Shown here piece by piece: positions 1 through 64,000 of a DNA stretch of 64,000 bases. Origin of the DNA: a virus (lineage: Duplodnaviria; Caudoviricetes). Numbering within the stretch: the stretch's first letter is position 1; the number at the start of each line of letters is the position of its first letter. The translations under genes and the position numbers were made by a program. The notes under the pieces were generated by a model that saw only the letters and a list, made by a program, of their open reading frames with translations, was not told the DNA's origin and did no database searches. The stretch spans positions 1-64,000 of the IMG/VR virus record IMGVR_UViG_3300007754_000007; one strand, written 5' to 3'.

Positions 1-48
1 CCTTGCCAGGGGTTCCAGGTATGCTCGGTCCACTCGATTCCGGTTGTA

Positions 49-282
49 TCACCCATCTTCGTTGACCTCCAGACCCGAGGTTACCGGGCCTTCCAAGACC
101 TGGTTGAGTTCTTCCAGGACCTTGTCGAAGTACTCCTTGGGATCCATCCCTGCCTCCGCAGCATCCTTCTTGATCTTCTCCCACATCTCGGGAGTGATCT
201 CCATGGAGGATTCGACCCGGACATTGGCGGGAGTGAATCCCTGCTTCTCGATAGCAACCCAGCTGAGGACAGTACGGGACAT
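49..282 (-). CDS. hypothetical protein
   Basis: 77-aa ORF with natural acidic composition. Confidence 0.55.
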   Translation of the reverse strand: MSRTVLSWVAIEKQGFTPANVRVESSMEITPEMWEKIKKDAAEAGMDPKEYFDKVLEELNQVLEGPVTSGLEVNEDG

Positions 283-305
283 GGTTTCCGCGGTAGGGTG
301 GTGGT

Positions 306-536
306 ATGCTGTGGCGAACAGGTAGATTTACCTCGTACCCTGACGACGGACGCGCTTTCTTGGAAAAGGGTCTGGACGAGCTCTGGAGAGCCTACAGGAC
401 GGACGCAGAGGGCCGGTGCGTAGAAGGGTTCCCCCTCCTGATTGAGAGGGCCTGGGAGGACGTACAGGACGCCCAAAAGTGGGTCGAGTCTAACGTCCCT
501 CCGACGGAGCTTTCAGGACTCGCTCGGCCGCTTTGA
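306..536 (+). CDS. hypothetical protein
   Basis: 76-aa ORF filling the gap, divergent from 49-282. Confidence 0.5.
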   Translation: MLWRTGRFTSYPDDGRAFLEKGLDELWRAYRTDAEGRCVEGFPLLIERAWEDVQDAQKWVESNVPPTELSGLARPL

Positions 537-548
537 GGCACTCGAACA

Positions 549-1070
549 TCAACGCCTTCCCAGGATCCGGAGAGCCTCCCGTGCGTGGTCGTAGGTCAAC
601 CCAACCCGAGTCTCAGTGCGGATGAACCGGCGAGACCCCTTAAAATGCCCCAGCCTGCTGCTGTCGTCCAGGATGACGTAGTTGTCGTGGCCGGGGTGGT
701 CATCCAGCCACTTCTGGATCGCGATCGCCCGACGGTCGTCGGTCTGGATGTCGCCCTTCCACTCGGACCACCCACCGGGGTCCAGGTAGTAGCCGTCCCT
801 CCGGGCCTGGCCTTTAGGGAAGCTGGTGATCTCGATGGCAGGGGCACACACCCCCGTCCTCACCAGGATCTCAGACATCCACTCACGGGTCGCTCCGTAG
901 GTCCATGTAGAGTGGACGACGACCATCGCACCTGATTCCCGAATCAGGTAGTTGAGGACGGCCACCTTCTCCGGGAGGAATGAGGTGTGGTCCATCCGTC
1001 CCGGAGCGCCGAAGTTCATCACCCCGTCGATGTCAAGGAAGATGATCGGTCTCACTTCTTGGATCCCCAT
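549..1070 (-). CDS. HAD-superfamily phosphatase (Swiss-army-knife RNA-repair-like HAD)
   Basis: IIFLDIDGVMN motif I, VVHSTW, NYVILDD motif IV, GLT near C-terminus; start moved to MGIQEV. Confidence 0.8.
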   Translation of the reverse strand: MGIQEVRPIIFLDIDGVMNFGAPGRMDHTSFLPEKVAVLNYLIRESGAMVVVHSTWTYGATREWMSEILVRTGVCAPAIEITSFPKGQARRDGYYLDPGGWSEWKGDIQTDDRRAIAIQKWLDDHPGHDNYVILDDSSRLGHFKGSRRFIRTETRVGLTYDHAREALRILGRR

Positions 1071-1609
1071 CTCTGCTCCCAGTGAGGCCTGCACATCTGC
1101 CCGTATTCCTCCACGGAGGCGCCACAGAAGCATGTCGGCGGAAGGGTAGGGCCGTGGCCGATGGCGATGAGGTGCCGGAGACGGGCGTGCCGCTCGTTGG
1201 CGTAGGACTTGCGGGGGTCCTTCTTCAGGGTCTCGATGATTGAGTCGGCCTCGTTGGTCCCGCGGAGAATGAATCCTGCTCTCTTGAGGACGGCGTCTAT
1301 TTCCGCCTTGAGCTCTTCGACGTCAAGACCTTTTCGGAGTCCTGTCGCGAGCTCAGGGAGTCCTGAGGTGGGGTTGCTGATCTGCCAGCCCGCCCATTCC
1401 TTGCACGGGCTCCAGTGAACCTTGGCCACCACGTTGTGTCCAATCCGAGGCTCGGTTCCGTGGTGGCGCCGAGCGGATTGAAGATTGGTGAGCGGGGACC
1501 ATGGGCCCAGGAGCCGAAGGGGCCGGTAGTCTGGAGCCACAAAGTATTCGGAGAGTTCCTTCCCCTGTATGACCAAAGGCTCTACGGTCTGGTGTGCATC
1601 GTTGTTCAT
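1052..1609 (-). CDS. hypothetical protein, C-terminal Cys/His cluster
   Basis: 185-aa ORF, CFCG...CRPH; GGTAAC motif 7 nt upstream. Confidence 0.6.
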   Translation of the reverse strand: MNNDAHQTVEPLVIQGKELSEYFVAPDYRPLRLLGPWSPLTNLQSARRHHGTEPRIGHNVVAKVHWSPCKEWAGWQISNPTSGLPELATGLRKGLDVEELKAEIDAVLKRAGFILRGTNEADSIIETLKKDPRKSYANERHARLRHLIAIGHGPTLPPTCFCGASVEEYGQMCRPHWEQRWGSKK

Positions 1610-1674
1610 AGACTATGTTACCGGGTTCTTCCCTGTGGGATCCGACGTAACTCTCCCACTACCTCGGAGCATAG

Positions 1675-1917
1675 ATGCCTCCTGCAAGCGTTGTCGATAC
1701 ATGGACCAGACTGATCAACGTGCGTGTCGGATCTCCCATCACAGACGCCACCTCCCAGGAGGTCCTCGAGGCGTTCCAGGAGGTCCGGAGGCACAAGGGC
1801 TCGGACTACATCGAGTTCTTCTTCAAGAAGAACGGCCAGTGGCGGGAGTGCCTGGACTCCTCCGACTTCAACAATCTGGCCAACTGGATCTTCTTCAACC
1901 GCTCTCGGTCCGGGTAA
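1675..1917 (+). CDS. hypothetical protein
   Basis: 80-aa ORF, GGAG RBS, CGTAAC upstream. Confidence 0.65.
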   Translation: MPPASVVDTWTRLINVRVGSPITDATSQEVLEAFQEVRRHKGSDYIEFFFKKNGQWRECLDSSDFNNLANWIFFNRSRSG

Positions 1918-1924
1918 CTCGGGC

Positions 1925-2233
1925 ATGTCCACCCACCGACACCGATTCGTGACAGGTGGGGCCTGTGCTATCCCTCTCTGTAGGGAGCGCTGCCCCCACC
2001 CAGTCTTCTCCCCGGACCCCTATGGGCGGCTCATCTGTACAGACTGCGGGTGTCTGAAGCCGCTCTCCGGATCTCCGGACTTCTACGAGCTTCCGATGGG
2101 GCCGCCCATACCCTGTACCATCAAGAGCTTCAGCTACCAGGGAGTGAGTGCCGAGGGCCAACCTGCTCCCAGTCTTCCAGACTACAGAATCGAAGAGGCT
2201 GTCCGGGGGCTGATAGGTCTCGATACAGAATGA
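1925..2233 (+). CDS. hypothetical Cys-rich protein
   Basis: MSTHRH start 6 nt after GGTAAC; CPH and CTDC motifs. Confidence 0.5.
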   Translation: MSTHRHRFVTGGACAIPLCRERCPHPVFSPDPYGRLICTDCGCLKPLSGSPDFYELPMGPPIPCTIKSFSYQGVSAEGQPAPSLPDYRIEEAVRGLIGLDTE

Positions 2234-2738
2234 ACATCCCCTCGCGTTCGTACACCGCGACGTAGTCGAGAATCCAGCGCTCCTGCCCGTTCTTGCTTCC
2301 CCAATATCCACGGATGGGGAACCCTGCCACTGACTTCACCTCAGGATAGTCGAGGGTCTGTAGGTCGGCGTCCTTGGGGACCAAACACCCCATCGAGAGC
2401 CAGTACATCAGGCTGGACTCGGTATCCAGGACACACTCAGGCTCGTCGGTGTAGCGTTCGTCTCCGAAGCCGAAGTCCGAGTCGGCCATGATGACCTTCT
2501 TGTTCTTGAAGGTGTCCACCCAGGCTTCCAGGCATTCCTCGCAGATGACGATTTCCAAGGTACACAGATCAGCGGGGAAGCGGCTTCCAAATCCTCCGCT
2601 CAGCTGGATGACGTGGAACCCTGGGAGGAAACCAGGGACCTCGGGGACCTCCTCTGCCTTCCCACACTTGTCACACTCCATCTCGCGAATGGAGTGGATC
2701 AGGGAGGCAACTGCGCGGGTTCTCATTTTGGCAGGCAT
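2130..2738 (-). CDS. hypothetical protein with CxxC pairs
   Basis: 202-aa ORF, CDKC...CEEC. Confidence 0.65.
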   Translation of the reverse strand: MPAKMRTRAVASLIHSIREMECDKCGKAEEVPEVPGFLPGFHVIQLSGGFGSRFPADLCTLEIVICEECLEAWVDTFKNKKVIMADSDFGFGDERYTDEPECVLDTESSLMYWLSMGCLVPKDADLQTLDYPEVKSVAGFPIRGYWGSKNGQERWILDYVAVYEREGMFILYRDLSAPGQPLRFCSLEDWEQVGPRHSLPGS

Positions 2739-2782
2739 ATGGTCCTCGAAGGTAACTCCAGTCTGTTACCGGAGGTGATGAC

Positions 2783-3136
2783 ATGGAAGACAAGAAGCTG
2801 GGAAGGCCCTGTGCCGAAGATGTCCTCCGCGTCCTTCGCCTCTACCCGGATACGCTCTGGGAGGTCGCGCAGAAGATCAACCGCAAGCTGGTGACTCCTT
2901 GGAAGAGGCAGGTATCCTGGGCGAGTGATGAGCTGGTGTTCTGGCGAAGGACAACCCCAGACGGCGGCCTGTTCATGGCAACCATCGAGAGGGTTGAGAG
3001 GGACGGGAAGGTTCGATGGAACTGGTCCTGTCAGGACCACACCTCACACAGCCCCACGCTCCAACAGGCCAAGGACCGTTGCGATCGTCTCCTTCAGAAG
3101 AACGGCTTCTACCTGCCAAGTGACGAAGTCGCGTGA
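2783..3136 (+). CDS. hypothetical protein
   Basis: 117-aa ORF, GGAGG RBS. Confidence 0.65.
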   Translation: MEDKKLGRPCAEDVLRVLRLYPDTLWEVAQKINRKLVTPWKRQVSWASDELVFWRRTTPDGGLFMATIERVERDGKVRWNWSCQDHTSHSPTLQQAKDRCDRLLQKNGFYLPSDEVA

Positions 3137-3348
3137 GACTCTACTTGGTCACGATCGAGGAGGTCCCTGGAGGCGTGAGGACACTCCTACAACGCGGGGA
3201 AAACCGTCAATGGTACACCCTACAGGGCCGGGTTGTGCCGACGTATCTACAGGACTACCTGGGGCCTACAAGGACGCGTCGATTGGAGTCTCTCCTGGAT
3301 CAGCACTTCAGGGAACACCACATTCGGTTCCCTCAGATGCTCGGCTGA
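3133..3348 (+). CDS. hypothetical protein
   Basis: GTGA overlap with the upstream ORF. Confidence 0.6.
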   Translation: MRLYLVTIEEVPGGVRTLLQRGENRQWYTLQGRVVPTYLQDYLGPTRTRRLESLLDQHFREHHIRFPQMLG

Positions 3349-3352
3349 CCAG

Positions 3353-3748
3353 CTAATCAAGGAGGTCGGCGAGCCAAGACTCCCGGTTCGCTTCGATGTC
3401 CTCGGCGTTCTTCTCGGTCCTCTGGCGAATGCGCTCGAGGTCGGCGTCGGTGAGTAGCCAGGTCTCTCGGATGGCTCCCTCCCGGACGTTGACGCCATAG
3501 TAGGAAAAGGCCTCCCGGTGGTGGCGCTCTCCCGCGTTCTTGACGATTGTGAAGCCCCCGCGTCGTCTCTTGGGAGCGTCCTCTGGATTCTCCTGCCCTC
3601 GGAGGGCGAGCTTCCATCTCTCCTCCTCCGTGACCAGCCAGTACTCCTCGGTCCCTACATCGGACTGGACCTTGACGAACCAGTACCAGGGATCCGCTCC
3701 GAACTTCCGCTCTGCGTTCCCCACCTTCTTGAGCATCCCGAGGGCCAT
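3353..3748 (-). CDS. hypothetical protein with internal duplication
   Basis: two similar halves (EYWLVTEEE...ENPED and ETWLLTDAD...KNAED); GGAGG RBS. Confidence 0.7.
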   Translation of the reverse strand: MALGMLKKVGNAERKFGADPWYWFVKVQSDVGTEEYWLVTEEERWKLALRGQENPEDAPKRRRGGFTIVKNAGERHHREAFSYYGVNVREGAIRETWLLTDADLERIRQRTEKNAEDIEANRESWLADLLD

Positions 3749-3774
3749 AGACCACCTCCAAGACCTACTCTACC

Positions 3775-4455
3775 TCACACGAGCCCTATCAGGAACGATA
3801 TGAAGGGCGCGTTCAGCCGAGGATCCTCGGGACTGGGTTGTGTCTCGGACCAACCTACCATGGCGCTGTGGTCCAGGAAGTAGAGGCTCTCCAGCTTCGT
3901 GTCGTGGGTATGGACCTCCCCAGTCTTCCCCTGAGGACACGGATTCCCTACGAGCTCCCAGAAGGGGTTCATCAGGTAAGGGAGTCTGAAGTGGCTCTTG
4001 TTGCTACACCCGTCGTCCTTGTACTCCCGGAGCGCCCACTGTAGGTGGGAGTTCAGACCCCACCTCATGGTGTCGAACGCCTCCGGGGTCCAGACCCCCA
4101 TCTCGAGCATCCGGGCTCGTGCCCATAGCCAGGCATCCAACTCCGTCTCCAAGTGAGGCTTCAATCCCATCTGGAAGTTGCCGAAGAAGTGGCCCAGCTC
4201 ATGGAAAGCCACTGCTGCGGTAGGGATGCTGGTGACCCGGGGGATCCACGCTATCCGACAGGGATAGCAAGTCCGGGGTCTTGGGGTGAAGTAGAGACCC
4301 AGATCAATGGCCTCGGCCCACCGGACGATTTCCCTCTCGAGGTGCTCTGCCCACGGATGGGGATCAAGCCAGGTCCCGCTTTCGGAGTTGCGCGGGCGGA
4401 TAGCTCGTACGGAGACCGCGTACTTCCAACATGCGCAGCGCTTCCTTTCTCCCAC
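3775..4455 (-). CDS. putative HExxH metallopeptidase-like protein
   Basis: AFHELGH followed by ELDAW, an ImmA/IrrE-like zincin pattern. Confidence 0.55.
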   Translation of the reverse strand: MGERKRCACWKYAVSVRAIRPRNSESGTWLDPHPWAEHLEREIVRWAEAIDLGLYFTPRPRTCYPCRIAWIPRVTSIPTAAVAFHELGHFFGNFQMGLKPHLETELDAWLWARARMLEMGVWTPEAFDTMRWGLNSHLQWALREYKDDGCSNKSHFRLPYLMNPFWELVGNPCPQGKTGEVHTHDTKLESLYFLDHSAMVGWSETQPSPEDPRLNAPFISFLIGLV

Positions 4456-4456
4456 T

Positions 4457-4879
4457 TCACGTTCGGGAAGCGAGCCGGCGCATCATCTGGTCCTTGGTCT
4501 CGATGCCCATGTGGAAGGCGTCGCACATGGACTCGTAGAACAGGCTCCACCAGGCTCGGATCATGTTGTCCGGGTGAAGATAGCCGACGATCTCTGCACA
4601 GTGGATGAAGTGCATCATCCAGTGGTGGGAATAGGAGTCGTGATCCTTGAGGAACGCGCGGAGGGCTTCATCGCTGGGGATTCCGGTCCAGTCCCCCATG
4701 AACGAGCCGGCGTGCTCCTTGGCGTGGGCGTTGTTCATCACCGTCCACCGGTATGCCTGGACCAGTTCCTTGGCCGGGCAGTACTTGGGAGCGCCGTCGG
4801 GGCCTCGGATTCCAGTGACCAGGGTTCCTTGGATGGCCAGGGGCTGTTCGATGACCCAGTCACGGAGAACGCACGGCAT
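4457..4879 (-). CDS. phage hypothetical protein (His-rich motif)
   Basis: 140-aa ORF containing HHWMMHFIHCAEIVGY. Confidence 0.7.
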   Translation of the reverse strand: MPCVLRDWVIEQPLAIQGTLVTGIRGPDGAPKYCPAKELVQAYRWTVMNNAHAKEHAGSFMGDWTGIPSDEALRAFLKDHDSYSHHWMMHFIHCAEIVGYLHPDNMIRAWWSLFYESMCDAFHMGIETKDQMMRRLASRT

Positions 4880-4903
4880 GAAGACCTCTCTGTTGGAGGT
4901 CTG

Positions 4904-5881
4904 TTACCGGGACAGCAGTCCTTGGATCCTCTGCTCGAGCCTCTCCGGCTTGCAGAGTCCCTGGACCAATCGGCGGGGGAGGAGAGACAATCCCGCCGCT
5001 GCTCCCAAGAGGGCTCCGGCGACTGCGGCGTTGGTATCCGTGTCTCCTCCGGCCATAATCACCCTTGTGAGGACCTCCTCGAACTTCTCGGCAGTGGTTG
5101 CCCCACGCAAGGGATGCTCGTGGAAGCGTCGGAGGGCCCAGAACCCGGCACCCATACACTTCCATGTGTATCCGATGGGCGCGCGTCGGTTCAGCCTGCC
5201 GGGGGTTAGTCCCTCATCCAGATGGAGGTCCTTGAGGCTGGCCAAGGTCCACTGACCACAGTCCCCATGGAACTGGTTCCCAGCCCTGCCCGCGTGGGCA
5301 ATCGCGAATGGGATTGTCTCTCCTCTCACCAGGAGGGCTGTCGCGACGGCAACGGCAACCGAGCCTGCGACGCAACGGGGGTCGAAGTGAGTGACCTTGC
5401 AGGTGTCCCATGCCTTCCTGATGGTCCACTCCGCATCTCCTGGACGGAGGAGGCCAACTGCGGCAGCACGCATGACCCCACCGTTGGGGGCGGAGTTTCT
5501 CCCGGAGTTCTCCCAAGCCTGTTCTGAGACTGCGAAGGGATCCAAGAGGAACACGCTGTCGGAGAGGACGTTCCAGGTGTGAGTGCCCATCCCCCGGCCG
5601 TCCCTTGTGGCCCAATCCAGGAACTTCTGAGCGACCGTCACTGGCTTGGCGTGTCCGTCCTCCAGGTATGCGTCGAGGATCGCGAGAGCCATCTCGGTGT
5701 CGTCGGACCAGTCCCCGGCCTCCCACTTGGTTTCTCCTCGATCCACCTTCCGGTACTCGAGAGGGCAGTTGCCGACACGTTCGCGGATGGCGCTGCGAGG
5801 CATGAACTCCAGCGGGAGTCCGAGGGCGTCTCCGATGGCCTTGCCGTAGAGAGCCCCTCTGAGTCTGTCTTCTTGGGTCAC
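4904..5881 (-). CDS. ADP-ribosylglycohydrolase (DraG/ARH family)
   Basis: GKAIGDALG, WSDDTEM, NGGVMR, THFDP and GGDTDTNAAVAGALLGA motifs; GTG start overlapping the upstream stop. Confidence 0.92.
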   Translation of the reverse strand: MTQEDRLRGALYGKAIGDALGLPLEFMPRSAIRERVGNCPLEYRKVDRGETKWEAGDWSDDTEMALAILDAYLEDGHAKPVTVAQKFLDWATRDGRGMGTHTWNVLSDSVFLLDPFAVSEQAWENSGRNSAPNGGVMRAAAVGLLRPGDAEWTIRKAWDTCKVTHFDPRCVAGSVAVAVATALLVRGETIPFAIAHAGRAGNQFHGDCGQWTLASLKDLHLDEGLTPGRLNRRAPIGYTWKCMGAGFWALRRFHEHPLRGATTAEKFEEVLTRVIMAGGDTDTNAAVAGALLGAAAGLSLLPRRLVQGLCKPERLEQRIQGLLSR

Positions 5882-6866
5882 CGTGTGTTCCTCGACTTCA
5901 GTTCTGCGATCCATTCGTTGCTCCAGGGCTTGTCCCGAGGACCCAACGGGGGGTGGGTGCCGTCCTTGTTGAACTTGGGGAGCACAAATACCCAGCCAGA
6001 ACCGTTGGTCTGATCGAGGCTCCCCCGAGCCATATCGTTGTGGGGTATGCGCCACTCAACAAGGGTTTCTTCGACGAGCTTCTCATCCCAAATCTCAGCC
6101 AGTTTCTCCCGCATGGTCTTGTACCATGCGATGTTCCCATCGATGTCGTCGTAGGGGTCCTGGAGTCCGTTGTCTCGGTTCCATTCCTCTCGAAGGATGG
6201 TCTGCTCCTGGCCAAGGACTTCCCGGAATACGGCTTGGGTGCAGAACTCCTGGAAACTTGCCCCGTTGATGGAGCCGGGGACTTGTCCGTCCTGTTGGGA
6301 AGAAGCGAGTTGGGCGAGCCACATGTCCCGCTGGCGCTGGACATTTTGCGCTACGATCAGAGACTGCGGATCAATTGGGTTGTCCGTGTCCAGCCACATG
6401 TCCTCCGGGAAATCGAACTCTGACCGCTTGTCCGAGACCCCGTTCCAAGGGCAGAGCTCAAGAGGAATGAGCTTGTGGTGAGGCCACCGTTTCCGGACGT
6501 CCTCCACATCCTTCTCCTTGGGTGTGAGACCGGCCATACGGATGCTGATGCCTTGGATGTTCTGGCCGCTCACCAGATAGAAGTCTTGATTCCCCGAGTA
6601 GAACTCCCACGCCTGCCGCTGGGCAGGCGTCATGTCTTCCAGGGATACGCCGTCCCCACTATGGTGTTGGAGTGTCCTGTCCGCGAGGACACAGGCGTAG
6701 AGGGCCTCGTGCTCCGGGGCCCTCTGGGCGAACTCTTCCTCGGGAACTCGGACCCACTCCCCAGCCAACCAACAACCGTTGGAGTTGTTGAACCCCGGCT
6801 GATACAGCTGATACCGGGCTTCTTGTGTCGAGTGATCCGGGAGAATCCGTTCGAGGGAATAGGCAT
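5878..6866 (-). CDS. hypothetical protein (probable 1-nt frameshift near 6856)
   Basis: ATG at 6866 is coupled to the upstream stop (TGATG); one extra C in a CCC run joins it to the 296-aa ORF 5878-6768. Confidence 0.6.
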
Positions 6867-7432
6867 CAGCGCACCAATTTGAACTTGGGCTCTGGGAACA
6901 CCAAGGAAGTGTCCGGGGTCAGAACCGGGGAGGGCCGCTTCCGGAAAGAGAAGGGCTCAAATCCCTCGGGGTCGAACCCGCCGAAGATGGCTGCGACCAT
7001 GTCGATGCGCCAGCCCTGGAAGAACTGGCGTTCGATGTGATGCTCCGTCTCTACTTCCTTGTGGAAGTGGACATCCGAGGCCGTCGGGGGGTTGTAGTAG
7101 ATGACCTGCATGGCCTTGTAGTGGGCCAGCATGTGCTTGTAGAACTGAAGGAGGCGCTCCCGTTCCCAAACCTTGAGGATCTGGGTCGTGTCCTGCTCTC
7201 TCCAGGTGTCTCCCTCCTGCGCCAGGAACGGAGACCGGGAGGGGTCGTCCCAGATCTGGACCAAGGGGAACTCGGTCCTGCCGTCGGGGCCGGGAGGGAT
7301 CTGAAGGAGGTCTCGAAGAACTGGCCCCTGGCCAGTGAACTCGACTGCTTCGGCCTGGGCACATCCCTCAGGGATCTTGACCCGAATCAGGTCCTGGTCC
7401 TGGGGGAGGATCCACCTGTGTATGACGGACAT
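6866..7432 (-). CDS. hypothetical protein
   Basis: 188-aa ORF, GGAGG RBS. Confidence 0.65.
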   Translation of the reverse strand: MSVIHRWILPQDQDLIRVKIPEGCAQAEAVEFTGQGPVLRDLLQIPPGPDGRTEFPLVQIWDDPSRSPFLAQEGDTWREQDTTQILKVWERERLLQFYKHMLAHYKAMQVIYYNPPTASDVHFHKEVETEHHIERQFFQGWRIDMVAAIFGGFDPEGFEPFSFRKRPSPVLTPDTSLVFPEPKFKLVR

Positions 7433-7484
7433 GAGCCTCCTGCGGTAGCGAGACTATGGATTTACCCTGGGAACTGGAGTGAAC

Positions 7485-7694
7485 ATGTCCCTGCGCGATA
7501 TCCTGTCCTCTGAGGGTCTGACCAAGAAAGAGGCACGTATTGATCACGGCCGGGCTCTCCGTCTCATCGGCGAAGCAGACTCCAAGACCCGCGCTGCCCT
7601 CGCGTCCGTGATGTACCAGGGTCCCGCTGCGACGCATCTTCAGGATGCCGCCGAGAGCCTGAAGGAAGCGGCGAGGCAGGTGATGTCTCTGTAG
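7485..7694 (+). CDS. small protein with LRxILxxEG leader (candidate head-packaged protein)
   Basis: begins MSLRDILSSEGL; GGAG RBS. Confidence 0.7.
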   Translation: MSLRDILSSEGLTKKEARIDHGRALRLIGEADSKTRAALASVMYQGPAATHLQDAAESLKEAARQVMSL

Positions 7695-7699
7695 AGAAA

Positions 7700-7775
7700 T
7701 GGACGCTCCGGCGGGATCCGAACCCGCGACCTGCTGAATATGAGTCAGCCGCTCTACCAACTGAGCTACGGAGCG
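7700..7775 (-). tRNA. tRNA-Met/Ile2 (CAT)
   Basis: cloverleaf, GCTGA-CT-CAT-AT-TCAGC, encoded CCA. Confidence 0.85.
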
Positions 7776-7792
7776 ATGTGTGTCGCTTCACC

Positions 7793-8122
7793 TTAGTCCG
7801 TCAACACTACCCGGTGCTGGTCGAAGAACTCCACCTCCTCCCGGACCCTCTTGACGACGGCGTCCACTGAGGTGTCCCAAGGGAAGGAGAACTCCCGAGG
7901 GTCTCCCAGGAAGCCCGAAAGGAGGACCCAGATACGGGGTCCCCGCAGGGGGTTCGAATTGAGTTCCATCCGGATTCGAGTCCGATTGATTCCCGCGAGC
8001 TCTCCGGTAGGGCCTGTGGAATATCCCGTGTAGCCCTTGCGGAGATCCCCTACCAAGCCCAGGACACGGGCTGCGTCCTTGCAGGTACGACGTGCTATCC
8101 TCTTGGGACTCTTCTTGCCCAT
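7793..8122 (-). CDS. hypothetical protein
   Basis: 109-aa ORF, GGAGG RBS. Confidence 0.6.
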   Translation of the reverse strand: MGKKSPKRIARRTCKDAARVLGLVGDLRKGYTGYSTGPTGELAGINRTRIRMELNSNPLRGPRIWVLLSGFLGDPREFSFPWDTSVDAVVKRVREEVEFFDQHRVVLTD

Positions 8123-8307
8123 GGTGGCCTCCGGCTTCCATTACGTCCTACGGGGAGAAAGGGAAGCCGTGGTACAGAAGGAGTCCTCCCCAGATGGCGC
8201 CGGACAACACCAACACGGTTGTCTCCCACACCCTTGGGGAGAGTTCCGTCATCAGGAAGTCGTCGAGGCGACGGAGCCAACGAGGAAGTGGTCTGTTCAT
8301 GGGGAGA

Positions 8308-8381
8308 TGGGCCCGGGGAGATTCGAACTCCCGACCCTCCGCTTATGAGACGGGTGCTCTACACTACTGAGCTACAGGCCC
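8308..8381 (-). tRNA. tRNA-Ile2/Met (CAT)
   Basis: GGGCCTG/CGGGCCC acceptor, CCGT-CT-CAT-AA-GCGG; anticodon arm nearly identical to the Ile(GAT) gene at 17591. Confidence 0.85.
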
Positions 8382-8394
8382 GTGGATTCCCTAC

Positions 8395-10335
8395 CTATTT
8401 GACCTCGCGGACCGTGGAGCGGGTCTGGGTCCTGGTCTCCTGCTGGAAGCCGTTGTCCGGGAGCATCGCTGTCATGGTCATGGCCTTTGCGGCCTCTACG
8501 ACGTCCCCCACGTAGGGTGTGAGGGCCTCCCGTAGCTCGTCACCGACCTCGATGAGCTCGCCGGTCAGCGCGTACTCGGAGCCCTGCTCCAGATATCCCC
8601 GAGAGACGCGGTCCTCGGAGAGAAAGCCCGCACCGAAGTGCATGGCGATGGGCCCAAGAGTCCGTGCCAACTTCTGGGCCGGTTCGGAGTCGATGACCTC
8701 GTCGCTGAACCCGAAGACCTTGAGGATCCGGGAACCTGCGGCGGTCGTCGCGCGGTTGATGGTCTTGGCCGCGGAGATCTTTCCCGCCAGCGCGCCCGCC
8801 CGCTTGACCATGTTGACGGTTCGATGGCCGGTGTCTCCCTCTTCGGAGGTTCCGGGGTTGTCAGTTTCGTCGTGGGTGCTCATGGGCGTCTCCGTTCGTT
8901 GGGGATGGGGGGCGTGGGTTAGCTCGGGTGGGATGCCGGGCTTCTCGAGATTCGTGCCTCGAGGCCACGTGAGGCACTCTCGGCGGCGCTTTCGGATCGC
9001 CGCCATCCTGGTGGGATAATCTCGATCCACCACGATGAGCATCCCATGGAGGTCCGGGTACGTGATTCCCATGTGCTCCTGAGCGATCAGGAGCCACTCC
9101 AGGTACGCGATTGACTCCCACACCGGGGGAGCGCCTTTTATGCGTAGCATAAGGGCCAGAAGGACCTCTTTCGGGGAGCGACTCACCGCGCGCCAGATAT
9201 CCTCTTCGCTCCCTACGTTCTCTCCAAGCGCGTAGAAGTGTCCTTCCAGAGGATCAAACCCGGCTCGGTAACCCCTACAGAGTAGAGTGGTGCCCTGGAG
9301 GACCCACCGGGGTTTTGCGGCTTCCTCGATCTCCGGGTCCTGAAGCTCCGCCGCGAGCCCCTCCAGCTCCGTCAAGAGCTTCTCCCTGAGGGGCTTCGGA
9401 ATGCTCGGCACTGGGAAGCCCAGACGACTGGTGGCGTCCTTGATCAGCCCCCGTTCGTGCGGGAACACGTTGGTCTCCCCGTCAGGGACGTGGCTGGCCC
9501 AGGTGTCGTTGGTGTCCGGGGACAGCACTCCCCCTACGATCATTGCCGGTTGGCCTCCAGATTTGGCGAGCTCGATCCCTCCCTCGCTCCGGCGACGCCA
9601 GCGCCAAGGGGTTTGCCGCCGCGCCTCTACCTTCTTGATTAGATTCTGGAAGGTGTTCTCTTCGAGGGGGACTTCAGGGCGGACACCCACGGCCTTGGCG
9701 AGACGCACACATACCCTTCGGATCTCCGCGATGGTATGTGACTCCACACGAATGAGCGGGAGAGCCTCCCAACTTCCTTCCCCTTCTACGGGGGCCGCGA
9801 AAAAGGCTGCCTCGAAGGTGTCGGATACGTCGTCGAACTCAATCTTCGCGAGGTGTTGGGAAGGGGCGTCTGGGAAAGTCGCCCACAGATAGAGGAGCGG
9901 GAGTTTGCAGACCCCCACGCCCCAGTGGCAACTCGACTCAGAGGCCCCAACGACAGCGTCCTTCTTGTTCACAGTCAGGTCTCCAGCCACTTCGAGGTTC
10001 TCAGGGTCCGCATCCGGACCTCTCCCTGCCTTCATGCTCTCATACACACGAAGATGTATCATCACCTGGTCGAGGATCTTCTGGCGCTTTCCGCATTCAA
10101 AGAGAGCCCACCTTTTGGTCCTCTCCAGGAAATCGTACCACTCATGGGTGACGATCACCTCCACACCCTCGTCGGGGAGATGATCCAGGAAGTCGCTCAG
10201 ATCTCTCCGGTAGCCTTTGGTGGTCACCCAACGGTCGGTGTCCTGGGTGTTGGAGACCACGGATGCGCAGACGGACAGGCAGTCCACAGTCAGGAGCGGG
10301 GGCTCCCCTGGAAAGGTCTTGACAGAGATGGCCAT
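8395..10335 (-). CDS. large hypothetical protein (possible internal start at 8883)
   Basis: 646-aa ORF; internal GGAG...ATG at MSTHDE. Confidence 0.65.
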   Translation of the reverse strand: MAISVKTFPGEPPLLTVDCLSVCASVVSNTQDTDRWVTTKGYRRDLSDFLDHLPDEGVEVIVTHEWYDFLERTKRWALFECGKRQKILDQVMIHLRVYESMKAGRGPDADPENLEVAGDLTVNKKDAVVGASESSCHWGVGVCKLPLLYLWATFPDAPSQHLAKIEFDDVSDTFEAAFFAAPVEGEGSWEALPLIRVESHTIAEIRRVCVRLAKAVGVRPEVPLEENTFQNLIKKVEARRQTPWRWRRRSEGGIELAKSGGQPAMIVGGVLSPDTNDTWASHVPDGETNVFPHERGLIKDATSRLGFPVPSIPKPLREKLLTELEGLAAELQDPEIEEAAKPRWVLQGTTLLCRGYRAGFDPLEGHFYALGENVGSEEDIWRAVSRSPKEVLLALMLRIKGAPPVWESIAYLEWLLIAQEHMGITYPDLHGMLIVVDRDYPTRMAAIRKRRRECLTWPRGTNLEKPGIPPELTHAPHPQRTETPMSTHDETDNPGTSEEGDTGHRTVNMVKRAGALAGKISAAKTINRATTAAGSRILKVFGFSDEVIDSEPAQKLARTLGPIAMHFGAGFLSEDRVSRGYLEQGSEYALTGELIEVGDELREALTPYVGDVVEAAKAMTMTAMLPDNGFQQETRTQTRSTVREVK

Positions 10336-10418
10336 AGGAATGAGTTTACCGCCTGCTGGAACCGACGGAACTTCAGGGAGATCCGGGAACCAACCTATCG
10401 ATCAGCGCCGGGGCCTTG

Positions 10419-10730
10419 TCACTCATCGTCGTAACCTCCAGCTACCTCCCCGTGCCTCAGCCAGTACCGAAGCTCGGAACGGGTCGTGACCCAGCAAACC
10501 TCCTTGGAGGCAGGGATCGCGTTGGCCACCCCCTTGTCATCGACCATGAACAGGACCCCGGGGTCTGCCTTGATCTCCTGGAGAACCGTGTTCCCCTCTG
10601 CATCCTTGGAGTAGACCTTGAGGACGTCGACGAGAGTGTACTCGTTGGCCCCCCTCACCTTGGTGACCTTCCTCTCAAGAGGAACAAGGCCGGCGGGAAG
10701 GATCAGCTTGAAGGATTGCTTGAAAGGCAT
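10419..10730 (-). CDS. hypothetical protein
   Basis: MPFKQSF start. Confidence 0.6.
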   Translation of the reverse strand: MPFKQSFKLILPAGLVPLERKVTKVRGANEYTLVDVLKVYSKDAEGNTVLQEIKADPGVLFMVDDKGVANAIPASKEVCWVTTRSELRYWLRHGEVAGGYDDE

Positions 10731-11140
10731 GGTTCCACCAGTTGTCCGCGGAGTTCCCAGTTGAGAGGGGCTTGGGTCAGGTCTCCCAGTCTTACCTTCC
10801 TCCCCAAACGTCTCTCGAAGCAGAGCAGGCAGGCGTGGCCATCCTCTGGGTAGACGTGCTCCCAAAGCCAGTCATGAACCATGAATCCCCGGAAGTCATG
10901 GTCCCCGCAGTCCTGACACAGGAACGCCAGGGTGAAGAACGTGAGCCCGCTTTGGGTCTTGAGGTTCTTCTCGAACCGACCAGGGATCCCTGGGATCCAA
11001 GGAGCCTCTGCCAGCTGGTCCTGGACTCCTGGGAACGTCTCGTTGAACTCATCGGCCTCGTCCCGCATCCTGTAGTAGGTGTGAACTGCGGCTCCTCGGA
11101 CGTAGACACACCAACCGATCTTGGAATCTGGGGAGTCCAT
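10703..11140 (-). CDS. hypothetical protein, Zn-binding C-terminus
   Basis: CQDC...FMVHDWLW...CLLCFERRLGR pattern. Confidence 0.65.
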   Translation of the reverse strand: MDSPDSKIGWCVYVRGAAVHTYYRMRDEADEFNETFPGVQDQLAEAPWIPGIPGRFEKNLKTQSGLTFFTLAFLCQDCGDHDFRGFMVHDWLWEHVYPEDGHACLLCFERRLGRKVRLGDLTQAPLNWELRGQLVEPCLSSNPSS

Positions 11141-11159
11141 ACAAGACCCTTGTAGGTAG

Positions 11160-11233
11160 CGCCCCCACCAGGACTCGAACCTGGAACCTCGGGATTAGGA
11201 ATCCCGCGCGCTATCCGGTTGCGCTATGGGGGC
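11160..11233 (-). tRNA. tRNA-Arg(CCT)
   Basis: CGGGA-TT-CCT-AA-TCCCG, canonical arms. Confidence 0.9.
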
Positions 11234-11241
11234 AGAAGTTG

Positions 11242-11550
11242 TCAGACCCACTGGCGGCCGGAACGGGATCTCCGATTCCGACGCAGGGAGGGATAGACCT
11301 TGTGGGGGTATCCAATGTTGGGCCCGTATCCTCGGGTGAGTTCTCCAATAGAGACCCAAGGCTCGGGGATCGACATGCAGTAGTGGGTCTTCTTCTTGGA
11401 GATCCAGTGACGCCGGGTTGTGGGCCCCTCCGCGAAGACGACTCCATCCTCGAGGGAGAGCTTCTCCGCGACTCCGGAGTGATGCCATCGAACCCAGCCG
11501 TTCCGCCGGGCGACCTCAACCAGTTCTGCGTGGCCTGTGTTGTGGGGCAT
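11242..11550 (-). CDS. hypothetical protein
   Basis: 102-aa ORF between tRNAs, GAGG RBS. Confidence 0.55.
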   Translation of the reverse strand: MPHNTGHAELVEVARRNGWVRWHHSGVAEKLSLEDGVVFAEGPTTRRHWISKKKTHYCMSIPEPWVSIGELTRGYGPNIGYPHKVYPSLRRNRRSRSGRQWV

Positions 11551-11573
11551 CTCTACCTCTCGAAAGGAAGGTG

Positions 11574-11648
11574 TGGAAGGGGTGACAGGGCTCGAACCTG
11601 TAAATCCGGTTCCAAAGACCGGTGTTTTGCCGATTAGACTACACCCCC
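11574..11648 (-). tRNA. tRNA-Gln(TTG)
   Basis: CCGGT-CT-TTG-GA-ACCGG, CCA. Confidence 0.88.
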
Positions 11649-11655
11649 ATGTTAT

Positions 11656-12099
11656 TCAGGAAGCCGCCTTCTTCTCGGAGGCCTCCCAGTAGCCGAGGGC
11701 CACGAGCCGCTCGTGGATCATGCCCATCCGGTGCCTCTGGCGACGGCCCCTCCCGAGGGCATCCCCGCTGTGGCACTCCTTGGCCTTCTCCGGGTCGAGC
11801 TTGCGCAGGACGACGTAGGCCAGGTCTCCGAAGTCGACGTACTCGCGCCAGGGGGTGGACATGGACGCCACGGTCCCTCCAAGCTCCTGGGCGCTGCTGT
11901 AGTGGCCCTCATCGATGTAGAGACGGCCGAGGGGCTTCTCGTCCTCAACCTTCCCCACGTAGAGGGTGGTGGTCGTACGCTCGGCCAGGACGACCAGGTA
12001 GTCGCCGTCGCGTCGCGCGCCGCAGCCGAGGGAGAACAGGACCGCACGGGCCTGATCGTAGGAGACGACCTGTCCGCCGGGGGAGAGCTTGTGTTCCAT
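11656..12099 (-). CDS. hypothetical protein
   Basis: MEHKLS start, GGAGG RBS, CGTAAC upstream. Confidence 0.65.
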   Translation of the reverse strand: MEHKLSPGGQVVSYDQARAVLFSLGCGARRDGDYLVVLAERTTTTLYVGKVEDEKPLGRLYIDEGHYSSAQELGGTVASMSTPWREYVDFGDLAYVVLRKLDPEKAKECHSGDALGRGRRQRHRMGMIHERLVALGYWEASEKKAAS

Positions 12100-12146
12100 T
12101 TTGAGTACCTCCGAGCGTGTTACGCCCTGGAGATCTCTTGGGAAAC

Positions 12147-12695
12147 TCAGCCGGGGGCCCAAATGTAGCGGGCCTTGGGGTCCTCGATGATCACGCCCTT
12201 GTCGCCGATGTCCACTGTGAAGCCTCTGCTCTCGAGGATCTTGAGAGCCGCGTCCACTTCAGGGGTCTCGGGAAGGTCGTCGAAGGCAATGACCATCCCG
12301 GTGATGTTCTCACCCTTCTGGTTCTGATGGCTGATCGGGGTCGTGTACCCTCGGAACCGGGGAGCGCCAGCTCCTGCCAAGGCACGTCCCAGTTCCTTTT
12401 CGAGGCTGTCCCTCACTCGTTGCTCGAACCGGAAGACCGAATCTCCGGAGAGGGTAGGGACCCCGTTCCCGTTGATTGACTTCCCGTCCTCGAAGTCGTG
12501 CTCGATGCAGATGTCGGGCTCCGCCCAAACGAGGATTCGGAACTCTCGACCCCCGAAGCGCGGAGGGAGGTCCAGGATGATGCCGGGGCGCCAGAGGATG
12601 GTGTTGTCAAGGAATCCGTTCGGGAATCGACGACGACAGCGAGCCAGGATTCGGTTCCCAGGTTGGGCCCAGGCTTCTATGAAACGGGGGCTCAT
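12147..12695 (-). CDS. hypothetical protein
   Basis: MSPRFIE start overlapping the upstream stop (ATGA). Confidence 0.65.
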   Translation of the reverse strand: MSPRFIEAWAQPGNRILARCRRRFPNGFLDNTILWRPGIILDLPPRFGGREFRILVWAEPDICIEHDFEDGKSINGNGVPTLSGDSVFRFEQRVRDSLEKELGRALAGAGAPRFRGYTTPISHQNQKGENITGMVIAFDDLPETPEVDAALKILESRGFTVDIGDKGVIIEDPKARYIWAPG

Positions 12696-12883
12696 ACTTC
12701 CATCCAGCACTTGGTTCGACACCGAAGACAGCAGTTGCAGTGGGGAGAGCTATCTGCCCCGGGGAACACGTCAGCCAGGGGGCACCTCTGCATCCCTTCG
12801 CCGAGCTTGCCACATTTACAGAGGAGCTTGGGAGGCACGTGCTCGATGAGCTTGGATCTCTTGAGGTGCTTCTTTCCTGCCAT
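12692..12883 (-). CDS. small Cys-rich protein
   Basis: CKCG...CNCCLRC. Confidence 0.6.
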   Translation of the reverse strand: MAGKKHLKRSKLIEHVPPKLLCKCGKLGEGMQRCPLADVFPGADSSPHCNCCLRCRTKCWMEV

Positions 12884-13077
12884 CAGCGACTCCTCTTCCG
12901 GAAACGAGACTCTCCAGTCAGATCCCGGAGAGCGCTGTCGAGATCCTTGTGTCGCCTCCCGGTCTGGGGGTCGCGGACCCCATTGCGGGTGAGGCGCAGC
13001 TGCCGAGTCTTCCCGGAGCGTCGGAGGGTCCAACCGTTCCGGCGCTTGGTGACTTGGTTCTTCGGCGCGCGGTCCAT
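12883..13077 (-). CDS. small basic hypothetical protein
   Basis: 64-aa ORF, TGATG coupling to the next gene. Confidence 0.5.
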   Translation of the reverse strand: MDRAPKNQVTKRRNGWTLRRSGKTRQLRLTRNGVRDPQTGRRHKDLDSALRDLTGESRFRKRSR

Positions 13078-13266
13078 AGACTCTCCCGGGAGTTCCCCCC
13101 TCGGAACCTTCTACCAGGATCCTATCGGCAAAGGGGGCCTGCCGCAGACCACTATATTGCGTCCATCATGGAACCCTTGGGGTGCGGCCCACACAACATG
13201 GCTTGGGATGGCTGCGTGTCTGCCGCAGACATAGGGATACAACAGGCCGCACTCCACACTACCGTG

Positions 13267-13533
13267 TCAGACGTCAGTGTGCTTCCGCCACTTCATCCAC
13301 ATCCGCTCTTTCTCGCGAACATCCTGCGGGGACTTCCGAATCCCGGATACGCTCATGACCCGCCACACCTCAGGGAAGATCTCCTTGGTATGGGGGCTCT
13401 TCAAGGAGAGTTGAGTCCCGACTCGGATCTCAACCCCCTTGTGGGACTCGGGAAGCCAGCTGGCTGTGAACGCTCTGCCTGTATCGGTCTCCCGCTCCAG
13501 GTGGCAGAACCTGTAGAAAACGTCCTTGGCCAT
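13267..13533 (-). CDS. hypothetical protein
   Basis: MAKDVFY start with RBS. Confidence 0.6.
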   Translation of the reverse strand: MAKDVFYRFCHLERETDTGRAFTASWLPESHKGVEIRVGTQLSLKSPHTKEIFPEVWRVMSVSGIRKSPQDVREKERMWMKWRKHTDV

Positions 13534-13859
13534 CCTACTCCTCGGGGGTCGCCGCGACCTCTTCCGATTCTTCGAGGTCCTGGGCTTCCTGCCACGCAAG
13601 ATACCGGGAGTGCACCCTCGGGGGGCAGTGACCTGCTTGGACTGCTTCCTCTATGGTCTCAATGGGCAGCAAGGAGGGCCTTCCTGCGAGCTCTGTCTCG
13701 TAGACTTCCATGGGGGGCTGGACCCACCCATCGGGGACAGCCCCTACCTCACCAAGATGGAGATCCACTCCGTAGGCCAGCACAGCCGAGAAGCTGCCGA
13801 AAGTTCTCTGAACCAGCCATCAGGGCCTCCGGGTGCGAGAACCCTGAGGGATAGCCTGT

Positions 13860-14465
13860 CTACGCGGCGCGGCTCCGTGCCTTGTGTCGCGCTCGAGCGT
13901 TCCGGTTGGAACATCCCCGGCTGCAGTACTTGCTGGAGGCCCTGGGAGGGTCCCCACAGTCCTTCCACGCGCAGGTCGGGGTAGCGGCTACCCACTCCGC
14001 GAAGTCGTTCCCAAGGGCCTCCAGAGTTCTCCCCAAGGCCCTTTCCTGCTCTCCTCTCCAGTAGGAGTAGTTGTAGGAGATCTCCTCCAGGATTTTCCCG
14101 AAGATACGGGCCTGGGCCTCCCATCGCGCTCTCTTCATCTGCCAGGCAGAGAACCCCGTGCAGAACTTGCGGATGCTATGTCCTGCTGTGGAGAGAGCTT
14201 TCCGCCTCCACTCTGAGAATCCTGCGCAGAGTGCTTCGATGGCACTCCCTGCTGCCTCCTTCTCCGCCTCCTCTCGGTGGTTGGAGTCCTGGAGCTTCTG
14301 TCGCAGCACCGCTTCCTTGATCTTGTCCTCTCCGTGCAGCTGCCAGCCACATCCCGAACAGGACAGGAACATGTAGCCCCACCGGAGGTCCTTGTCGGCG
14401 ACCACTCGGGTTGAGCCACACTTCTCACATCTGAACTTGAACACTATCCAAGGGCCTCCATACAT
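13860..14465 (-). CDS. zinc-finger protein (CGNR-like C-terminal finger)
   Basis: CEKC/CSGC at N-terminus; CAWKDC...YCSRGCSNRNARARHK at C-terminus. Confidence 0.65.
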   Translation of the reverse strand: MYGGPWIVFKFRCEKCGSTRVVADKDLRWGYMFLSCSGCGWQLHGEDKIKEAVLRQKLQDSNHREEAEKEAAGSAIEALCAGFSEWRRKALSTAGHSIRKFCTGFSAWQMKRARWEAQARIFGKILEEISYNYSYWRGEQERALGRTLEALGNDFAEWVAATPTCAWKDCGDPPRASSKYCSRGCSNRNARARHKARSRAA

Positions 14466-14550
14466 GGCCCCTTGCAGGAACTCAAGTCTCGTTGAGAATC
14501 TCCAGCCTCAGGACCGAACACCCGTATTACCGCGTCCTGCCCCCCTTCCG

Positions 14551-14854
14551 CTACTTGTATGCAGAGGCGCGAAGTCTTCTCTCCCACTCCTCTGCCCACT
14601 CTTCGCCGTAGATGTCGGTGACCGCTCTCCGGAGCTTGATGAAGGTTCGGTCTGGCTTCCAGCCCTGTTTCATGGCTGAAGACCAGAAATCAAGCCAGTC
14701 TACTACTCCTCCTCGGTCGTTGATGATGGAGATCAGGACTTCGATAGGAACTCCCCGTTCGTCTATGAACCGGAAGCATCCGCCGATTACATCCCGACCG
14801 TCTTCGGTCTCACCTGTTTTCCGAAGCCGTAGCCCCGGACCTCCGCTTGCCCAT
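14551..14854 (-). CDS. small protein resembling an AlaRS helical segment (probable +1 frameshift near 14834)
   Basis: CFRFIDERGVPIEVL...RGGVVDWLDF resembles the AlaRS FKLYDTYGFPLDL...RGLxVD segment; AGGAG-ATG at 14854 is in frame if one G of GGGG is removed. Confidence 0.55.
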
Positions 14855-14901
14855 GGTATTCTCCTGGGTATGATGGTTGACGTAACTGGGGGATCCAAAC
14901 A

Positions 14902-15234
14902 ATGTCGGATCTGGAAAAGGTTGGAGAGTTCGTCGCTATCGCCCCTCTGGGGAGTTGCGTGCTCTCGGATGCGTTCGCCTCGATCAAGGCTCGGGGCGAA
15001 CAGGTCGAGTCGGTGAGTCTACACCCAGTGGACTACGCTGATCTCCTGAGCATGGGGGGTCCTGTGTTTCTGAGCCACGCTCTCACTGTCGATGAGCAGT
15101 CGGAGATGCTCGAAACCGGGGTCTGGACCAAGCCGATCTGGGGTGCCAAGGTCGAAGAGAGCCTGGAGGAAACACCGGGCGTCGTCGTGGTCGAAGGGAT
15201 CACGACGTTCGCGGAGATCCACGTCACCCGTTAG
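14902..15234 (+). CDS. hypothetical protein
   Basis: 110-aa ORF, CGTAAC upstream. Confidence 0.65.
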   Translation: MSDLEKVGEFVAIAPLGSCVLSDAFASIKARGEQVESVSLHPVDYADLLSMGGPVFLSHALTVDEQSEMLETGVWTKPIWGAKVEESLEETPGVVVVEGITTFAEIHVTR

Positions 15235-15669
15235 ACCAGGGAGACCTTCAGGTCCTCCTCCTGCGTTTTCCGGGCAACCTCGATAGCCGCTTCCTCGACA
15301 GAGAATCCGGCCCTGAGCAGACCAGGGATCGGAATGGTAGTCACCCCCCGGAACCCGATGTACTTCTGGTCGCGCAGGATCTTCGCTGCTACTGCGCAGA
15401 CGAGGTTCTCGTAGTCCTGGTATCGTTGAGCTTCCGAGGTCACGAACGGTCTCCCAGGGATCTCTGAAGGGCCTGCTTCCAGGATCGAGGGAGATCCTGG
15501 AACGAGGGAGATCCTGGAACGAGAACGGAAAGCTCTGGGGGCAGCTAACACACCAGAACCCGTCGGGGATGACCCCAGCCTGCCAGACGTAGTCGTAGGT
15601 TCGGTACTCCCCTGTCGTGTTGCAGTGAGGGCAGGTTGCCGGAAGGCGTCCAGCGAGTAATCGTGGCAT
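15231..15669 (-). pseudogene. Zn-ribbon protein interrupted by a 2x17-bp insertion
   Basis: removing 15486-15519 joins CPHC...CVSC...QSFPFS to ILEAGPSE..., giving 135 codons. Confidence 0.6.
15486..15519. repeat. 17-bp tandem repeat CGAGGGAGATCCTGGAA x2
   Basis: exact duplication seen directly. Confidence 0.9.
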
Positions 15670-15689
15670 GCGCGACTTTACCGGGTCCT

Positions 15690-15941
15690 CTACACTGGGG
15701 AAGACAGCAGGATCGCGCAGACCATCGTGATGATGGTGATCATGAAGCGAGGCCCCGCCCAGTAGGCCAGGAGACCCTTGGGGGTGTCCCAGTATCGGTT
15801 GGGCGGGTAGCCGATGACCGCGTTGAGATACGCGAGCAGGAAGTGGCTCCCGAAGTAGGTCGCCAGCCCGATGCCAATCAGGTTGGCGGTTGTGAGGGGG
15901 GAACTTGCCGCCAAGAGGACGGGATTGAGGATGGGGTCCAT
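15690..15941 (-). CDS. small membrane protein
   Basis: two hydrophobic segments. Confidence 0.6.
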   Translation of the reverse strand: MDPILNPVLLAASSPLTTANLIGIGLATYFGSHFLLAYLNAVIGYPPNRYWDTPKGLLAYWAGPRFMITIITMVCAILLSSPV

Positions 15942-15970
15942 AGAGGGCCTCTGGTTGGGGTCCGGACTTG

Positions 15971-16219
15971 TTACGCCCCACCCCCTCCGGCAGAAACCTT
16001 CTTGGCGTGCCGGGCCCAGGAGTTCCACGTCCGAATCGTCCCCTGGGCCTGGGGTTGGCTCCCGCTCTTCCAGACGACCCAGTTCCGTCCAGGGTCCGAC
16101 TCAAGAACCGTCCGGGTCTCGGAGACTCCCCAAGGCCAGCTCCTCTCGTAGACATCCCCTGCCTGAGGGGCCTTGTCCATGAAAGTCTTGGCGGGCCCTC
16201 CATCTCGTATCTTTCTCAT
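15971..16219 (-). CDS. hypothetical protein
   Basis: ATGA overlap with the upstream gene. Confidence 0.55.
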   Translation of the reverse strand: MRKIRDGGPAKTFMDKAPQAGDVYERSWPWGVSETRTVLESDPGRNWVVWKSGSQPQAQGTIRTWNSWARHAKKVSAGGGGA

Positions 16220-16518
16220 TGGATCGCCCTGGTGACGACCTCGGCCCAGAAGTCGTCAAGCTTGTGTGCTCCCCAGCCCGCGCACTCGGAACGCATCCGG
16301 AGGAAGTTGCGGACCTGCATTCCCTCTCGTAGATGGACCATGTGGGGAATGGTTGATCCTTCCTTCTTGAAGACGGGATCCACCCTTCCGTAGACCTGGA
16401 GGTATTCGCGGAAGACCTCCAGACCAGGGGCCCCGAGCCAGTCCCGGGTCGCTTGGACCAAGGAGTCTGGGATTTCCGGGACCTGAGGCAATCCCAGGGA
16501 AGGGAATCGGTTGGCCAT
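16216..16518 (-). CDS. hypothetical protein
   Basis: MANRFP start, AGGA RBS; contains HLREGMQVRNFLR. Confidence 0.65.
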   Translation of the reverse strand: MANRFPSLGLPQVPEIPDSLVQATRDWLGAPGLEVFREYLQVYGRVDPVFKKEGSTIPHMVHLREGMQVRNFLRMRSECAGWGAHKLDDFWAEVVTRAIQ

Positions 16519-16533
16519 GATATGTCCTGTAGA

Positions 16534-16611
16534 TGGTCGGGGAGACAGGATTTGAACCTGCGAACCTCCTGGTCCCAAACCAGGCGCCCTACCAGACTGG
16601 GCCACACCCCG
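16534..16611 (-). tRNA. tRNA-Pro(TGG)
   Basis: CCTGG-TT-TGG-GA-CCAGG, CCA. Confidence 0.9.
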
Positions 16612-16717
16612 AAAGATCAAGAATAGATACCGTCTGTGTGGGGGGAGACCCTCCACGTTGACGCAGTACCGGTTCTGGGTTTATCTCCTCGAATCTTATC
16701 AAGGAGGGTCCTCGCAG

Positions 16718-17392
16718 ATGCCAGCTGAAGCCCCCACACCTCCTGAGAAAGTTCTCCTCGTAGAAGACCGCCAGTCGTTCGCCGATGAGATCTCCGCGAT
16801 GCTGGAGGGCTCCGGTATCGAGATGACTCACGTAACCGATCTTGAGGCGGAGTCATGCCAAGTTCTGCTTCGCCAGAACTGGATGTGCGTCCTCCTCGGC
16901 CTAAACGTGCCTCCCCATGAAGGGGCCTCTGCGGTAGCCAAGGCTCGAGAGCTTACCACCAATAGTGTCATAGTCCTCACGGGCCTCAACGGGGCCGACT
17001 ACGGGGTGGTCTCCGTACAAGCGGGCGCCGACGACTACCTTCTCAAGCACAGCGTCACCAAAGAGTCCCTGATTGGAACCATCCGAGTAGCCTCCGCGCG
17101 GCATATCCGGAGGCTCAACGAGAATCAAGAGGCGGCACACCTACAGGCTCAGATGAAGGTTCTCCTGGAGTTGGCGGGACTCATGACCAGCATCCGGGAC
17201 ATGATGAAGCCCAAGCCGGTCTTCCGGGGCTTCTTCACCAGGGTGGCAACAGCGGAAGGACGCAAAGAGATCGAGGAACAGATCCGGGGAGCCGGCTGGT
17301 TCGTCGGGAAAATCCTCTTCGAGGTGGCTGCCGTTTTCGCAGCTATCTGGGCCGCTATCCAGGGATCAGGCTTGGAGATTTCAGTTCAATGA
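16718..17392 (+). CDS. response-regulator receiver-domain protein (pseudo-receiver) with C-terminal TM helix
   Basis: VLLVED, VLLGLNVP (Asp replaced by Gly), VIVLTG, AGADDYLLK; AAGGAGG RBS. Confidence 0.85.
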   Translation: MPAEAPTPPEKVLLVEDRQSFADEISAMLEGSGIEMTHVTDLEAESCQVLLRQNWMCVLLGLNVPPHEGASAVAKARELTTNSVIVLTGLNGADYGVVSVQAGADDYLLKHSVTKESLIGTIRVASARHIRRLNENQEAAHLQAQMKVLLELAGLMTSIRDMMKPKPVFRGFFTRVATAEGRKEIEEQIRGAGWFVGKILFEVAAVFAAIWAAIQGSGLEISVQ

Positions 17393-17571
17393 CTCGTAAA
17401 GCCCTTGACACTTCCGGCTTCCTCATCGCTGTCATTGAGCTCGCGAAGCTCGAGCGCCAGCGCGCCCCTGAAGCGACTGAGAAAGTCATCGACTTCTGCC
17501 AGAAGAAGCTGGACGAGGAGGCGAAGCGGGAAGACCCTCCGAAAAAGAAGAAGGTCTACTACGCTCTCTGA
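17389..17571 (+). CDS. hypothetical protein
   Basis: ATGA overlap with the receiver gene. Confidence 0.6.
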   Translation: MTRKALDTSGFLIAVIELAKLERQRAPEATEKVIDFCQKKLDEEAKREDPPKKKKVYYAL

Positions 17572-17590
17572 GCTGGACTGTCGTAGGGAG

Positions 17591-17664
17591 TGGGGCTGGA
17601 GAGACTTGAACTCTCGACCTCCCGCTTATCAGACGGACGCTCTACGCAACTGAGCTACAACCCC
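17591..17664 (-). tRNA. tRNA-Ile(GAT)
   Basis: CCGT-CT-GAT-AA-GCGG, canonical arms. Confidence 0.9.
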
Positions 17665-17674
17665 ATGAGATGTT

Positions 17675-17923
17675 CTACCGGGACAGGATCTTGCCGTCCT
17701 GGGTTGGGTCCACGACCAGGAAGCCGTTGTGGACGTAGTCGTTCCGCTCGTTCTCCCGCCCCGGGAGCCGGAGGTCCGTCCGGTAGAAGGGACCATGCAG
17801 GGCCTCAACCATCTTGATCTTCCTGCCGTGGTGCTCCTGTAGAAGCGCGCTGTCGTGATTCCCAAACTGGTCGGGGCGGATGTTCAAGCGGATGAACTTG
17901 TTGAGGTACTGGTCTCCAGCCAT
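17675..17923 (-). CDS. hypothetical protein
   Basis: AAGGAGG RBS, CGTAAC upstream. Confidence 0.65.
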   Translation of the reverse strand: MAGDQYLNKFIRLNIRPDQFGNHDSALLQEHHGRKIKMVEALHGPFYRTDLRLPGRENERNDYVHNGFLVVDPTQDGKILSR

Positions 17924-17979
17924 GGAAGCCTCCTTGACTATGTTACGTCCTGGAGGTTCCTGGGGAACCCAGAGGTATT

Positions 17980-18007
17980 TGGTAGGCCCTAGGGACTCGA
18001 ACCCAGG
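17980..18007 (-). pseudogene. orphan tRNA 3' fragment (T-arm, acceptor strand, CCA)
   Basis: CCTGGGTTCGAGTCCCTAGGGCCTACCA with no 5' half. Confidence 0.65.
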
Positions 18008-18014
18008 ATGGAGA

Positions 18015-18359
18015 TGGGTCTTCTGGGGATTGAACCCAGGACCGGCGGATTACGTCCCAGCACACGGTTTCTCGTGCCACCTCGAAGGGGCTTGCTGGGC
18101 TGGACTATCTCATCACCCGTTCTGGGTGTCGCACGTATAGTCTCTGAGGGCTCTCCCAATCCCAGGATCCGTCTTCCCTCTCGGGATCCCGTCTGTAGGG
18201 GTTGCCTGCTGATTGCCCAATCCCCGACACTGTCACGCGAAGGGGCGTGGTCGGGGCTCTCAGGGTGTTCCAGCATACAGTGCGATGTTCACCTCAGTAT
18301 TCCTACTGAGGGCTTCCATTTTCGAAAGTCCGCTGCTCTCCCAACTGAGCTAAAGACCC
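18015..18359 (-). tRNA. tRNA-Lys(TTT) split by a group I intron (exons 18325-18359 and 18015-18052)
   Basis: joined exons give GCGGA-CT-TT^T-AA-TCCGC and a complete cloverleaf. Confidence 0.9.
18053..18324 (-). ncRNA. group I self-splicing intron (272 nt, no internal ORF)
   Basis: P TATGCTGGAA, Q AATCAGCAGG, R TCAGAGACTA, S GATGAGATAGTCC, terminal G; P1 with U.G pair at the 5' splice site. Confidence 0.9.
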
Positions 18360-18956
18360 AAGAAGTTCTGTAACAAAAGTGGTGCGTTCCTCCCCCTGGA
18401 GCTTCTGGAACTCCGACCATCGAACCCGGACAACCCGCCACCCACAGGCTTTGAGTTTTTCTGTCCTCCTCTGGTCGTGCCCTACAAGCCGAGGATCGAG
18501 ATAGTGCTGCTCTCCATCTATCTCGAGATCTACTCGTACATCGGGAAACGCGAAATCGAGACGATACGTGCCGAGGGGGAACTGTTCTTCAAACACAAGA
18601 CCTGCATTCTCTAAACACGTCTTCCAGTAGATCTCAGGATAGCTGGGTCCTTTGCTGTAGTGATTCACCGCGTACCCTGCACGCGAGGGGTTGTCCTGGA
18701 TGAACTTCCGCAGGGAGAGGCTTATCTTCTCGCGGGTCTCGGGGCTGTGTCTTCTTCGCTTCCCGGCGGCAGAAAACTTCTGTCTGATTTCTTCAGGCCA
18801 GGTTTCCCAGGTCCCTTTTGTGAACTGGTTCTGTCCTTTCTTCCCCAACATCCCCCGAGGATGCTCGGCTCGGTCCGGATTTTCCCGACATAGCCGCTCG
18901 TGCTGTGCTTTGGAGTTCCTGTTCTTCCGGGGAGATCCGCAGTATTGACATTCCAT
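18303..18956 (-). CDS. free-standing endonuclease (NUMOD3-like motif plus DUF559/Vsr-like domain)
   Basis: RHSPETREKIS; YRLDFAFPDVRVDLEIDGEQH...DQRRTEKLKACGWRVVRVRW. Confidence 0.85.
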   Translation of the reverse strand: MECQYCGSPRKNRNSKAQHERLCRENPDRAEHPRGMLGKKGQNQFTKGTWETWPEEIRQKFSAAGKRRRHSPETREKISLSLRKFIQDNPSRAGYAVNHYSKGPSYPEIYWKTCLENAGLVFEEQFPLGTYRLDFAFPDVRVDLEIDGEQHYLDPRLVGHDQRRTEKLKACGWRVVRVRWSEFQKLQGEERTTFVTELLGSLAQLGEQRTFENGSPQ

Positions 18957-19001
18957 GGCACGTGGGAGATATAGTTTCGCTAAAGCAGCTAACCAAAGCA
19001 G

Positions 19002-19074
19002 TGAGTCGCCCGGGGTTCGAACCCGGCATTTCCGGTTTAAGAGACCGGTGCCTCTCCACAGATGCGTGCGACCC
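19002..19074 (-). tRNA. tRNA-Lys(CTT)
   Basis: CCGGT-CT-CTT-AA-ACCGG; weak D-arm. Confidence 0.8.
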
Positions 19075-19154
19075 AAATGGAGCAGAGGGATAACAAGTCT
19101 GGCCTGGACCTGCTGGGTTGAGCTCGAGCCTCCCTCTGCGGGGACTCGGGCAAA

Positions 19155-19437
19155 TCAGTGAGTGCCGACGCCCAGCACGGCTCCGGTGTTCTCATCTATG
19201 GAGACGTCGTACTGGGCCTTCCGGCCGTCAGCCAGGAAGGTCACCCGGAGCAGGACGGTCCCTGGAGGACGCCCCCACTCGCCGTCCTTGACTGGGGTTC
19301 CGGGTGACTCTGGCGAAGGGGAATCTTTGGGAGAATCTCTGGAAGGCGGCGGCGTAGGCGTCGTCCTTCATCTTCCGGGACACTTTGCCTGATTTCAGGA
19401 GACCTTCAGCAGCCAGGATATCGCGCAGCTTGCTCAT
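19155..19437 (-). CDS. small protein with LRxILxxEG leader (probable +1 frameshift near 19303)
   Basis: begins MSKLRDILAAEGL; removing one C gives ...RVTGTPVKDGEWG...AVLGVGTH*. Confidence 0.6.
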
Positions 19438-19487
19438 GAGGAACCTCCGGTCTTCTGCTGGGAGATAGGGTCTCCACCGAGAAGCGC

Positions 19488-19718
19488 TCAGGGGGCCTGG
19501 GGAGCCACTGCTCCGAACTCCAGGTAGAGGTCGATCAGAGCGGATTGGAACCTGTCGACCTCCGGGCCTTCGAAGTTCCATTGGGCAATCCGACGCGCGA
19601 GATCCTGGGAGTCCGATTTCGAGAGGAACATGATTCTTCCCGCAGGGTAGCGCGGGCGCAGAGTCTCCAGCATCTGCCGGATATCTGCAATCGCTTCCTC
19701 GATCGTTGGGGCGCTCAT
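19488..19718 (-). CDS. hypothetical protein
   Basis: AGGAGGAG RBS, GGTAAC upstream. Confidence 0.65.
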   Translation of the reverse strand: MSAPTIEEAIADIRQMLETLRPRYPAGRIMFLSKSDSQDLARRIAQWNFEGPEVDRFQSALIDLYLEFGAVAPQAP

Positions 19719-19766
19719 GTCTCCTCCTGTGAGGAGGGTTACCGCTTGGAGCAGGTAACCTACGGC

Positions 19767-20006
19767 ATGCTCTGCCATATCTCAGCTACGGACTACGACT
19801 GTGAACGCGATGACGACCCTGTTGTGTTGGTCATGCGCTGCGGGATGATCCTCCAACTGGCCGGCCCCACCTGGGAAGTACGGCCCACAGGCCACGACTT
19901 CATAGACCTGGACGGGAACCGCAACTTGGTCACTTGTCCTGAGTGCCGGTTCCCGGACAGGGATACCGGGGAACAAGACCGGAAGATCTACCTCGTCCTG
20001 GGTTGA
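19767..20006 (+). CDS. hypothetical Cys-containing protein
   Basis: ATG 7 nt after GGTAAC; VTCPEC. Confidence 0.55.
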   Translation: MLCHISATDYDCERDDDPVVLVMRCGMILQLAGPTWEVRPTGHDFIDLDGNRNLVTCPECRFPDRDTGEQDRKIYLVLG

Positions 20007-20070
20007 AATGGTGGGAGCGCCTTGGTGTCCTGGAGATTCGCATGCAATCCCAGGGACTCTCCCAAAAATC

Positions 20071-20955
20071 CTATAGGCCCCGTCGGTATTTCCTTCCCTT
20101 CTGCCAACCTTCTACAAGCCATTTGGGGAGCTCGTGTTCCCGAACTCTCTTGGCCTGTCCAGAAGGGCCACACACCCAAACCCGAGGGGCCATTCCTTTT
20201 CTCCATCCCAAGGCTGTAACCCTCTGGGCCTCCTCCGGAGAGACTTTCCTCTCTTCTTGACCCAAATGGACCCAACAGAATCCCTTGGTCAGAGAAGGCT
20301 TGCCTTGTAGGTGTCTCTTGGCTGCTTTGGATATCTTTAGGCGGCCTTCAGGGGAGATTTTACAAGCGCGTCCGAGTACCCACCCCCGTCTCTGCATTTC
20401 TTCCAGGTCTCCCGGAAGAATGAGAGATTCCCCCTGTTCTGTGTGATTGACATAGATCCTTCCAACAGGATCGGGACGGATTCTTGACAGAAGGGGTGTC
20501 ATTTTCTCTCTGAACCGAGGCCCCCGCCCCCGCTTCCAACCCAGAACCATCCACTCCCCGACCACTTCCTTCCGGACCTTCCGAGGTTTCTCGCCTTCCA
20601 TCCAGACCCAGACCTTTCCGTACTGAGAGTTCTTTGGGCCCTTCTGGGCGTCGTACCAGCCGGGGCTCTCCACACCTCCTTCCATCAAGTTGTAGGTATC
20701 GGCGCGCTTGGCGAAGGCTGCTGTTACGAGCTCCTTCTCCTTCGCATAGGCTTCGGATCGGGTCTCGAAAATGAACAGGACTTCCTTGGTGAACTGGTCT
20801 CGCCCGTGCTTCAAGATGGCGGACTGGAGTACGGAACCGGATCCGAGGTAGGCGTCGTTGGGGTCCCGGGTCTTGTGGACTCCGATGTAAATCTTTCCGT
20901 TGGCGAGACAGGTCGTTCTGTAGACGGTGAAAACGACAGGAGGTAGGGAAGACAT
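20071..20955 (-). CDS. GIY-YIG (Seg-like) homing endonuclease 1
   Basis: [17 protein letters not shown]...YLGSG...E...YNL; four W-x-GW-x-x-GR-type repeats. Confidence 0.92.
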   Translation of the reverse strand: MSSLPPVVFTVYRTTCLANGKIYIGVHKTRDPNDAYLGSGSVLQSAILKHGRDQFTKEVLFIFETRSEAYAKEKELVTAAFAKRADTYNLMEGGVESPGWYDAQKGPKNSQYGKVWVWMEGEKPRKVRKEVVGEWMVLGWKRGRGPRFREKMTPLLSRIRPDPVGRIYVNHTEQGESLILPGDLEEMQRRGWVLGRACKISPEGRLKISKAAKRHLQGKPSLTKGFCWVHLGQEERKVSPEEAQRVTALGWRKGMAPRVWVCGPSGQAKRVREHELPKWLVEGWQKGRKYRRGL

Positions 20956-20988
20956 ACCCTCCCCCGATCGATAGCCAATCTAAAATGG
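20071..20988 (-). mobile_element. GIY-YIG element inserted in the T-loop of tRNA-Asp
   Basis: junction GGGGGTTCG^CCATTTTAGATTGGCTATCG; right boundary uncertain. Confidence 0.7.
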
Positions 20989-21047
20989 CGAACCCCCGGC
21001 CTCCGGAGTGACAGTCCGGTGCTACCTGCCAGCTGAGCTACATCCCC
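20989..21047 (-). pseudogene. tRNA-Asp(GTC) truncated at the T-loop
   Basis: CCGGA-CT-GTC-AC-TCCGG, ends at TTCG; no matching 3' strand found. Confidence 0.85.
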
Positions 21048-21070
21048 TGACGCCTCCGAGGAGGCAAGGG

Positions 21071-21280
21071 TCAACTCTCCAAGTCGGCGATGTGGATTTC
21101 TCCCCCGCTGATCTTGGTGTGTACCCCTTTGGAATTGATGACCACGTCATCGTATCCCACGGAACCTTCGATCGAAACCCACGCACTGCCGCAGCAGCCG
21201 CAGCCTGAGATCTCAGCTCCGTACTTCTTCATGACCTTGGCAATCTCCTCAGAGAACGCCAACCACCTTGCCTTATCCAT
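21071..21280 (-). CDS. hypothetical protein
   Basis: GCGCCGS motif, GGAGG RBS. Confidence 0.65.
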   Translation of the reverse strand: MDKARWLAFSEEIAKVMKKYGAEISGCGCCGSAWVSIEGSVGYDDVVINSKGVHTKISGGEIHIADLES

Positions 21281-21342
21281 GAGAACCTCCTGGTGTCTAC
21301 CGACGACTTCCAGAGGGCTTCGGGGTTCGGCTATGTGAGAAG

Positions 21343-21416
21343 TAGGTGAGACAGGACTCGAACCTGCGACCCCCGACGTGTAAAGACGGTGCTCTCCGCT
21401 ACTGAGCTACTCACCT
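21343..21416 (-). tRNA. tRNA-Val(TAC)
   Basis: CCGTC-TT-TAC-AC-GTCGG. Confidence 0.88.
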
Positions 21417-21422
21417 ATAAGA

Positions 21423-21496
21423 TGGAGGCCACTTCGGAACTCGAATCCGATCCACCCCCATACCACAGGGGCGAGCATCCCATGACTCAGCGGCCT
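21423..21496 (-). tRNA. atypical tRNA-His(GTG)-like gene
   Basis: 8-bp acceptor with A-1:U73, T-arm, CCA, central GTG; irregular D-arm and anticodon arm. Confidence 0.5.
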
Positions 21497-21908
21497 AAAT
21501 GTCTTCCGAGTCCGCCCAGGAGGTTGCCTCGGGAAGCTCTGTCTGGAACTCGGGAACGGAGGGAGCGTCCTCAGGGATCTGAGTCTTCATGTTCTTCGCC
21601 ATCGCTGCGGCGAACTCGATGCCCTCGGGATGTTCCTCGAAGTAGATGTCCCTCTCGGCATCGGTGGTCTGGCGCCACGTACCGTCGGGGTCTTGTGTGT
21701 AGTAGTAGGAGTCCGGCTTCCCGGTCCAGAAGCCCAGGCCCGTAGCGAAGAGCATCAGGGTCTCGGGATCTCCCTCTGGGACTTCGGGCTCGAAGACGAA
21801 CTCGCAGAGGAGGTGGGTGATCGGCGGGAACCGCACGTCCCTGATCGTCTTCCCGACCAAGAGCTCTCGGAGGGCCTCTTGGGATTTGCTCGTGGTGTAC
21901 AGGCCCAT
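21495..21908 (-). CDS. hypothetical protein
   Basis: MGLYTT start, GGAGG RBS. Confidence 0.65.
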   Translation of the reverse strand: MGLYTTSKSQEALRELLVGKTIRDVRFPPITHLLCEFVFEPEVPEGDPETLMLFATGLGFWTGKPDSYYYTQDPDGTWRQTTDAERDIYFEEHPEGIEFAAAMAKNMKTQIPEDAPSVPEFQTELPEATSWADSEDI

Positions 21909-22077
21909 AGTGCCTCCGGGGGCATCCAGGAGTCCCCCAGGCAGCACTACCTGAGGGCTTTGGCTCCTTCTGGCGGCCCAGAATCCAACCCCGGGCGGAC
22001 AGGGAACCGTGTATCCTGGCCTACGGAGCGAGTTACCGCTCGTCAGACTATCTGACCTGTCCATACAGGAGCATCTC

Positions 22078-22479
22078 ATGAAGCCTGATCCCCGCCGTGT
22101 CGCTGCTGCTTTCCTTCGGTCTCAAGCTCTCAAGAAGAAAGCGGGAGAGGAAGTGACCAAGACGTTCGAGGTGACAGCCCATCCGGATACCATGGAGGTG
22201 TTCGAGAGCTTCCTCGCCTTCCTCCACTACAACGGAGGACACTCGGCGATCTTCGGGATGGCCTTCGACGGCGACGGCCATGATTTCTTGAGGGTCGATC
22301 CAGCCCCGGACAAGAAGTACTCCCAGGCAGCCCAAAACATCGGCGGAGCCGGCCCGGAGCTCGAACTCGCCAAGGGGCGCGACGGCTACGAGGCGCTCAA
22401 CATCGACCGGGACAAGCGTTCCTGGCACATGGGACTCGAGGACAAGGAACCCTCCCAGTATGAGGACCAGGAAGAGTAG
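22078..22479 (+). CDS. hypothetical protein with RRVAAAF leader
   Basis: begins MKPDPRRVAAAFLR; AGGAG RBS, CTAT upstream. Confidence 0.7.
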   Translation: MKPDPRRVAAAFLRSQALKKKAGEEVTKTFEVTAHPDTMEVFESFLAFLHYNGGHSAIFGMAFDGDGHDFLRVDPAPDKKYSQAAQNIGGAGPELELAKGRDGYEALNIDRDKRSWHMGLEDKEPSQYEDQEE

Positions 22480-22483
22480 GTGA

Positions 22484-22557
22484 TGGAGCCGGTGAGATTT
22501 GAACTCACAGCCTGCTGCGTGCGAAACAGCTGCTCTGCCAATTGGAGCTACGACCCC
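22484..22557 (-). tRNA. tRNA-Ala(CGC)
   Basis: G3.U70, GCTGT-TT-CGC-AC-GCAGC. Confidence 0.9.
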
Positions 22558-22571
22558 ATAGAAGTGTGAGA

Positions 22572-22647
22572 TGGAAGGGGTGGCCGGATTCGAACCAGTC
22601 TCCTCGAGGGCCAGAACCTCGTGTGCTGCCAGTTACACCACACCCCT
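22572..22647 (-). tRNA. tRNA-Gln(CTG)
   Basis: CGAGG-TT-CTG-GC-CCTCG, CCA. Confidence 0.9.
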
Positions 22648-22873
22648 GAAATCTACAAGTTCTAAGATCTTCTCCCCGGAACCCACCCGGCAGCAATAAG
22701 CTCAGCTGCCTCCTCGGGGGAGCAGCGGCGAGTTTCCCCGAGGGGGGCATACCCACTTTTTCCCAGAAGCGCCCGGAGCCCTATGTCCCGTCGTGAGGAT
22801 TTCCGCAATTCTCGCATCCCATAATCCGCCCAGGTCTTGAACCTGGGAAGGCTTGGTTATAGGGCGGCTATTA

Positions 22874-22958
22874 TGGCGGGCCAGGCTGGACTCGAACCAG
22901 CATAGAGCTTTCACTCACGGGTTAACAGCCCGTTGTTCAACCTTTGAACCACTGACCC
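22874..22958 (-). tRNA. tRNA-Asn(GTT) with long variable arm
   Basis: ACGGG-CT-GTT-AA-CCCGT, variable arm GAGTGAAAGCTCTAT, G73, CCA. Confidence 0.85.
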
Positions 22959-23013
22959 AGAAATACGGACAGGGTATTGACCCTATCGGAAAAGGTGGTT
23001 GTAGGAGCCCCCC

Positions 23014-23526
23014 ATGACCTATCGGAATCTCCGAACCCTGCTCGCCGAAGAAGGGATTCTCACCACCGCCTCTCCGCGAGGAGGTATGAAGCGGTTCAAG
23101 GTCCAATCTCGAGGAGGGAAGGGAACTGTCCTCCTGACCCCCGCCCAGGCCAAGCTTCTCAAGCTGGTTCCGGGAGGTCGGGGACGGCGCTGGGAGGTCG
23201 CGTTCTTCCGAGGCTACGTTCGGGGTGTCGTGTGGGAGAGGGAGGCTCGGAACCCGTCGGAGACTCCCCACAAGAAGCTTCGACAGGCGGAATCCATGGG
23301 CCTCTCCAAGCTGCCCAGGGAAGGGAGCAAGAGAAGGTTCCGGGATACCGAGGGGAACATCATCTCGTTCGACTTCTTCGAAGGCCTCATCCACGGAAGC
23401 CGCTACTCGATTGATCTCCGGTTCTACATGCCGATGGAGCTGGAAGAAGACCAGGCGCGGGACAACCGCGAAAGGGAACGGAGGAACCCCACGCCCCCTA
23501 TTCCTCAGCCTTCGAACACCTGGTAG
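23014..23526 (+). CDS. protein with LRxxLAEEG leader
   Basis: begins MTYRNLRTLLAEEGIL; AGGAG RBS. Confidence 0.7.
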   Translation: MTYRNLRTLLAEEGILTTASPRGGMKRFKVQSRGGKGTVLLTPAQAKLLKLVPGGRGRRWEVAFFRGYVRGVVWEREARNPSETPHKKLRQAESMGLSKLPREGSKRRFRDTEGNIISFDFFEGLIHGSRYSIDLRFYMPMELEEDQARDNRERERRNPTPPIPQPSNTW

Positions 23527-23532
23527 AGATGA

Positions 23533-23606
<74 letters not shown>

Positions 23607-23613
23607 ACATGAG

Positions 23614-23683
23614 TGGAGACGACGGAGGGAACTGACCCCTCGTCCATAGGTTTTGCAGACCCAGGTCCACCTTGGTCGCCGTC
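23614..23683 (-). tRNA. atypical tRNA-Cys(GCA)
   Basis: CT-GCA-AA loop, U73-CCA, reduced D-arm, T-loop GTCAGTT. Confidence 0.6.
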
Positions 23684-23721
23684 GATAGTTTATCGTGCTC
23701 TCCTGTTCCAAGGAGGATTTC

Positions 23722-24069
23722 ATGTCGATCCAAGAGGACACCCAAGCGGTTCGCCAAGCAATGAAGGACCTGGGCATCCAGAAGGAGGCCTCTTGGGCTG
23801 CCCTCTGGGAGCGAGTCAAAGAGGCTCTGAGCGGAATCCCCGGTCTCAAGGTGGCAGCGCGCCATACCGACAAGGTCGACCCGAACTCCATGACGAACAT
23901 CTACTTCGGCCAGGGAGACCACAGCGCCTTCTACCTGATCACTCGCCACGCAGCGTGCCGGAAGAAGAACCAGATCGACAGGGCCCTCCGGGATGCTCTT
24001 CAGACGGACGAAGAGCGGTGGCTTGAGTCCGAGTGCTACCGGATGGTCCCCACTCGAGGGATCCTGTAG
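23722..24069 (+). CDS. hypothetical protein
   Basis: AAGGAGG RBS, MSIQED start. Confidence 0.65.
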   Translation: MSIQEDTQAVRQAMKDLGIQKEASWAALWERVKEALSGIPGLKVAARHTDKVDPNSMTNIYFGQGDHSAFYLITRHAACRKKNQIDRALRDALQTDEERWLESECYRMVPTRGIL

Positions 24070-24071
24070 GG

Positions 24072-24389
24072 CTACCCGTCGGCAACGGGCGTCGTCAGGA
24101 GATGGGCTGCGGCAAGTCTCTCCAGAACCCGCTCGGTCTCCTGAACCAGCCAGTCCAAGCCATCTTGCGAGTAGACGTCAATGGAGTTGGAGACCCTGAG
24201 GTCTCCGGCGTCGTGGTCTGCGGTGACCAGAACGAGGGCAACCCCGTGGACTCGGTTCCCCTTTGGGATCTCTGCAACTGCCTTGGCCAGAGTCTTGGAC
24301 AGGATCCGAGGATCGTATAGCTCCTCCGCTGAGAGGGCTCCCAGGTCGTCCAAGGCTTCCTGTAGAGTCTCAGGCAAAGGAGCAATCAT
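24072..24389 (-). CDS. hypothetical protein
   Basis: MIAPLP start just after tRNA-Pro, AAGGA RBS. Confidence 0.6.
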   Translation of the reverse strand: MIAPLPETLQEALDDLGALSAEELYDPRILSKTLAKAVAEIPKGNRVHGVALVLVTADHDAGDLRVSNSIDVYSQDGLDWLVQETERVLERLAAAHLLTTPVADG

Positions 24390-24406
24390 AGGTGTCGTCC
24401 TTGAAG

Positions 24407-24483
24407 TGGTCGGGGCGGCCGGATTCGAACCTGCGACCGCTCGGCCCCCAGCCGAGTGCGCTGCCAGACTGCGCCACTCTCCG
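24407..24483 (-). tRNA. tRNA-Pro(GGG), apparently chimeric
   Basis: CTCGG-CT-GGG-GG-CCGAG; two acceptor mismatches and one T-stem mismatch. Confidence 0.8.
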
Positions 24484-25424
24484 AATTTAGCGTCTCTTCT
24501 TCGAGCCCATTCCACGGACCCAACCCTCTTGGGAGTACCTCGTAAATTGGGTGGCTGGGATTTTACGTCGGGACCCAGAATTGTTGTGTATCCAGACACA
24601 CCCCCATTGAGAGTGTGTTTCCCCAGGCCTTCCACACTCTGGTCTTTTAGACCCTTTGTCGGGACTTTCCCTACCTCCCCGTGCCCATCCTTGACCTAAA
24701 TATGCCTTGACCTCGTTGTCTGAGACATACTTGTAAACCCCATCTCGGTTCATGAGGGTTTTGCCTTTTGAGAAAGGCTCAACACCCTTCCGCGCTTGGG
24801 AGATAGTTTTCCGGAACTTTGGGCTCCCTCCTGTCTCCCATCCCTTCTCCAGATAGGTTTGGAGATCTTGGGGAGGCACATATTTCATGTTTTCCCCGAG
24901 ATGGATACAAACCCGGCCCTTTTCCAAGGGGGGTGGGACAGGACGCTTGAAGTTGGGCCCTCTACCGCGAGACCATCCTTCCGCCAGAAACTGTCCCAGA
25001 TCTTCTTTTTTGACCTTGCGAGGCTTCTCGCCCTCCGCCCATATCCAGACAGTTCCGTGAGAGGGGTTTTTGGATCCCCGACGATCCCTGTACCAACCAG
25101 GGCCCTCCACTCCTCCTGCCATCACGTTGTAGGTGTCTGCCCGCTTGGCGAACGCTGCGGTGACGAGTTCCTTTTCCTTGGCGTATGCCTCAGCACGGGT
25201 CTCGTAGATGAACAGGATCTCCTTGGTGAAATGGTCTCGACCATACTTCTTCACGGCAGCGGAGATCAGCTTCCCTGAGCCCAGGTACGTGTCATGGGGG
25301 TTCCGCGTCTTGTGAACCCCGATGTAGATCTTCCCGTTGACCAGACAGGTTGTTTTGTAGACGGTGAAGACGGCAGGAGGCTTGGTAGGCATACCCTACA
25401 AGGGCGATAGTCAATCCAAAACGG
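24426..25424 (-). mobile_element. GIY-YIG plus tRNA 5' part, inserted in the T-loop of tRNA-Pro(GGG)
   Basis: excising 24426-25424 restores a fully paired tRNA-Pro; GGTTCG is repeated at both ends. Confidence 0.75.
24487..25392 (-). CDS. GIY-YIG homing endonuclease 2
   Basis: [17 protein letters not shown]; four GW repeats. Confidence 0.92.
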
Positions 25425-25482
25425 CGAACCGACGATCTCCTGTCCCCCAGACAGGCGCGCTACCAGACTGCGCTACACCCCG
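25425..25482 (-). pseudogene. tRNA-Pro(GGG) 5' part truncated at the T-loop
   Basis: CCTGT-CT-GGG-GG-ACAGG, ends GTCGGTTCG^. Confidence 0.85.
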
Positions 25483-25525
25483 TAGTTGGACCGCCTATTC
25501 CCGTGTACGTAGGTGGAGGCGTCGC

Positions 25526-25867
25526 ATGAAAAATCTGAGACGGATACTGGCTGAGGAGGGGATTTCGGATCCTATTCCGGTTCTCCGAGAACAGCACCGA
25601 GAACTCGAAAGCCAGATCCTTCGGTTCGAAGGATCTCCCGGCCCTGGAGGGGCTCGTAGGCTTCTTCAGTTCATCCTTCAACACCTACCTGAACACTTCC
25701 GACTGGAGGAGTCCAATGGGGTTTCTGGATGTCAATGCGATGAGCACCCAGGTATCCTCAATTCCGCTCGGGAGGCCCTTCAGATGAGCAATCCCTTACA
25801 GGCCACTCAGAGCTTGGTTCAGCGAATCCGAGAACATAAGTCTCGTGAAGAGGAAGCCTGGGTATGA
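25526..25867 (+). CDS. hemerythrin/HHE-like protein with LRRILAEEG leader
   Basis: EQH...HFRLEE...EH...HKSREE ligand pattern. Confidence 0.7.
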   Translation: MKNLRRILAEEGISDPIPVLREQHRELESQILRFEGSPGPGGARRLLQFILQHLPEHFRLEESNGVSGCQCDEHPGILNSAREALQMSNPLQATQSLVQRIREHKSREEEAWV

Positions 25868-26184
25868 GTACTGTCTCCCTCACTGATCCCAGGATAGCCG
25901 GAAGGATCCAGGCCTCTGAGATTGAGGGTCATACCTGCCAGGTCCTGTTCTTCGAGTGCCCTCTCTGCCCCCAACACCTGCACGCTATCCATTTCGGAAC
26001 GTGCGTGGGAACGGGGGTGATGCATTGGGACCACATTGGAGGGTCCTCTGTAGAGGACCTGACGATATCCCCGAGCTACCTTGCTCGAAGTCCCCGAGGA
26101 GGCCGGAGTCCTCGGAAGTGTCGGCTACACATCTACATTCGGTCGGGGATCATGGAGATCCTGCCTGACTCGAAGTTTGGGTAG
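25864..26184 (+). CDS. DUF6527-like protein
   Basis: FECPLC...H, W...LTISPS, C.LHIYIRSG...LPDS. Confidence 0.6.
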   Translation: MSTVSLTDPRIAGRIQASEIEGHTCQVLFFECPLCPQHLHAIHFGTCVGTGVMHWDHIGGSSVEDLTISPSYLARSPRGGRSPRKCRLHIYIRSGIMEILPDSKFG

Positions 26185-26385
26185 CAGGGCGGGAACCCAA
26201 GGGGCGTTGAGCCAGCCTTGTTGTTCCTCTGGCGAGAGATCCCGCCACCAGAGCCCTCCTTGCCGACAGAGTAGGTGGTGGGCCAGGTCGATGAGGTCGT
26301 CGATGACCCCGTTCTTGTATCCGGGAACCCGCCGTCTTCGTACCTTCATGTAGAAGTAGTCGAGGAACTGGTCTCGGACGTTCAC
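26125..26385 (-). CDS. hypothetical protein
   Basis: GTGA overlap with the upstream gene. Confidence 0.5.
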   Translation of the reverse strand: MNVRDQFLDYFYMKVRRRRVPGYKNGVIDDLIDLAHHLLCRQGGLWWRDLSPEEQQGWLNAPWVPALLPKLRVRQDLHDPRPNVDV

Positions 26386-26651
26386 GCAGCCTCGTCCTCC
26401 TTGGAGGTCTGGTTGATCAACCGACCCGAACGGATCTGCTTGGAACTCAACCCAATCAACCCTTGTTCCGAGGAGCCGGCGACCTCGCAGGCCCAGTCGC
26501 TGAAGAAGGCTTCGCGGAGGATCCTGTAGTGGATCCCGCCGGGGAGCTCCCAGACCTGGCCTGGGGAGATCTCCGTCTTCGGGGTCTTGAACCCCTTGAA
26601 GTAGACAAGCGTCGATAGGACGCCGAGGAAGAATCCGAGGGCGAAATCCAT
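26382..26651 (-). CDS. membrane-anchored hypothetical protein
   Basis: N-terminal TM segment MDFALGFFLGVLSTLVYF. Confidence 0.6.
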   Translation of the reverse strand: MDFALGFFLGVLSTLVYFKGFKTPKTEISPGQVWELPGGIHYRILREAFFSDWACEVAGSSEQGLIGLSSKQIRSGRLINQTSKEDEAA

Positions 26652-26674
26652 GAGGTTCTCCGTGTACGGGAATG

Positions 26675-27490
26675 TTACGTCCCTTGGCTGGTCGGAGAAA
26701 CCTTTGGTCGGGGAGTCCCGAGAGGCCAGCAAGATACGCAATGGTCCCGACCGCCTACGTTCCGCCACTTCCCATCTACCTCAACCCAGGTAGGGAAACG
26801 GGTCTCGCAGGAACCGCACTCATGGGAAGATTTTGGTTTCGGAGTCCTCGGTGGCTTGATCTTCCGCCCCCGGACCCAGCCTTGAGCCTTCCATTCAGGG
26901 AGTTCTGCTTTGGGGATCTTGCGGGACTTCTCCCCCAACTTGCATATCCAGGCTGTGCCGTGTTGAGAGTTCTTTTCTCCTCTATGAGTCCCTCGGTCAG
27001 CCATAGTGGTCTTCATCTTGGCTTTGGTCTCCTCGGAGTGCTTCCGACCCTTCCAAACATTTTGGAGATGTTTGGTGTTTTGGGCTCTGCGTTGTGCGGC
27101 CCATTCAGGGTCTTCCCAAAGCCTTTTTCGCGCTTCCGCCGCACGGAGAGAGATTCTTTTCCATTCCTCAGCGGTCCGGTTTTGAGCCACATAGCCCCAA
27201 CCACCATCCCCTCCAGGGCGGAGGTTGTAGGTGTCTGTTCTCTTGGCGAAGGCAGCGGTGACGAGACCCTTTTCCTTGGCATATGCCTCGACTCGGGTCT
27301 CGAAGATGAACAGGACTTCCTTCCGGAACTGATCCCGTCCGTATTTCTTGACAGCCAGGGAAATCAGATTCCCAGACCCAATGTATGCGTCGTTGGGATC
27401 CCGAGTCTTGTGGACTCCGATGTAGATCTTGCCGTTGACCAGGCACGTTGTTCGGTAGACTGTGAAGACGGGCTCGGGCAGGGTAGGCAT
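26675..27490 (-). CDS. GIY-YIG homing endonuclease 3 (NUMOD3, one GW repeat, Zn finger)
   Basis: [33 protein letters not shown]...CVSC. Confidence 0.92.
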   Translation of the reverse strand: MPTLPEPVFTVYRTTCLVNGKIYIGVHKTRDPNDAYIGSGNLISLAVKKYGRDQFRKEVLFIFETRVEAYAKEKGLVTAAFAKRTDTYNLRPGGDGGWGYVAQNRTAEEWKRISLRAAEARKRLWEDPEWAAQRRAQNTKHLQNVWKGRKHSEETKAKMKTTMADRGTHRGEKNSQHGTAWICKLGEKSRKIPKAELPEWKAQGWVRGRKIKPPRTPKPKSSHECGSCETRFPTWVEVDGKWRNVGGRDHCVSCWPLGTPRPKVSPTSQGT

Positions 27491-27522
27491 GCCCTACCAA
27501 GAGCAATAGTCTGGATAAAAAA

Positions 27523-27663
27523 GGAGGCGTGGGGAGTCGAACCCCAAGGCTTGTAGACTGTTCGCGGAGGCTTGGGTTGAAAACCCAAGCGAGTGCGGCA
27601 GTGAGAGAAGACGTTAGTCTCCGGATCCAAATTCCGGCGCTGATCCAAACAGCTTTCACCCCC
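27523..27663 (-). ncRNA. 141-nt tRNA-like RNA (G3.U70 acceptor, TTG loop, 74-nt variable region)
   Basis: GGGGGTG/CGCCTCC, GCTG/CAGC, CCGGA-ATTTGGA-TCCGG, TGGGG-TTCGACT-CCCCA. Confidence 0.7.
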
Positions 27664-27667
27664 AAGA

Positions 27668-27729
27668 TGGCGCCTCTGGTAGGACTCTAACCTACGACCT
27701 CTCGATTCGCGGTCTGGTCCCGAAGAGGC
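27668..27729 (-). pseudogene. degenerate tRNA (Arg-like 3' half, CCA)
   Basis: CGAATCGAG AGGTC GTAGG TTAGAGT CCTAC CAGAGGC GCCA; GCCTCT 5' strand present, D-arm missing. Confidence 0.65.
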
Positions 27730-28418
27730 TGAGATGGTATCGAGTAGTAGAGACTCCGGTGATCCTCTATGGTAAACCATAGAGGTGTCGCGCCAAGAAC
27801 GCGCGCACGTTTTTCTAAAAGGACTCTCTTCTTCCCTTGTGATTCGTTGTAGCCCCTCCAGAATGCATTCTGCCGGGGATGGGCCCACATTTTACACTCT
27901 ACAAGAAAGGGTCCCTCCTCAGTCTCTATGTAGAAATCCGGGAGGTACCTGCGAGACACCCCAGTTTCATCCGTATAAGTGATGACTTCAGGGCACCTCT
28001 GTATTGAAGAAACCGTATGGTTCTTCTCGAACCATACCAAGCAAACGTATTCCAGTTTGCTGTCGCAACGGATAGGAGTTCCTTGGAAATCGTAGGTGCA
28101 CCGGATAGCTTGGGAGGATTCCTCCCCTGCTTGCAAGGAGGCTATTCTGCGTTTGGAAATAGCTTCCCTCCAAGCAGGATCCTTAGCCCGGTCTTTCATG
28201 CTGCAGGACCTTGAGCAGAATCGGTTGGTTTTCCTACTCCGAGGTCGGAACGGGGTTCCGCAAAAAGCGCAAGGGATCTTTGGCCTCTGCTTTTTCTGCT
28301 TCAACGTCTTGCTGACGCGAGCGTTGATATACCTTCGTGAGCAAGCCTTGGTGCAGAACCGCCCAGACCCATAATCCCCAGTGTGAGGTTTTCCACATTG
28401 TTCGCAGCTTTTCGTCAT
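27687..28418 (-). CDS. free-standing PD-(D/E)xK (TnsA-like) endonuclease with Zn fingers
   Basis: CEQC...FCTKAC, CAFC...FCSRSC, DSKLE...YLPDFYI...LVECK. Confidence 0.8.
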   Translation of the reverse strand: MTKSCEQCGKPHTGDYGSGRFCTKACSRRYINARVSKTLKQKKQRPKIPCAFCGTPFRPRSRKTNRFCSRSCSMKDRAKDPAWREAISKRRIASLQAGEESSQAIRCTYDFQGTPIRCDSKLEYVCLVWFEKNHTVSSIQRCPEVITYTDETGVSRRYLPDFYIETEEGPFLVECKMWAHPRQNAFWRGYNESQGKKRVLLEKRARVLGATPLWFTIEDHRSLYYSIPSQPLRDQTANREVVG

Positions 28419-28450
28419 CCCAACAGGTCTGAGTATAAACAAGTGAGTAG

Positions 28451-28524
28451 TGCGCCCAGGAGGACTCGAACCCCCAATCCCGGGATCCGTAGTCCCGTGC
28501 CTTATCCAGTTGGGCCATGAGCGC
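28451..28524 (-). tRNA. tRNA-Arg(ACG)
   Basis: CGGGA-CT-ACG-GA-TCCCG. Confidence 0.9.
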
Positions 28525-28529
28525 AGAAT

Positions 28530-29020
28530 GGGCATAGTCGGTTGACGCAAAACCCCCAGAAGGGGGGCGGGGGACTCGGGACCACTGCCCAACTCTGCCG
28601 TGTCCTGACCTGATTACATGCGCCCAAAGGGTTGGTTTGTCTTCACAGGCTTCGTGGGACAGAGGTGGCGTCGCGAGCGTTTAATCTCCCGTAGGAGAAC
28701 CACTTGTCATTTCCACCGGGCAACTTGATGATTCCCACTCTCCCGCCTCGCGGCGGATGTCTCGCGTAAACCGAGGAATCCGTAGTACCTGGAATCTCCC
28801 CTGCTTGACCGCTGAGCCACCAGCAAGCCAAGCCGAAGTTGTTTCGGAGTGTCGCCCCCTTTACCGCAACCCGAATGGGCTGGCAGGTGACAACTTCTCC
28901 CGGGGCAGACGCTCCCACTCCCTGGTGAGGAGAGGCTTCGTTAGGGATCGGTCACGGTCGGTTCCCTCCCCCCTCAGGGGTTGGTGAGCCGCCGTCCGAC
29001 GTCTGACCCGTTGACAATCC
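28530..29020 (-). ncRNA. candidate large structured ncRNA (possibly GOLLD-like)
   Basis: about 500 nt without a credible ORF, many hairpins, between two Arg tRNAs, downstream of a boxA-like motif. Confidence 0.45.
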
Positions 29021-29026
29021 ATATTC

Positions 29027-29040
29027 GCGATTTCAAAGAA
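29027..29040 (-). promoter_or_regulatory. boxA-like antitermination motif TTCTTTGAAATCGC
   Basis: 13-bp exact copy at 33952-33964. Confidence 0.45.
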
Positions 29041-29066
29041 GTCCTGGTCTGTACCAGGAAAGCGAG

Positions 29067-29140
29067 CGCGCCCAGGAGGACTTGAACCCCCAACCTCGAG
29101 TTCCGGAAACTCGCGCTCTGTCCAGTTGAGCTATGGGCGC
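29067..29140 (-). tRNA. tRNA-Arg(CCG)
   Basis: CGAGT-TT-CCG-GA-ACTCG. Confidence 0.9.
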
Positions 29141-29149
29141 TAAACGCGA

Positions 29150-29181
29150 GAACCCCGGCTTCCCTTTCGGGGCCGGGGTCC
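29150..29181. terminator. GC-rich hairpin, terminator-like
   Basis: ACCCCGGC...GCCGGGGT stem. Confidence 0.45.
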
Positions 29182-29522
29182 TTTCGGTTTCAGCGTTGGT
29201 TTGCTGCTACCTCAGGGACCCCTCCCCGGCCTTCGCGGTTGCATCCTGATTCCGATGATCTTCTGGACGCACCACGACTGGCCGAATCTCCGTACCAGGG
29301 CGTCGACAGACACCCGTGGCTCCGGTCCCGATTTGGGCAGCAGCGTTGGTGGAAGAGAAGAACACGTTTTGGTCTCGGGTATGCGACCGGGGCCGCCGTT
29401 CTACATTCGGTATACCGCCTGATCGGGACTGCGAAAACCCCCTGCCCTAAAAACTTCCTCGGAGTCCATCCCGAATAGCTGAGCTATATGCATGGGCGGG
29501 TTGTACTGTCTACGGAGAGATC

Positions 29523-30098
29523 ATGTCCCTCAACAAAAAAGATTTGGCTCTGACTCAAAAGATCAATGCTCAACTAAACCCTACGACACATATGGCGGTT
29601 CAAAAGACCATGTCTCATCAAGATATCTCTCGCCTCCCTGCCGTCAAGGACCTCATGAACAGGGTCCGCCGGGACAAGAAGATCGAGAAGTATATCCAGG
29701 ACCAGTTCCGGGCCTACTTCGATCGGAACAAGAACCAGCCTGCTGTCTCCCCCGGGATGGGCCGTATCCTCGGTGATGAGTTCAACGCTTCCCTTCTCGA
29801 GCATGCGGACCGTGCGGTGCAGAAGGCGTTCATCATCCTGCAGGACCAGTCGGGCCTCGACGAGGATGACCTCCTGGACGCCCTGGACGCTGAGGTCATC
29901 AGCTGGCTCAACCGCGAGTACCCTGACCGCGTGCAGGATCAGATCCTCTCCGAGATGGCGGCGGACCACGTCGACCAGATGGACTACGAGCGGGATCCCT
30001 CCGGATACCACGGCGTCCGGAACCGGGACTTCCTCGCGGGCGGGCGGGAAGAAACCAAGAAGGCTGCGGCTCTCGAGCAGAAGCTCTTCGGGGCGTAG
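29523..30098 (+). CDS. hypothetical protein
   Basis: 191-aa ORF, GGAG RBS, CTAT upstream. Confidence 0.7.
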   Translation: MSLNKKDLALTQKINAQLNPTTHMAVQKTMSHQDISRLPAVKDLMNRVRRDKKIEKYIQDQFRAYFDRNKNQPAVSPGMGRILGDEFNASLLEHADRAVQKAFIILQDQSGLDEDDLLDALDAEVISWLNREYPDRVQDQILSEMAADHVDQMDYERDPSGYHGVRNRDFLAGGREETKKAAALEQKLFGA

Positions 30099-30247
30099 TT
30101 CCTCAGAACCCTCTGCGGTGCGCCATCCGGATCCCATCCCCCTCATGATCGTGGGGTTGGGAGAGGAACTCCCTCTCGAAGTGCTCTACGCTGAAGAGCA
30201 TGCTCAGGACCTCTTCCGAAGGTGGGATCCCTCGGAACTGAGAGCAG

Positions 30248-30793
30248 ATGCTATGGCCCAGAGAGAGGTCGTGTAGGACGCCGAGACGGTTGCACTCTGG
30301 GTTCCAACGGGACGTGATTCGGTACGTGTGGCCGGTGAAGTTCCCGATCGCCAAAGAGAACCTGGTCCTTGCCAAGGATGTCTCTGCGGGAGACAAGCCT
30401 GCGGTGGGGGACAAGGTCACTGTGGAGATCTTCGGGAAGGACCGCGAAGGAACCGTCAAGAAGATCCACTCCTCCGGCGACATGGCTGACGTGGACTTCG
30501 GGAAGGGCGATGTCTATGGGATCACCTTCTCCCGGATGAAGAGCGCCTCCCAGGATGTCTCCGCTGCCATGGACATGACCGACTGGAAGCCCCACGAGCG
30601 TTGGGACGGTCTTGTTGGGCTCCGCGCGGGTACGGAGATCTACATCGACGGGAAGGTGATCGGGATCGCCGTCGCTGACGGCCTCGCGAAGAAGAGAGGC
30701 CGTCAAATCCAGCTTCGGGTCCAGGACGTCGGAGGCGGCACCAACGAGGTATTCCTGGGTCCCGAAGACATCCGCGCCCTGGCCCGGATGTAG
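30248..30793 (+). CDS. hypothetical protein with small beta-rich (SH3-like) modules; start uncertain
   Basis: VGDKVTVEIFG...GTVKKI...DVDFG. Confidence 0.55.
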   Translation: MLWPRERSCRTPRRLHSGFQRDVIRYVWPVKFPIAKENLVLAKDVSAGDKPAVGDKVTVEIFGKDREGTVKKIHSSGDMADVDFGKGDVYGITFSRMKSASQDVSAAMDMTDWKPHERWDGLVGLRAGTEIYIDGKVIGIAVADGLAKKRGRQIQLRVQDVGGGTNEVFLGPEDIRALARM

Positions 30794-30795
30794 GC

Positions 30796-31086
30796 TCAGC
30801 GAGCCTCGCGGAGAATCTGAAGAGGGCGAGCGTCCGCGCCGACCCCGACGCTCATGGTGCCGTTGTGCATGAACGCGGCCCAGCCGGATTCCTCTCCCTG
30901 GAACAGCATCAGAGGCCCCTGGTTGGTCAGCCTCCACCCCTTGAAGGTGGCTCGCTGATCCTCTCTTCCGTCGTAGATCCAGTACGACTTCCCCGCCTTC
31001 ACATCCTCGGGGCCCATCCCTCGGGCCTCAACAGGCTTCGGTACGGGAAGAAGATTCTCTTCAGCCAGGATTCTACGTAGGGACAT
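30796..31086 (-). CDS. small protein with LRRILAEE leader
   Basis: begins MSLRRILAEENLL; AGGAG RBS. Confidence 0.7.
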   Translation of the reverse strand: MSLRRILAEENLLPVPKPVEARGMGPEDVKAGKSYWIYDGREDQRATFKGWRLTNQGPLMLFQGEESGWAAFMHNGTMSVGVGADARPLQILREAR

Positions 31087-31140
31087 GGGGTACTCCTACT
31101 CGGGAAGGAGGGATACCTCCACTACCGTTCCTGGAGGGCA

Positions 31141-31446
31141 CTATCTCCTACGTTGGGCCTCTCGACGACGCGTCCTGTAGACCTTGGTCTTCCGGGCAGG
31201 ATCCTGCTTGGCAATCCACTGCACGGCCTTGGCATACTCAGGATTGGCTAACAGCCCCTCTACGCTGGCGAGACTGGATCCCTCGGCGGCCAACTCACGG
31301 TTCGAGAAGAACCGGTGAATCGTGGAATGACACATCGCACAGATGTCCACAGTGAGGTTCGGATCCACCTTCCTTGTTCGTAGGTGGTGCTCCGAGATCC
31401 TCCGCTCCGGTACGTCTCTCTTACAGAGCGGACAGTTCTGGGTCAT
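31141..31446 (-). CDS. small HNH endonuclease-like protein
   Basis: CPLC...EHHL...CAMCHSTIH. Confidence 0.75.
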   Translation of the reverse strand: MTQNCPLCKRDVPERRISEHHLRTRKVDPNLTVDICAMCHSTIHRFFSNRELAAEGSSLASVEGLLANPEYAKAVQWIAKQDPARKTKVYRTRRREAQRRR

Positions 31447-31461
31447 CGGATGTACCCGGGA

Positions 31462-32319
31462 TCAAGATTCTTTCCAGGTCTTTCCTCGGACAACGTGATG
31501 GATCGCCACATAGGAGACCTCAAACCGGGCGGCTAAAGACGCCTGTGTTGTCCCTCCCTCTCGATATATTCTCCGAATCTCACGTACCTTTTCCCAGGTG
31601 AGCTTGGCAAGAGGATGATTTTCCCCGGAAGAGGGCTGGCGGGTTTTAGGTGGTCTCCTCCCGAGACTCCATCCCTCTTGGAGCATAGCTTGGACTTCCG
31701 ATTCGAAGATCTTGCGGGCCATCCCTTTTGGAGGATGCATCCAAACCCGGTTCTGTCTCTGTTTACCCCTCCACCCTTGAGCTTCCCATTTCGGGACTTC
31801 TTCTGGAAGAACGTAGAGTGTCTCTGAGCCTTTGGACATCCGAACCTTCCCTTTGATCGGGGAAGGTCTCGGAGGCCCGCACCTTTTCCCACGCCCCCGC
31901 TTCCAACCCAGAACCATCCACTCCCCCACCACTTCCTTCCGGACCTTCCGGGGCTTCTCTCCCCCCATCCAAATCCATACTGTTCCGTGTTGGGAGTTCT
32001 TTTCTCCCTTCTGGCCGTCGTACCAGCCTCCGATTGCCCCACCTTCTCTCAGGTTGTAGGTATCGGCGCGCTTGGCGAAGGCAGCGGTGACGAGCTCCTT
32101 CTCCTTGGCGTATGCCTCGGCTCGAGACTCGAAAATGAACAGGACTTCCTTCTGGAACTGATCTCGCCCGTACTTCTTGACAGCCCGCGAGATCAGATTC
32201 CCTGAGCCCAGGTAACGGTCGTCGGGGTCTCGAGTCTTGTGAACGCCGATGTAAATCTTGCCGTTGGCAAGGCAGGTCGTTTGATAGACGGTGTAGACGG
32301 CAGGAGGTTTGGTAGGCAT
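31462..32319 (-). CDS. GIY-YIG homing endonuclease 4 (three GW repeats, C-terminal HTH)
   Basis: [17 protein letters not shown]; AKLTWEKVREIR...LAARFEVS...KTWK. Confidence 0.92.
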   Translation of the reverse strand: MPTKPPAVYTVYQTTCLANGKIYIGVHKTRDPDDRYLGSGNLISRAVKKYGRDQFQKEVLFIFESRAEAYAKEKELVTAAFAKRADTYNLREGGAIGGWYDGQKGEKNSQHGTVWIWMGGEKPRKVRKEVVGEWMVLGWKRGRGKRCGPPRPSPIKGKVRMSKGSETLYVLPEEVPKWEAQGWRGKQRQNRVWMHPPKGMARKIFESEVQAMLQEGWSLGRRPPKTRQPSSGENHPLAKLTWEKVREIRRIYREGGTTQASLAARFEVSYVAIHHVVRGKTWKES

Positions 32320-32351
32320 GCCCTAAACGGGCGATAGCCAAACCAAAATGG
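31462..32351 (-). mobile_element. GIY-YIG element inserted in the T-loop of tRNA-Leu(TAA)
   Basis: junction GTCAGTTCG^CCATTTTGGTTTGGCTATCG; right boundary uncertain. Confidence 0.7.
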
Positions 32352-32419
32352 CGAACTGACAAACTCACAAGGAGCGACGCATTTTAAGTGCGATGTGTAG
32401 ACCCTTCCACCACGGGGGC
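32352..32419 (-). pseudogene. tRNA-Leu(TAA) truncated at the T-loop
   Basis: CGCA-CT-TAA-AA-TGCG, long variable arm, ends at TTCG. Confidence 0.85.
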
Positions 32420-32426
32420 ACAGTAG

Positions 32427-33494
32427 CTACAGAGCGGGCTGTGGCCTCGGGGCTTCCTCGGAGGTCTTGGTCTCCTTGGTCCCTGCGCGCTCCACGACCT
32501 CGCCGAAGTACGGGACCAAGAAGTCCTGCTCGTCCGCCACTGAGTAGAAGACCCCGTACATGAACTTGTAGGCACGGCGGGTCTCCAGCTGGACGACCTC
32601 TACGACGGAGATGCCCGTAGGGAAGTTGTCCAGGGTCGCCATCGTCTGCAGAGGGCGCTGGTCCAGGACGAAGTCACGGAGCCATCCGTTCCAGAGCTTC
32701 TGGGAACCCGAACCGCAGGTCTGGTTGTGGAACATGTCCTTCCACCAGTCGAGATCAGCCTCGCCGTCCTCCAGGGTGTTCCGGATCTTGGCGATGTGCG
32801 CCGCGACGATGTCCAGGTAGGGACGGGCCTTGTCCAAGTAGGCGGTCAGGCTGCTCAGGTAGAGCAGGAAGGTGTCCCAGTCCGTGACCGTTCCTGTGAT
32901 CCGGACCTTGGGGATCCCGCACAGATACATCATGTAGTTGTAGTACGGGGAGACGGCGTCCATGAACGCGGCCGTGGTGGCCTGTCGGGAGATCGGAGTC
33001 GACGTCGAGAACTCCGGGATGAACACGTCGGGACTCACCGGGCACTTCTCCCGGAGGAGGGGGAGGAAGTCCTCGATGGAGATATTCTCCACGGTGCCGG
33101 GAACCAGCAGGCTCTCCTTCCCCGGGGTGCGGGTGAACAGGTCCCGGTAGTGGTCGGCGTGGGCCTTGATGTGGGTCGCAAGCTCGGACAGGACCACGTA
33201 CCAGAGGGTCTCGGGTCCGATCACCACGCCGCGATGGAGCGCGTAGCAGCGCGCGACGTACTCGAAGAAGCTCTTGTGCTGGTGGTCGTTCGCCGTTCCG
33301 GTGCGCTCCCGAACCCGGTCCTTTGTCTTGAGACGTCGCTCCTGGTAGGTGCGGCCGTCCACGGTCACAGGCCGGGTCTCCCACTCCTTCCCCGTGAGGG
33401 AGTTGAGCCAGTTCTGCCGCGCCTCCTCGAAGGTCTTCTTGTAGGGTTCGCGGCGAGGAACGACCTCGAGACTGGGATCCAGGGTGATGAGCAT
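32427..33494 (-). CDS. DUF4419-like protein
   Basis: YALHRGVVIGPETLW, FSTST, CGIPKVRITGTVTDW, NGWL. Confidence 0.8.
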   Translation of the reverse strand: MLITLDPSLEVVPRREPYKKTFEEARQNWLNSLTGKEWETRPVTVDGRTYQERRLKTKDRVRERTGTANDHQHKSFFEYVARCYALHRGVVIGPETLWYVVLSELATHIKAHADHYRDLFTRTPGKESLLVPGTVENISIEDFLPLLREKCPVSPDVFIPEFSTSTPISRQATTAAFMDAVSPYYNYMMYLCGIPKVRITGTVTDWDTFLLYLSSLTAYLDKARPYLDIVAAHIAKIRNTLEDGEADLDWWKDMFHNQTCGSGSQKLWNGWLRDFVLDQRPLQTMATLDNFPTGISVVEVVQLETRRAYKFMYGVFYSVADEQDFLVPYFGEVVERAGTKETKTSEEAPRPQPAL

Positions 33495-33545
33495 CAGGTT
33501 CTCCGGAGTTGGTTCCCCAGGTTACCGCTGGCAGTGTTGAAAGAG

Positions 33546-33631
33546 AGGGGGCGGCAGGATTCGAACCTGCTCTGCCCGTTACGGACGCCGGGTTTACAGC
33601 CCAGCTGGCACACCAGTGCGCGACTACCCCA
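33546..33631 (-). tRNA. tRNA-Tyr(GTA)
   Basis: CTGGG-CT-GTA-AA-CCCGG, long variable arm. Confidence 0.8.
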
Positions 33632-33707
33632 GGTGAGGGCGCTTGCCTTCAATGCCTATGACGATGATCAAGTTGAACCAGGAGGCCCAAGAACCCTCAG
33701 AAGTGGA

Positions 33708-33790
33708 TGCGAGGAGGGGGACTCGAACCCCCAAGCCCCGAAGGGCACCGAATCCTCATTCCGGCGCGTATTCCGTTCCGCCACTCACGC
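33708..33790 (-). tRNA. tRNA-Leu(GAG), imperfect acceptor stem
   Basis: CCGGA-AT-GAG-GA-TTCGG, variable arm GCCCTTCGGGGC. Confidence 0.8.
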
Positions 33791-33794
33791 GAGG

Positions 33795-33830
33795 TGCGAG
33801 GATGGCGTATTCCGTTCCGCCATCCTCGCA
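33795..33830 (-). repeat. hairpin duplicating the tRNA-Leu acceptor stem and D-arm
   Basis: TGCGAGGATGGCG-GAACGGAATA-CGCCATCCTCGCA. Confidence 0.8.
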
Positions 33831-33989
33831 GATGAGCTTCCCTGCTCCCCTCTGGGGAGGGAACAGGAGGTGGTCGCCCGGGGAGGACTTGCTCAAGGAC
33901 CTCGCTCTCCCCTCGACAGAGGAAGGGAGGCGGAACCACCTACAAGAGCTTGCGATTTCAAAGATGCTTGGGGCGGTTCCCCAAAACCA

Positions 33990-34026
33990 GGAACCCCCGC
34001 CCGCCGGTTGGGCCGGCGGGGGGTCC
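33990..34026. terminator. GC-rich hairpin upstream of the tRNA cluster
   Basis: ACCCCCGCC...GGCGGGGGGT stem. Confidence 0.45.
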
Positions 34027-34182
34027 TGGTCGGTGACCTCGTTGGTCTACTCGCGCACCCTCCCTGTGCCAAACAGGCTCGAAAGCCAGCTTGAATAGGA
34101 CAAGGTGCTGAAGGAGACGTTGGTCATAACGATTGAGGTATAACCGCGTTTGGGTCTGCGCCTACTCTTTTGGCGAAAAAAC

Positions 34183-34587
34183 CTATGCGGCGAATGTGTT
34201 CTCGGAGTCGGGCGGGGTGGACAGGACGCAGAGCCACCGGTCAAGCATGCGGACCAGCTGGGTGTCCTCCTCCTGGGTCAGCCAACAGGAGGTGACGGGA
34301 TCTCCCTCCTCCGTGTAGTACTGGAGGACCAGGAACCAGGGGTTCCCTGCCTCGAGAGCGTCGAAGAGGAATGAGGTCACGGCCTGCTCTGGATCGGAGA
34401 ACACCGTATCAACACCGTCACGGACGATGAACAGGCCGTGTTCATTGTTCATCCAGAGGGTGGAGAAGTCCGAGAGGGCCCACTTGCGACAGAGGCCTCG
34501 GGTGTTGGTCTGAAGGACCAAAGCGGGATGTCCTCCAGCCAGGGTGACAGTCCAGCCGATGTTGGGGGTGGTGTCGGGCTTGCTCAT
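34183..34587 (-). CDS. hypothetical protein
   Basis: MSKPDT start, GGAG RBS. Confidence 0.6.
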   Translation of the reverse strand: MSKPDTTPNIGWTVTLAGGHPALVLQTNTRGLCRKWALSDFSTLWMNNEHGLFIVRDGVDTVFSDPEQAVTSFLFDALEAGNPWFLVLQYYTEEGDPVTSCWLTQEEDTQLVRMLDRWLCVLSTPPDSENTFAA

Positions 34588-34638
34588 CGTATCTCCCTGG
34601 CTCACCTGCATTACCCCACAGGGATAGCCCAAGAAACT

Positions 34639-35046
34639 CTATGCTACCGGACACTCCTCGATTGCCTTCTCGTACAGGGGATCTCCCATGAGTCCCTGTA
34701 TGGTTGCGGCCTCCATGGTGTCCAGTCCGCAAGGGTACTCGTGGAAGGGGTTGGCCCACGGACAGGTTGGGCACTGGACACAGGGCCATACACGAGCGGC
34801 GCCGGCCTCTCCCATCAGAAGGGAGCGAATCCTCTCCTGCTCCTCGCTTGGCTTCCCCGGCCGGAAAAACTCTATCTGAGATCCTGCCCTGAGAGCTAAG
34901 CCTCTCAGGGCCTCTTCCTCTTCGGGGGTGATCATCAACGGTTGGACTGTGGTCGCCCCGTTGTGCGTGAAGAGAGGATTCCCTTCCAGGGAGATCTCGA
35001 ATGGCTCTCCCCCACGGATCTGGACAGTAAGGAGATCAGAGGGCAC
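34639..35046 (-). CDS. hypothetical protein with Cys cluster
   Basis: CVQCPTCPW; GTG start overlapping the upstream ORF end. Confidence 0.6.
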   Translation of the reverse strand: MPSDLLTVQIRGGEPFEISLEGNPLFTHNGATTVQPLMITPEEEEALRGLALRAGSQIEFFRPGKPSEEQERIRSLLMGEAGAARVWPCVQCPTCPWANPFHEYPCGLDTMEAATIQGLMGDPLYEKAIEECPVA

Positions 35047-35338
35047 GTGTCTCCCACTCCTGAAGACACCTCTGGGCCTCGGAGGGGAAGGACTGGCCCC
35101 CGTTGCACAGGAACAGGGTGTATCCTGAGAGGTCCCCCGGAGACTCCTTTGTGGACCGGACTCGTATCTCCCGGTCCCCGGCTGCCCAGAAGTTGGTGGT
35201 GAACACGGACTCTGGGAACTCCGAGGAGATGAGCGCGTGGGCACGGGTGACATCCCTTCCAGGGTGAACCACCACAACCAGGCTGTCGGTATCCCAGCGG
35301 CGGAGGAACCCGACCAGGTTGGATGCGAACGTGTCCAT
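35036..35338 (-). CDS. hypothetical protein
   Basis: GGAG RBS, operon spacing. Confidence 0.6.
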   Translation of the reverse strand: MDTFASNLVGFLRRWDTDSLVVVVHPGRDVTRAHALISSEFPESVFTTNFWAAGDREIRVRSTKESPGDLSGYTLFLCNGGQSFPSEAQRCLQEWETRAL

Positions 35339-35347
35339 GGTGTCTCC

Positions 35348-36355
35348 CTACTTGGCTGGGGGTCCGTATTCCATCACCCACCCGAACTTTCGCGAGGGGA
35401 TGTCAGCCCAAGGGCTCACGGAGAAGACAGTCGAGGGATCTTCCCGGGAGGCCTGACGGAGGAGCCTCAGGAAAGCAGCGGCGGCCTGGGCCATGCTGTT
35501 TGAGTCTCCGAGGTCCTCCGCTCCGTGGGCTTCGGCCTGCCAGATGACGGCAGGGCTGATCTCGGAAGGCTTCCCCTCTGGGACTCCTGATCGGCGGGTG
35601 AGGTCCTGTTCGATGCAGAAAGCGGCAGACTTGCGTCCCTGGGTCGTTGACAGGACCTTGAAGGACAGGGCGCGCTTCTGGGTCTCTGGGAGAGCCGCGA
35701 TCGCCAGTGGATTGGGCTCCGCTATCCTGAGTGCTGTGGGGGCCTGCCCCGCCTCGTAGCCCGGAACTCCAGTAGGGACTGGAGGGAAGTTCTGGGAGGC
35801 GATCATCATGGCCGTGACCTGATCCACTCCATTGCGCGCTGCGGTCTCCCGAGCAAGCTCAATGAGCCGGCCACAGGTCTCCGTGTGCCCCGCCCGAGCC
35901 GCTACCAGCTTCCGAGAGATATGCTCCGAGGCGGTCTCGAGCATGGAGCCCAGGGTTGCAGGCTCCATTACATCGGCGATCACCGGGACGGCGGGACGTC
36001 CTTCCGGAGGGAGTTGCCCTGTTCTCATCTCGGGAACATCTCCGTCCAGGGAGGCCCGCTCCATGATGGCGGCCTCCACCAGAGGATTGAGCTGAGGCAA
36101 TCCCGTGAGCTTGACCGCTACGGGGCGGCCTCCCTTGAGCATTCCGGGGGAGATCTCGGAGAACCTCTTGGAGAGGGAGGTCAGGTCTGGAATCAATCCC
36201 GACCGGGCGGCGATGTCATGAAGAGCAACGGCTGCATTCTCCATGTCGATCTCACCCCTCTTCAGGCGATCGAAGATGTCTCGCCCCTCTGGAGTCGCGG
36301 CCAACTTCTCGTTGACGGCTCCGAGGAGGCTGAGGATGGTTGGTTGGGTCATCAC
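35348..36355 (-). CDS. hypothetical protein
   Basis: 335-aa ORF. Confidence 0.75.
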   Translation of the reverse strand: MMTQPTILSLLGAVNEKLAATPEGRDIFDRLKRGEIDMENAAVALHDIAARSGLIPDLTSLSKRFSEISPGMLKGGRPVAVKLTGLPQLNPLVEAAIMERASLDGDVPEMRTGQLPPEGRPAVPVIADVMEPATLGSMLETASEHISRKLVAARAGHTETCGRLIELARETAARNGVDQVTAMMIASQNFPPVPTGVPGYEAGQAPTALRIAEPNPLAIAALPETQKRALSFKVLSTTQGRKSAAFCIEQDLTRRSGVPEGKPSEISPAVIWQAEAHGAEDLGDSNSMAQAAAAFLRLLRQASREDPSTVFSVSPWADIPSRKFGWVMEYGPPAK

Positions 36356-36363
36356 GGGGTTGA

Positions 36364-37257
36364 TTACCTGTTCTTGGGTCCGGAACTCTTCTTGAATCTG
36401 ATTCTCCCCCCAACGGATATCTTCCGCTCCCTCACCTTTGGCGTCGGTGTCGGGGCCCAGGGGTCCTCGGAGGGAGAGGGCTTGCCACCCCCTACCATGA
36501 TCCCCTGGGAGGGCTCAGAAGTGTTCTTTAGCCCCTGTCCCGGAGCCCATACGGGAGCCGCTGAGGCCGGTGGGGGGAGCCTTGGAGGCTCGACCTTCTT
36601 GGGAGCCTCCGGAACGGGGAGTCGACGTACCCTCTTCTGTATGTGTTGTATGTGCTTGCACGGATCTTCTCTCGAAGGACAGGTGCATCTCCATACATCC
36701 CCAGGGAACTGAGAAACCTCGTAGAAGGTTCCCTTCTTGGACCCTTGGACACGCCAGAGGCCCTCTGGCTCGGGAGGGGGTGGAAGTTGCTGGAGCTCCT
36801 GCATCCTCTCGAACTTGGAGACCTTGACTTCATCTACGAGGCGCTCTGGGGGCTTGACATCATCAGGCTCGGGGGTGCTACGAAATCCTGAAGGGGTCAG
36901 TCCAATCAAGGACGCAGCCTCCGTCCCAACTTCCTCTGGGGTGGGGATAGACCAGTCCCCCTTCCTCTCCGCGACCTCAATAGCCAGGGCCTTCTGTACG
37001 ATGTCTTGGAACTGGGCCTGTACCACGTTCCGATACGCTGGATCCTGGGGGTTCCCGAAGTTGGGGTTGTGGAGCAGACGATCTGCTTGGGTAGACATCC
37101 GCTTGTCCCAGAGAGTCAGACCCCTATCCTCTCCACGGGCGTTCCTGCATCCGAAGTTGATACACTTCCGACAGTATTCGTTCCGGAAGGCTTCAGGAGA
37201 GAGCAGGCTGCGAGCCTTCCCATCATAGCAGTTGTCCCATAGATCAGGAAGTGACAT
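36364..37257 (-). CDS. SWIM zinc-finger protein
   Basis: WRCTCPSREDPCKHI. Confidence 0.75.
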   Translation of the reverse strand: MSLPDLWDNCYDGKARSLLSPEAFRNEYCRKCINFGCRNARGEDRGLTLWDKRMSTQADRLLHNPNFGNPQDPAYRNVVQAQFQDIVQKALAIEVAERKGDWSIPTPEEVGTEAASLIGLTPSGFRSTPEPDDVKPPERLVDEVKVSKFERMQELQQLPPPPEPEGLWRVQGSKKGTFYEVSQFPGDVWRCTCPSREDPCKHIQHIQKRVRRLPVPEAPKKVEPPRLPPPASAAPVWAPGQGLKNTSEPSQGIMVGGGKPSPSEDPWAPTPTPKVRERKISVGGRIRFKKSSGPKNR

Positions 37258-37266
37258 GAGACTACT

Positions 37267-37779
37267 CTACCGATAGTTGAAGCCAGGGCCCTCCACCACC
37301 ACAGTGTGGCGCCCCTCAGACCAAGCCAGGGCTACGCGGCGGAATAGGTGGGCAACCTCGGGGTCCGGGCTCTCCAGAGGGGCATCGTAGCAAGTCGGCG
37401 GGCCGGGGGATCCCTTGTGCTGGCCGCCAGGTCGACAGAGCTTGGGGTTCCAGGACATACAGGTAGAGCGAACCCCGCACAACCCTTCCTCCTCAGACAC
37501 CCTTCTCCCAGAGGCGCGGGGGTCTCTCCCCAACTCTCGGAGGAGAGGTATGAGATGTCCATGGAGGGCATGGGAATAGGACGCTCCGGAGACCACACAT
37601 ACCCCGCCTTCCCAGCTGGTTCCTCGGAAGACCTCGAAGTCTCCCCAGTCCTCGGCGGATCCAGGGGTCGCCAGCAATAGGATCTCTTCGGTGTGGTCCT
37701 TGAGGGAGAGTTCCCGGATCACAAGATCCGCTTGATCTTGGGACGACCCATATCCGGATCGAATCCGATGTTGGAGCAA
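37267..37779 (-). CDS. hypothetical protein
   Basis: 170-aa ORF; start uncertain. Confidence 0.6.
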   Translation of the reverse strand: MLQHRIRSGYGSSQDQADLVIRELSLKDHTEEILLLATPGSAEDWGDFEVFRGTSWEGGVCVVSGASYSHALHGHLIPLLRELGRDPRASGRRVSEEEGLCGVRSTCMSWNPKLCRPGGQHKGSPGPPTCYDAPLESPDPEVAHLFRRVALAWSEGRHTVVVEGPGFNYR

Positions 37780-37928
37780 CCCCCTACATGGGCTCTCTGA
37801 GCCTGCTCAGGACCGATGATCTTGGCAAGGCCCTGGCGCGCCAGGTCCACGTAGTTGAAGTCGTCAGTCCATACCTCGAAGCCGTAGGTATCGCTCTCGG
37901 TTTCCAGCTGGACATGATAGCAAGGCAT
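37719..37928 (-). CDS. hypothetical protein
   Basis: MPCYHV start shortly after TGTAAC-like context. Confidence 0.45.
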   Translation of the reverse strand: MPCYHVQLETESDTYGFEVWTDDFNYVDLARQGLAKIIGPEQAQRAHVGGCSNIGFDPDMGRPKIKRIL

Positions 37929-37947
37929 AGTTGGTGTTACCCCGACA

Positions 37948-38598
37948 TCAATATCCAAGGTTGGAAAACTCAGCGGATACTGTATCCCGGAAGCGTCTCG
38001 AGAAGTCCCGAGGGTCGTCGACATTGATGAGGAACGAACAGGTCTCCTCATCCAGGTCCAGGCGTCGGGTGATCACCCGCGCTCCGCTGCTCTCCAGGTC
38101 TGCCTGGTAGTGTTGGGCGTCTCCGGTGTGCTCGCACTCGTAGAAGACGATCCGAATCCTCTTCGCGACCTTGGTTCCTGCGAACCGGGGCCCAAGACGG
38201 TCCGCCTGCTCCAGGAGGTTGTCCCATGCATTCCTGGTGAAAGTCAGGAGCTTCGGGGCTTCTCCCTTCTCCGAATGGCGGGCACGGACCTTGTAGATGG
38301 CCCCCCGGACTTCCACCACCGTATATGTGATATCTCCATCCGAACCTGTGTATGTGACGGAGTCGTTGATGGTCGCGGACTCTTTCCTCCAAGACTTCCC
38401 CTCCATCCAGTCGGCCAGCCCCCCACAGAAGGCCCCCGGATCCCCGACCTTGCCGTCCATCTCCTTGATACACTTGGTCACTGGGTGCTTCGGAGCTCCC
38501 TTGGTCATCGTGTCCCAGAACTTCCGCACGGACTCGTCGGTCCAGCCCTTGGGGAGATTCTTCCACTTCTTGGCGACGCGTGCAGCAGAGGGCTTCAT
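37948..38598 (-). CDS. multi-module protein with RVAKKW leader
   Basis: begins MKPSAARVAKKW; modules separated by KESA and KVA; AAGGAG RBS. Confidence 0.7.
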   Translation of the reverse strand: MKPSAARVAKKWKNLPKGWTDESVRKFWDTMTKGAPKHPVTKCIKEMDGKVGDPGAFCGGLADWMEGKSWRKESATINDSVTYTGSDGDITYTVVEVRGAIYKVRARHSEKGEAPKLLTFTRNAWDNLLEQADRLGPRFAGTKVAKRIRIVFYECEHTGDAQHYQADLESSGARVITRRLDLDEETCSFLINVDDPRDFSRRFRDTVSAEFSNLGY

Positions 38599-38644
38599 AT
38601 CCGATCTCCTTGAACGCGGGAGCCTGGATATTGGCTGTCGACCG

Positions 38645-39493
38645 TCAGAGAGCGGTGTTCTCCTCCTCGTCTTCGTCTACCATCAACGAGTCGTAACCGG
38701 CCAACACGCTGGTGTTCAAGGAGCCGGACTGTCCTGCGTCAGCTGTATCGTCAACCGGGATGGACGTGGGGTCATCAGAATCCGGAACACGGAACGTCGA
38801 GTCGAAGAAATACGCGATGCTGGCTGCCGTGAGACTCGGATTGTACTCGTCAGTTGAGAAGTTGGAGCCCAAGGAGAACCCAGTCGCTCCAATCATGTCC
38901 TGGACCTCCTGTTCCAGCTGTTCCCGTAGGTCCATCAACTTGATGATCCTTTCCTCGAGCCGGGTGCGCTTGGTCCGCATTGCTTGGGAGATCCAACGGC
39001 GACCCACCCCCACGTAAACGGAGATGTCCTTCTCCCGAATCGCGATCCCCTTGCCTCCCATCCGGGAGGGCCTGTACTTTTGGAGACTTGCGTCCCCGTC
39101 CTGGACTCCCTGATCATAGCTGTATCTGATGTTCTTCTGGTATAGCTGACCCCCTCCAGGCATCGTTGGGATGTATTCCCCGTCAATCTCGATAGCCCTC
39201 TCTGGTGTCAGGAACAGGGAGATGTCGAGAGGATTCCCGCCCAAGCTTGTGTACGCCAGGAGGAGCTTGCCCAGGGAGGAGTCCGCAGGCTCTACGACGA
39301 TCCCTTTCCGCTTCTCCGTGGTGTTCCCTGCCTCGTCCCTCTCGAAGAGGACCTGGATCTCTCCGATTCTCTGGAGCTCTGCGTCTATCACCTGGAAGCG
39401 TGCAGCCACGTCCCGGCGCTCCTCCAGCATGAACCTTCGGAACGCACGCCACTGTCCCTCACGAAATCGGGAGGACCAGGAGAACACCGCCAT
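38645..39493 (-). CDS. hypothetical protein in virion operon
   Basis: 282-aa ORF, TGATG coupling. Confidence 0.75.
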   Translation of the reverse strand: MAVFSWSSRFREGQWRAFRRFMLEERRDVAARFQVIDAELQRIGEIQVLFERDEAGNTTEKRKGIVVEPADSSLGKLLLAYTSLGGNPLDISLFLTPERAIEIDGEYIPTMPGGGQLYQKNIRYSYDQGVQDGDASLQKYRPSRMGGKGIAIREKDISVYVGVGRRWISQAMRTKRTRLEERIIKLMDLREQLEQEVQDMIGATGFSLGSNFSTDEYNPSLTAASIAYFFDSTFRVPDSDDPTSIPVDDTADAGQSGSLNTSVLAGYDSLMVDEDEEENTAL

Positions 39494-42015
39494 CAGTCCG
39501 ATCCTCCGTCGAAGATCTTCTTGAGGAGATCAAGCAGTAGTGTTGGGAGACCTCCCGCTACCAGGACCACTCCAGCGCCATACGCGGTGGCGCTATCCTC
39601 TGGTTTCTCCTCTGCGGCAACCAGAGCCTGGACGATTCCTGCGGTCCCCGACTCGGCCAGCACCAATCCAGACGCAGGGCCGAAGCGGAGCAGCTCAAGG
39701 GAGTTCAGGAGAGCGCGGATCTTCACCAACAGGGCCTGCAACTGGTAGATCCGCGCCTGGATAGCCTCGATGTAGGCAACGATTTTATCTGTGATCCCCT
39801 CCAGGCCATCCAGGACTGCCTGGAGGAAACGGTCCAGCCTCTCAAGGAGATCATCAAGAGGAGTGAGGGCTTGGGGAAGAAGGCGTATCGTCACCCACTG
39901 GGTATCCGCTACGGGACGGGAAACCCAGGCCCCCGCCAGCTGCAGGACTGCAACAGCAGCGTCCAGCAAGGAACCCCCATCGTACTGCGAGACAGCGTTC
40001 CGGATGAACTGAACCTCTCCCGTCGAGTCATTGAACAAAACAGGAGAGTCGTCGGCAGACCCCCCTCCTGAGACCCATACCACCGTCCCCGTGGTGTCCA
40101 AGACCTCTACCTTGGGGGACTCGGAGAAAGCAGGGGCTCGAGGGGGTCCCTGTCCCTCCTGGTACTGGCCACGCAGGTTCCGCTTGTTGATGGTCCGACA
40201 GAAAGGGTTCCCACCTACCCCGCTGTCCTCAGAGGAAGAGGTGGCTCCAAGGCCCAAGGACTCAAGGATGGTCTGCTCGGGGAAATCGTCGTGGGCGTCC
40301 TTCCAGACGAATCCCAAGAGGTCCTTGGCCCCGGAAACAATGGCGTCAGCGACTCCCTCTGGAGGAAGAGCTCGGTTGAGCAGGTCGGAAGAGACCCGCA
40401 GAAGAACAGCCTTCAACTTGCGGCGGAATGCTCCTGGACGACGTCCCTTGAACCATCGAGGCTGGAATCCGTATCGAGCCAGGATGTCTCGAGCCGCGTT
40501 CTCCAGGCCCTTGAGCCCCTGGCCCGGGAGGTAGGTGCTCTCTCGGAATCCGGAGTCCGGAGCCTCGGATAGATCCGCGCGACACAGGACAGCAAGAGCT
40601 ATGGCTGCCTGGACGGCCTGTGTGTACCTGACCTGGTTCTCGGAGGGGAACTCGGCGACTACAGGCCCTGATGCCTGGGTCATACAGGTGTATCCCACTT
40701 CCGAGCTGAACTTGGATGCTTGCTCGGGGAGGAGGATGCCTCCGGACGCCTGGACGATTGAGTTGGCGGTGAAGTAGTAGGGGGCTGCTCCCGAAGGATA
40801 CACGGGAGAGGGGTTCTGTAGGGTCCCGGATACCCCTGGGAGGAGCTCGTCTATGTAGTCCTTGGTGACCGCCCGGATCCGGATCCAGTAGGTCTGGGCC
40901 TCGAAGGGAGATCCATCCACCTCGGCGAAACCCTCGGATCCCGCGACAAATGTGGCATGGAGTGGGAGATCCGACTTCGAGATCGTAGCTGAGAACGTGG
41001 CGCCAGCCCCCAGCTTGGAGACGAACCCAGCCTTCGCGAAGAACGTCGTCGCCAGGAGCGGGGCTCCTTCATGGATCAGTGTGGCCGGCTGGATAAGGGG
41101 CGTGTTCGCGCCAGCTTGGAGGAACAGGAGAGGGGCTCGAGGATCCGGGAGAGCCAGGTCGGAGAAGTCCGGGACCGTCGTGTTGAGGTCAGTGATCCCC
41201 CCATACAACTTGAGAGGACCGTTGGTGAGGGGATCCACGGCGCCAGACAGGACCCGAGCCAGGTCCTCTACGTCACTGGAAGTCTCCGCCTTGGGTGTGG
41301 CGCTGATCACCTGTAGTCCATCAGGGATGGTGGAGACATGGATCAGGAACCCTTTGGGGGCCGGAGAGAACCCTTTGCCTCCCAGGGGAGCCGGCATGGA
41401 CCAGGACACAGTGAGTGCTGTGGGAGTCACCGACAGTGACCCTATCTGACGGAACGCTGCGACTCCTGCTCCGTCTGTCCCGTACTTGATGGTCGGTGTG
41501 TTCGGTGTTCCATAGGGCATGGAAGAGGATAGGAGGTCCTCTCTCCGGAAGAACTTGACGATGGCCCTGATGAGTCGGATGACCGTATCCAGGTCTCCAG
41601 AGGACACATACAGGAACAGGGCCACCACTGTAGAGGAGGAGGTGAAATCCGGCCGTCCGGGGTCCGTGTTGTCCAGCAACCGCCCAATCATCCGGCGCTC
41701 ATACGCCTGGTAGCCTCCGACCAAGTAGATGTAGCGGTCCTCGGACTTGATCAGATCCCAGTCCCCCGACATGTACAGGCCAAGCTGCCGGAGGTCGTGG
41801 ATGAGGTCCCGGATCTCCTGTATGATCTGCTCAACCAGGGAGCGGATGGGGTCCAGCAGGCCTACCAGGAACGCTTTCAGGACGTTGAGGATTTGCTGGG
41901 CGATGGAGAGGATGGTGATTAGGAAATCGAGGACCGCGGTGAGCGAATCGATAGGGGGCTGCACCTTCTCGAGGAGCGGCTCTGTCGAAACCTCTACGGA
42001 CTTCCATTCAGCCAT
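39493..42015 (-). CDS. putative virion structural protein
   Basis: 840 aa with amphipathic helical termini, in the tail module. Confidence 0.7.
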   Translation of the reverse strand: MAEWKSVEVSTEPLLEKVQPPIDSLTAVLDFLITILSIAQQILNVLKAFLVGLLDPIRSLVEQIIQEIRDLIHDLRQLGLYMSGDWDLIKSEDRYIYLVGGYQAYERRMIGRLLDNTDPGRPDFTSSSTVVALFLYVSSGDLDTVIRLIRAIVKFFRREDLLSSSMPYGTPNTPTIKYGTDGAGVAAFRQIGSLSVTPTALTVSWSMPAPLGGKGFSPAPKGFLIHVSTIPDGLQVISATPKAETSSDVEDLARVLSGAVDPLTNGPLKLYGGITDLNTTVPDFSDLALPDPRAPLLFLQAGANTPLIQPATLIHEGAPLLATTFFAKAGFVSKLGAGATFSATISKSDLPLHATFVAGSEGFAEVDGSPFEAQTYWIRIRAVTKDYIDELLPGVSGTLQNPSPVYPSGAAPYYFTANSIVQASGGILLPEQASKFSSEVGYTCMTQASGPVVAEFPSENQVRYTQAVQAAIALAVLCRADLSEAPDSGFRESTYLPGQGLKGLENAARDILARYGFQPRWFKGRRPGAFRRKLKAVLLRVSSDLLNRALPPEGVADAIVSGAKDLLGFVWKDAHDDFPEQTILESLGLGATSSSEDSGVGGNPFCRTINKRNLRGQYQEGQGPPRAPAFSESPKVEVLDTTGTVVWVSGGGSADDSPVLFNDSTGEVQFIRNAVSQYDGGSLLDAAVAVLQLAGAWVSRPVADTQWVTIRLLPQALTPLDDLLERLDRFLQAVLDGLEGITDKIVAYIEAIQARIYQLQALLVKIRALLNSLELLRFGPASGLVLAESGTAGIVQALVAAEEKPEDSATAYGAGVVLVAGGLPTLLLDLLKKIFDGGSD

Positions 42016-42244
42016 TCTTGGCCGCCTTTCCCCCGCCTGCCTTCAGCTTCTGTAGGGCTGAGTGTAGCTCTGACACCTGCTTCTGGTCCTGCTCGATCTG
42101 CTTCTCAACCAACCCTTCCAGGGAGGTAAGGAGAGCTCGTTGTCTCCCCAAGAGGAGACCCTCAACCAACCCATCGGTGCTGGGAGACCACCCCTCGGGG
42201 ATCCCCGCCTCTCGGAGCCTTCTCCGGGCTTCCTCTGGAGTCAT
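42008..42244 (-). CDS. small coiled-coil protein
   Basis: 78 aa, GGAG RBS. Confidence 0.6.
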   Translation of the reverse strand: MTPEEARRRLREAGIPEGWSPSTDGLVEGLLLGRQRALLTSLEGLVEKQIEQDQKQVSELHSALQKLKAGGGKAAKNG

Positions 42245-42277
42245 GTGTTCTCCCGTAGGGTGTTGGGGATATAGTCA

Positions 42278-42685
42278 GTGTACTCCCGAACACCCGGAGG
42301 GAACGTGCTGCCCGAGAACAGTCTCTTCAGAGTCGTGTCCCGTCGGGGACACCTATGCCTGGTTGCCAAGGTGTCCTTCTCTCCCGGGGAGGTGGTTCGC
42401 CTCCTGGATGGGGATGTGTACCTCCATCCTACCAGAGAGTCCATTCGCACTGCTCCGGATGTCCACATAGATGACGAGTTTGGGAGATACACGAATCACT
42501 CTGTGAACCCCACCTGCAAGGTAGAAGGGGGGTGTCTGGTGGCTCTCGTTCAGATCAACCCTGGAGGTGAGATCACCTTCAACTATATCGAGAACGAGGA
42601 GAAGATCCTGGCCTCTCCTTTCGTAGATCTGGAGACCGGAGAGCCCGTCGGGTTCCCCGTCTCTACGAGTCCAGACCCTTCTTGA
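42278..42685 (+). CDS. SET-domain protein (putative lysine methyltransferase)
   Basis: GRYTNHSVNPT and ALVQINPGGEITFNY motifs. Confidence 0.8.
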   Translation: MYSRTPGGNVLPENSLFRVVSRRGHLCLVAKVSFSPGEVVRLLDGDVYLHPTRESIRTAPDVHIDDEFGRYTNHSVNPTCKVEGGCLVALVQINPGGEITFNYIENEEKILASPFVDLETGEPVGFPVSTSPDPS

Positions 42686-45600
42686 GGGCTACGAGCTCTC
42701 TCTGGCGTTGGAGCTTGTCCGGAAGTTCGTCCTCGGCACGTCGCGCTTCCATGATTGATCCGTCTACTCGATCGGCCCGGAAACGGATCCATGCGTAGCG
42801 GAGGTCCCGGAACCGGTCATCGAGGTTGAGGACGTCTTCGATGAGGTCAGGGATCACAGGCCGCTGTCCGAATCCATCATCCGCGAAGTCTGTCCAACCC
42901 CCCTCATCCAAGCGGCCGTCCAAGAGCCAGAAGCGCCGGCCCAGGATAGAGAGGCAGTCGGACGTATTGGTGTAGGGTGTCTCGTCTACCAGACCTTCCA
43001 GGGATTCCACCACCAGATTCGACACCACCCCGGCTCCGTCTGTGGGGTCAGTTGGTGACCCGATGTTGTTGATGTGGTCCTCCGCCTGGAAGACATGGTA
43101 GTCCCCCCCACGCCCTTCCTCGTAGATTCCCTTGATCTCATCCAACCAAGATAGGGTCCTCTCCCACAGGAAGAACACCAGGTCCAACGCATCCTGGGAG
43201 AAGATGGAGTTGGGTCGGATGATTCGGTACGGGAACGGCTGGATGCTGGAGACCGCGTCGTTCCCGGTTCGGTTCCCGAAGAGACCCCCCACGGCAGGCG
43301 CTGTCGGGCGGAGAGTGTTCTGCCCCTCCCTCCCGGATCCCAGGGTGCTGACGTGGATGGTGGGCAGAGCCACGTATTCAGCACCCGTGCCTCCAAGGAT
43401 GACGTCATCCCCCCCGCCCTCATCGCTTCCTCCAAACCGGGAGGTTCCATCAACCTCGAGGTCGCCGCCACTGATTCCGGTGATCTTGTAGGCTCCTCGG
43501 TTATCATCAAGGGCTGCTGCGGCTCCGGAGACGTAGGCTGAGCGCCCCACAGTTCCGGTATCCCCTACGGGGCGGACACCCTTCTCGGACGGGTCGTAGA
43601 GCTCCCCAGCCGGCTGTACAAGCACGTAGTCGCCCTCTACCACCCCTTCAGAGGTCCAGGAGGATACCAGGTTGTCCTGCATCGTGTTCCACGTAGATGC
43701 GGATCCTCCGTCGGTATCTCCTCCCGGATAGTCGACCACACGTCGAAGTACTTCAGAGTCCGTGACGCAATCCAGGAGCTGGGCGTTGGACTGCTCCTGG
43801 GGAACGATCGGCTGTTCCAGGTAGATCTCGAAAGTGGCCGCCGACACCAGACTGGCGGTTAGACCAGGCCGCCGGAGGATGAGGTCCCCAGCCCCCGACA
43901 CTCCTTGGATCTCGGCAGAGTCTATCAAGGCTCCGTTCACATCCAGGATACGGAGGACGTCTCCCGCGTTGATGTTGACGCGTCCCTCGTTGAAGTCCCC
44001 AATCGTGGTTGCAGGACTCGTTCCCGCGGAGAAGGTTCGGGTCGCAGCCACGTAGGAGCCGAAGGTCCCCCGCCTGATCTCGTACAGATACTTGAGGAGA
44101 CTCAGCGCATCAGAGATCTCCGTCTGAATCTCATGGAAGCGGCGGATTCTCCGGACCTTGAAGTGAACGGCCTCCGAATAGGTCCCTGGGACGAAGTCTG
44201 AGTAGTTGCGATGTCCAACTTGAGCAGGGAACCCCGCCAAGCTATGGGAGTCAGATACTACATGGGGCCGAGCGAGATTCAAATCAGTGGAGGGCCGGGC
44301 GAAAGTCGGCTCAAGGAACACGCCCCCAAGAGCAGTGAATCCAGGAGTGCCTCCTTCCTCGAGAGTGCTGCCGAGAATGAACCGGTCCCGAGGAAGGAGG
44401 CACTCGAGGACTTGACCGGGGAGCCCCGCCCCAGTGTCAAAATGTACGGCTGTCCAGTCAGCTGCCTGCATCCCCTCCAGGGAGACGTGGGTTGGGACGC
44501 CTTCGATCTTCTCAGCAATCGAGACTCCTGCGTAGCTCCGCGCATATCTCACTGAGGCGCGGTCCTCGAAGAAGACCGCCTCGCTGACAGGAGTCGGGAC
44601 TCTGACACCCAAGGAGCTGGAGGAAGGAGTGCTCGTGTCTCCCAACAGGTACTGGATATCGGAAGCAGTGCTCGTCTTGTCCCAAGCCATGGTGGTGACG
44701 GTTGTTGTTCCGTGGACGCTGGGGTTTCGGTTTCCCATCACAGCCAAGGTGAACCCCGCTGTAGCATCGTTCCCGGAGCCATCTTCGGAGCTCCCCACCA
44801 CGTTGTTCGAGGGAAGTCCATGCGAGGCTCGCGGGGTGAATGGGAAGTAGATCATCCCGGACACCTGGACTCCAGACTCGTTCGCCGCGTCCCGGAACTC
44901 TGCGTCGGTGAGAGCCCCCCCGTTGGCGTCGGTCGCTGTTCCCGTAGACAGAGTGAATGTGGCCTCCCCCGTGGCGCTGTCGTAGGAGACAGCGGAGTAG
45001 GCCATCCGGTACACGGAATCGGACTGAAGGGTGTAGGATCCCGCATCGTAGATGGCGTATCGGGAGTTCCTGATCAGGTACACGAACGTCGTGGCGCCGT
45101 CGCCGGTTGGGAATCCGCAATCCTCGGGGGAATGTGGAACTTCGGGGACCTCCTCAGCCACGAGAGTCAAGCTGATGGCTGACTTCACCGAAGGGAAGCG
45201 GAGGTCCAATCCGTTCTTTTGTCCCGCGTCCGAATAGATCTCCTGCTCCCAGAGATTTCCTGTGTTGGTGTCCACGGCGTGCCGGACCAGGTATGTTCCT
45301 GTCGCGACCGCCCCGCCGCCCCCTGTAGTCTGATCGATCAGGAGGATATCTCCTGGAACCACCTCGGAGAGACCCCCAGAGGTCGCCGAGACAGCGCTGA
45401 TCCAATGACGAAGTCCATCCACTGTCAGAGCTCCGTCGGCGGCATCCCAGAGGGTTCCATCCCCTTCCAGGATCACGGAGTCCTCATCCAGGTCTGAAGA
45501 GGGGATCACCGAGAATATCACCCCCTCCACGCTTCCGGTGGTGAACGGAGAGGTCGTGTTCCCATGGCCCTCCCAGGCCATGGCTCGGAGCTTCCCTTCC

Positions 45601-48600
45601 TCGGATCCCGCTGCTCCTGGGATAAAGGTTCCCACGTAGGGAACCCCTGAGAGAACAGTGCTGTCCTCGTCGGGCCCAACCCGCTCCAGGAACGTGAGAG
45701 CGGACCCTCCGTTCACCTCTGCGGAGGCGTTGACCGCAGTAGCTGTCCCTGCACCGATCGGAGACTCATGTGCCTCCAGAGAAACTCCAAGTTCCGTAGC
45801 GTCTCCGTTGGCAGGATTGGAGTTCCGAGGGAGGGTTGTCGCGAAGGAGACCTGCTCACCGAACGTGAGGCGATTCGCCTTGATCTCGCAGGTGGTTGAC
45901 CCCCCTGCCGAACCCACCGGGATGTTGTTCCCGGAAGAGACACGGGTTGTGTTGGTGATGTAGGTGTCGATCGTGACGGTGAAGTCATGATAGTTGCCAC
46001 CGGTGACTCCCGAGAGCGCAGAGAGCAATGAGGCAGAGGTCTCTACCGAGATGATCCCCGCAGCTGTCAACGAGACCCCTGTCCCTGCCAACGTGAGAGT
46101 AGTCACGGTCGCGAAGGGGTCGTTCACGTAGATGGAGCCTGCAGCTGCCAGGGTCGGGATGACAACCTCACCTATGAGGGACTGTCCGGAGGCAGTCGCA
46201 GGGTCTGGGTTGTAGAGGCGGATGACAATGGCGTTTCCGCCTGCGACCAGGGCAAGCAACCCTCCTGCGAGACCTCCTCCATTGGAGTCGAACACCAGCC
46301 CACCCACCGATGAGCAGTCGAGGAGGGTGATCCAGTTCCCAGGGTTCGTCTCGGAGGGGGTGAGGCCAGAGGTCGCAGGGAACGCGCCCCCCAGGTATCC
46401 AAACGCATTCTCCACTGTGTACTTGTGGGTGTCCGTCTTGGTAGTCGGGGTCACGAACCGTGGGGTCTCCACCTTCCCGGAGGATACGGCGCCAACGGAG
46501 AGGATCCCTGTCATTCCCGTCAGGAGCTCTCCGGCAGCTTCCTGGGGCTGATCCGCCTCCACCAGGATGAGGTCGTAGGCTCGGCCGTCACCGATTGCCG
46601 TTCCGTCTGTGTAGGAGCCTGCTGTGGCGACAGGGGTCAGGTCCTGACCTGTATAGAGAGTTGCGGGATCTCGGTCGGGACCCAGTGTGTAGGTCTCTAC
46701 CAGAACGCCATCGACAGCTACGATCTCATCCGGATATACAGCCTTCCAAGTCTGGTCTCCATAGGGCATTGCCACGGACGTGTCCGCACCGAGGAGGATT
46801 CGGAACTTGGCCGCTACGTCCCCGAGGATAGCGAGCTCTGTCTCGGTTCCCTGGAGGTAGGGGATCTGGATATCCCCTGAGTCGTCAGCGGACTCCCCCT
46901 TGAGGCAGGGGAGCTTGACGGGCCTTCGATCAGTGTTGTTGAACTCTACCAAACCTTCGATGCAGCTGAGGGGCTGAGGGGGCTTCTGCCCAAGCATGTC
47001 CTGGAGCGGGAGTGGGAAGATGTCCTCCCGACCCGGGAGGGAAGCGTCGATGAACTCCCCTGAGCCCCGAGCCACCTTGAGATCGAACTGGACTCGGTAG
47101 TCCGGAATCATGCGGGAGAGCTCCCGCATCTGCTTTGGCGTGATCTCGTCTTCGTCCTCTGGGATATCCTCGATATCCAGGAGGTCCTCCCCGCCGAAGA
47201 TAGTATCCCCGCGCCCGGTGTTCTCGGAGACCACATCCTCGAGAGGGTCTGTGCCGTCCACCAGGACTTCCGATCCGGAGAGGTCGGAGCCGTCCACACC
47301 AACGAGGGTCAGGATACAGCCTACCTGGACTTCCCCGACGAAGATCCCGTTGCCGTTTGGATCGCTGAGCTCAAACACCGACCCGTCGGGCTTCCCGAAT
47401 CGTAGCCGTTGGCCGGTCTCGAATCCCGGGGTGGAGAGATCGATATCCCCTGTGAACAGGGAGAACAGGGAAGCCCCTGCCGGGAGCGGGTTGAACATGA
47501 GCTGGGTTGCGTCAGGCCATCCCGTGTCTGGATCTACAGGGAACTCAGAGAGAAGCAGCGGCGTTGCTACCAGGGTTGCCTTCCCGACGGTGGAGACTGT
47601 TATCCCTGTAGCTGATGTGAGAGCGGAATCCATCTCCGCATCTCCCTCTGGGAAGAACCTCCAGATCCGAGCCCGAGGGTGTCTATCGGTGGCGAGGACC
47701 TCGATGATCCCCGTGATGTTCCCAAGAGCTTCATTGGAGATGTTCCCAATGGCAGTGCCTCGAGTTCGGACAACGGACTTGGTTGTCTCTCCAGGCTCCG
47801 GACCGGGGGTCTCAACCTTCCGGCCGGACGTGTAGTATCCGGGATCAGTGAAACCAGAGGCGCTCGGGACAGCATCGATCCCGGGAAGGAGCCGCGAGAA
47901 GTGCCGGGCTCTCTCGGGGAAGAGCCTCGAATAGACATGAGGCTCCCACATATCTCGGAACAGCCCAGGGACGTTGAGTCCTGGGAAGATGAGCGCGAGC
48001 CCTCGAGGACGGCCCATTCCAATGAGGAGCCGGTCGTCCATATCGTTCTTGACACGACCTCTCTGACGGACCGTGAAAGAGGCCAGAGTCTCGGGGTCCG
48101 GGGTATCCCCGTCCGTCTCACCAGGACGCCCTACAGGGTCCTTCTCGGTTGCTGTAGTTGGGTCGTAGACCGGGTCCACTTCCTCGTAGAATCCGACACC
48201 ACCGGACCACTCGTCCAGGACTTCCCTCCAGATGAGACGAACCGTCAGGTCTCCCGAGATTTCGTCCTCGTAGCCGGGCCCTGCGTACCTCTTGTCATGT
48301 CCGATGAAGAACCGGAACTTCCCATCCCGGTCCCCGATCACACGCCCATCGAAAGACTCCAAGACCTGCTCGAAGGCCAGGACCACCCCGTTGTAGAGCT
48401 CGATGAAGGCACGGGCGGCACGGTCCAGGTCCTTCTTGTCTCGCACATCCCCACGGAGCCCAAGGAGCCCCTGTTCAGAGTTGTCCGGGAGACCGGCGAA
48501 CGCGTCGGTGGGGCCTCCGCTGTCCGAGGCCACAGCCCCCAAAGCCTTCCCTGAGACCTCTCCCAGGAAATCCTCCATTGGAAGGACCTCGTAGAAGAAG

Positions 48601-51600
48601 CTGTCCGGATTCGAGAACGTGTACTGGGCAGTGAGGGTTGCTCCAAGGATCCGATTCTGGAGAGACGGAGTTGTGATGAAGAGGTACTGGGCCTTGAAGG
48701 CCGGAGCAAGGATGGCCGCCTCGTCTACCAGAGGACCCACCTCGGACACTGCCGTGTAGGTGGCGACCAGGGATTCCCCGGGCTGGAGAGCTCCCTGTGT
48801 GGGGAGGACGAACTCCACGGCGCCAGAGGAAGGATCCGCCTCGTAGTGGACGCCCTCCGTGAGCTCTTTCCCAGGGAGTTCAACCCCAGCCTCTGTCCGG
48901 CCGACCAGGAACAGGGAGAACTCCTCTGTATCTACGAATCCTGAAATCCCTGGGAACGTCCTTGGGAGAGGACCAAAGACGGGCCGGACCGAGAGACGAA
49001 TGGTGTCTGTGGATGTATGTCCCGTGGCTATGGGGTTGGAGAGGTCTACTCGGGTGAATCTCCCATCATCGGACAGAGCAGAGCCTGCAACCAGGTAGGG
49101 ATATCCAGCGATTTCCAGGAGATGACCTACACGGGCGTACTGGGTCAGGTCCCCGAGGAACACAACTTGCAGCTGCCCTCTGTCCGCTTCTACCAGAGGA
49201 ACCCCGGAGACAACTGGGAGGAATCCCTCTTGTCCACCCCCTGCTACGGGGTCGGAGGGGTCTACGGTGATGGCGATCCTCTGGGAAGAGAACGAGAACT
49301 CGGAGTCCCGAGCCGGAGCCCTGCTTCCAACCTCGGTGCTGGGCGGAGGCCACACAGTGAACGTGGTTTCGTCTTCCCCGGCGTCGTACGAGACCGACTT
49401 CACGTAGAAAAGGGTCTGGTCCAGGACCATCAGGGCGCCGACCTGCACGTCCGGAGTGCGATTCCCTCCCACGGTTGCTGTGTCCTGGCCCTCTTCCAGG
49501 AAGAACGGTTTCCTGTACACAGGAGGGGTGGACACCTGGTAGGCTTGTTCCCCACCGAAGGCTTCCAGGACCCCATAGGTGATCTTGACTGTCTCGGAGG
49601 GGTCAACAGCCTCGGCGAATGTGAGAGTACTCCCACTCACAGTGACCTGTACGAGACCAGCGAAGTTCTGGAGCTCCACACCTACCCAGATTGCCGCCTC
49701 GATCTCCTCCGATACAGTTCTCCCGGTTGGGTTGAACGTGTAGGTGAAGTCGTCTACGCGAGTGGCCTCCTCCAGCTGTACGATCAGAGGAAGGAACTCA
49801 GTGATCAACGTTCCGGTGAGGGGGTCTCCGTCCGTGTCCGCTTGGTAGTATGCGGCCTCTACTATCTGTCCGTCCCGCAGGGGCTTGGTGATATAGATGT
49901 CTCCGGAGAGGGGAGACATCACCACATCCAATCCTCGCTCAGTGATCAGCTCCTCGAGGAAGTAGGCTGTCTCCCCTGTATGGGCTGTAGTATCAGCGTC
50001 AGAGAGGCGAATGCTCCCATCAGTGGGATCGATCTCACAGAACCCAGAGGCCAAGAGGCTCCCATCCAGGAACAGCTGATCGTAGTAGACCGTTTCCCCC
50101 GCGAAGTTCGTGAGCACATCAGAAGCGAATCGGATCTCTCCCGCGACCCCGCCGCCGGGCTCCCCTACTTCGATCTCCCCCGTCGCGATCGTCGTGGAGA
50201 ACGACGAAACCAGCGTCATGTTGGTCCCGGCTGTGAACTCCTGAGACCCCACTCGGATCCTGAAATACGCGGTCGCCGGCGCTGTGGAGTTGAGGAAATG
50301 GGGATCGGTTACGTCGGGGACGGACAACCCGGTCTCTGCCAATGTCCCCAGGTCCGACCCCGTCTCGAGGAAAGAGACCGTAGCCGAAGGACTACTTGAC
50401 GCAAGACCGAACCGCAGAGCCACAGGCCGGTTGCTCCCCAAGGCATCCGATACGACGGCGGATAGAGACCCCCCGACCGTTCCCGTGGGGGACAGGAGTC
50501 GAATCCTGAACGGCTCGTTCAGGAAGTGGTTGAACGGGACCCTCTGGGCGTCTGCGAGGATCGTGGGGTCGAAGGTATCAGTGGTCTGGCCTTCCAGGAT
50601 CCTCCACGAGAGTCCTGTCTCATCAGCAGGTGTAGGGGAGACAGTGAACTCAGCGATCCCCCCGACCAGGTTGGCGCCAGTGACTGTGTAGAGACCGGCC
50701 CCGGATCCGTTGATGACATGGAGTCTGTCACCCACCGAAACGGCGCTCAGGAGATTCCCCTGGAGGATCGCGTTCTGGGTTGACTCGGGGCTCAGGACAG
50801 GGTTCGAGAAGACCCCCGATGAGAAGGTTCCGCCACCCCCGGAGTAAACGGAACCTCCTTCGGGGGAGATCAGAACAGCTTGCCCGGGGGCTCCCTCTCC
50901 AGGGAGGAGAAACTCGGAACCCTGTCCCAGTTCTGAATAGCTGATGAGACCAGGCCGCTTGAGGTACAGACCGAAGCCTGCCCGAGTGGGATCCATGGCT
51001 TCGCTGTCTACTGTTTCCTCGATGACCCCCGTGTGGTCCAGCTGAAGCGTATCCGTTGGGGACAGGACAGTTGTGGCGGGGGTCTCTCCGAACTCGGCCC
51101 AGATGACCCGGTTGTTCTCCAGATCGTACTTGAGGCCAACCCTTTGACGGAGACCATAGTTGGACAGACGGACCAGGTTCAGCCCAAGGCTCATCTGGAA
51201 GTGTACGTCCTCATCGAAGCCGGGGATGTCCACCAAGGGAGGGTTGTTGACATGAACGAACGGGCTGGCCTGGACGTTATCGGTGAACACCTTCCCAGTG
51301 TAGGAGCCTGTCGCTCGGATGTCTGCGGTCAGATTCTCCCGGCTCAGATTCTCAGGACTCCGGTACAGGCCGAGGCTTGATCCGTTGTCGGGCTGCCAAC
51401 GGAAGGTGTCCCCTGAGGCATCCACCCTCCAGCCGGGAAGGAATCCCAGGACGGTGTGTCCGGAGAGGTCATCGGCGTCGGTGTTCCAGCCGATCTCCAC
51501 ACGCCCCGAAGAAGGAGTTCCGGCCTCGATGAAGACGCGACCTCGGATGACCCCTGCCTGGCCCGTCCCGGTGATGACCGTGTTGAGTTCCGTTGCGATC

Positions 51601-53558
51601 TGAGCTGCGGTGAACTCTCCGCTTCCAGAGGCCGTCCATGTGTAGGGGGTGCCGTCTACGGCGAAGCGAAGCTCCTCTGTCCCCACGAGAGTGTAGGGCT
51701 CCGAGTTCCGAGAATAGAGCCGCGCCTCGTCCGAGTACGTGGCTGGAGTGACCTGGGCCTGCGCGAAGTAGAGACCCTCTCCCTTGATGCCTCTTCGCTT
51801 CATCTGGACTCGGGAGGTCGCAGCGAACCCTGGCGGCTGGGAGGGTGCGGGCTCCAGAGAGGTCACTGCCTCGGTCTTCTTGACTCGAATCTTGAGGGTG
51901 GGGATATCCTCCTCGTACTCGACAACCTCGAGGGTCTCCAGAGCACGAGAGCCTGCAAAGATGAAGGTATCTCCGACGCCCTCAAGCTGACGGACCAGTC
52001 CGCTGCCGTTGGGGCGAGCGTTCGCTGCGGTTGAGGAATCCGGGCTCTCTCCGGTCCTATCAGGAACATAGAGGACTCCGGAGGCTCCTGGAGGGGGCAT
52101 AGAGGCACTCCTCTGGATGAAGAGATCCCCAGACCCAGGAACACCAGAGCCTCCAGTATCCTCTCCGACCAGCTCATTCCCGTTCTCGTCCACCAGAGGA
52201 ACAGGGCTCTGGAGCGGAACAGGCTGGGTGGAGAGGGAAACCCCATCGTAGAAAGCGTGAGCTCCCAGATATGCGATATCGTATTCGGTCTCTCCCGGCT
52301 GGGTCTTCTTGATGTCCGTCTCGGAGAACACCACCTTCCCAGTTGCACGAGACCACCAGACCTCTCCTTCAGGGACGGAGGAGGGATCCCCAGGAAGGTC
52401 CGCGTCTGTATCGTAGGCCACAGGCGCCAGGTACCTGCGACTCCCAAGGCGAATGAAGGGTCGCTCGGTGGGTCCAGGGACTGGAGAGAGGACCGGATAT
52501 CCCAGAGTTGAGTCCGTGGGAAGGCCGGCGAGCTCCCCGAGATCCCCATCGTCCCCAGGGCGGAAGCTCTCGGGGTTGTACCAGAGGGTGAGGCCTACGT
52601 TGGCGGTGGTGTATGTGGTGTTGAGGAGAAGGACCCCGTTGGTGACTCCGACCACAGCGTCGTATCCCGAGCCCACTGCAGGATAGTCCCCTTCGGTATC
52701 GGGGTCGGCGACGACCAGGATATCCAGGGGTATCGCGGTCGAGTCGGGGAACAGACCCCCACGAACCAGGGAGAAGCTATCCGGAGAACCAGAGGCTCCG
52801 GGAAGGGTGTCTCCGACGGAGAAGCGGGACGGGGGTGGGGAGAGCTCATAAGAGTCCTTCGAACCCACCTCCCCGAGATCCTGGGGAGTGGTGCCTTGGA
52901 ACGGAACCCACCTCCCCTTGCTGCCATCCCACCCGAATCGTGTCGCCTGGGAATCGTTGCGAGACCACCAGAAGGTAGGGCCTGAGAGCCTGTACGAGAC
53001 GAGGAGGATTTGGTCCCCTCTGCCTACCGAGAACCCTCCCCCCATCGAAGAGAGAGTGGCGGCGTCAATGACCACCTTCCCGATGAGGGGATCCTGCCCC
53101 GGATCGAAAGCCGCGACCACCTGCCCCAAGGTGTCGCCCCGGAGGAGAGTCATCCCGGTCACGGAGGACAGGTCCCGTCCGTTTTCATCCCTCACGTAGA
53201 AGGTAGCGGTCCCGTCTGTGTAGGTCCCGACGGTCAGGGATCCTTCGGCCGGTTGGACGTAGGTGGGATCTCCCGAGATTCTGAACGCATCCGAGTCCAC
53301 TGTAGACAGGGATCCAGAGGTGGCTGCCCACACCAGGTATTCGTCCGTTCCGCCTCCTCTCAGGAGGACAGCTGCCCTGTACATGTCGGCATAGGGCTCT
53401 ACGTCGCGGGGAGCCGGGATCTCGTATCCCGCTGCCAACATCTCCGCGGGAGAGAGATGATCCCGGCTGACTCCTGAGGTCGCCTCCCCTGTGGAAGAAG
53501 CGTTCCCAGTCGCTACGCGCGCCGGGCGGAGCACGTACCCAGAGAGATTGAAGCCCAC
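42663..53558 (-). CDS. giant virion structural protein (baseplate/tail-associated), 3631 aa
   Basis: uninterrupted ORF rich in Gly/Ser/Thr/Asp, downstream of the hub and spike genes. Confidence 0.8.
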   Translation of the reverse strand: MGFNLSGYVLRPARVATGNASSTGEATSGVSRDHLSPAEMLAAGYEIPAPRDVEPYADMYRAAVLLRGGGTDEYLVWAATSGSLSTVDSDAFRISGDPTYVQPAEGSLTVGTYTDGTATFYVRDENGRDLSSVTGMTLLRGDTLGQVVAAFDPGQDPLIGKVVIDAATLSSMGGGFSVGRGDQILLVSYRLSGPTFWWSRNDSQATRFGWDGSKGRWVPFQGTTPQDLGEVGSKDSYELSPPPSRFSVGDTLPGASGSPDSFSLVRGGLFPDSTAIPLDILVVADPDTEGDYPAVGSGYDAVVGVTNGVLLLNTTYTTANVGLTLWYNPESFRPGDDGDLGELAGLPTDSTLGYPVLSPVPGPTERPFIRLGSRRYLAPVAYDTDADLPGDPSSVPEGEVWWSRATGKVVFSETDIKKTQPGETEYDIAYLGAHAFYDGVSLSTQPVPLQSPVPLVDENGNELVGEDTGGSGVPGSGDLFIQRSASMPPPGASGVLYVPDRTGESPDSSTAANARPNGSGLVRQLEGVGDTFIFAGSRALETLEVVEYEEDIPTLKIRVKKTEAVTSLEPAPSQPPGFAATSRVQMKRRGIKGEGLYFAQAQVTPATYSDEARLYSRNSEPYTLVGTEELRFAVDGTPYTWTASGSGEFTAAQIATELNTVITGTGQAGVIRGRVFIEAGTPSSGRVEIGWNTDADDLSGHTVLGFLPGWRVDASGDTFRWQPDNGSSLGLYRSPENLSRENLTADIRATGSYTGKVFTDNVQASPFVHVNNPPLVDIPGFDEDVHFQMSLGLNLVRLSNYGLRQRVGLKYDLENNRVIWAEFGETPATTVLSPTDTLQLDHTGVIEETVDSEAMDPTRAGFGLYLKRPGLISYSELGQGSEFLLPGEGAPGQAVLISPEGGSVYSGGGGTFSSGVFSNPVLSPESTQNAILQGNLLSAVSVGDRLHVINGSGAGLYTVTGANLVGGIAEFTVSPTPADETGLSWRILEGQTTDTFDPTILADAQRVPFNHFLNEPFRIRLLSPTGTVGGSLSAVVSDALGSNRPVALRFGLASSSPSATVSFLETGSDLGTLAETGLSVPDVTDPHFLNSTAPATAYFRIRVGSQEFTAGTNMTLVSSFSTTIATGEIEVGEPGGGVAGEIRFASDVLTNFAGETVYYDQLFLDGSLLASGFCEIDPTDGSIRLSDADTTAHTGETAYFLEELITERGLDVVMSPLSGDIYITKPLRDGQIVEAAYYQADTDGDPLTGTLITEFLPLIVQLEEATRVDDFTYTFNPTGRTVSEEIEAAIWVGVELQNFAGLVQVTVSGSTLTFAEAVDPSETVKITYGVLEAFGGEQAYQVSTPPVYRKPFFLEEGQDTATVGGNRTPDVQVGALMVLDQTLFYVKSVSYDAGEDETTFTVWPPPSTEVGSRAPARDSEFSFSSQRIAITVDPSDPVAGGGQEGFLPVVSGVPLVEADRGQLQVVFLGDLTQYARVGHLLEIAGYPYLVAGSALSDDGRFTRVDLSNPIATGHTSTDTIRLSVRPVFGPLPRTFPGISGFVDTEEFSLFLVGRTEAGVELPGKELTEGVHYEADPSSGAVEFVLPTQGALQPGESLVATYTAVSEVGPLVDEAAILAPAFKAQYLFITTPSLQNRILGATLTAQYTFSNPDSFFYEVLPMEDFLGEVSGKALGAVASDSGGPTDAFAGLPDNSEQGLLGLRGDVRDKKDLDRAARAFIELYNGVVLAFEQVLESFDGRVIGDRDGKFRFFIGHDKRYAGPGYEDEISGDLTVRLIWREVLDEWSGGVGFYEEVDPVYDPTTATEKDPVGRPGETDGDTPDPETLASFTVRQRGRVKNDMDDRLLIGMGRPRGLALIFPGLNVPGLFRDMWEPHVYSRLFPERARHFSRLLPGIDAVPSASGFTDPGYYTSGRKVETPGPEPGETTKSVVRTRGTAIGNISNEALGNITGIIEVLATDRHPRARIWRFFPEGDAEMDSALTSATGITVSTVGKATLVATPLLLSEFPVDPDTGWPDATQLMFNPLPAGASLFSLFTGDIDLSTPGFETGQRLRFGKPDGSVFELSDPNGNGIFVGEVQVGCILTLVGVDGSDLSGSEVLVDGTDPLEDVVSENTGRGDTIFGGEDLLDIEDIPEDEDEITPKQMRELSRMIPDYRVQFDLKVARGSGEFIDASLPGREDIFPLPLQDMLGQKPPQPLSCIEGLVEFNNTDRRPVKLPCLKGESADDSGDIQIPYLQGTETELAILGDVAAKFRILLGADTSVAMPYGDQTWKAVYPDEIVAVDGVLVETYTLGPDRDPATLYTGQDLTPVATAGSYTDGTAIGDGRAYDLILVEADQPQEAAGELLTGMTGILSVGAVSSGKVETPRFVTPTTKTDTHKYTVENAFGYLGGAFPATSGLTPSETNPGNWITLLDCSSVGGLVFDSNGGGLAGGLLALVAGGNAIVIRLYNPDPATASGQSLIGEVVIPTLAAAGSIYVNDPFATVTTLTLAGTGVSLTAAGIISVETSASLLSALSGVTGGNYHDFTVTIDTYITNTTRVSSGNNIPVGSAGGSTTCEIKANRLTFGEQVSFATTLPRNSNPANGDATELGVSLEAHESPIGAGTATAVNASAEVNGGSALTFLERVGPDEDSTVLSGVPYVGTFIPGAAGSEEGKLRAMAWEGHGNTTSPFTTGSVEGVIFSVIPSSDLDEDSVILEGDGTLWDAADGALTVDGLRHWISAVSATSGGLSEVVPGDILLIDQTTGGGGAVATGTYLVRHAVDTNTGNLWEQEIYSDAGQKNGLDLRFPSVKSAISLTLVAEEVPEVPHSPEDCGFPTGDGATTFVYLIRNSRYAIYDAGSYTLQSDSVYRMAYSAVSYDSATGEATFTLSTGTATDANGGALTDAEFRDAANESGVQVSGMIYFPFTPRASHGLPSNNVVGSSEDGSGNDATAGFTLAVMGNRNPSVHGTTTVTTMAWDKTSTASDIQYLLGDTSTPSSSSLGVRVPTPVSEAVFFEDRASVRYARSYAGVSIAEKIEGVPTHVSLEGMQAADWTAVHFDTGAGLPGQVLECLLPRDRFILGSTLEEGGTPGFTALGGVFLEPTFARPSTDLNLARPHVVSDSHSLAGFPAQVGHRNYSDFVPGTYSEAVHFKVRRIRRFHEIQTEISDALSLLKYLYEIRRGTFGSYVAATRTFSAGTSPATTIGDFNEGRVNINAGDVLRILDVNGALIDSAEIQGVSGAGDLILRRPGLTASLVSAATFEIYLEQPIVPQEQSNAQLLDCVTDSEVLRRVVDYPGGDTDGGSASTWNTMQDNLVSSWTSEGVVEGDYVLVQPAGELYDPSEKGVRPVGDTGTVGRSAYVSGAAAALDDNRGAYKITGISGGDLEVDGTSRFGGSDEGGGDDVILGGTGAEYVALPTIHVSTLGSGREGQNTLRPTAPAVGGLFGNRTGNDAVSSIQPFPYRIIRPNSIFSQDALDLVFFLWERTLSWLDEIKGIYEEGRGGDYHVFQAEDHINNIGSPTDPTDGAGVVSNLVVESLEGLVDETPYTNTSDCLSILGRRFWLLDGRLDEGGWTDFADDGFGQRPVIPDLIEDVLNLDDRFRDLRYAWIRFRADRVDGSIMEARRAEDELPDKLQRQRELVALKKGLDS

Positions 53559-53569
53559 TCAGGATCCCT

Positions 53570-54136
53570 TCAGAACAGCGTGGATACTGAGGCCCCCATA
53601 CCCGGTAGAGGACCTCCTCCCCCTGTCGACACGCCGACACCGCTACCTGTCCTCACGATAGCGCTGATACCGTTGCTCAGAGCGGTCGCGTATCGGAGAG
53701 CAACAGGTCCTGTGATCCCCTGAGCTGCAAGAGAGGATATGAGGGAGGTGGCCAAGGAAGGCGCCAGGGCAGATACCACTCGAGATGCATCCGCTCCGAC
53801 GGCCCCTGTAGAGACCCCCTTGTAGGTCGCTGAAGCGTTCAAAGCGTTGGCGACTCCCAGCCCTACCGCAGAAGCCATCCGGAGGCCTGTAGGTCCGCTC
53901 AGGCCGGCTGCTACAAACGCTGCCACTACAGGGGTTGCGCTGGGGACTACAGTGAACTTCCCTTGGACTGTTCCAGCCCCCAGGAAGCCGGATACGGTGC
54001 CTTGGAGCTTGACTGATCGGATCCATGCCGCGACACCCGCGCCGGTCGCAGAGGCTATCTGCATCCATAGAGGGCCTGTCAAATCAGGCCCTGCGGTGAT
54101 GATGGCGACTGTGGTGGGGGGTGCTGTGAACGCCAT
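53570..54136 (-). CDS. Ala/Gly-rich tail/spike-associated protein
   Basis: 188 aa, coupled to the spike gene. Confidence 0.6.
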   Translation of the reverse strand: MAFTAPPTTVAIITAGPDLTGPLWMQIASATGAGVAAWIRSVKLQGTVSGFLGAGTVQGKFTVVPSATPVVAAFVAAGLSGPTGLRMASAVGLGVANALNASATYKGVSTGAVGADASRVVSALAPSLATSLISSLAAQGITGPVALRYATALSNGISAIVRTGSGVGVSTGGGGPLPGMGASVSTLF

Positions 54137-56547
54137 CAGTTGGAGACTCGGAAGGTAGCGACTCCCAGGCCTCCGGACAGCGCGTACGAACGTCCTGTAA
54201 TGGGGCTCAGGCAGCCGTCAGTGAGGACTCCTCCTGTGAAGGGAGTAGGTGTGTTCACCTTGACAAAGGACGCACGGATCGTTGCTGATATCCCACCCTG
54301 GACCACGGCGCTCACACTCCCCTTCAATGAGGCGGACCCCTTGGTCGCCTGTACCTTCACGGACCCCGCTCCGGCCACCAATGCTGCTCCGAGGACATCC
54401 AGGTCCAGCTTGTTCTTCAATCCCGGAAGTCCTGTGGAGAGATGGACTCCGGAACCCTGGCCTACCGTGATTGGGGCTGGCGCCATGGTGGTGACATTGA
54501 ACGACCCTGCGTTCATCACTGTATCCTGGCGTCCGACGCGGAACACCGACTTCCGGCCGCCGAACACGTAGTCGAAGCGATCTACGACCCCGCCGGTCCC
54601 TCCCGTCAGTGGGGTGGCTGTGAACGTGGTCGTCCGCGAGGGACCGTTGGTGGGCTTGGAGTCGAGAGGCCCTCCGTAGGTGAACTCTGCCTTCCCTGTG
54701 ATGGTCACGTTCAGCTTCTTGGAGGACACAGCAATCGTGTCTCCGGACAGGATCTCCATAGAGGTGTTCGCGCGGGCCCTGAGAGTATCGATCTCATCGA
54801 GCTCCACTCGTTGGCCCGAGATCTTGAGCGTCTCTACTGCCGAGAGCAACATAGACTTGGCGCTCTCGATCAGGACAGCGTATCTGTTGCCCGCCAGAGT
54901 CAGATTGGGGTCGGAAGTCGGAGAGGCTGCCCCTGAGGTCGTCGCGGCTCCTCCGAAGATAGAGACAGCGGACTCCTCTGCCCGCATCTCCACACCAATG
55001 TTGTCCACGGAGCGGCCCACGCCGATTCCTCGGACAGAGACACCTCCTGTTCCCTCGAGGACGTAGCTCTCTCCAGCAGCGCTTCTCCCGACGCGGATTC
55101 TCTTCCCCGTCTGGTAGAACTCCTGGTGGCTCTCGGACCCAGACCCCGGGAAGTAGGATCGATATGCTCCGCCCTTGGTGATCGCCATGAAGGCGGGAGG
55201 GGCCTTGGGGTCAGTGGGGTTGTGGACCCGAACCAGGAAGGCGGCGTGGTCCGAGACCGGGGTTGTAGGTCCCGCAGCGTGGAGACCTGGAGAGAATCTT
55301 CCGTTCTCGTCGAACAGGGCGGGGACCAACGGACGGCCGTAACTGGACCTCTCGTTGATCGGATCGTTCCCGATCGCCGTTCCCATGACGACCTCAACCA
55401 TAGGAGCGTTCGGGGATCGGTTCAGGGGGTTCACATCCCCACTCCCGTCCGTCCCCTCGGTGGGAGCGTTCGGTAGGAGCCGATCGATGTCGATCCCATC
55501 GGTCTGCTCAGTAACCGGGAGAGTTCCGTCTGCCGTATGGGAGACCTCCCAACGGACCTCGGTGAAGACCTCAGCATCCTCGCTCAACGCAGCGTTCGGG
55601 TAGCTCCCGTCAGCGTTGGGATCCATGGAGACCCGATAGAGGTTCTTTCCCCCATAGGTCGCCGAAGGACGCACCAATTCGTCGTACATCATCCCGTGTT
55701 CGTCGATGAACAGACCACGAACCAGTGCCTGGTTGGGATCTACGTTCCCCATCTGCAGGTTGGTTTCAAATACGGGGTGTGCGGTGAGTGCTCCGGGGTT
55801 GTCGGTCTCTGGGAGATCTCCAGGCGCCACGGCGGTTCCGTCGGATTCGATCTGCTTGCCCGCTGTCCAGTCGATGTCATCAGCAAACATCTGGGTCGGA
55901 AGGAGAGTGCTATCCCTTTGGACCATTCCCGAATAGGTGCGGACCCCGGCTCCCGCATGGAACCTCTGCAAGGACCGGGAGACGAGAGCTTGATCCTGAT
56001 CCCTGAGGAGGAGCTCGTTCCCTCTCCGGTTGGCCAGGAGGACCCCCTCGTCAAGGATGAGATCAGATCCCTGAGAGCTGGAGGCCCCTACGTTCCCGGC
56101 CTCCAAGTGTCGGAGCTTGTGGCGCCTCCGGCCGAATGTTCCCGTGAGGGCTTCTCGCATAGCTGGGGTGAGGGAGACCTCGTCCTCCTTGGTCGGAGAG
56201 GTCATCAACCAGTCGTACCCAGCCGAAGCTCCCGGGACCAACCATCCCACCACATAAGGGACAGCTGAGCTCCCTGACTCGGCAGGGGAGAATCCCACCA
56301 CACAGAGGTCATTCACCTCTGGGATGGCGCCGAGGAAGTGTCGAGCCCCTGCTCCGGGGAAGGACATCTGCATCTTGTCGTAGGTGTCTCCACTCCCTGT
56401 GAGGATGTACAGGGAAAACGTCCGCTGGATAGAGTCCACCTCGGTGACCTTGGCGATCCGAAGTGGGTACTCCCCGGGCTGGCCCCCTGCGCGGTCCTTT
56501 CGAAGCTGGCGGGGGCGGAGCTTTTCCTTGAGGGCTGCGGTGCTCAT
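54136..56547 (-). CDS. putative baseplate central spike (gp5/gpV/VgrG-like)
   Basis: N-terminal OB-fold-like AKVTEVD...IPEVNDLCVVGF...PYVVGW; beta-repeat C-terminus. Confidence 0.65.
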   Translation of the reverse strand: MSTAALKEKLRPRQLRKDRAGGQPGEYPLRIAKVTEVDSIQRTFSLYILTGSGDTYDKMQMSFPGAGARHFLGAIPEVNDLCVVGFSPAESGSSAVPYVVGWLVPGASAGYDWLMTSPTKEDEVSLTPAMREALTGTFGRRRHKLRHLEAGNVGASSSQGSDLILDEGVLLANRRGNELLLRDQDQALVSRSLQRFHAGAGVRTYSGMVQRDSTLLPTQMFADDIDWTAGKQIESDGTAVAPGDLPETDNPGALTAHPVFETNLQMGNVDPNQALVRGLFIDEHGMMYDELVRPSATYGGKNLYRVSMDPNADGSYPNAALSEDAEVFTEVRWEVSHTADGTLPVTEQTDGIDIDRLLPNAPTEGTDGSGDVNPLNRSPNAPMVEVVMGTAIGNDPINERSSYGRPLVPALFDENGRFSPGLHAAGPTTPVSDHAAFLVRVHNPTDPKAPPAFMAITKGGAYRSYFPGSGSESHQEFYQTGKRIRVGRSAAGESYVLEGTGGVSVRGIGVGRSVDNIGVEMRAEESAVSIFGGAATTSGAASPTSDPNLTLAGNRYAVLIESAKSMLLSAVETLKISGQRVELDEIDTLRARANTSMEILSGDTIAVSSKKLNVTITGKAEFTYGGPLDSKPTNGPSRTTTFTATPLTGGTGGVVDRFDYVFGGRKSVFRVGRQDTVMNAGSFNVTTMAPAPITVGQGSGVHLSTGLPGLKNKLDLDVLGAALVAGAGSVKVQATKGSASLKGSVSAVVQGGISATIRASFVKVNTPTPFTGGVLTDGCLSPITGRSYALSGGLGVATFRVSN

Positions 56548-59500
56548 GTGGTATCCCCATCCGTTGCGGAGGCCAACCCTCCGGTGAGGTTCCCTACGGA
56601 ATCTTGGATTGCGCGGGAGAAGTCGGCGAGAGGCTGCTCGTTGCTGCTGTCCACAATAGAGCCCGCCATTGCCTCTCGGGAGAACTGATGGCTCTCGCTG
56701 ACCCCAGCCGCCTGCTGCTCCAGGAAGCCCTGGACAGGATCATCGAAGAGGTCGATGAACTCCTCCGAGAAAGCTGAGAGGAGAGTCGCGGCGTCAGCCC
56801 CCTTACAGACGCAGGTGTCTCCCGTAACCGAGAGATCTGCGAGGTTGGCGGCAGCCACCTCTCCTGTCTGGGACATTCCCCGGAAGAAGCTGGTCACTGG
56901 AGTGTTCCGGATACGGGCTCTCTGGCTGGTGGAGTTGTGCTGGAGGCTCTCAACTGCCTCCCGTGTGATTGCCTCCTCCGTGGTATTGGATGCCGCCAGG
57001 ACAGCATCCCTCTCGGTGGCCGAGAGCTTCCCAAAGATCGTCTGGGGATCCTCTCCGGCCAGGAAAAGGATGATGAACTTCTCGATAGCTTGGAGGTCGG
57101 AGGCGTTTGAGCCTACCCCGCCGACCCATGTGGTGGAGGTCGTAGACGTGGTTGTAGCGTCTCCTGAATCGTCCCCTTGGGTAGTGCTATCCATCAGGGA
57201 CGCGAAGGCTTCTACCCCCACTCCCCGACCGTATGGGAGGTTCCCGTACACCTCATAGCCTCCCGCGTCGGAGACAGGGAAGATCGGGGTGTAGTCATTG
57301 ATCTCTTCATAGGAGTCTGGGCGGAATACCAAGACACCCGGCTCCCCTTCAGACACCTCTACAACGCCGTCTGTGTAGTTCCGGATGAAGCTCTCCCGAG
57401 CATCCATGAACTCGGACCAGTCCTCGGGTGAAAGTTTATTCGCTGCGCTGACAACTTGGCGGGTATAGGCCCACAGCCCTTGAGACAAGGAGGACGCCAA
57501 GGACCGAACGGCGTCCAGGTCCGACTTCCGGATGAACACCGCAGATACCAGGCTTCCGTCGGATCCTTCGGCAAGCTGCTTCGCATAGCTATCCAGACAC
57601 CGACCCACGGTTGACACCTTGGACTGGGCCGCACTAACCTGGGAAGCGGAATCCACACCCAGGTCCTGACTGAACTGAAGGATCTCTCCCAGGATTCGGA
57701 AGTACTCGTCCTCGAACCTCTCTCCGATAGTGAGGCCAGGATCAGGAACCGCTCGGGACTCCAGCAGGGCTGTGTAGGCATCCTTGGTCGAGGAGGGGGA
57801 CAGGCCGAAGTTGGTCCCCGCGCTCCAACCGGGCTTGGTCCGAGACACCGTGATCCGCTTCCTGACCGTCTGGGGGCCGAATGTGACGAACCGGATATCG
57901 GAGGTTGCCATGACCTCCGTCTGGAAACTGTAGTCTCCCGGGTCCTCCTTCTGGGAGAGCGCCGCTACCTTGATCCCTCTCTGGATAGGCCGGGGCTCTG
58001 TATCGAGAGCGATCCCCTTGCCGTTCCCTGCATTGGTCAGTGCGCGGATAGAGGTGGTGAAGCCCTCATCAGGAACTCCCCCTGCCACCGTAGAGTGCTC
58101 AGAGGTTTCGTGATCAACATAGAGGTTCCCTGGCGCCTGATGCTCTGCGTCCGGATGTGAGCACGAGAAGTATCGGTATCGGCCCTGGGCGCTGGTGCCT
58201 GGAGCAAAAGTGCCCTTCAAGGAAGTCTGCAGCGCCAGGTAGTTGTTCAGGTTCGAGGAATCTGAGACATCTATGGAAGTCCGGCGTTGGATTGCGGCCA
58301 GGACCAATCCCAGGTTGTTGCTGGGATCCGGTTGGTAGGTGCCTGCCTTGAGGGCTTCTTGGACATCCGTCCACTGCTGCTCGATCTCGGACAGCTGTAT
58401 CTCGATCTTCTCCTCATTGGAGGACCTGAGATAGAAGATCTGGTCGGTCTCCCCGCGCTCCAGGATCCCTGAGGTCAGGGCGATCTGGATGTACCCCTCC
58501 GCAGTGATGACCCCGCTCGCCAGATCCACAGTGGCCAGGTTGATCTTGTCTGGGTCCAATGCCAAGACAACGTTGGGGAATCCGTAGTTGCGCGGGGGTC
58601 CTGCATCCCCCGCGTCCTCCGACATATGTTGGTCGAATCCCATCATGGGCTGGGCAGGGAACTCCCCAGGAGCGTCCAGGCGAACGTGGGAGACATCCGG
58701 AAGAGAACCGTCTCCTGGGGTTTCCATCGGGGGAAGCCACTTGGCCCTCTTGGCCACTCCGTTGATCTGGGTGTTGCACTGCCCACCGGCCTGGTAGCTG
58801 TGGGAGAAGGACCTCACGTAGTAGAAGCAGTCCATGGAGCGGACGTAGACAGGGAAGCCTGGGCGGAGCTCGGGGCGGAGAGGGATGGTAATGGAGGCGC
58901 TCTTGACTCCTACGTTGGCCATGTCCAGTCGGTTGATCGCAGATACGAACAGAGCCTGGCGAGAGCTCAGGTAGTTCGACTCGAAGGTCTCCTCGCGGTA
59001 TCCGTACTGAGCGACCAGCTTGTAGTCGATGAAGACACCCCCGACCCCCAGCCATCCTTCGATCCCGTGTCCGGAGAGATTGGCAAAGTGGGAGCCTGTC
59101 CCCTTGACCATGGTGGCCTCGGGCTCTCCCTCAGAAGGGTTGATGGAGATCAGATCCCGGTCCTCGATCACGTAGACAGGGTCGTCTCGGGTGTCCATGT
59201 TGTACAGAGGGGGCTTGAAGACGAGGTCCCCATCAACGTCCTGGTAGAACTCGAAGCCTGTGATAGACTTGACCCGCTCGACGATCTCGAGCTTGGACAT
59301 GTACTCGGTTTCGAACATGTTGATGGACCCAAGACGCCCCACATCGAGAGTGAACGCCTGCATCCGTAGAACGTCCTCGGTCGCGAAGGACGTCCCGTTC
59401 CCTCCTGATGTATCGTACACAGCAGCCCGAGTAGCCAGGGGGTCGTATCCCAACTCCTGGGCCTTCTCCAAGAACTCCTGATGCCTCTGGGGATTGTAGT

Positions 59501-60413
59501 CCTGGCCCTCCGTCTGCAGGATCCTTTGCGCAGTCTGGAAGAGCACAGAGCTTCCAGAGGACTCTCCCCGGGTGTCGTACCAGGCCCCCAGGTACGCCTG
59601 CTCGAAGGCGTTGAAGATCCTCCCGTCAATCCCATACATGCGGAGGCTGCCTGAGTGCTCCGTCCAACGTTTCTCCCACCACTCAGCGGCGTGCTTGAAC
59701 TGGTACTTGCGGTTGTCCCCGTCCTTGGCCGAGATGCTGGTTTGCTTCCCCAGCATGAACTCGACGCCATAGGCAGCCCCGAACCCCACCCGAACCAGCG
59801 TGTAGATGATGGCGTAGGGGTTGGCGCTGGTGAACTTGTGTCCCCGAAGATCAGGCTGGACTTGGGAGTCCGCCGGCCTCTTCCCCATCACCGCACCGTT
59901 GGTGGACAGTTTGAGGTTCTGCCAGAAGTGTAGGAGGTTGGAGCACTGTAGAGTCGCCGTGTAGAAGCCCCCGCTGAATCCATGGGAGACGTTGGTCGTG
60001 ACTCCTCTGAACACCTGGTAGTAGGGATAGAGGGGGACTCCATCCGGGTCGAAGCCTTCGAGCTCCGAGGGGTCCTGCCCCAGGCTGGCGAAGCCCTTCA
60101 TGGGGAAGTATCCCTTCATGAAGACAATGACTTCCAATCCCGGCTTCAGGACATGGTTCCCATCGAAGGAGAAGAGACTCGCGTCATAGCGAGGGATGCT
60201 CAGGGAGATGTTCGCGGAGGCAACGGGATCGGTGGTCCCATCCACCGAGATGTTGGTGATGTAGCGGTTGAGATCCAGACCCTTGTTGCAGGTAGGACAG
60301 GTGGCCATCTCCTGGTGGCCGTTGATCAGGACGATGGCATCGGGCGAGTGCTTGACCGAAGTCTGGCCTCGCATCTGCCAGGTCCCGATGTAGGGGCGGT
60401 TGCTCAAGGACAT
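56544..60413 (-). CDS. putative baseplate hub (gp27/gpD-like)
   Basis: FEFYQDVDGDLVFKPP, ASITIPLRPELRPGFPV, YYVRSFSHS. Confidence 0.7.
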   Translation of the reverse strand: MSLSNRPYIGTWQMRGQTSVKHSPDAIVLINGHQEMATCPTCNKGLDLNRYITNISVDGTTDPVASANISLSIPRYDASLFSFDGNHVLKPGLEVIVFMKGYFPMKGFASLGQDPSELEGFDPDGVPLYPYYQVFRGVTTNVSHGFSGGFYTATLQCSNLLHFWQNLKLSTNGAVMGKRPADSQVQPDLRGHKFTSANPYAIIYTLVRVGFGAAYGVEFMLGKQTSISAKDGDNRKYQFKHAAEWWEKRWTEHSGSLRMYGIDGRIFNAFEQAYLGAWYDTRGESSGSSVLFQTAQRILQTEGQDYNPQRHQEFLEKAQELGYDPLATRAAVYDTSGGNGTSFATEDVLRMQAFTLDVGRLGSINMFETEYMSKLEIVERVKSITGFEFYQDVDGDLVFKPPLYNMDTRDDPVYVIEDRDLISINPSEGEPEATMVKGTGSHFANLSGHGIEGWLGVGGVFIDYKLVAQYGYREETFESNYLSSRQALFVSAINRLDMANVGVKSASITIPLRPELRPGFPVYVRSMDCFYYVRSFSHSYQAGGQCNTQINGVAKRAKWLPPMETPGDGSLPDVSHVRLDAPGEFPAQPMMGFDQHMSEDAGDAGPPRNYGFPNVVLALDPDKINLATVDLASGVITAEGYIQIALTSGILERGETDQIFYLRSSNEEKIEIQLSEIEQQWTDVQEALKAGTYQPDPSNNLGLVLAAIQRRTSIDVSDSSNLNNYLALQTSLKGTFAPGTSAQGRYRYFSCSHPDAEHQAPGNLYVDHETSEHSTVAGGVPDEGFTTSIRALTNAGNGKGIALDTEPRPIQRGIKVAALSQKEDPGDYSFQTEVMATSDIRFVTFGPQTVRKRITVSRTKPGWSAGTNFGLSPSSTKDAYTALLESRAVPDPGLTIGERFEDEYFRILGEILQFSQDLGVDSASQVSAAQSKVSTVGRCLDSYAKQLAEGSDGSLVSAVFIRKSDLDAVRSLASSLSQGLWAYTRQVVSAANKLSPEDWSEFMDARESFIRNYTDGVVEVSEGEPGVLVFRPDSYEEINDYTPIFPVSDAGGYEVYGNLPYGRGVGVEAFASLMDSTTQGDDSGDATTTSTTSTTWVGGVGSNASDLQAIEKFIILFLAGEDPQTIFGKLSATERDAVLAASNTTEEAITREAVESLQHNSTSQRARIRNTPVTSFFRGMSQTGEVAAANLADLSVTGDTCVCKGADAATLLSAFSEEFIDLFDDPVQGFLEQQAAGVSESHQFSREAMAGSIVDSSNEQPLADFSRAIQDSVGNLTGGLASATDGDTT

Positions 60414-61477
60414 CAGAACCCCAGGAGATCAATGGGCAGGTGGGCCAGGGATTCATCTACCGATGAGGCTCCGGAAGATAGACCAGCGCCAAGCCCAGGG
60501 TCTGCACTGTTGGTCTGGGTCTCCCCCAAGGCCCTCATCGGCTGCACCACTGTAGTCCTCTCCGCGTGATCGTACATAAAGCTAACGGTGAACTCCATGG
60601 ACCACTCGATCCGATGAGGAGACCCCTCCTGGTAGCTGTAGGAGAACCTCTCGATGTGGCCGAAGTAGGTGAACTGGTCGTAGTCAATGGCCAGGCCGCC
60701 TACCATGTGATGGGCTTCGGACCCCTCTATCGTATTGAAGATGTAGCCGTTGTTCCTGTAGAAGTGGTACAGAGAGGTGAAGTTCTGGAACGCGGCGCTG
60801 TCCCGCTTCGATGCGAACTGAGTTCCGCTGGCTGAGCCCGTTTCCGCTTGGCCTGGGATCGCTGTGGCAGGGTTCGCCCCCGCCATGAACGCGCCGGTGG
60901 ATCCAGAGAACGAGATCGCAGGCTGACCCTCTCCCCAGCGCTCGAACATGAATCCCCAGCGGGTTCGATTCGAGAACTGCTGGACCGTCGAGTAGCTGAC
61001 GGACATGTTCGCCGGGTTGACGAAGAGCGTCAGGGGCGGTGTGTTCAGGAGGATCTCTACCTGACGGGCTACATCGGCTGCGGTCAGAGCATCAGTGAAG
61101 ACAGCCCGCTCCGTGTTCGTGGCTCCCGATACAATTTGGCCTGCCGACACGATCCGCTCGAGTTGAGACAAGGCTCCTGTCCCTCCGGTGATCGTAGAGA
61201 TTCCGAAAGAGGAACGAACAGCGTTCGCGGCTGTGTTGAACTCGTCGGTAGACTGTCCTCCCCGGCCGATCAGGTTTACATCGATCCCTGTGTTTTCGGC
61301 GACCAGATCCGGGACTACAATCCGGATCGTGAATGGAGACAGGTCCCGGGTGAGAGGGTTCCCTGCGTCTACGGGGATCCCTGCCTGGGTCTCGAACGAA
61401 TACACCAGCCCTGGCCCCACAGGGAGGGTCGCGTACCGATCGGCAATCAGGTCCTCTCGGAGGCTTGCAATGGCCAT
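60413..61477 (-). CDS. putative baseplate/tail-tube initiator protein
   Basis: LFVNPANMSVSY...ISFSGSTG; paralogous to the next ORF. Confidence 0.6.
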   Translation of the reverse strand: MAIASLREDLIADRYATLPVGPGLVYSFETQAGIPVDAGNPLTRDLSPFTIRIVVPDLVAENTGIDVNLIGRGGQSTDEFNTAANAVRSSFGISTITGGTGALSQLERIVSAGQIVSGATNTERAVFTDALTAADVARQVEILLNTPPLTLFVNPANMSVSYSTVQQFSNRTRWGFMFERWGEGQPAISFSGSTGAFMAGANPATAIPGQAETGSASGTQFASKRDSAAFQNFTSLYHFYRNNGYIFNTIEGSEAHHMVGGLAIDYDQFTYFGHIERFSYSYQEGSPHRIEWSMEFTVSFMYDHAERTTVVQPMRALGETQTNSADPGLGAGLSSGASSVDESLAHLPIDLLGF

Positions 61478-62082
61478 CAGGAGTCCCCCAACTGGATTGC
61501 GGTTCGCCAGACTTGGCTCTCATGGGAGATCGTCATAGCTGCCGTCAGGGTGAACTGGAACGGCTTGTTGGCGTCTTCCGTCACGTTGAATGTATCGAAC
61601 CAACCGAAATAGACACCGCCGTCAAATATCACCTTGATAATCCCCTGGAGAACCACCTGTCCTGCGGCGTCGTACACAGAGCCATTGTTGTGGAACAAAG
61701 CCAACAGGTCAAGGTAGCTGTCATAGGAGAGGGTCTCGCGACGGGTTCCTCCCGTCTGGTTCGGAGAAGTGGTGCTGGTGAGCCCTGTGTAAAGCCTCTT
61801 GAACCCGCCCGTAGCGACGTCGAAGTCGATGTTCTGCGCGTTGTCCCCGAAGTGCTGCTCTACGAACCCTGACTTGGTCTGGATCCGCACGACCGAGCGA
61901 GTCCACTTGATGGTCATCGAGTTTGGGTTGACATGGAGGACCAACCGGACCCCCTCGGGGAGGATTGAGGTCTCCCAGTCCGGGCCCAGAATATCAAACA
62001 CCACGGGGCGGACCCCTCGCCCGGAGAACTCATCCTCCTCCCCGGCAGGGAACGCTCCTGTGAAGATCGGCCGATCAGCCAT
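61477..62082 (-). CDS. putative baseplate/tail-tube initiator protein
   Basis: LHVNPNSMTIKW...YFGWFDTFNVTEDANKPFQF; directly after the tape measure gene. Confidence 0.6.
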   Translation of the reverse strand: MADRPIFTGAFPAGEEDEFSGRGVRPVVFDILGPDWETSILPEGVRLVLHVNPNSMTIKWTRSVVRIQTKSGFVEQHFGDNAQNIDFDVATGGFKRLYTGLTSTTSPNQTGGTRRETLSYDSYLDLLALFHNNGSVYDAAGQVVLQGIIKVIFDGGVYFGWFDTFNVTEDANKPFQFTLTAAMTISHESQVWRTAIQLGDS

Positions 62083-64000
62083 AGGACTTCATGCTCGGGT
62101 AGCCGGTGTCCAGGAGCACTTTGGTGACCACCTCCTTCACCTTGTTGATGTCCCCTCCGTTGATGTTGATGGTGACGCTCTTGTTCCCCATCCCCTGGGA
62201 AATCGGACCTCCCGGCTTCGCACCGAAGAACTCGTCAGACTTGTTGATGGGCGTGATGTTTCCGGACCGACCGTCTCCCCGGTAGATGAAGTCGTTGGCC
62301 ATGGGATTGTACAGAAGGTCGGTGCTTGCCCCACCCAAGGCCAGGGCTTGGCTCTCTTCCATGGTGAGACCCCCCTTCCGGGCGTTGGCCACCACCGAGG
62401 TCCAGTCCCCGGTCTGGTGGGCCGTCTGGACTGCCTTGTAGCCGAACTGTGACCCAAGCTCGGCCAGGGCCTCCCGTTTCTGGGCGTTCTCTACACTCTC
62501 AACGACAGCATCGAACCCTTTCTTCTCCTCCTTGAGCTGCTTCTCTTGGAGCTTGAGCTGTTCCTCGTCGCGCAGCTTCTGCTCCTGTTCTGCGTCTGTG
62601 ATCCCGGAGGCCATCTCTGAGATCTTCTCTGGGGTCATCCGATCTTTGTCAAACTCAGGGGAAGACGTTGCATAGGTCTCCGTATGCATCTCTCCCATAC
62701 GCTTCGTGGTGCGAGTGGCGTAGGTGCTCTCTCCGTAGTCCACCATGGACTTCTGCTCATCGGAGAACGTAGCTTCCATCGCTTCTTGGGCTGTCATCCC
62801 CAAGGAAAGGTTCCTCTGGAACCGGGACTGGGCGTCCCCCTGGGCGGAGAGACCGGAACGCTGTCCCTGGAGGCGGGAGATTTCTTTCCCCAATGCAGCA
62901 ACCTCCTCCCCATCCGCAGAGGTGACCTGCTTCTGCTTGAGCTCGGAGAGCTTCTCGTCCAGCACAGCGATCTCGTCTCCGATCCTCTGGGACTCCCCGA
63001 CACTGGCGCGGCGGGCCTCGATCTTCTTCGAATGCTCATCGTCGCCCATGATCCCGACCAGCATCTCCATGCCGCTGGCAATCTGCTCAAGGAGCCCGGC
63101 GATGACGTTACTGAGCTCCTGGGAGAAGCTACGAGTCTCCTCCAGCTGCTCCTTGGCGATCCGTTCCATGGTAGAGAACTTCAGCTCCCCGAGGGCTTCA
63201 AGCTCTGCTCCTCCGCTGAGCTCCCCAGCGGCCAATGCATCGTAGAAGTCCCCCAGGACTTCCTTCCCACCCTTGGCCTCGTATTCGGCTCGGAGTCCCG
63301 TCTCCAGGAGGGCCAGCTGGTCGAAAGCTTCTCCAGTCAGTCCTGTGACCTCCTCCATCATCATCCGGTTCACGCCAGTGAGCTCAGCAAGCGGGGTCTC
63401 CCCTCCTCCTCGGAACGCGGCTCCCTGGGCCAGCTGGGCCGCGAGCTCTCCTGTCTTGGAAAGATGCCCGAGCGCTCCCGCAGCAGCCATGCCCCCACCG
63501 GTGGCTCCTTGGGCGAGTCCCCGGAGAGAGAACAACTGACGTGCGGCAGCAGGATCAGCTTTCTGGGCAGAAGCATAAGCGGCGCGGAACTCCTCGCCTG
63601 TCATCTTGGAGAGGGCCTCGATATCCATGGACCGACCGTCCGCGGAGAACAGCCCCTTGAAAGCGGGGTCTCCGGAGAGCTTCCCTGCAAACTTGTCCGC
63701 GAAGGCTTCTCCCTGGGACTCAGCATCCGCACGAACGATCCCGGAAGCCCGGCCCCGGCCCATCAGCATCTGGCTCTTGAACCGCTCCTGCATTCCCATC
63801 CCACGGAACGTTCCCTCGAGACCGATCTTCTCCTTGGCCAAGTCTTCGCCGAGGATCTTGACCAGGTCCGAGAACAGCCCCACCGTATCCCCGACACGGA
63901 AGTTGTACAGGGCCATGCCTGAGGTCGCGTTGTTGATGGCTGCGAAGAAGTCCTTGGTGTTCATCCCCGCCTTGCCGGCTTCCTCGGCGATCATGCCGAA
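62075..64000 (-). CDS. tape measure protein, C-terminal part (5' end outside window)
   Basis: long Ala/Gly/Glu helical ORF ending ...SVTININGGD... Confidence 0.7.
   Translation of the reverse strand, partial: FGMIAEEAGKAGMNTKDFFAAINNATSGMALYNFRVGDTVGLFSDLVKILGEDLAKEKIGLEGTFRGMGMQERFKSQMLMGRGRASGIVRADAESQGEAFADKFAGKLSGDPAFKGLFSADGRSMDIEALSKMTGEEFRAAYASAQKADPAAARQLFSLRGLAQGATGGGMAAAGALGHLSKTGELAAQLAQGAAFRGGGETPLAELTGVNRMMMEEVTGLTGEAFDQLALLETGLRAEYEAKGGKEVLGDFYDALAAGELSGGAELEALGELKFSTMERIAKEQLEETRSFSQELSNVIAGLLEQIASGMEMLVGIMGDDEHSKKIEARRASVGESQRIGDEIAVLDEKLSELKQKQVTSADGEEVAALGKEISRLQGQRSGLSAQGDAQSRFQRNLSLGMTAQEAMEATFSDEQKSMVDYGESTYATRTTKRMGEMHTETYATSSPEFDKDRMTPEKISEMASGITDAEQEQKLRDEEQLKLQEKQLKEEKKGFDAVVESVENAQKREALAELGSQFGYKAVQTAHQTGDWTSVVANARKGGLTMEESQALALGGASTDLLYNPMANDFIYRGDGRSGNITPINKSDEFFGAKPGGPISQGMGNKSVTININGGDINKVKEVVTKVLLDTGYPSMKSYG

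Follow-up and report, generated by a model that had tools for sequence, protein, structure and literature searches.

Results

The split tRNA-Lys(UUU) gene

The window analysed here is a stretch of 64,000 nucleotides, positions 1 to 64,000 of the IMG/VR record IMGVR_UViG_3300007754_000007, from a virus of the Caudoviricetes. Its minus strand carries, at positions 18359-18015, a tRNA-Lys(UUU) gene in which a group I intron of 272 nt separates U35 from U36. Exon 1 (18359-18325, 35 nt), delimited by in silico splicing and ARAGORN, contains the acceptor, the D arm, the 5' strand of the anticodon stem (GCGGA) and the loop bases C32, U33, U34 and U35, ending in ...GCGGA-CUUU. The intron (18324-18053) begins with CGAAAAUGGAAG and ends with ...GGGACG, its first base being C18324 and its last G18053, the omega G. 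Exon 2 (18052-18015, 38 nt, UAAUCCGC...ACCC-A) supplies U36, A37 and A38, the 3' strand of the anticodon stem (UCCGC), the variable loop, the T arm, the acceptor strand and the discriminator A18015; CCA is not encoded at its 3' end.

Joined in silico, the two exons give a 73-nt cloverleaf that ARAGORN calls as tRNA-Lys(ttt), with a perfect 5-bp anticodon stem, the loop CUUUUAA split as CUUU|UAA, and the expected A73 and U35. Since ARAGORN alone, applied by brute force over all junctions, did not discriminate between them, we used a strict filter that demanded a perfect stem, a U preceding the intron and a G as its last base. U35|U36 was the sole junction to combine a U before the 5' splice site, a G at the intron end and a 7-nt loop. 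The split gene is not called by standard ARAGORN on the window. The intron mode of this program, which in tRNA arrays returns mostly chimeras of adjoining tRNAs, misplaced the intron and proposed a tRNA-Arg(tcg) with a mispaired anticodon stem; this model was dropped in favour of the junction derived from the group I rules. We are practically certain that the group I intron and its U35|U36 position in tRNA-Lys(UUU) are genuine.

Just past the gene, at 17966-18014 on the same strand, we read directly a tRNA-like 3' fragment consisting of a T-arm-like CCUGGGUUCGAGUCCCUAGG followed by GGCCUACCA. Neither a matching 5' half nor an ARAGORN call was found for it. Recombination may have left the fragment behind as a remnant of the 3' end of an older tRNA, and its membership in the system described below is uncertain.

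Structure of the intron

Each of the 13 named helices, the P3/P7 pseudoknot included, is completely paired in the window sequence. P1 is formed by 18328-18323, that is, exon bases C32-U35 followed by the intron bases CG (CUUU|CG), and by 18318-18313 (UGGAAG) around an AAAA loop; within it U35 (18325) pairs with G18316 as a U.G wobble at the 5' splice site, and no neighbouring junction satisfies both the U.G and the terminal-G rules. P2 (18310-18293, CUCAGUA/UACUGAG) has a GGAA loop of the GNRA type and shows, by eye, compensatory changes among relatives; the endonuclease ORF that lies upstream has its stop codon (18305-18303) in this helix. P3 (18285-18280, UCGCAC, with 18134-18129, GUGCGA) is paired in 100% of the cells of a 12-sequence alignment, and five of its six pairs have changed on both sides.

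The P4-P6 domain (18275-18149), supported by covariation and by the fold, comprises P4 (18275-18270/18212-18207), P5 (18265-18263/18218-18216), P5a (18256-18250/18228-18222), in which 7/7 pairs covary, P5b (18249-18245/18238-18234), P6 (18206-18204/18151-18149) and P6b (18190-18184/18170-18164). The 5' strand of P7 (18142-18137, GACUAU, pairing with 18108-18103, AUAGUC) is followed by two joining bases and then by the 3' strand of P3. P7 is invariant in 12/12 aligned sequences, and a compensatory form of it (GGCCAU/AUGGUC) occurs in the viral contig L198, discussed below. The P8 hairpin (18128-18114, CACCC/GGGUG) leads into J8/7, and the P9 domain (18099-18093/18062-18056, CCCAGCA/UGCUGGG) encloses two small hairpins, one of them P9b (18076-18073/18066-18063).

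With regard to the tetraloop-receptor pairs of the IC3 subgroup (L2/P8 and L9/P5), L2 is a GNRA tetraloop (GGAA), and P8 with its 5 bp is too short for an obvious receptor. An A-C mismatch closes the P9b loop, which reads AGAAAC in the window and GAAA in relatives, and P10 amounts to about 2 bp. An equally short P8 is shared by the seven bacterial tRNA-Arg(UCU) introns of the alignment.

Independent searches agree with this anatomy. The Rfam covariance model RF00028 (Intron_gpI), proposed as a check in the preliminary description, matches at 18335-18081 over its full length (1-253) and reaches 57.9 bits where the gathering score is 50 (E 4e-12 for the whole window); it is the single group I match in the 64 kb; the score lies just 8 bits over the cut-off. 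An nhmmer profile of 21 bacterial tRNA introns, built with the window left out, gave one match in the window (18327-18057, E 1.5e-26). In the 12-sequence alignment, 82% of the cells are paired in the named structure, compared with 34-44% when the partners are slid, and the bacterial relatives show changes on both sides in 38 of 72 pairs, compared with 3-13 after sliding; none of 500 shuffles reached any of these measures, the structure tested being one derived from the window sequence. The minimum-energy fold of the intron has z = -2.96, and one shuffle of 200 folded as well. These results bear out the preliminary description: a group I intron of 272 nt splits a phage tRNA-Lys(UUU) at 35/36, with the P1 pairing, splice-site U.G and terminal G given there.

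The proposed splicing pathway follows from the anatomy. Exon bases C32-U35 would pair in P1 with the internal guide GAAG, placing the U35.G wobble at the splice site, and a free guanosine bound in P7 would attack after U35. The terminal G18053 would then occupy the same P7 pocket and the exons would be joined. The anticodon stem probably helps to keep the exons together, because P10 is so short. Splicing is predicted to yield a normal tRNA-Lys whose anticodon loop is CUUUUAA. The intron is quite likely to be splicing-competent.

Relatives of the intron

By its sequence and core, the window intron is a member of the bacterial tRNA-intron lineage. It is 48-62% identical to the 21 profiled bacterial introns and shares with them the P3-P9 core, a P7 and joining regions (J8/7 among them) that are identical, the U.G at the 5' splice site, the terminal G and a site in the anticodon loop. 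The closest introns lie in tRNA-Lys(CUU) genes of Acidobacteriota at 35/36 (62% and 61% identity, clade support 0.87). Altogether, the same lineage was found in tRNA-Lys(CUU) at 35/36 in 26 bacterial loci and in tRNA-Lys(UUU) at 34/35 in 29 bacterial loci and one viral locus. For 24 loci an alternative reading, tRNA-Asn(GUU) split at 33/34, was dropped and Lys(UUU) 34/35 preferred because the tRNA bodies are Lys-like with discriminator A; a P1 run-length score that pointed the other way was judged unreliable.

A second viral tRNA-Lys(UUU) intron at 35/36 is present in L198, a 74-kb record, and is 65% identical to the window intron. The first suggestion, that a Lys 35/36 site is unusual, is only partly right, given the bacterial introns of this lineage in Lys(CUU) at 35/36 and in Lys(UUU) at 34/35 and the further viral case of Lys(UUU) at 35/36. 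In total, five further viral contigs have Rfam-supported introns in tRNA-Lys(UUU) or tRNA-Arg(UCU) genes. Three other matches of the intron profile were set aside: that in L374 is weak (15 bits) and a split tRNA was not found there, while those in L453 and L463 (E 2.5e-20 and 4e-4) have no Rfam match at E <= 1e-6 and are treated as unconfirmed.

Motif searches of viral sequences were less productive. The exact P1 pattern had no viral match, and a 15-mer spanning P7-P3' was found in seven viral loci, none of them in a tRNA. The 23 viral loci with the core motif have nothing beyond the core in common with the window intron, and 21 of them had no tRNA candidate. The other two, L019 and L020, gave one doubtful split-tRNA model each, which was not accepted; Rfam, run on the first 20 of the 23, reported a group I intron in L009 and L019 and an ordinary uninterrupted tRNA in L020. 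When 67 ORFs of the window were compared by tblastn with the small loci that surround other viral introns, no match was returned. In the cultured-phage collection no close relative of the locus was found, and the one match there, of 39 nt, belongs to an intron in a Vibrio phage terminase gene.

The upstream DUF559 endonuclease gene

No endonuclease gene is encoded within the intron, which is too short for one: none of its open frames exceeds 90 codons. Directly upstream of the tRNA gene, on the same strand, lies an ORF of 217 aa (18956-18303) for a putative free-standing homing endonuclease, the last 19 codons of which run across tRNA exon 1 and 22 nt into the intron; relatives of the protein end near residue 200. 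The protein combines an N-terminal zinc-finger-like motif (C-x2-C...H-x3-C) with a DUF559/Vsr-like nuclease domain (Pfam PF04480, 42.5 bits against a cut-off of 20.6). A match to PDB 3HRL (E 0.0035) aligns the conserved D-F...E-x-D-G-x-Q-H motif. In an alignment of 15 family members, the window protein has 20/20 of the invariant residues, and D134, F135, E145, I146, D147, G148, E149, Q150 and H151 are invariant in 15/15. The NCBIfam equivalog PRK09767 scored 39.3 where 218 is required, so that the protein is not that equivalog.

Relatives of this gene keep company with tRNA-Lys(UUU). At 42 endonuclease loci tRNA-Lys(ttt) was the nearest tRNA on one side in 33 cases, in 28 of them within 200 nt, while it makes up 44 of the 416 tRNAs at these loci. 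In a wider profile search, after merging endonuclease genes that are >=97% identical, 30 of 57 phage loci had the gene beside an uninterrupted tRNA-Lys(UUU); another 15, with more distant relatives (27-38% identity), had it beside tRNA-Asn(GUU), the anticodon loop of which differs in one base. In the protein tree, genes that lie upstream of the tRNA mingle with those that lie downstream of it. The tRNA-Lys genes at these loci are divergent, and the only Lys-specific block they have in common is the loop CTTTTAA. The DUF559 family probably recognises the DNA of the anticodon arm.

The intron profile found no intron in the 42 loci and matched three in the wider set of 57, in other tRNAs, which leaves the window as the only locus where a tRNA-Lys intron lies next to this endonuclease family. 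In addition, 34 distinct phage tRNA-Lys(UUU) genes in related arrays have no intron and carry the loop CUUUUAA. At least 111 viral contigs carry the 16-nt anticodon arm uninterrupted, and these copies are possible recipients of the intron.

The closest relative of the endonuclease (51% identity) is found at the locus L032, where its gene, which is frameshifted, sits inside the anticodon loop of a tRNA-Lys at 34/35, one nucleotide from the window intron site, and no ribozyme is present. The two tRNAs have an identical 18-nt block centred on the anticodon loop and are divergent in the remainder, while the longest block shared with the 34 other phage tRNA-Lys(UUU) genes has a median of 10.5 nt. 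At its boundary the L032 insert also allows a reading as a loop of Asn type split at 33/34; we prefer the Lys reading because the discriminator is A. In a wider screen for split tRNA-Lys genes, L032 was the only case; apparent split tRNA-Lys genes in L040, L042, L045 and L057 turned out to be chimeras of separate tRNAs. In L042/L044 an intact copy of the 16-nt arm lies 324 nt from an endonuclease relative, the match to which covers residues 60-198 only.

Discussion

An ORF-less intron with a free-standing endonuclease gene adjacent to it and overlapping exon 1 recalls the arrangement known as collaborative homing, in which a free-standing endonuclease and an ORF-less intron act together (PMC3984707; PMC2790892). 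We propose that the zinc-finger DUF559 endonuclease is the most likely partner of the intron. By splitting the anticodon arm, the intron would prevent cutting by the phage's own endonuclease while leaving the tRNA gene functional. In a co-infecting phage the uninterrupted allele would be cut and repaired from the window locus, so that the intron and the endonuclease gene would be copied together. The preliminary suggestion that the intron blocks an endonuclease site has gained circumstantial support in this form from the abutting, Lys-associated endonuclease gene and from the L032 copy in the same anticodon loop.

Whether the endonuclease target coincides with the intron site is a point on which the comparison loci speak in both directions. 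The L032 insertion at 34/35 in an identical 18-nt arm argues for it, while 30 of the 57 relatives lie beside intact tRNA-Lys(UUU), including those in L042/L044 with the same 16-nt arm, which argues against. We regard the partnership of endonuclease and intron as tentative, with a little less than even odds. The explanation as a whole, namely an intron of bacterial lineage that would splice itself and would be spread and protected together with the DUF559 endonuclease, seems to us about evenly balanced between right and wrong.

A more speculative extension, which we regard as possible but rather doubtful, is that this undescribed zinc-finger DUF559 family reads the tRNA-Lys(UUU) arm, with a sister branch reading that of tRNA-Asn(GUU), and displays three evolutionary stages at once. 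The first would be a nuclease gene next to an intact tRNA gene, as in the 30 loci; in the second, a bare nuclease gene would have entered the anticodon loop and killed the tRNA gene (L032); in the third, represented by the window, the nuclease gene would stand beside a target split by an ORF-less self-splicing intron, and the tRNA would still be usable. If true, this would provide a natural series for the assembly of a mobile intron and would disprove the idea that introns of phages stay out of tRNA genes.

The strongest competitor, with an appreciable probability that nevertheless falls clearly short of even, is that the intron is an independent selfish passenger that gives no protection against the endonuclease and has no need of it. 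The phage might have taken a split tRNA-Lys from a bacterial host, or acquired the intron by reverse splicing or recombination, and the endonuclease would be adjacent merely because its family settles beside any tRNA-Lys(UUU). The window exons are indeed nearer to the tRNA-Lys(UUU) genes with an intron found in Thermoleophilia and Solirubrobacterales (up to 85% identity, median 79%) than to phage tRNA-Lys(UUU) genes beside the endonuclease relatives (median 54%). Furthermore, the intron lineage is widespread in bacteria, and the endonuclease was found at 0 of 170 intron loci within the fetched flanks (about 0.5-1.5 kb per side); it is also absent from the 74-kb record of L198, which has the intron and an anticodon stem that differs from that of the window, and most endonuclease relatives tolerate an intact tRNA-Lys(UUU) next door. 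This explanation, however, needs three coincidences: the two most similar endonucleases both go with an interrupted copy of the same 18-nt arm, the interruptions lie one nucleotide apart, and the rest of the two tRNAs is divergent. Moreover, the bacterial Lys(UUU) introns occupy 34/35 and not 35/36, and with 61-62% identity they are no closer to the window intron than those of Lys(CUU).

It is improbable that the gene is dead, that is, that the intron splices too poorly or not at all and the phage uses the host tRNA-Lys(UUU) or another copy. The modest Rfam score, the short P8, the imperfect P9b loop and the weak P10 would fit such a state, and since CheckV puts the 72-kb record at about 14% of the genome, the source being a fragment of a very large phage, another tRNA-Lys(UUU) copy may exist. 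Against this stand the complete pairing of the 13 helices, the identity of P7 and the joining regions to those of bacterial relatives, the equally short P8 of the tRNA-Arg(UCU) introns and the flawless cloverleaf with A73 and U35 formed by both exons; nor was a second tRNA-Lys(UUU) found in the 72 kb.

The least probable reading is defence against anticodon nucleases. tRNA-Lys(UUU) is the substrate of PrrC, and shielding of the precursor was one of the two roles first suggested for the intron; alternatively, the intron might delay maturation and so provide fresh tRNA-Lys once that of the host has been cut. However, only mature tRNA functions in translation, and once spliced it would presumably be as cleavable as that of the host. 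The spliced loop is the canonical CUUUUAA, so the mature tRNA has no change that would hide it from PrrC, and the 34 phage genes with the same loop do without an intron, which speaks against shielding even though phage tRNA arrays are described as able to counter tRNA-cutting defences (PMC13096335).

Returning to the proposed partnership, two described pairs come nearest to it: F-CphI and the psbA intron of cyanophage S-PM2, and mobE and the nrdB intron of T4 (PMC3984707; PMC2790892; PMC6083498). Like these, the window has an ORF-less intron in a conserved gene and an adjacent free-standing endonuclease gene on the same strand, and the home site of the endonuclease may, to judge from L032, coincide with the intron site. 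Unlike them, it involves a tRNA gene instead of a protein-coding one, and its nuclease is of the zinc-finger DUF559/Vsr-like type, whereas F-CphI and mobE are Endo VII-type or HNH enzymes.

A further parallel is I-Ssp6803I, reportedly described by Bonocora and Shub in 2001 as a PD-(D/E)XK enzyme that is specific for the anticodon region and has its gene inside the group I intron of tRNA-fMet in Synechocystis PCC 6803. Both systems would pair a nuclease of the restriction-fold type with a tRNA group I intron and with anticodon-region DNA; in the window, however, the nuclease gene lies outside the intron, combines DUF559 with a zinc finger and belongs to a phage. A PDB search with the window endonuclease gave no I-Ssp6803I match at E <= 1.

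The classical tRNA introns, of subgroup IC3, occur in Leu(UAA) at 34/35, fMet at 33/34, Ile(CAU) and Arg(CCU) at 36/37. The window intron departs from them in its host, a phage tRNA-Lys(UUU), and in its 35/36 site. This list of four, on which the preliminary description relied, is outdated, 21 types of bacterial tRNA group I introns having been given in a preprint (Williams 2020, bioRxiv 10.1101/2020.01.27.920355). According to a 2014 review, all phage introns then known were in protein-coding genes, despite the many tRNA genes of phages (PMC3984707), and our full-text literature search found no later paper on a group I intron in any phage tRNA gene. The window and the five further viral contigs show that phage tRNA arrays do harbour introns of the bacterial tRNA lineage. 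Standard tRNA finders miss genes split in this way, so that the tRNA sets of phages are under-counted. The endonuclease family allows collaborative homing to be tested on an RNA gene, and nucleases that are specific for short and highly conserved stretches of tRNA genes might be obtained from it. If the partnership proves wrong, the locus still places a known type of intron in a new host gene and at a new site, which is of value for annotation but would hold no surprise.

Free-standing endonuclease genes as such are familiar residents of phage tRNA regions, SegB of the T-even phages being a GIY-YIG homing endonuclease of this kind (PMC13096335; PMC2988022). The window gene resembles it in standing free within a phage tRNA array; SegB is tied to no one tRNA species or intron, whereas the DUF559 family tracks tRNA-Lys(UUU) and, in its distant branch, tRNA-Asn(GUU). 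The window tRNAs are themselves interspersed with four GIY-YIG genes (phrog_314) and one HNH gene.

The split tRNA-Lys gene and its intron

The tRNA-Lys(UUU) gene (18359-18015, minus strand) is divided between U35 and U36 by an intron of 272 bases (18324-18053, minus strand), which has the 5' end CGAAAAUGGAAG and the 3' end GGGACG. The 5' part of the tRNA (18359-18325) includes the acceptor strand, the D arm and the anticodon stem strand GCGGA followed by CUUU, and the 3' part (18052-18015) consists of UAA, the stem strand UCCGC, the variable loop, the T arm, the acceptor strand and the discriminator A. Joined by script, the exons give 73 nt, which ARAGORN folds into tRNA-Lys(ttt) with all five base pairs of the anticodon stem formed and CUUUUAA as its loop. 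Of the junctions in this neighbourhood, it alone has U ahead of the 5' splice site, G closing the intron and a loop of 7 nt.

The Rfam family Intron_gpI matches positions 18335-18081 over the full model length, scoring 57.9 bits against a gathering score of 50 (E 4e-12 at the scale of the window), and neither the window nor the whole record has another match of the family. Thirteen helices (P1, P2, P3, P4, P5, P5a, P5b, P6, P6b, P7, P8, P9 and P9b) were mapped, all fully paired. Exon bases C32-U35, together with the two bases that open the intron, pair with UGGAAG to form P1, U35 making the U.G wobble that is a mark of group I 5' splice sites. The unconstrained minimum-energy fold regains P2, P3, P4, P5/P5a/P5b, P6b, P8 and P9, and only one of 200 dinucleotide shuffles was as stable as the intron (z = -2.96).

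Independent support comes from a sequence profile built from 21 bacterial tRNA introns with the window left out, which matches the 64 kb once, at 18327-18057 (E 1.5e-26). Pair counts were made for the named structure in a 12-sequence alignment, the control being 3' partners slid by 1-3 columns. Standard pairs occupy 82.0% of cells against 33.6-43.9% in the slid controls, a measure favoured by the drawing of the structure from the window sequence, and changes on both sides, which are less affected, occur in 38 of 72 pairs against 3-13. None of 500 shuffles attains any of the five measures. P3 is 100% paired with five of six pairs covarying, all pairs covary in P5a (7/7) and P9b (4/4), and P7 is invariant. 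Taken together, the Rfam match, the mapped helices, the profile match and the covariation confirm the 272-nt group I intron at 35/36, with its U35 wobble, as the preliminary description had it; the covariance search proposed there as a check gave a score above the gathering threshold. The intron would be expected, from its predicted fold, to splice itself out and leave a normal tRNA-Lys.

Relatives of the intron in bacteria and phages

The P7...J8/7 motif of the window, scanned over one genome per prokaryotic species, was found in at least 120 places, and the DNA of 80 of them was examined. A strict splice-and-fold test was applied to these 80 prokaryotic loci and 7 viral ones (87 in total); it placed 33 in tRNA genes, some of the calls with long tRNAs being probably false, and gave no tRNA for 54. 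The most frequent host was tRNA-Arg(UCU) split after position 34 (14 loci), the others being Asn/Lys, Met and tRNA-Lys(CUU) after position 35 (2 loci). Among the matches listed, the closest introns are those of two Acidobacteriota tRNA-Lys(CUU) genes split at 35/36 (62% and 61% identity), which form a clade with the window intron (support 0.87).

A 21-nt block specific to this Lys clade was detected in 102 bacterial stretches (80 examined) and 6 viral contigs, making 86 loci. In 24 of them tRNA-Lys(CUU) is split at 35/36, in Pyrinomonadaceae and other Acidobacteriota. Another 30 are readable as tRNA-Lys(UUU) interrupted at 34/35; one is viral and 29 are bacterial, nearly all of the latter from Solirubrobacterales or Thermoleophilia. 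Of the 30, 24 may also be taken for tRNA-Asn(GUU) split at 33/34, since the intron begins with U and finishes in GG. We prefer the Lys(UUU) reading for these 24 on two grounds: their bodies hardly differ from those of unambiguous Lys loci, and they carry discriminator A. One viral locus (L198) has tRNA-Lys(UUU) split at 35/36, and 28 loci gave nothing under the splice filter. Split tRNA-Lys genes are common in some bacterial lineages (loci L201-L280).

The classical four types of bacterial tRNA introns have been widened to 21 by Williams (2020, bioRxiv 10.1101/2020.01.27.920355), in the running text of which, as distinct from its type table and figure, the words "Lys" and "phage" are absent. 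The site had at first been considered unusual; in bacteria it is less so, given the Lys(CUU) 35/36 and Lys(UUU) 34/35 loci. For phages, open-access papers and bioRxiv yielded no description of a tRNA gene with a group I intron. The window's intron is a further example of a known bacterial kind of tRNA intron, within a phage tRNA array, a setting for which the searched literature has none.

Among 50,697 cultured-phage records there was a single match, a 39-nt core, to an intron splitting a Vibrio phage terminase gene. This terminase (phage 1.193.O._10N.286.52.C6; L194, MG592562.1:60463-62901) is annotated as three separate CDS, and a group I core matching P3'-P8-P7 of the window lies in the gap ahead of the third, so that this is an unannotated intron. 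Further cases occur among the viral contigs of IMG/VR. The 74-kb contig of L198 (the same as L306) carries a 249-nt intron at 35/36 of tRNA-Lys(UUU), with 56.5 bits in Rfam, 65% identity to the window intron and a compensatory change in P7. Three loci (L303, L304, L305) have tRNA-Lys(UUU) split at 34/35 (73-77 bits) and one (L472) has tRNA-Arg(UCU) split at 34/35 (81.5 bits); two weaker cases (L453, L463), which involve an Arg(UCU) and an Asn(GUU) tRNA split at 36/37, are profile matches that lack Rfam confirmation at E <= 1e-6. All these viral split tRNAs are missed by standard tRNA finders. Five near-complete huge-phage records (236-476 kb) with relatives of the endonuclease encoded beside the window's tRNA-Lys were all free of group I introns. 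The 88-kb viral contig of L305 has extra group I matches at ~1890-2255 and 2411-2569 (21.6 and 33.4 bits, below cut-off), less than 1 kb downstream of its intron-bearing tRNA-Lys, and no split tRNA was found for either.

The neighbouring endonuclease and its family

Directly upstream of the tRNA, on the same strand, lies an ORF of 217 residues (minus strand, from 18956, the most likely ATG start, to 18303), which combines an N-terminal C-x2-C...H-x3-C zinc-finger-like motif with a DUF559/Vsr-like nuclease domain (Pfam 42.5 bits, cut-off 20.6). Its closest solved chain is 3HRL (E 0.0035), and it retains all 20 residues invariant across a 15-member family alignment. The ORF has no stop before the tRNA; its final 19 codons cross exon 1 and 22 nt of the intron, ending in P2. 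One may speculate that, if the two are co-transcribed, tRNA 5' processing would remove the stop codon of the endonuclease mRNA and limit expression. A comparable 24-nt overlap exists at the locus L026.

Among 42 loci of relatives obtained in the first search of viral contigs, 33 have tRNA-Lys(ttt) as the closest tRNA to one side of the endonuclease gene, within 200 nt in 28, although it contributes only 44 of the 416 tRNAs present. A profile search of viral contigs gave 70 loci, reduced to 57 by merging endonuclease genes of 97% identity or more. The nearest tRNA is tRNA-Lys(ttt) at 30 of the 57 (22 among 32 full-length matches, 8 among 25 partial matches) and tRNA-Asn(gtt) at 15, where every relative is distant, with 27-38% identity (L457, L459, L461, L468, L472, L473, L484, L487, L489 and six more); the remaining 12 have a different tRNA nearest, or none. 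In nine of the tRNA-Asn(GUU) cases the relative is less than 150 nt away. This adjacency suggests a sister subfamily with the Asn(GUU) anticodon loop, one base different from that of Lys(UUU), as its landmark. The protein tree mixes endonuclease genes that lie upstream of the tRNA with those that lie downstream, and the 34 distinct tRNA-Lys(UUU) genes of the endonuclease loci are highly divergent, the loop CTTTTAA being their sole common Lys-specific block. Adjacency, loop difference, mixed tree and common block point to a putative homing endonuclease family linked with certain tRNA genes at their anticodon region. Some phage tRNA-Lys(UUU) genes, several near endonuclease relatives, are 83-88 nt long, their variable region forming an additional stem-loop, unusual for tRNA-Lys (L025:3117-3200, L042:3226-3313, L058:3128-3214, L037:2282-2366 and L062:4584-4666).

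The relative with the highest identity (51%) is encoded on a 389-kb contig (L032, the same place as L429, which is one of the remaining 12 loci above). The tRNA calls had placed no tRNA-Lys next to it, and inspection revealed a split gene at 2426-3131, exon 1 ending in ...GCGGA-CUU and exon 2 starting with UUAAUCCGA..., which the intron mode of ARAGORN called independently and which folds after splicing as tRNA-Lys(ttt). Its 628-nt insert is essentially a frameshifted DUF559 endonuclease ORF, in which a threshold as loose as E <= 10 brings up no sign of a ribozyme; the tRNA gene is probably dead. As at the window's intron, a U precedes the insert and G is its last base; moving the boundary one base leftward gives an Asn-type loop, though the discriminator is A. 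Thus a bare endonuclease gene sits in the anticodon loop at 34/35, 1 nt from the window's intron site, a split seen at no other screened endonuclease locus. The two tRNAs agree in every base of an 18-nt block with the loop at its centre and are divergent elsewhere; the longest block common to the window's tRNA and 34 others has a median of 10.5 nt, and 16 nt is reached only at L042/L044, loci of another relative.

Possible partnership of endonuclease and intron

The intron and the endonuclease gene lie within ~1 kb of each other. The endonuclease may recognise the anticodon arm, and the intron would leave the phage's own tRNA gene uncuttable yet usable; a break in the intact allele of a co-infecting phage could then be repaired from the window locus, carrying over both elements. 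Recipients appear plentiful, because the uninterrupted 16-nt arm occurs in at least 111 viral contigs; among 80 such loci examined, tRNA-Lys(ttt) accounts for 71, and 41 belong to arrays of at least three tRNAs. Collaborative homing, as described in PMC3984707, is known for protein-coding genes of two phage systems, whereas here a tRNA gene is involved. If a pairing with a tRNA-specific DUF559 endonuclease is real, it would be a new variant of this process.

Several points count against such a partnership, which is why we propose it tentatively, at somewhat short of even chances, from genomic arrangement, and give serious though lesser weight to an independent passenger, an intron that is no partner of the endonuclease. 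The pairing with a tRNA-Lys intron has one instance, the window. The intron profile found no intron at the 42 endonuclease loci, both positive controls being recovered; in the wider set introns occur at three loci, in tRNA-Arg or tRNA-Asn genes 0.7-1 kb off. No endonuclease was detected within the fetched flanks of 170 intron loci, or in the 74 kb of L198, which has a 35/36 intron and a different anticodon stem. An intact tRNA-Lys(UUU) accompanies most of the relatives, and at L042/L044 the same 16-nt arm lies 324 nt from a relative whose match lacks the first 59 residues. The absence of an endonuclease within 1.5 kb of the arm at all 80 intact-arm loci is uninformative, the family being rare. 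The window exons are up to 85% identical (median 79%) to intron-bearing bacterial tRNA-Lys(UUU) genes, against a median of 54% to other phage tRNA-Lys(UUU) genes, which fits the simple capture of a split host gene.

That the tRNA-Lys gene is dead is unlikely, because both exons and every helix are intact. The preliminary interpretation is partly supported; its idea that the intron shields the precursor, here from the anticodon nuclease PrrC, finds no support, and we regard this defence as highly improbable, since the spliced loop is canonical, so that nothing in the mature tRNA would evade the nuclease, and a precursor does not translate.

Other features of the tRNA region

The IMG/VR record holding the window has 72,260 bases and a CheckV completeness of ~14%, which indicates a fragment of a very large phage; the G+C content of the window is ~60%. 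We recognised none of the window's genes as encoding a capsid, portal or terminase protein, and neither an ORF of ~3,600 codons (42663-53558, minus strand) nor the adjoining ORFs of 803, 840 and 1,289 codons have a Pfam or PHROG match. Between 7.7 and 33.8 kb ARAGORN finds 18 tRNA genes, every one of them on the minus strand, and none of these standard calls falls at the coordinates of the split tRNA-Lys. Among them are four GIY-YIG ORFs (SegE-like, phrog_314; 20071-20955, 24487-25392, 26675-27490 and 31462-32319) and one HNH-like ORF (27687-28535), all on the minus strand; the ORF at 24487-25392 stops 4 nt short of tRNA-Pro(GGG) (24407-24483), mirroring the layout of the DUF559 gene and tRNA-Lys. 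At the edges of the region lie an ADP-ribosylglycohydrolase-like ORF (4904-5914, minus strand; phrog_6572, E 4e-38) and a DUF4419 ORF (32427-33494, minus strand; Pfam, E 4e-38). Directly after tRNA-Lys(UUU), a tRNA-like 3' fragment (17966-18014, minus strand), consisting of a T-arm-like hairpin plus ...GGCCUACCA and having no 5' half, may be a recombination scar from the replacement of an older tRNA.

Follow-up and report, generated by a model that had tools for sequence, protein, structure and literature searches.

SegB of phage T4, a nuclease of the GIY-YIG type whose gene lies in the T4 tRNA cluster, is the closest described counterpart of the locus analysed in this study. In the consulted sections of the SegB paper (PMC2330249), the site of this nuclease is given as 27 bp with the T-loop motif GGTTCRANTCC as its 5' part, and recognition is described as running from this motif onward in the 3' direction. 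The same sections report that SegB cuts many tRNA genes at several points between the motif and the CCA end, and that SegB homing replaces the flanking tRNA DNA. A more recent article (PMC13096335, 2026) reports, in the sections consulted, that SegB breaks drive amplification and rearrangement of the tRNA-segB unit, the junctions of which show microhomology, and that SegB homologues are enriched beside tRNAs. As far as these sections of the two articles go, the presence of Seg-type nucleases in phage tRNA clusters, the recognition of the T-loop and the amplification of tRNA segments are already known (PMC2330249, PMC13096335). The consulted text of the 2008 SegB paper contains no mention of a remnant, a pseudogene or a duplicat(ion) (PMC2330249). 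No report of a phage homing endonuclease with a truncated tRNA was found in our literature search, and the titles and opening lines of abstracts retrieved held nothing relevant on a chimeric tRNA in combination with a homing endonuclease.

The DNA analysed here, referred to as the window, covers positions 1 to 64,000 of an IMG/VR virus record, a metagenome-derived contig with a length of 72,260 bases. The completeness of this record was estimated by CheckV at 14%, which suggests a very large phage. The GC content of the window is approximately 0.60. A total of 18 tRNA genes, all on the minus strand, were identified by ARAGORN in the window between 7.7 and 33.8 kb, and these 18 tRNAs were also confirmed by Rfam; at the 80% threshold ARAGORN returned 96 calls, mostly noise. 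Many nuclease genes are present in the tRNA array on the same strand as the tRNAs, and this minus-strand array is colonised by several homing endonuclease genes. The nuclease-like genes include a DUF559-type gene (18303-18956, minus strand), a gene with weak TnsA-like and HNH-phrog matches in Pfam and PHROGs (27687-28421, minus strand) and a small ORF (31141-31446, minus strand) for which an HNH-like motif was recognised by eye only and no Pfam or PHROGs match was obtained. A group I intron was identified by Rfam at 18081-18335, in a tRNA of the array other than the one considered below. A promoter and terminator scan of positions 24000-25800 gave nothing better than shuffled sequence.

Analysis of the tRNA-Pro(GGG) locus, all parts of which are on the minus strand, revealed a nuclease gene inserted in the T-loop, between canonical positions 57 and 58. 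At the start of the locus is a 58-nt 5' fragment of a tRNA-Pro(GGG), which covers canonical positions 1-57 (25482-25425, from reading of the sequence). This fragment, hereafter stump A, ends inside the T-loop after GGTTCG. Stump A has CGGGGTG as the 5' strand of its acceptor stem, GTCGG as the 5' strand of its T-stem and CCTGT/CTGGGGG/ACAGG as its anticodon arm, and it is a partial match to the Rfam tRNA model (25420-25475, model positions 8-63, 26.5 bits, E 0.29). It is followed by a conserved 32-nt leader that runs from the T-loop break to the nuclease ATG and starts with CCGTTTTGGATTGACTATCG (25424-25393, identified by pattern count and alignment), by an intact Seg-like GIY-YIG homing endonuclease ORF of 301 amino acids (25392-24487, predicted from Pfam and PHROGs) and by the 3-nt spacer ATT (24486-24484, from reading of the sequence). 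Next comes a full-length 77-nt tRNA-Pro(GGG) (24483-24407, ARAGORN and Rfam RF00005) with an RF00005 score of 43.2 bits against a gathering score of 29; the record contains no other Pro(GGG) tRNA.

This downstream gene is a chimera. Its 5' 58 nt (24483-24426, by alignment), hereafter B, are those of a diverged tRNA-Pro(GGG), and its 19-nt 3' part, AATCCGGCCGCCCCGACCA (positions 58-76; 24425-24407, by pairing and alignment), is of the A type and belongs with stump A. The insert at 24426-25424 (999 nt) comprises the leader, the GIY-YIG gene and positions 1-57 of B; it stops exactly at B position 57, and the resident 3' part abuts it in register. A direct repeat of GGTTCG was found by reading of the sequence at the insert junction, with the left copy at 25430-25425 and the right copy at 24431-24426. 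Both junctions of the chimera locus lie in the conserved GGTTCGAATCC motif, and the B/A crossover falls inside GGTTCGAATCC, with the diagnostic positions 51 and 63 bracketing the motif. The chimeric tRNA keeps C1-G72 and A73. The initial annotation had proposed that the insert is a leader, a nuclease and the 5' part of a different tRNA-Pro(GGG), making the downstream gene chimeric, and this composition is supported by the alignment, the pairing and the Pfam matches.

The 301-aa ORF is uninterrupted. It matched PF19835 SegE_GIY-YIG with 27.6 bits (cut-off 25) and phrog_314 'homing endonuclease' with an E-value of 1.9e-33; the match to PF01541 GIY-YIG, 20.7 bits, was slightly under the cut-off of 22.6. 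Residues Y12, Y23-I24-G25, R30, E73 and N89 are invariant across all four GIY-YIG paralogues, and by analogy with I-TevI we take them to be catalytic-motif residues. The protein resembles Seg-like genes of T4-like phages: among the matches listed, those with names were Seg-like, SegD or generic homing endonucleases with 28-50% identity and none was named SegB, and the identity to named Seg proteins was at most about 50% and limited to the N-terminal domain. Repeated W..GW.RG-like modules were seen by eye in the C-terminal part. From these features the protein is predicted to be an intact, distant Seg-like GIY-YIG homing endonuclease.

Analysis of base pairing in the acceptor stem and T-stem revealed that the chimeric tRNA forms 9 of the 12 pairs, with mismatches at A4:C69, A6:G67 and A51:G63. 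This is the lowest value among the 18 window tRNAs, 13 of which form all 12 pairs and the remaining four 10 or 11; single mismatches are found elsewhere in the array in Pro(TGG), Gln(CTG) and Leu(GAG). Stump A and the downstream 19-nt 3' end together form 12 of 12 pairs, two of them G.U; only 3 of the 360 combinations in the window of a 5' part with a 3' part other than its own reach this value. The initial annotation had stated that the downstream 3' end pairs completely with the upstream truncated copy and with three mismatches with its own 5' part, and both this description and its coordinates are correct. It had also stated that deletion of 24426-25424 restores one well-paired tRNA; after in silico removal of this segment, the resulting 77-nt RNA indeed adopts the cloverleaf at minimum energy (-34.3 kcal/mol). 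The minimum-energy fold of the chimera is not the cloverleaf (-32.1 kcal/mol, against -26.2 kcal/mol for the imposed cloverleaf). Comparison of stump A with B showed 43 of 58 positions identical (74%) and 15 different. The A/B differences in the anticodon stem are compensatory, and B is for this reason considered the 5' part of a real, diverged tRNA-Pro(GGG).

The A-type and B-type 3' ends are told apart by only three positions (63, 67 and 69), and natural full-length relatives of each 5' part were sought because only these positions discriminate. The stretch of B from the anticodon arm to the T-stem was found in two bacteria, Ferruginivarius sediminum and a Limimonas MAG, in each case in the tRNA-Pro(GGG), and the Ferruginivarius tRNA-Pro(GGG) equals B at 54 of 58 positions by hand count on the alignment. 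These tRNAs, the closest full-length bacterial look-alikes of B, have AATCCTGCCGCTCCGACCA as their 3' end; B has one change (A6) relative to them, and the window 3' part is identical to that of the B-like Ferruginivarius tRNA at 17 of 19 positions. The anticodon arm and variable loop of stump A were found in the tRNA-Pro(GGG) of Minicystis rosea, the 3' end of which, AATCCGGCCGCCCCGACC, is the same as the window 3' part over 18 nt. In 185,579 genomes no B-type tRNA was found whose 3' strand has the inferred, perfectly complementary sequence, and a looser B pattern gave two matches; the B sequence had no match in IMG/VR. Searches with the 3' part identified 99 stretches in metagenomes (3' part plus flank) and six stretches in IMG/VR (3' part alone). 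The 105 extracted copies, representing 63 distinct forms, were bacterial-type tRNA-Pro genes or att-like 3' fragments, and the best 5' match to stump A among them was 49 of 58. Att-like 3' fragments of this tRNA-Pro type were numerous in the metagenome scan. The 3' part in the window is of the A type at all diagnostic positions and the stump lacks exactly that part, which together make a chimera far more likely than three chance substitutions.

The junction between T-loop and leader is common to three paralogous insertions. The pattern TTCG/CC(A/G)TTTT(G/A)G.TTG.CTATCG, with the first slash marking the junction, has three matches in the window against none expected; the three follow the 5' parts of three different tRNAs, Pro(GGG), Asp(GTC) and Leu(TAA), and all lie inside the GGTTCRANTCC motif. 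The exact leader pattern had no match in IMG/VR. The tRNA-Asp(GTC) stump, positions 1-57 (21047-20989, minus strand, by pattern and alignment), precedes a GIY-YIG gene of 294 amino acids (20955-20071, minus strand; 76% DNA identity over the first ~420 nt). The tRNA-Leu(TAA) stump, a 5' part with a long variable arm (32419-32352, minus strand), precedes a GIY-YIG gene of 285 amino acids (32319-31462, minus strand; 77% DNA identity). The three nuclease genes behind the shared junction have only 76-79% DNA identity over the first ~420 nt, and the C-terminal parts of the paralogues have diverged. In the case of the fourth paralogous GIY-YIG gene (271 amino acids; 27490-26675, minus strand) what immediately precedes the leader is a complete T-arm with the 3' strand of the acceptor stem, and not a T-loop break. 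A pairing scan, and a T-loop motif scan of the whole 72,260-base record, found no 3' partner for the Asp or the Leu stump; it follows that the element does not regularly regenerate its target.

A total of 188 relatives of the nuclease protein were identified in IMG/VR, the best with 64% identity over 89 N-terminal residues; none of the 188 shares the leader or the C-terminal part. Many of these relatives are likewise situated in tRNA arrays. For the locus comparison 80 of the 188 IMG/VR loci were kept. A tRNA on the same strand follows the nuclease gene within 300 nt in 13 of the 80, and 11 of these 13 also have a complete, different tRNA upstream. The usual layout is accordingly a nuclease gene flanked by two tRNAs and directly adjacent to the second of them. 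An upstream flank resembling the downstream tRNA was found in none of the 13 loci, where local alignment scores ranged from 6 to 13 against 28 for the window. Upstream T-loop motifs beyond the tRNAs called by ARAGORN were flagged, and six flagged loci were inspected. Loci L029, L032 and L072 contain complete 3' ends of tRNA-like or tmRNA-like genes, the upstream sequence of loci L039, L063 and L079 is not tRNA-like, and a T-loop-truncated stump joined to the leader was found in none of the six. The flanking 105-aa protein had no relatives. A close relative of the phage was found in neither IMG/VR, the metagenome set nor the genome set, and searches of the same three kinds of data gave no nuclease-free or donor allele. 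The direction of the events, and likewise their number, is deduced from one genome, the direction by parsimony.

Overall, our analysis suggests that the locus is probably the scar of nuclease-induced break repair anchored in T-loops and not a designed patch. This reading is preferred because T4 SegB recognises GGTTCRANTCC, as described in the consulted sections of PMC2330249. A donor with the usual layout would have carried the nuclease gene right upstream of its own tRNA-Pro(GGG), B; the 11 of 13 related loci with a tRNA on both sides show the donor layout that this model needs. A SegB-like nuclease would have recognised GGTTCRANTCC and made a double-strand break at the T-loop of the resident A gene or close to it, and repair would have copied or joined the T-loop-bounded segment from the leader to the T-loop of B, the conserved T-loop perhaps being the sole homology on one or both sides. 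Alternatively, the segment may have been joined as a fragment freed by cuts at two tRNAs. In this way the 5' stump of the resident A gene would have been orphaned, and the remaining 3' part of that gene, 19 nt long, fused to positions 1-57 of B. At the Asp and Leu stumps, the right-hand side would have been repaired through other homology and the 3' parts lost. Repair of this type would account for the direct GGTTCG repeat, the in-register fusion and the Asp and Leu cases. If A and B were allelic tRNA-Pro genes of two related phages, their common anticodon would be explained; the shared anticodon fits allelic homing between related phages, and it fits a selected patch equally. The left junction, where the T-loop is joined to CC(A/G)TTTT, is unexplained by simple T-loop homology with a complete upstream donor tRNA. 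We infer that the chimeric tRNA is most likely a by-product of repair and not a built-in patch, and its three stem mismatches indicate that it is probably a weakened tRNA or a pseudogene.

A different explanation of the same structure is a mobile unit of which a tRNA 5' part is a regular component, with the effect that a working tRNA gene is regenerated upon insertion in a T-loop. The exact end of the insert at position 57 of a same-anticodon tRNA, in register with the resident 3' part, agrees with this explanation, as do the score of the chimera above the Rfam tRNA threshold (43.2 bits against 29), the retention of C1-G72 and A73 and the lack of any other Pro(GGG) tRNA in the record. However, two of the three T-loop insertions (Asp and Leu) regenerate nothing, a stump like the downstream tRNA is present in none of the 13 related loci, and the chimera has three uncompensated stem mismatches and a minimum-energy fold other than the cloverleaf, so that regeneration of this kind is considered unlikely. 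The initial annotation had suggested that the replacement may restore function, which does not agree with the chimera being the worst-paired tRNA of the array and not folding as a cloverleaf at minimum energy. It had also suggested a cleavage-resistant allele, which finds no support: GGTTCGAATCC and all bases on its 3' side, the region described for SegB recognition in the consulted sections of PMC2330249, are preserved in the chimera, and near the motif the chimera differs from the original gene only in two bases just 5' of GGTTC. With this region, the presumed recognition site, unchanged, no resistance would be gained. Its comparison with integrase islands, taken as a designed mirror, is not sustained in view of the lack of a recombinase, the Asp and Leu insertions without a regenerated tRNA and the patch in 0 of 13 loci. 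It is likewise improbable that the nuclease family moves as a 'T-loop-to-T-loop' cassette composed of the leader, the nuclease gene and, from the tRNA that follows, the first 57 nt. If such a cassette existed, homing into any tRNA T-loop would rebuild a full-length mosaic tRNA gene; it would be the first homing element to compensate for target disruption by replacement of the 5' part at the DNA level, and it would be a driver of tRNA shuffling in giant-phage arrays.

A complete B-type tRNA-Pro might also have decayed by point mutation, the stump being an unrelated remainder of a neighbouring tRNA-Pro that lost its 3' part by deletion, in which case the downstream gene would be no chimera. Only 2 of 19 positions separate the window 3' part from the B-type bacterial end, B also has a 5' change at position 6, and single mismatches occur in Pro(TGG), Gln(CTG) and Leu(GAG) of the same array, all of which are compatible with decay. 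All three diagnostic bases are nevertheless those that the stump needs for its 12 of 12 pairs, and two random substitutions at exactly those sites and to those bases would be expected in less than 1 in 1000 cases by a rough estimate; furthermore, the stump lacks precisely the part that is present downstream, and this part is identical to that of a natural A-type tRNA. Decay by point mutation is thus regarded as very unlikely. The stump is perfectly complementary, over a long distance, to the 3' part, and a true group I intron interrupts another tRNA of the array; both could also be taken to mean that the 999 nt are an intron or a split-tRNA spacer and that stump and 3' part function after processing at the RNA level. 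Against this, no intron or ribozyme family was found in 24484-25424 at E-values up to 10 in the same search that finds the 18081-18335 intron, the site is in the T-loop and not in the anticodon loop, the intervening RNA would consist of a translated ORF followed by a tRNA-like 5' part, and the sister copies are without any 3' part; processing of this kind is extremely improbable. Finally, the record is a metagenome-derived virus contig, in which an assembler may mis-join two tRNA-Pro alleles. It is barely credible that this occurred here, since the longest identical run between the A and B 5' parts is 11 nt and was judged too short for a mis-join, the T-loop/leader junction recurs at two other places with different tRNAs, and the nuclease ORF is intact.

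Under the preferred reading of break repair, the locus would be a natural footprint of such breaks, consisting of a nuclease gene lodged in a tRNA T-loop, orphan 5' stumps of three different tRNAs and one mosaic tRNA built from two alleles. Should the pattern hold generally, tRNA pseudogenes and chimeric tRNAs would arise in giant-phage arrays through T-loop-targeting nucleases, and these nucleases would then be relevant for the annotation of the arrays and for an understanding of their turnover. On present evidence, the locus reveals no new kind of system.

Comparison with SegB of T4 and T6 revealed a common GIY-YIG catalytic domain, a common location in a phage tRNA array and the same orientation as the tRNAs, and the SegB motif GGTTCRANTCC, as given in the consulted sections of the literature, matches the exact sequence at both junctions here. 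Unlike SegB, which lies between genes, the nuclease gene of this study is within a tRNA gene at the T-loop; a 5' stump and a chimeric tRNA are left behind, the junction is common to three paralogues, and the T-loop specificity of the nuclease is putative, being deduced from sequence. The locus shares with integrase islands and prophages a mobile element that interrupts a tRNA gene and brings a partial copy, so that a full-length gene persists. It differs from them in having no integrase or att-type site-specific recombination: no recombinase was found in the insert, where the only ORF scanned against Pfam is the GIY-YIG nuclease. Furthermore, the duplicated part is the 5' part here and the 3' part in integrase islands, and the copy is only 74% identical (43/58) to the part that it replaced, with a mismatched product. 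As with group I introns in bacterial and phage tRNA genes, a nuclease-bearing selfish element is present inside a tRNA gene; unlike in those introns, the site is the T-loop instead of the anticodon loop, and restoration of the tRNA, if any, would take place at the DNA level.

Besides tRNA 5' parts cut off by nuclease genes, the array also holds 3' debris, since an orphan tRNA 3' fragment (..GGGTTCGAGTCCCTAGGGCCTACCA) was found at approximately 17980-18012 (-), immediately 3' of an intron-containing tRNA gene. Comparison of this fragment with the 5' parts of tRNA-Asp(GTC) and tRNA-Leu(TAA) that precede sister GIY-YIG genes revealed no match to either. A 55-nt minihelix at 20009-20063 (-), 7 nt past the stop codon of the Asp-associated nuclease gene, comprises an acceptor-like stem of 7 bp (one mismatch), a single long hairpin and an ACCA end, and folds at -22.5 kcal/mol (z -2.0). 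Its 5' start (GGGAGAGT) resembles that of B, the diverged tRNA-Pro(GGG) 5' part of the chimeric gene (CGGAGAGT), and the minihelix may represent a tRNA that has collapsed. A 147-nt stretch (27530-27676, -) lies upstream of the fourth GIY-YIG gene. In it, the 5' part of a Gln(UUG)-like tRNA is accompanied by a further anticodon-like hairpin, with the loop UUUUCAA, and by an entire T-arm and acceptor 3' strand lacking CCA. Rfam analysis of the minus strand of this stretch gave no match; the stretch has the look of tRNA remnants stacked together or of an unusual, long RNA resembling tRNA.

Imperfect pairing was also observed in other tRNAs of the array. The T-stem of tRNA-Gln(CTG) (22572-22647, -) contains one mismatch and a wobble pair (ACTGG against CCGGC), and TTCGAATCCGGC occurs both in this gene and in the 3' part of the tRNA-Pro; this may represent another short T-loop conversion tract. 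The acceptor 5' strand of tRNA-Pro(TGG) (16534-16611, -), CGGGGTG, is the same as that of the tRNA-Pro(GGG) stump, and its 3' strand, CTCCCCG, leads to a U6:U67 mismatch. The 5' part B forms 11 of 12 pairs with the 3' end of tRNA-Pro(TGG), exceeding the pairing with its own 3' end.

The intron-containing tRNA gene (18013-18359, -) carries a group I intron in the anticodon loop (18081-18335; Rfam, 57.9 bits) and is absent from the ARAGORN listing of the window. Splicing of its exons after U and after G gives a 76-nt tRNA called Lys(UUU) by ARAGORN; this anticodon depends on the choice of junction, as other junctions give other anticodons. Immediately upstream lies an ORF for a DUF559-type (Vsr-like) endonuclease (18303-18956, -; Pfam E 4.7e-11), whose reading frame extends into the 5' exon of the tRNA and the first part of its intron.

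Analysis of further ORFs among the tRNAs revealed a 244-aa ORF (27687-28421, -) starting 29 nt past tRNA-Arg(ACG), with weak matches to a TnsA-like N-terminal Pfam domain (23.7 bits, below cut-off) and to an HNH phrog; its stop codon lies within a tRNA 3'-end-like fragment (27668-27695, -; GTAGG TTAGAGT CCTAC CAGAGGC G CCA). A 101-aa ORF (31141-31446, -) immediately after the Leu-associated GIY-YIG gene shows, by eye, an HNH-like Cys/His pattern (..CPLC..EHHL..CAMCH), with no match in Pfam or PHROGs. Small ORFs recurring between tRNAs, at 25526-25867 (+), 23014-23526 (+) and from approximately 31084 downward (-), have in common the N-terminal motif ..LR(R/T)(I/L)LAEE(G/N)(I/L)..; for one of these ORFs, Pfam gives a weak hemerythrin-like match that stays below cut-off (22.7 bits).

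Outside the window, Ferruginivarius and Limimonas (genome contigs L195 and L196) carry the tRNA-Pro(GGG) genes that are the nearest full-length relatives of B, a likeness that weakly hints at the source of B or at the host lineage. In other phages, at IMG/VR loci L029, L032 and L020-L025, related GIY-YIG genes adjoin either sequences classed by ARAGORN as permuted tmRNA or tRNA-like 3' ends that recur on both flanks of the nuclease gene.
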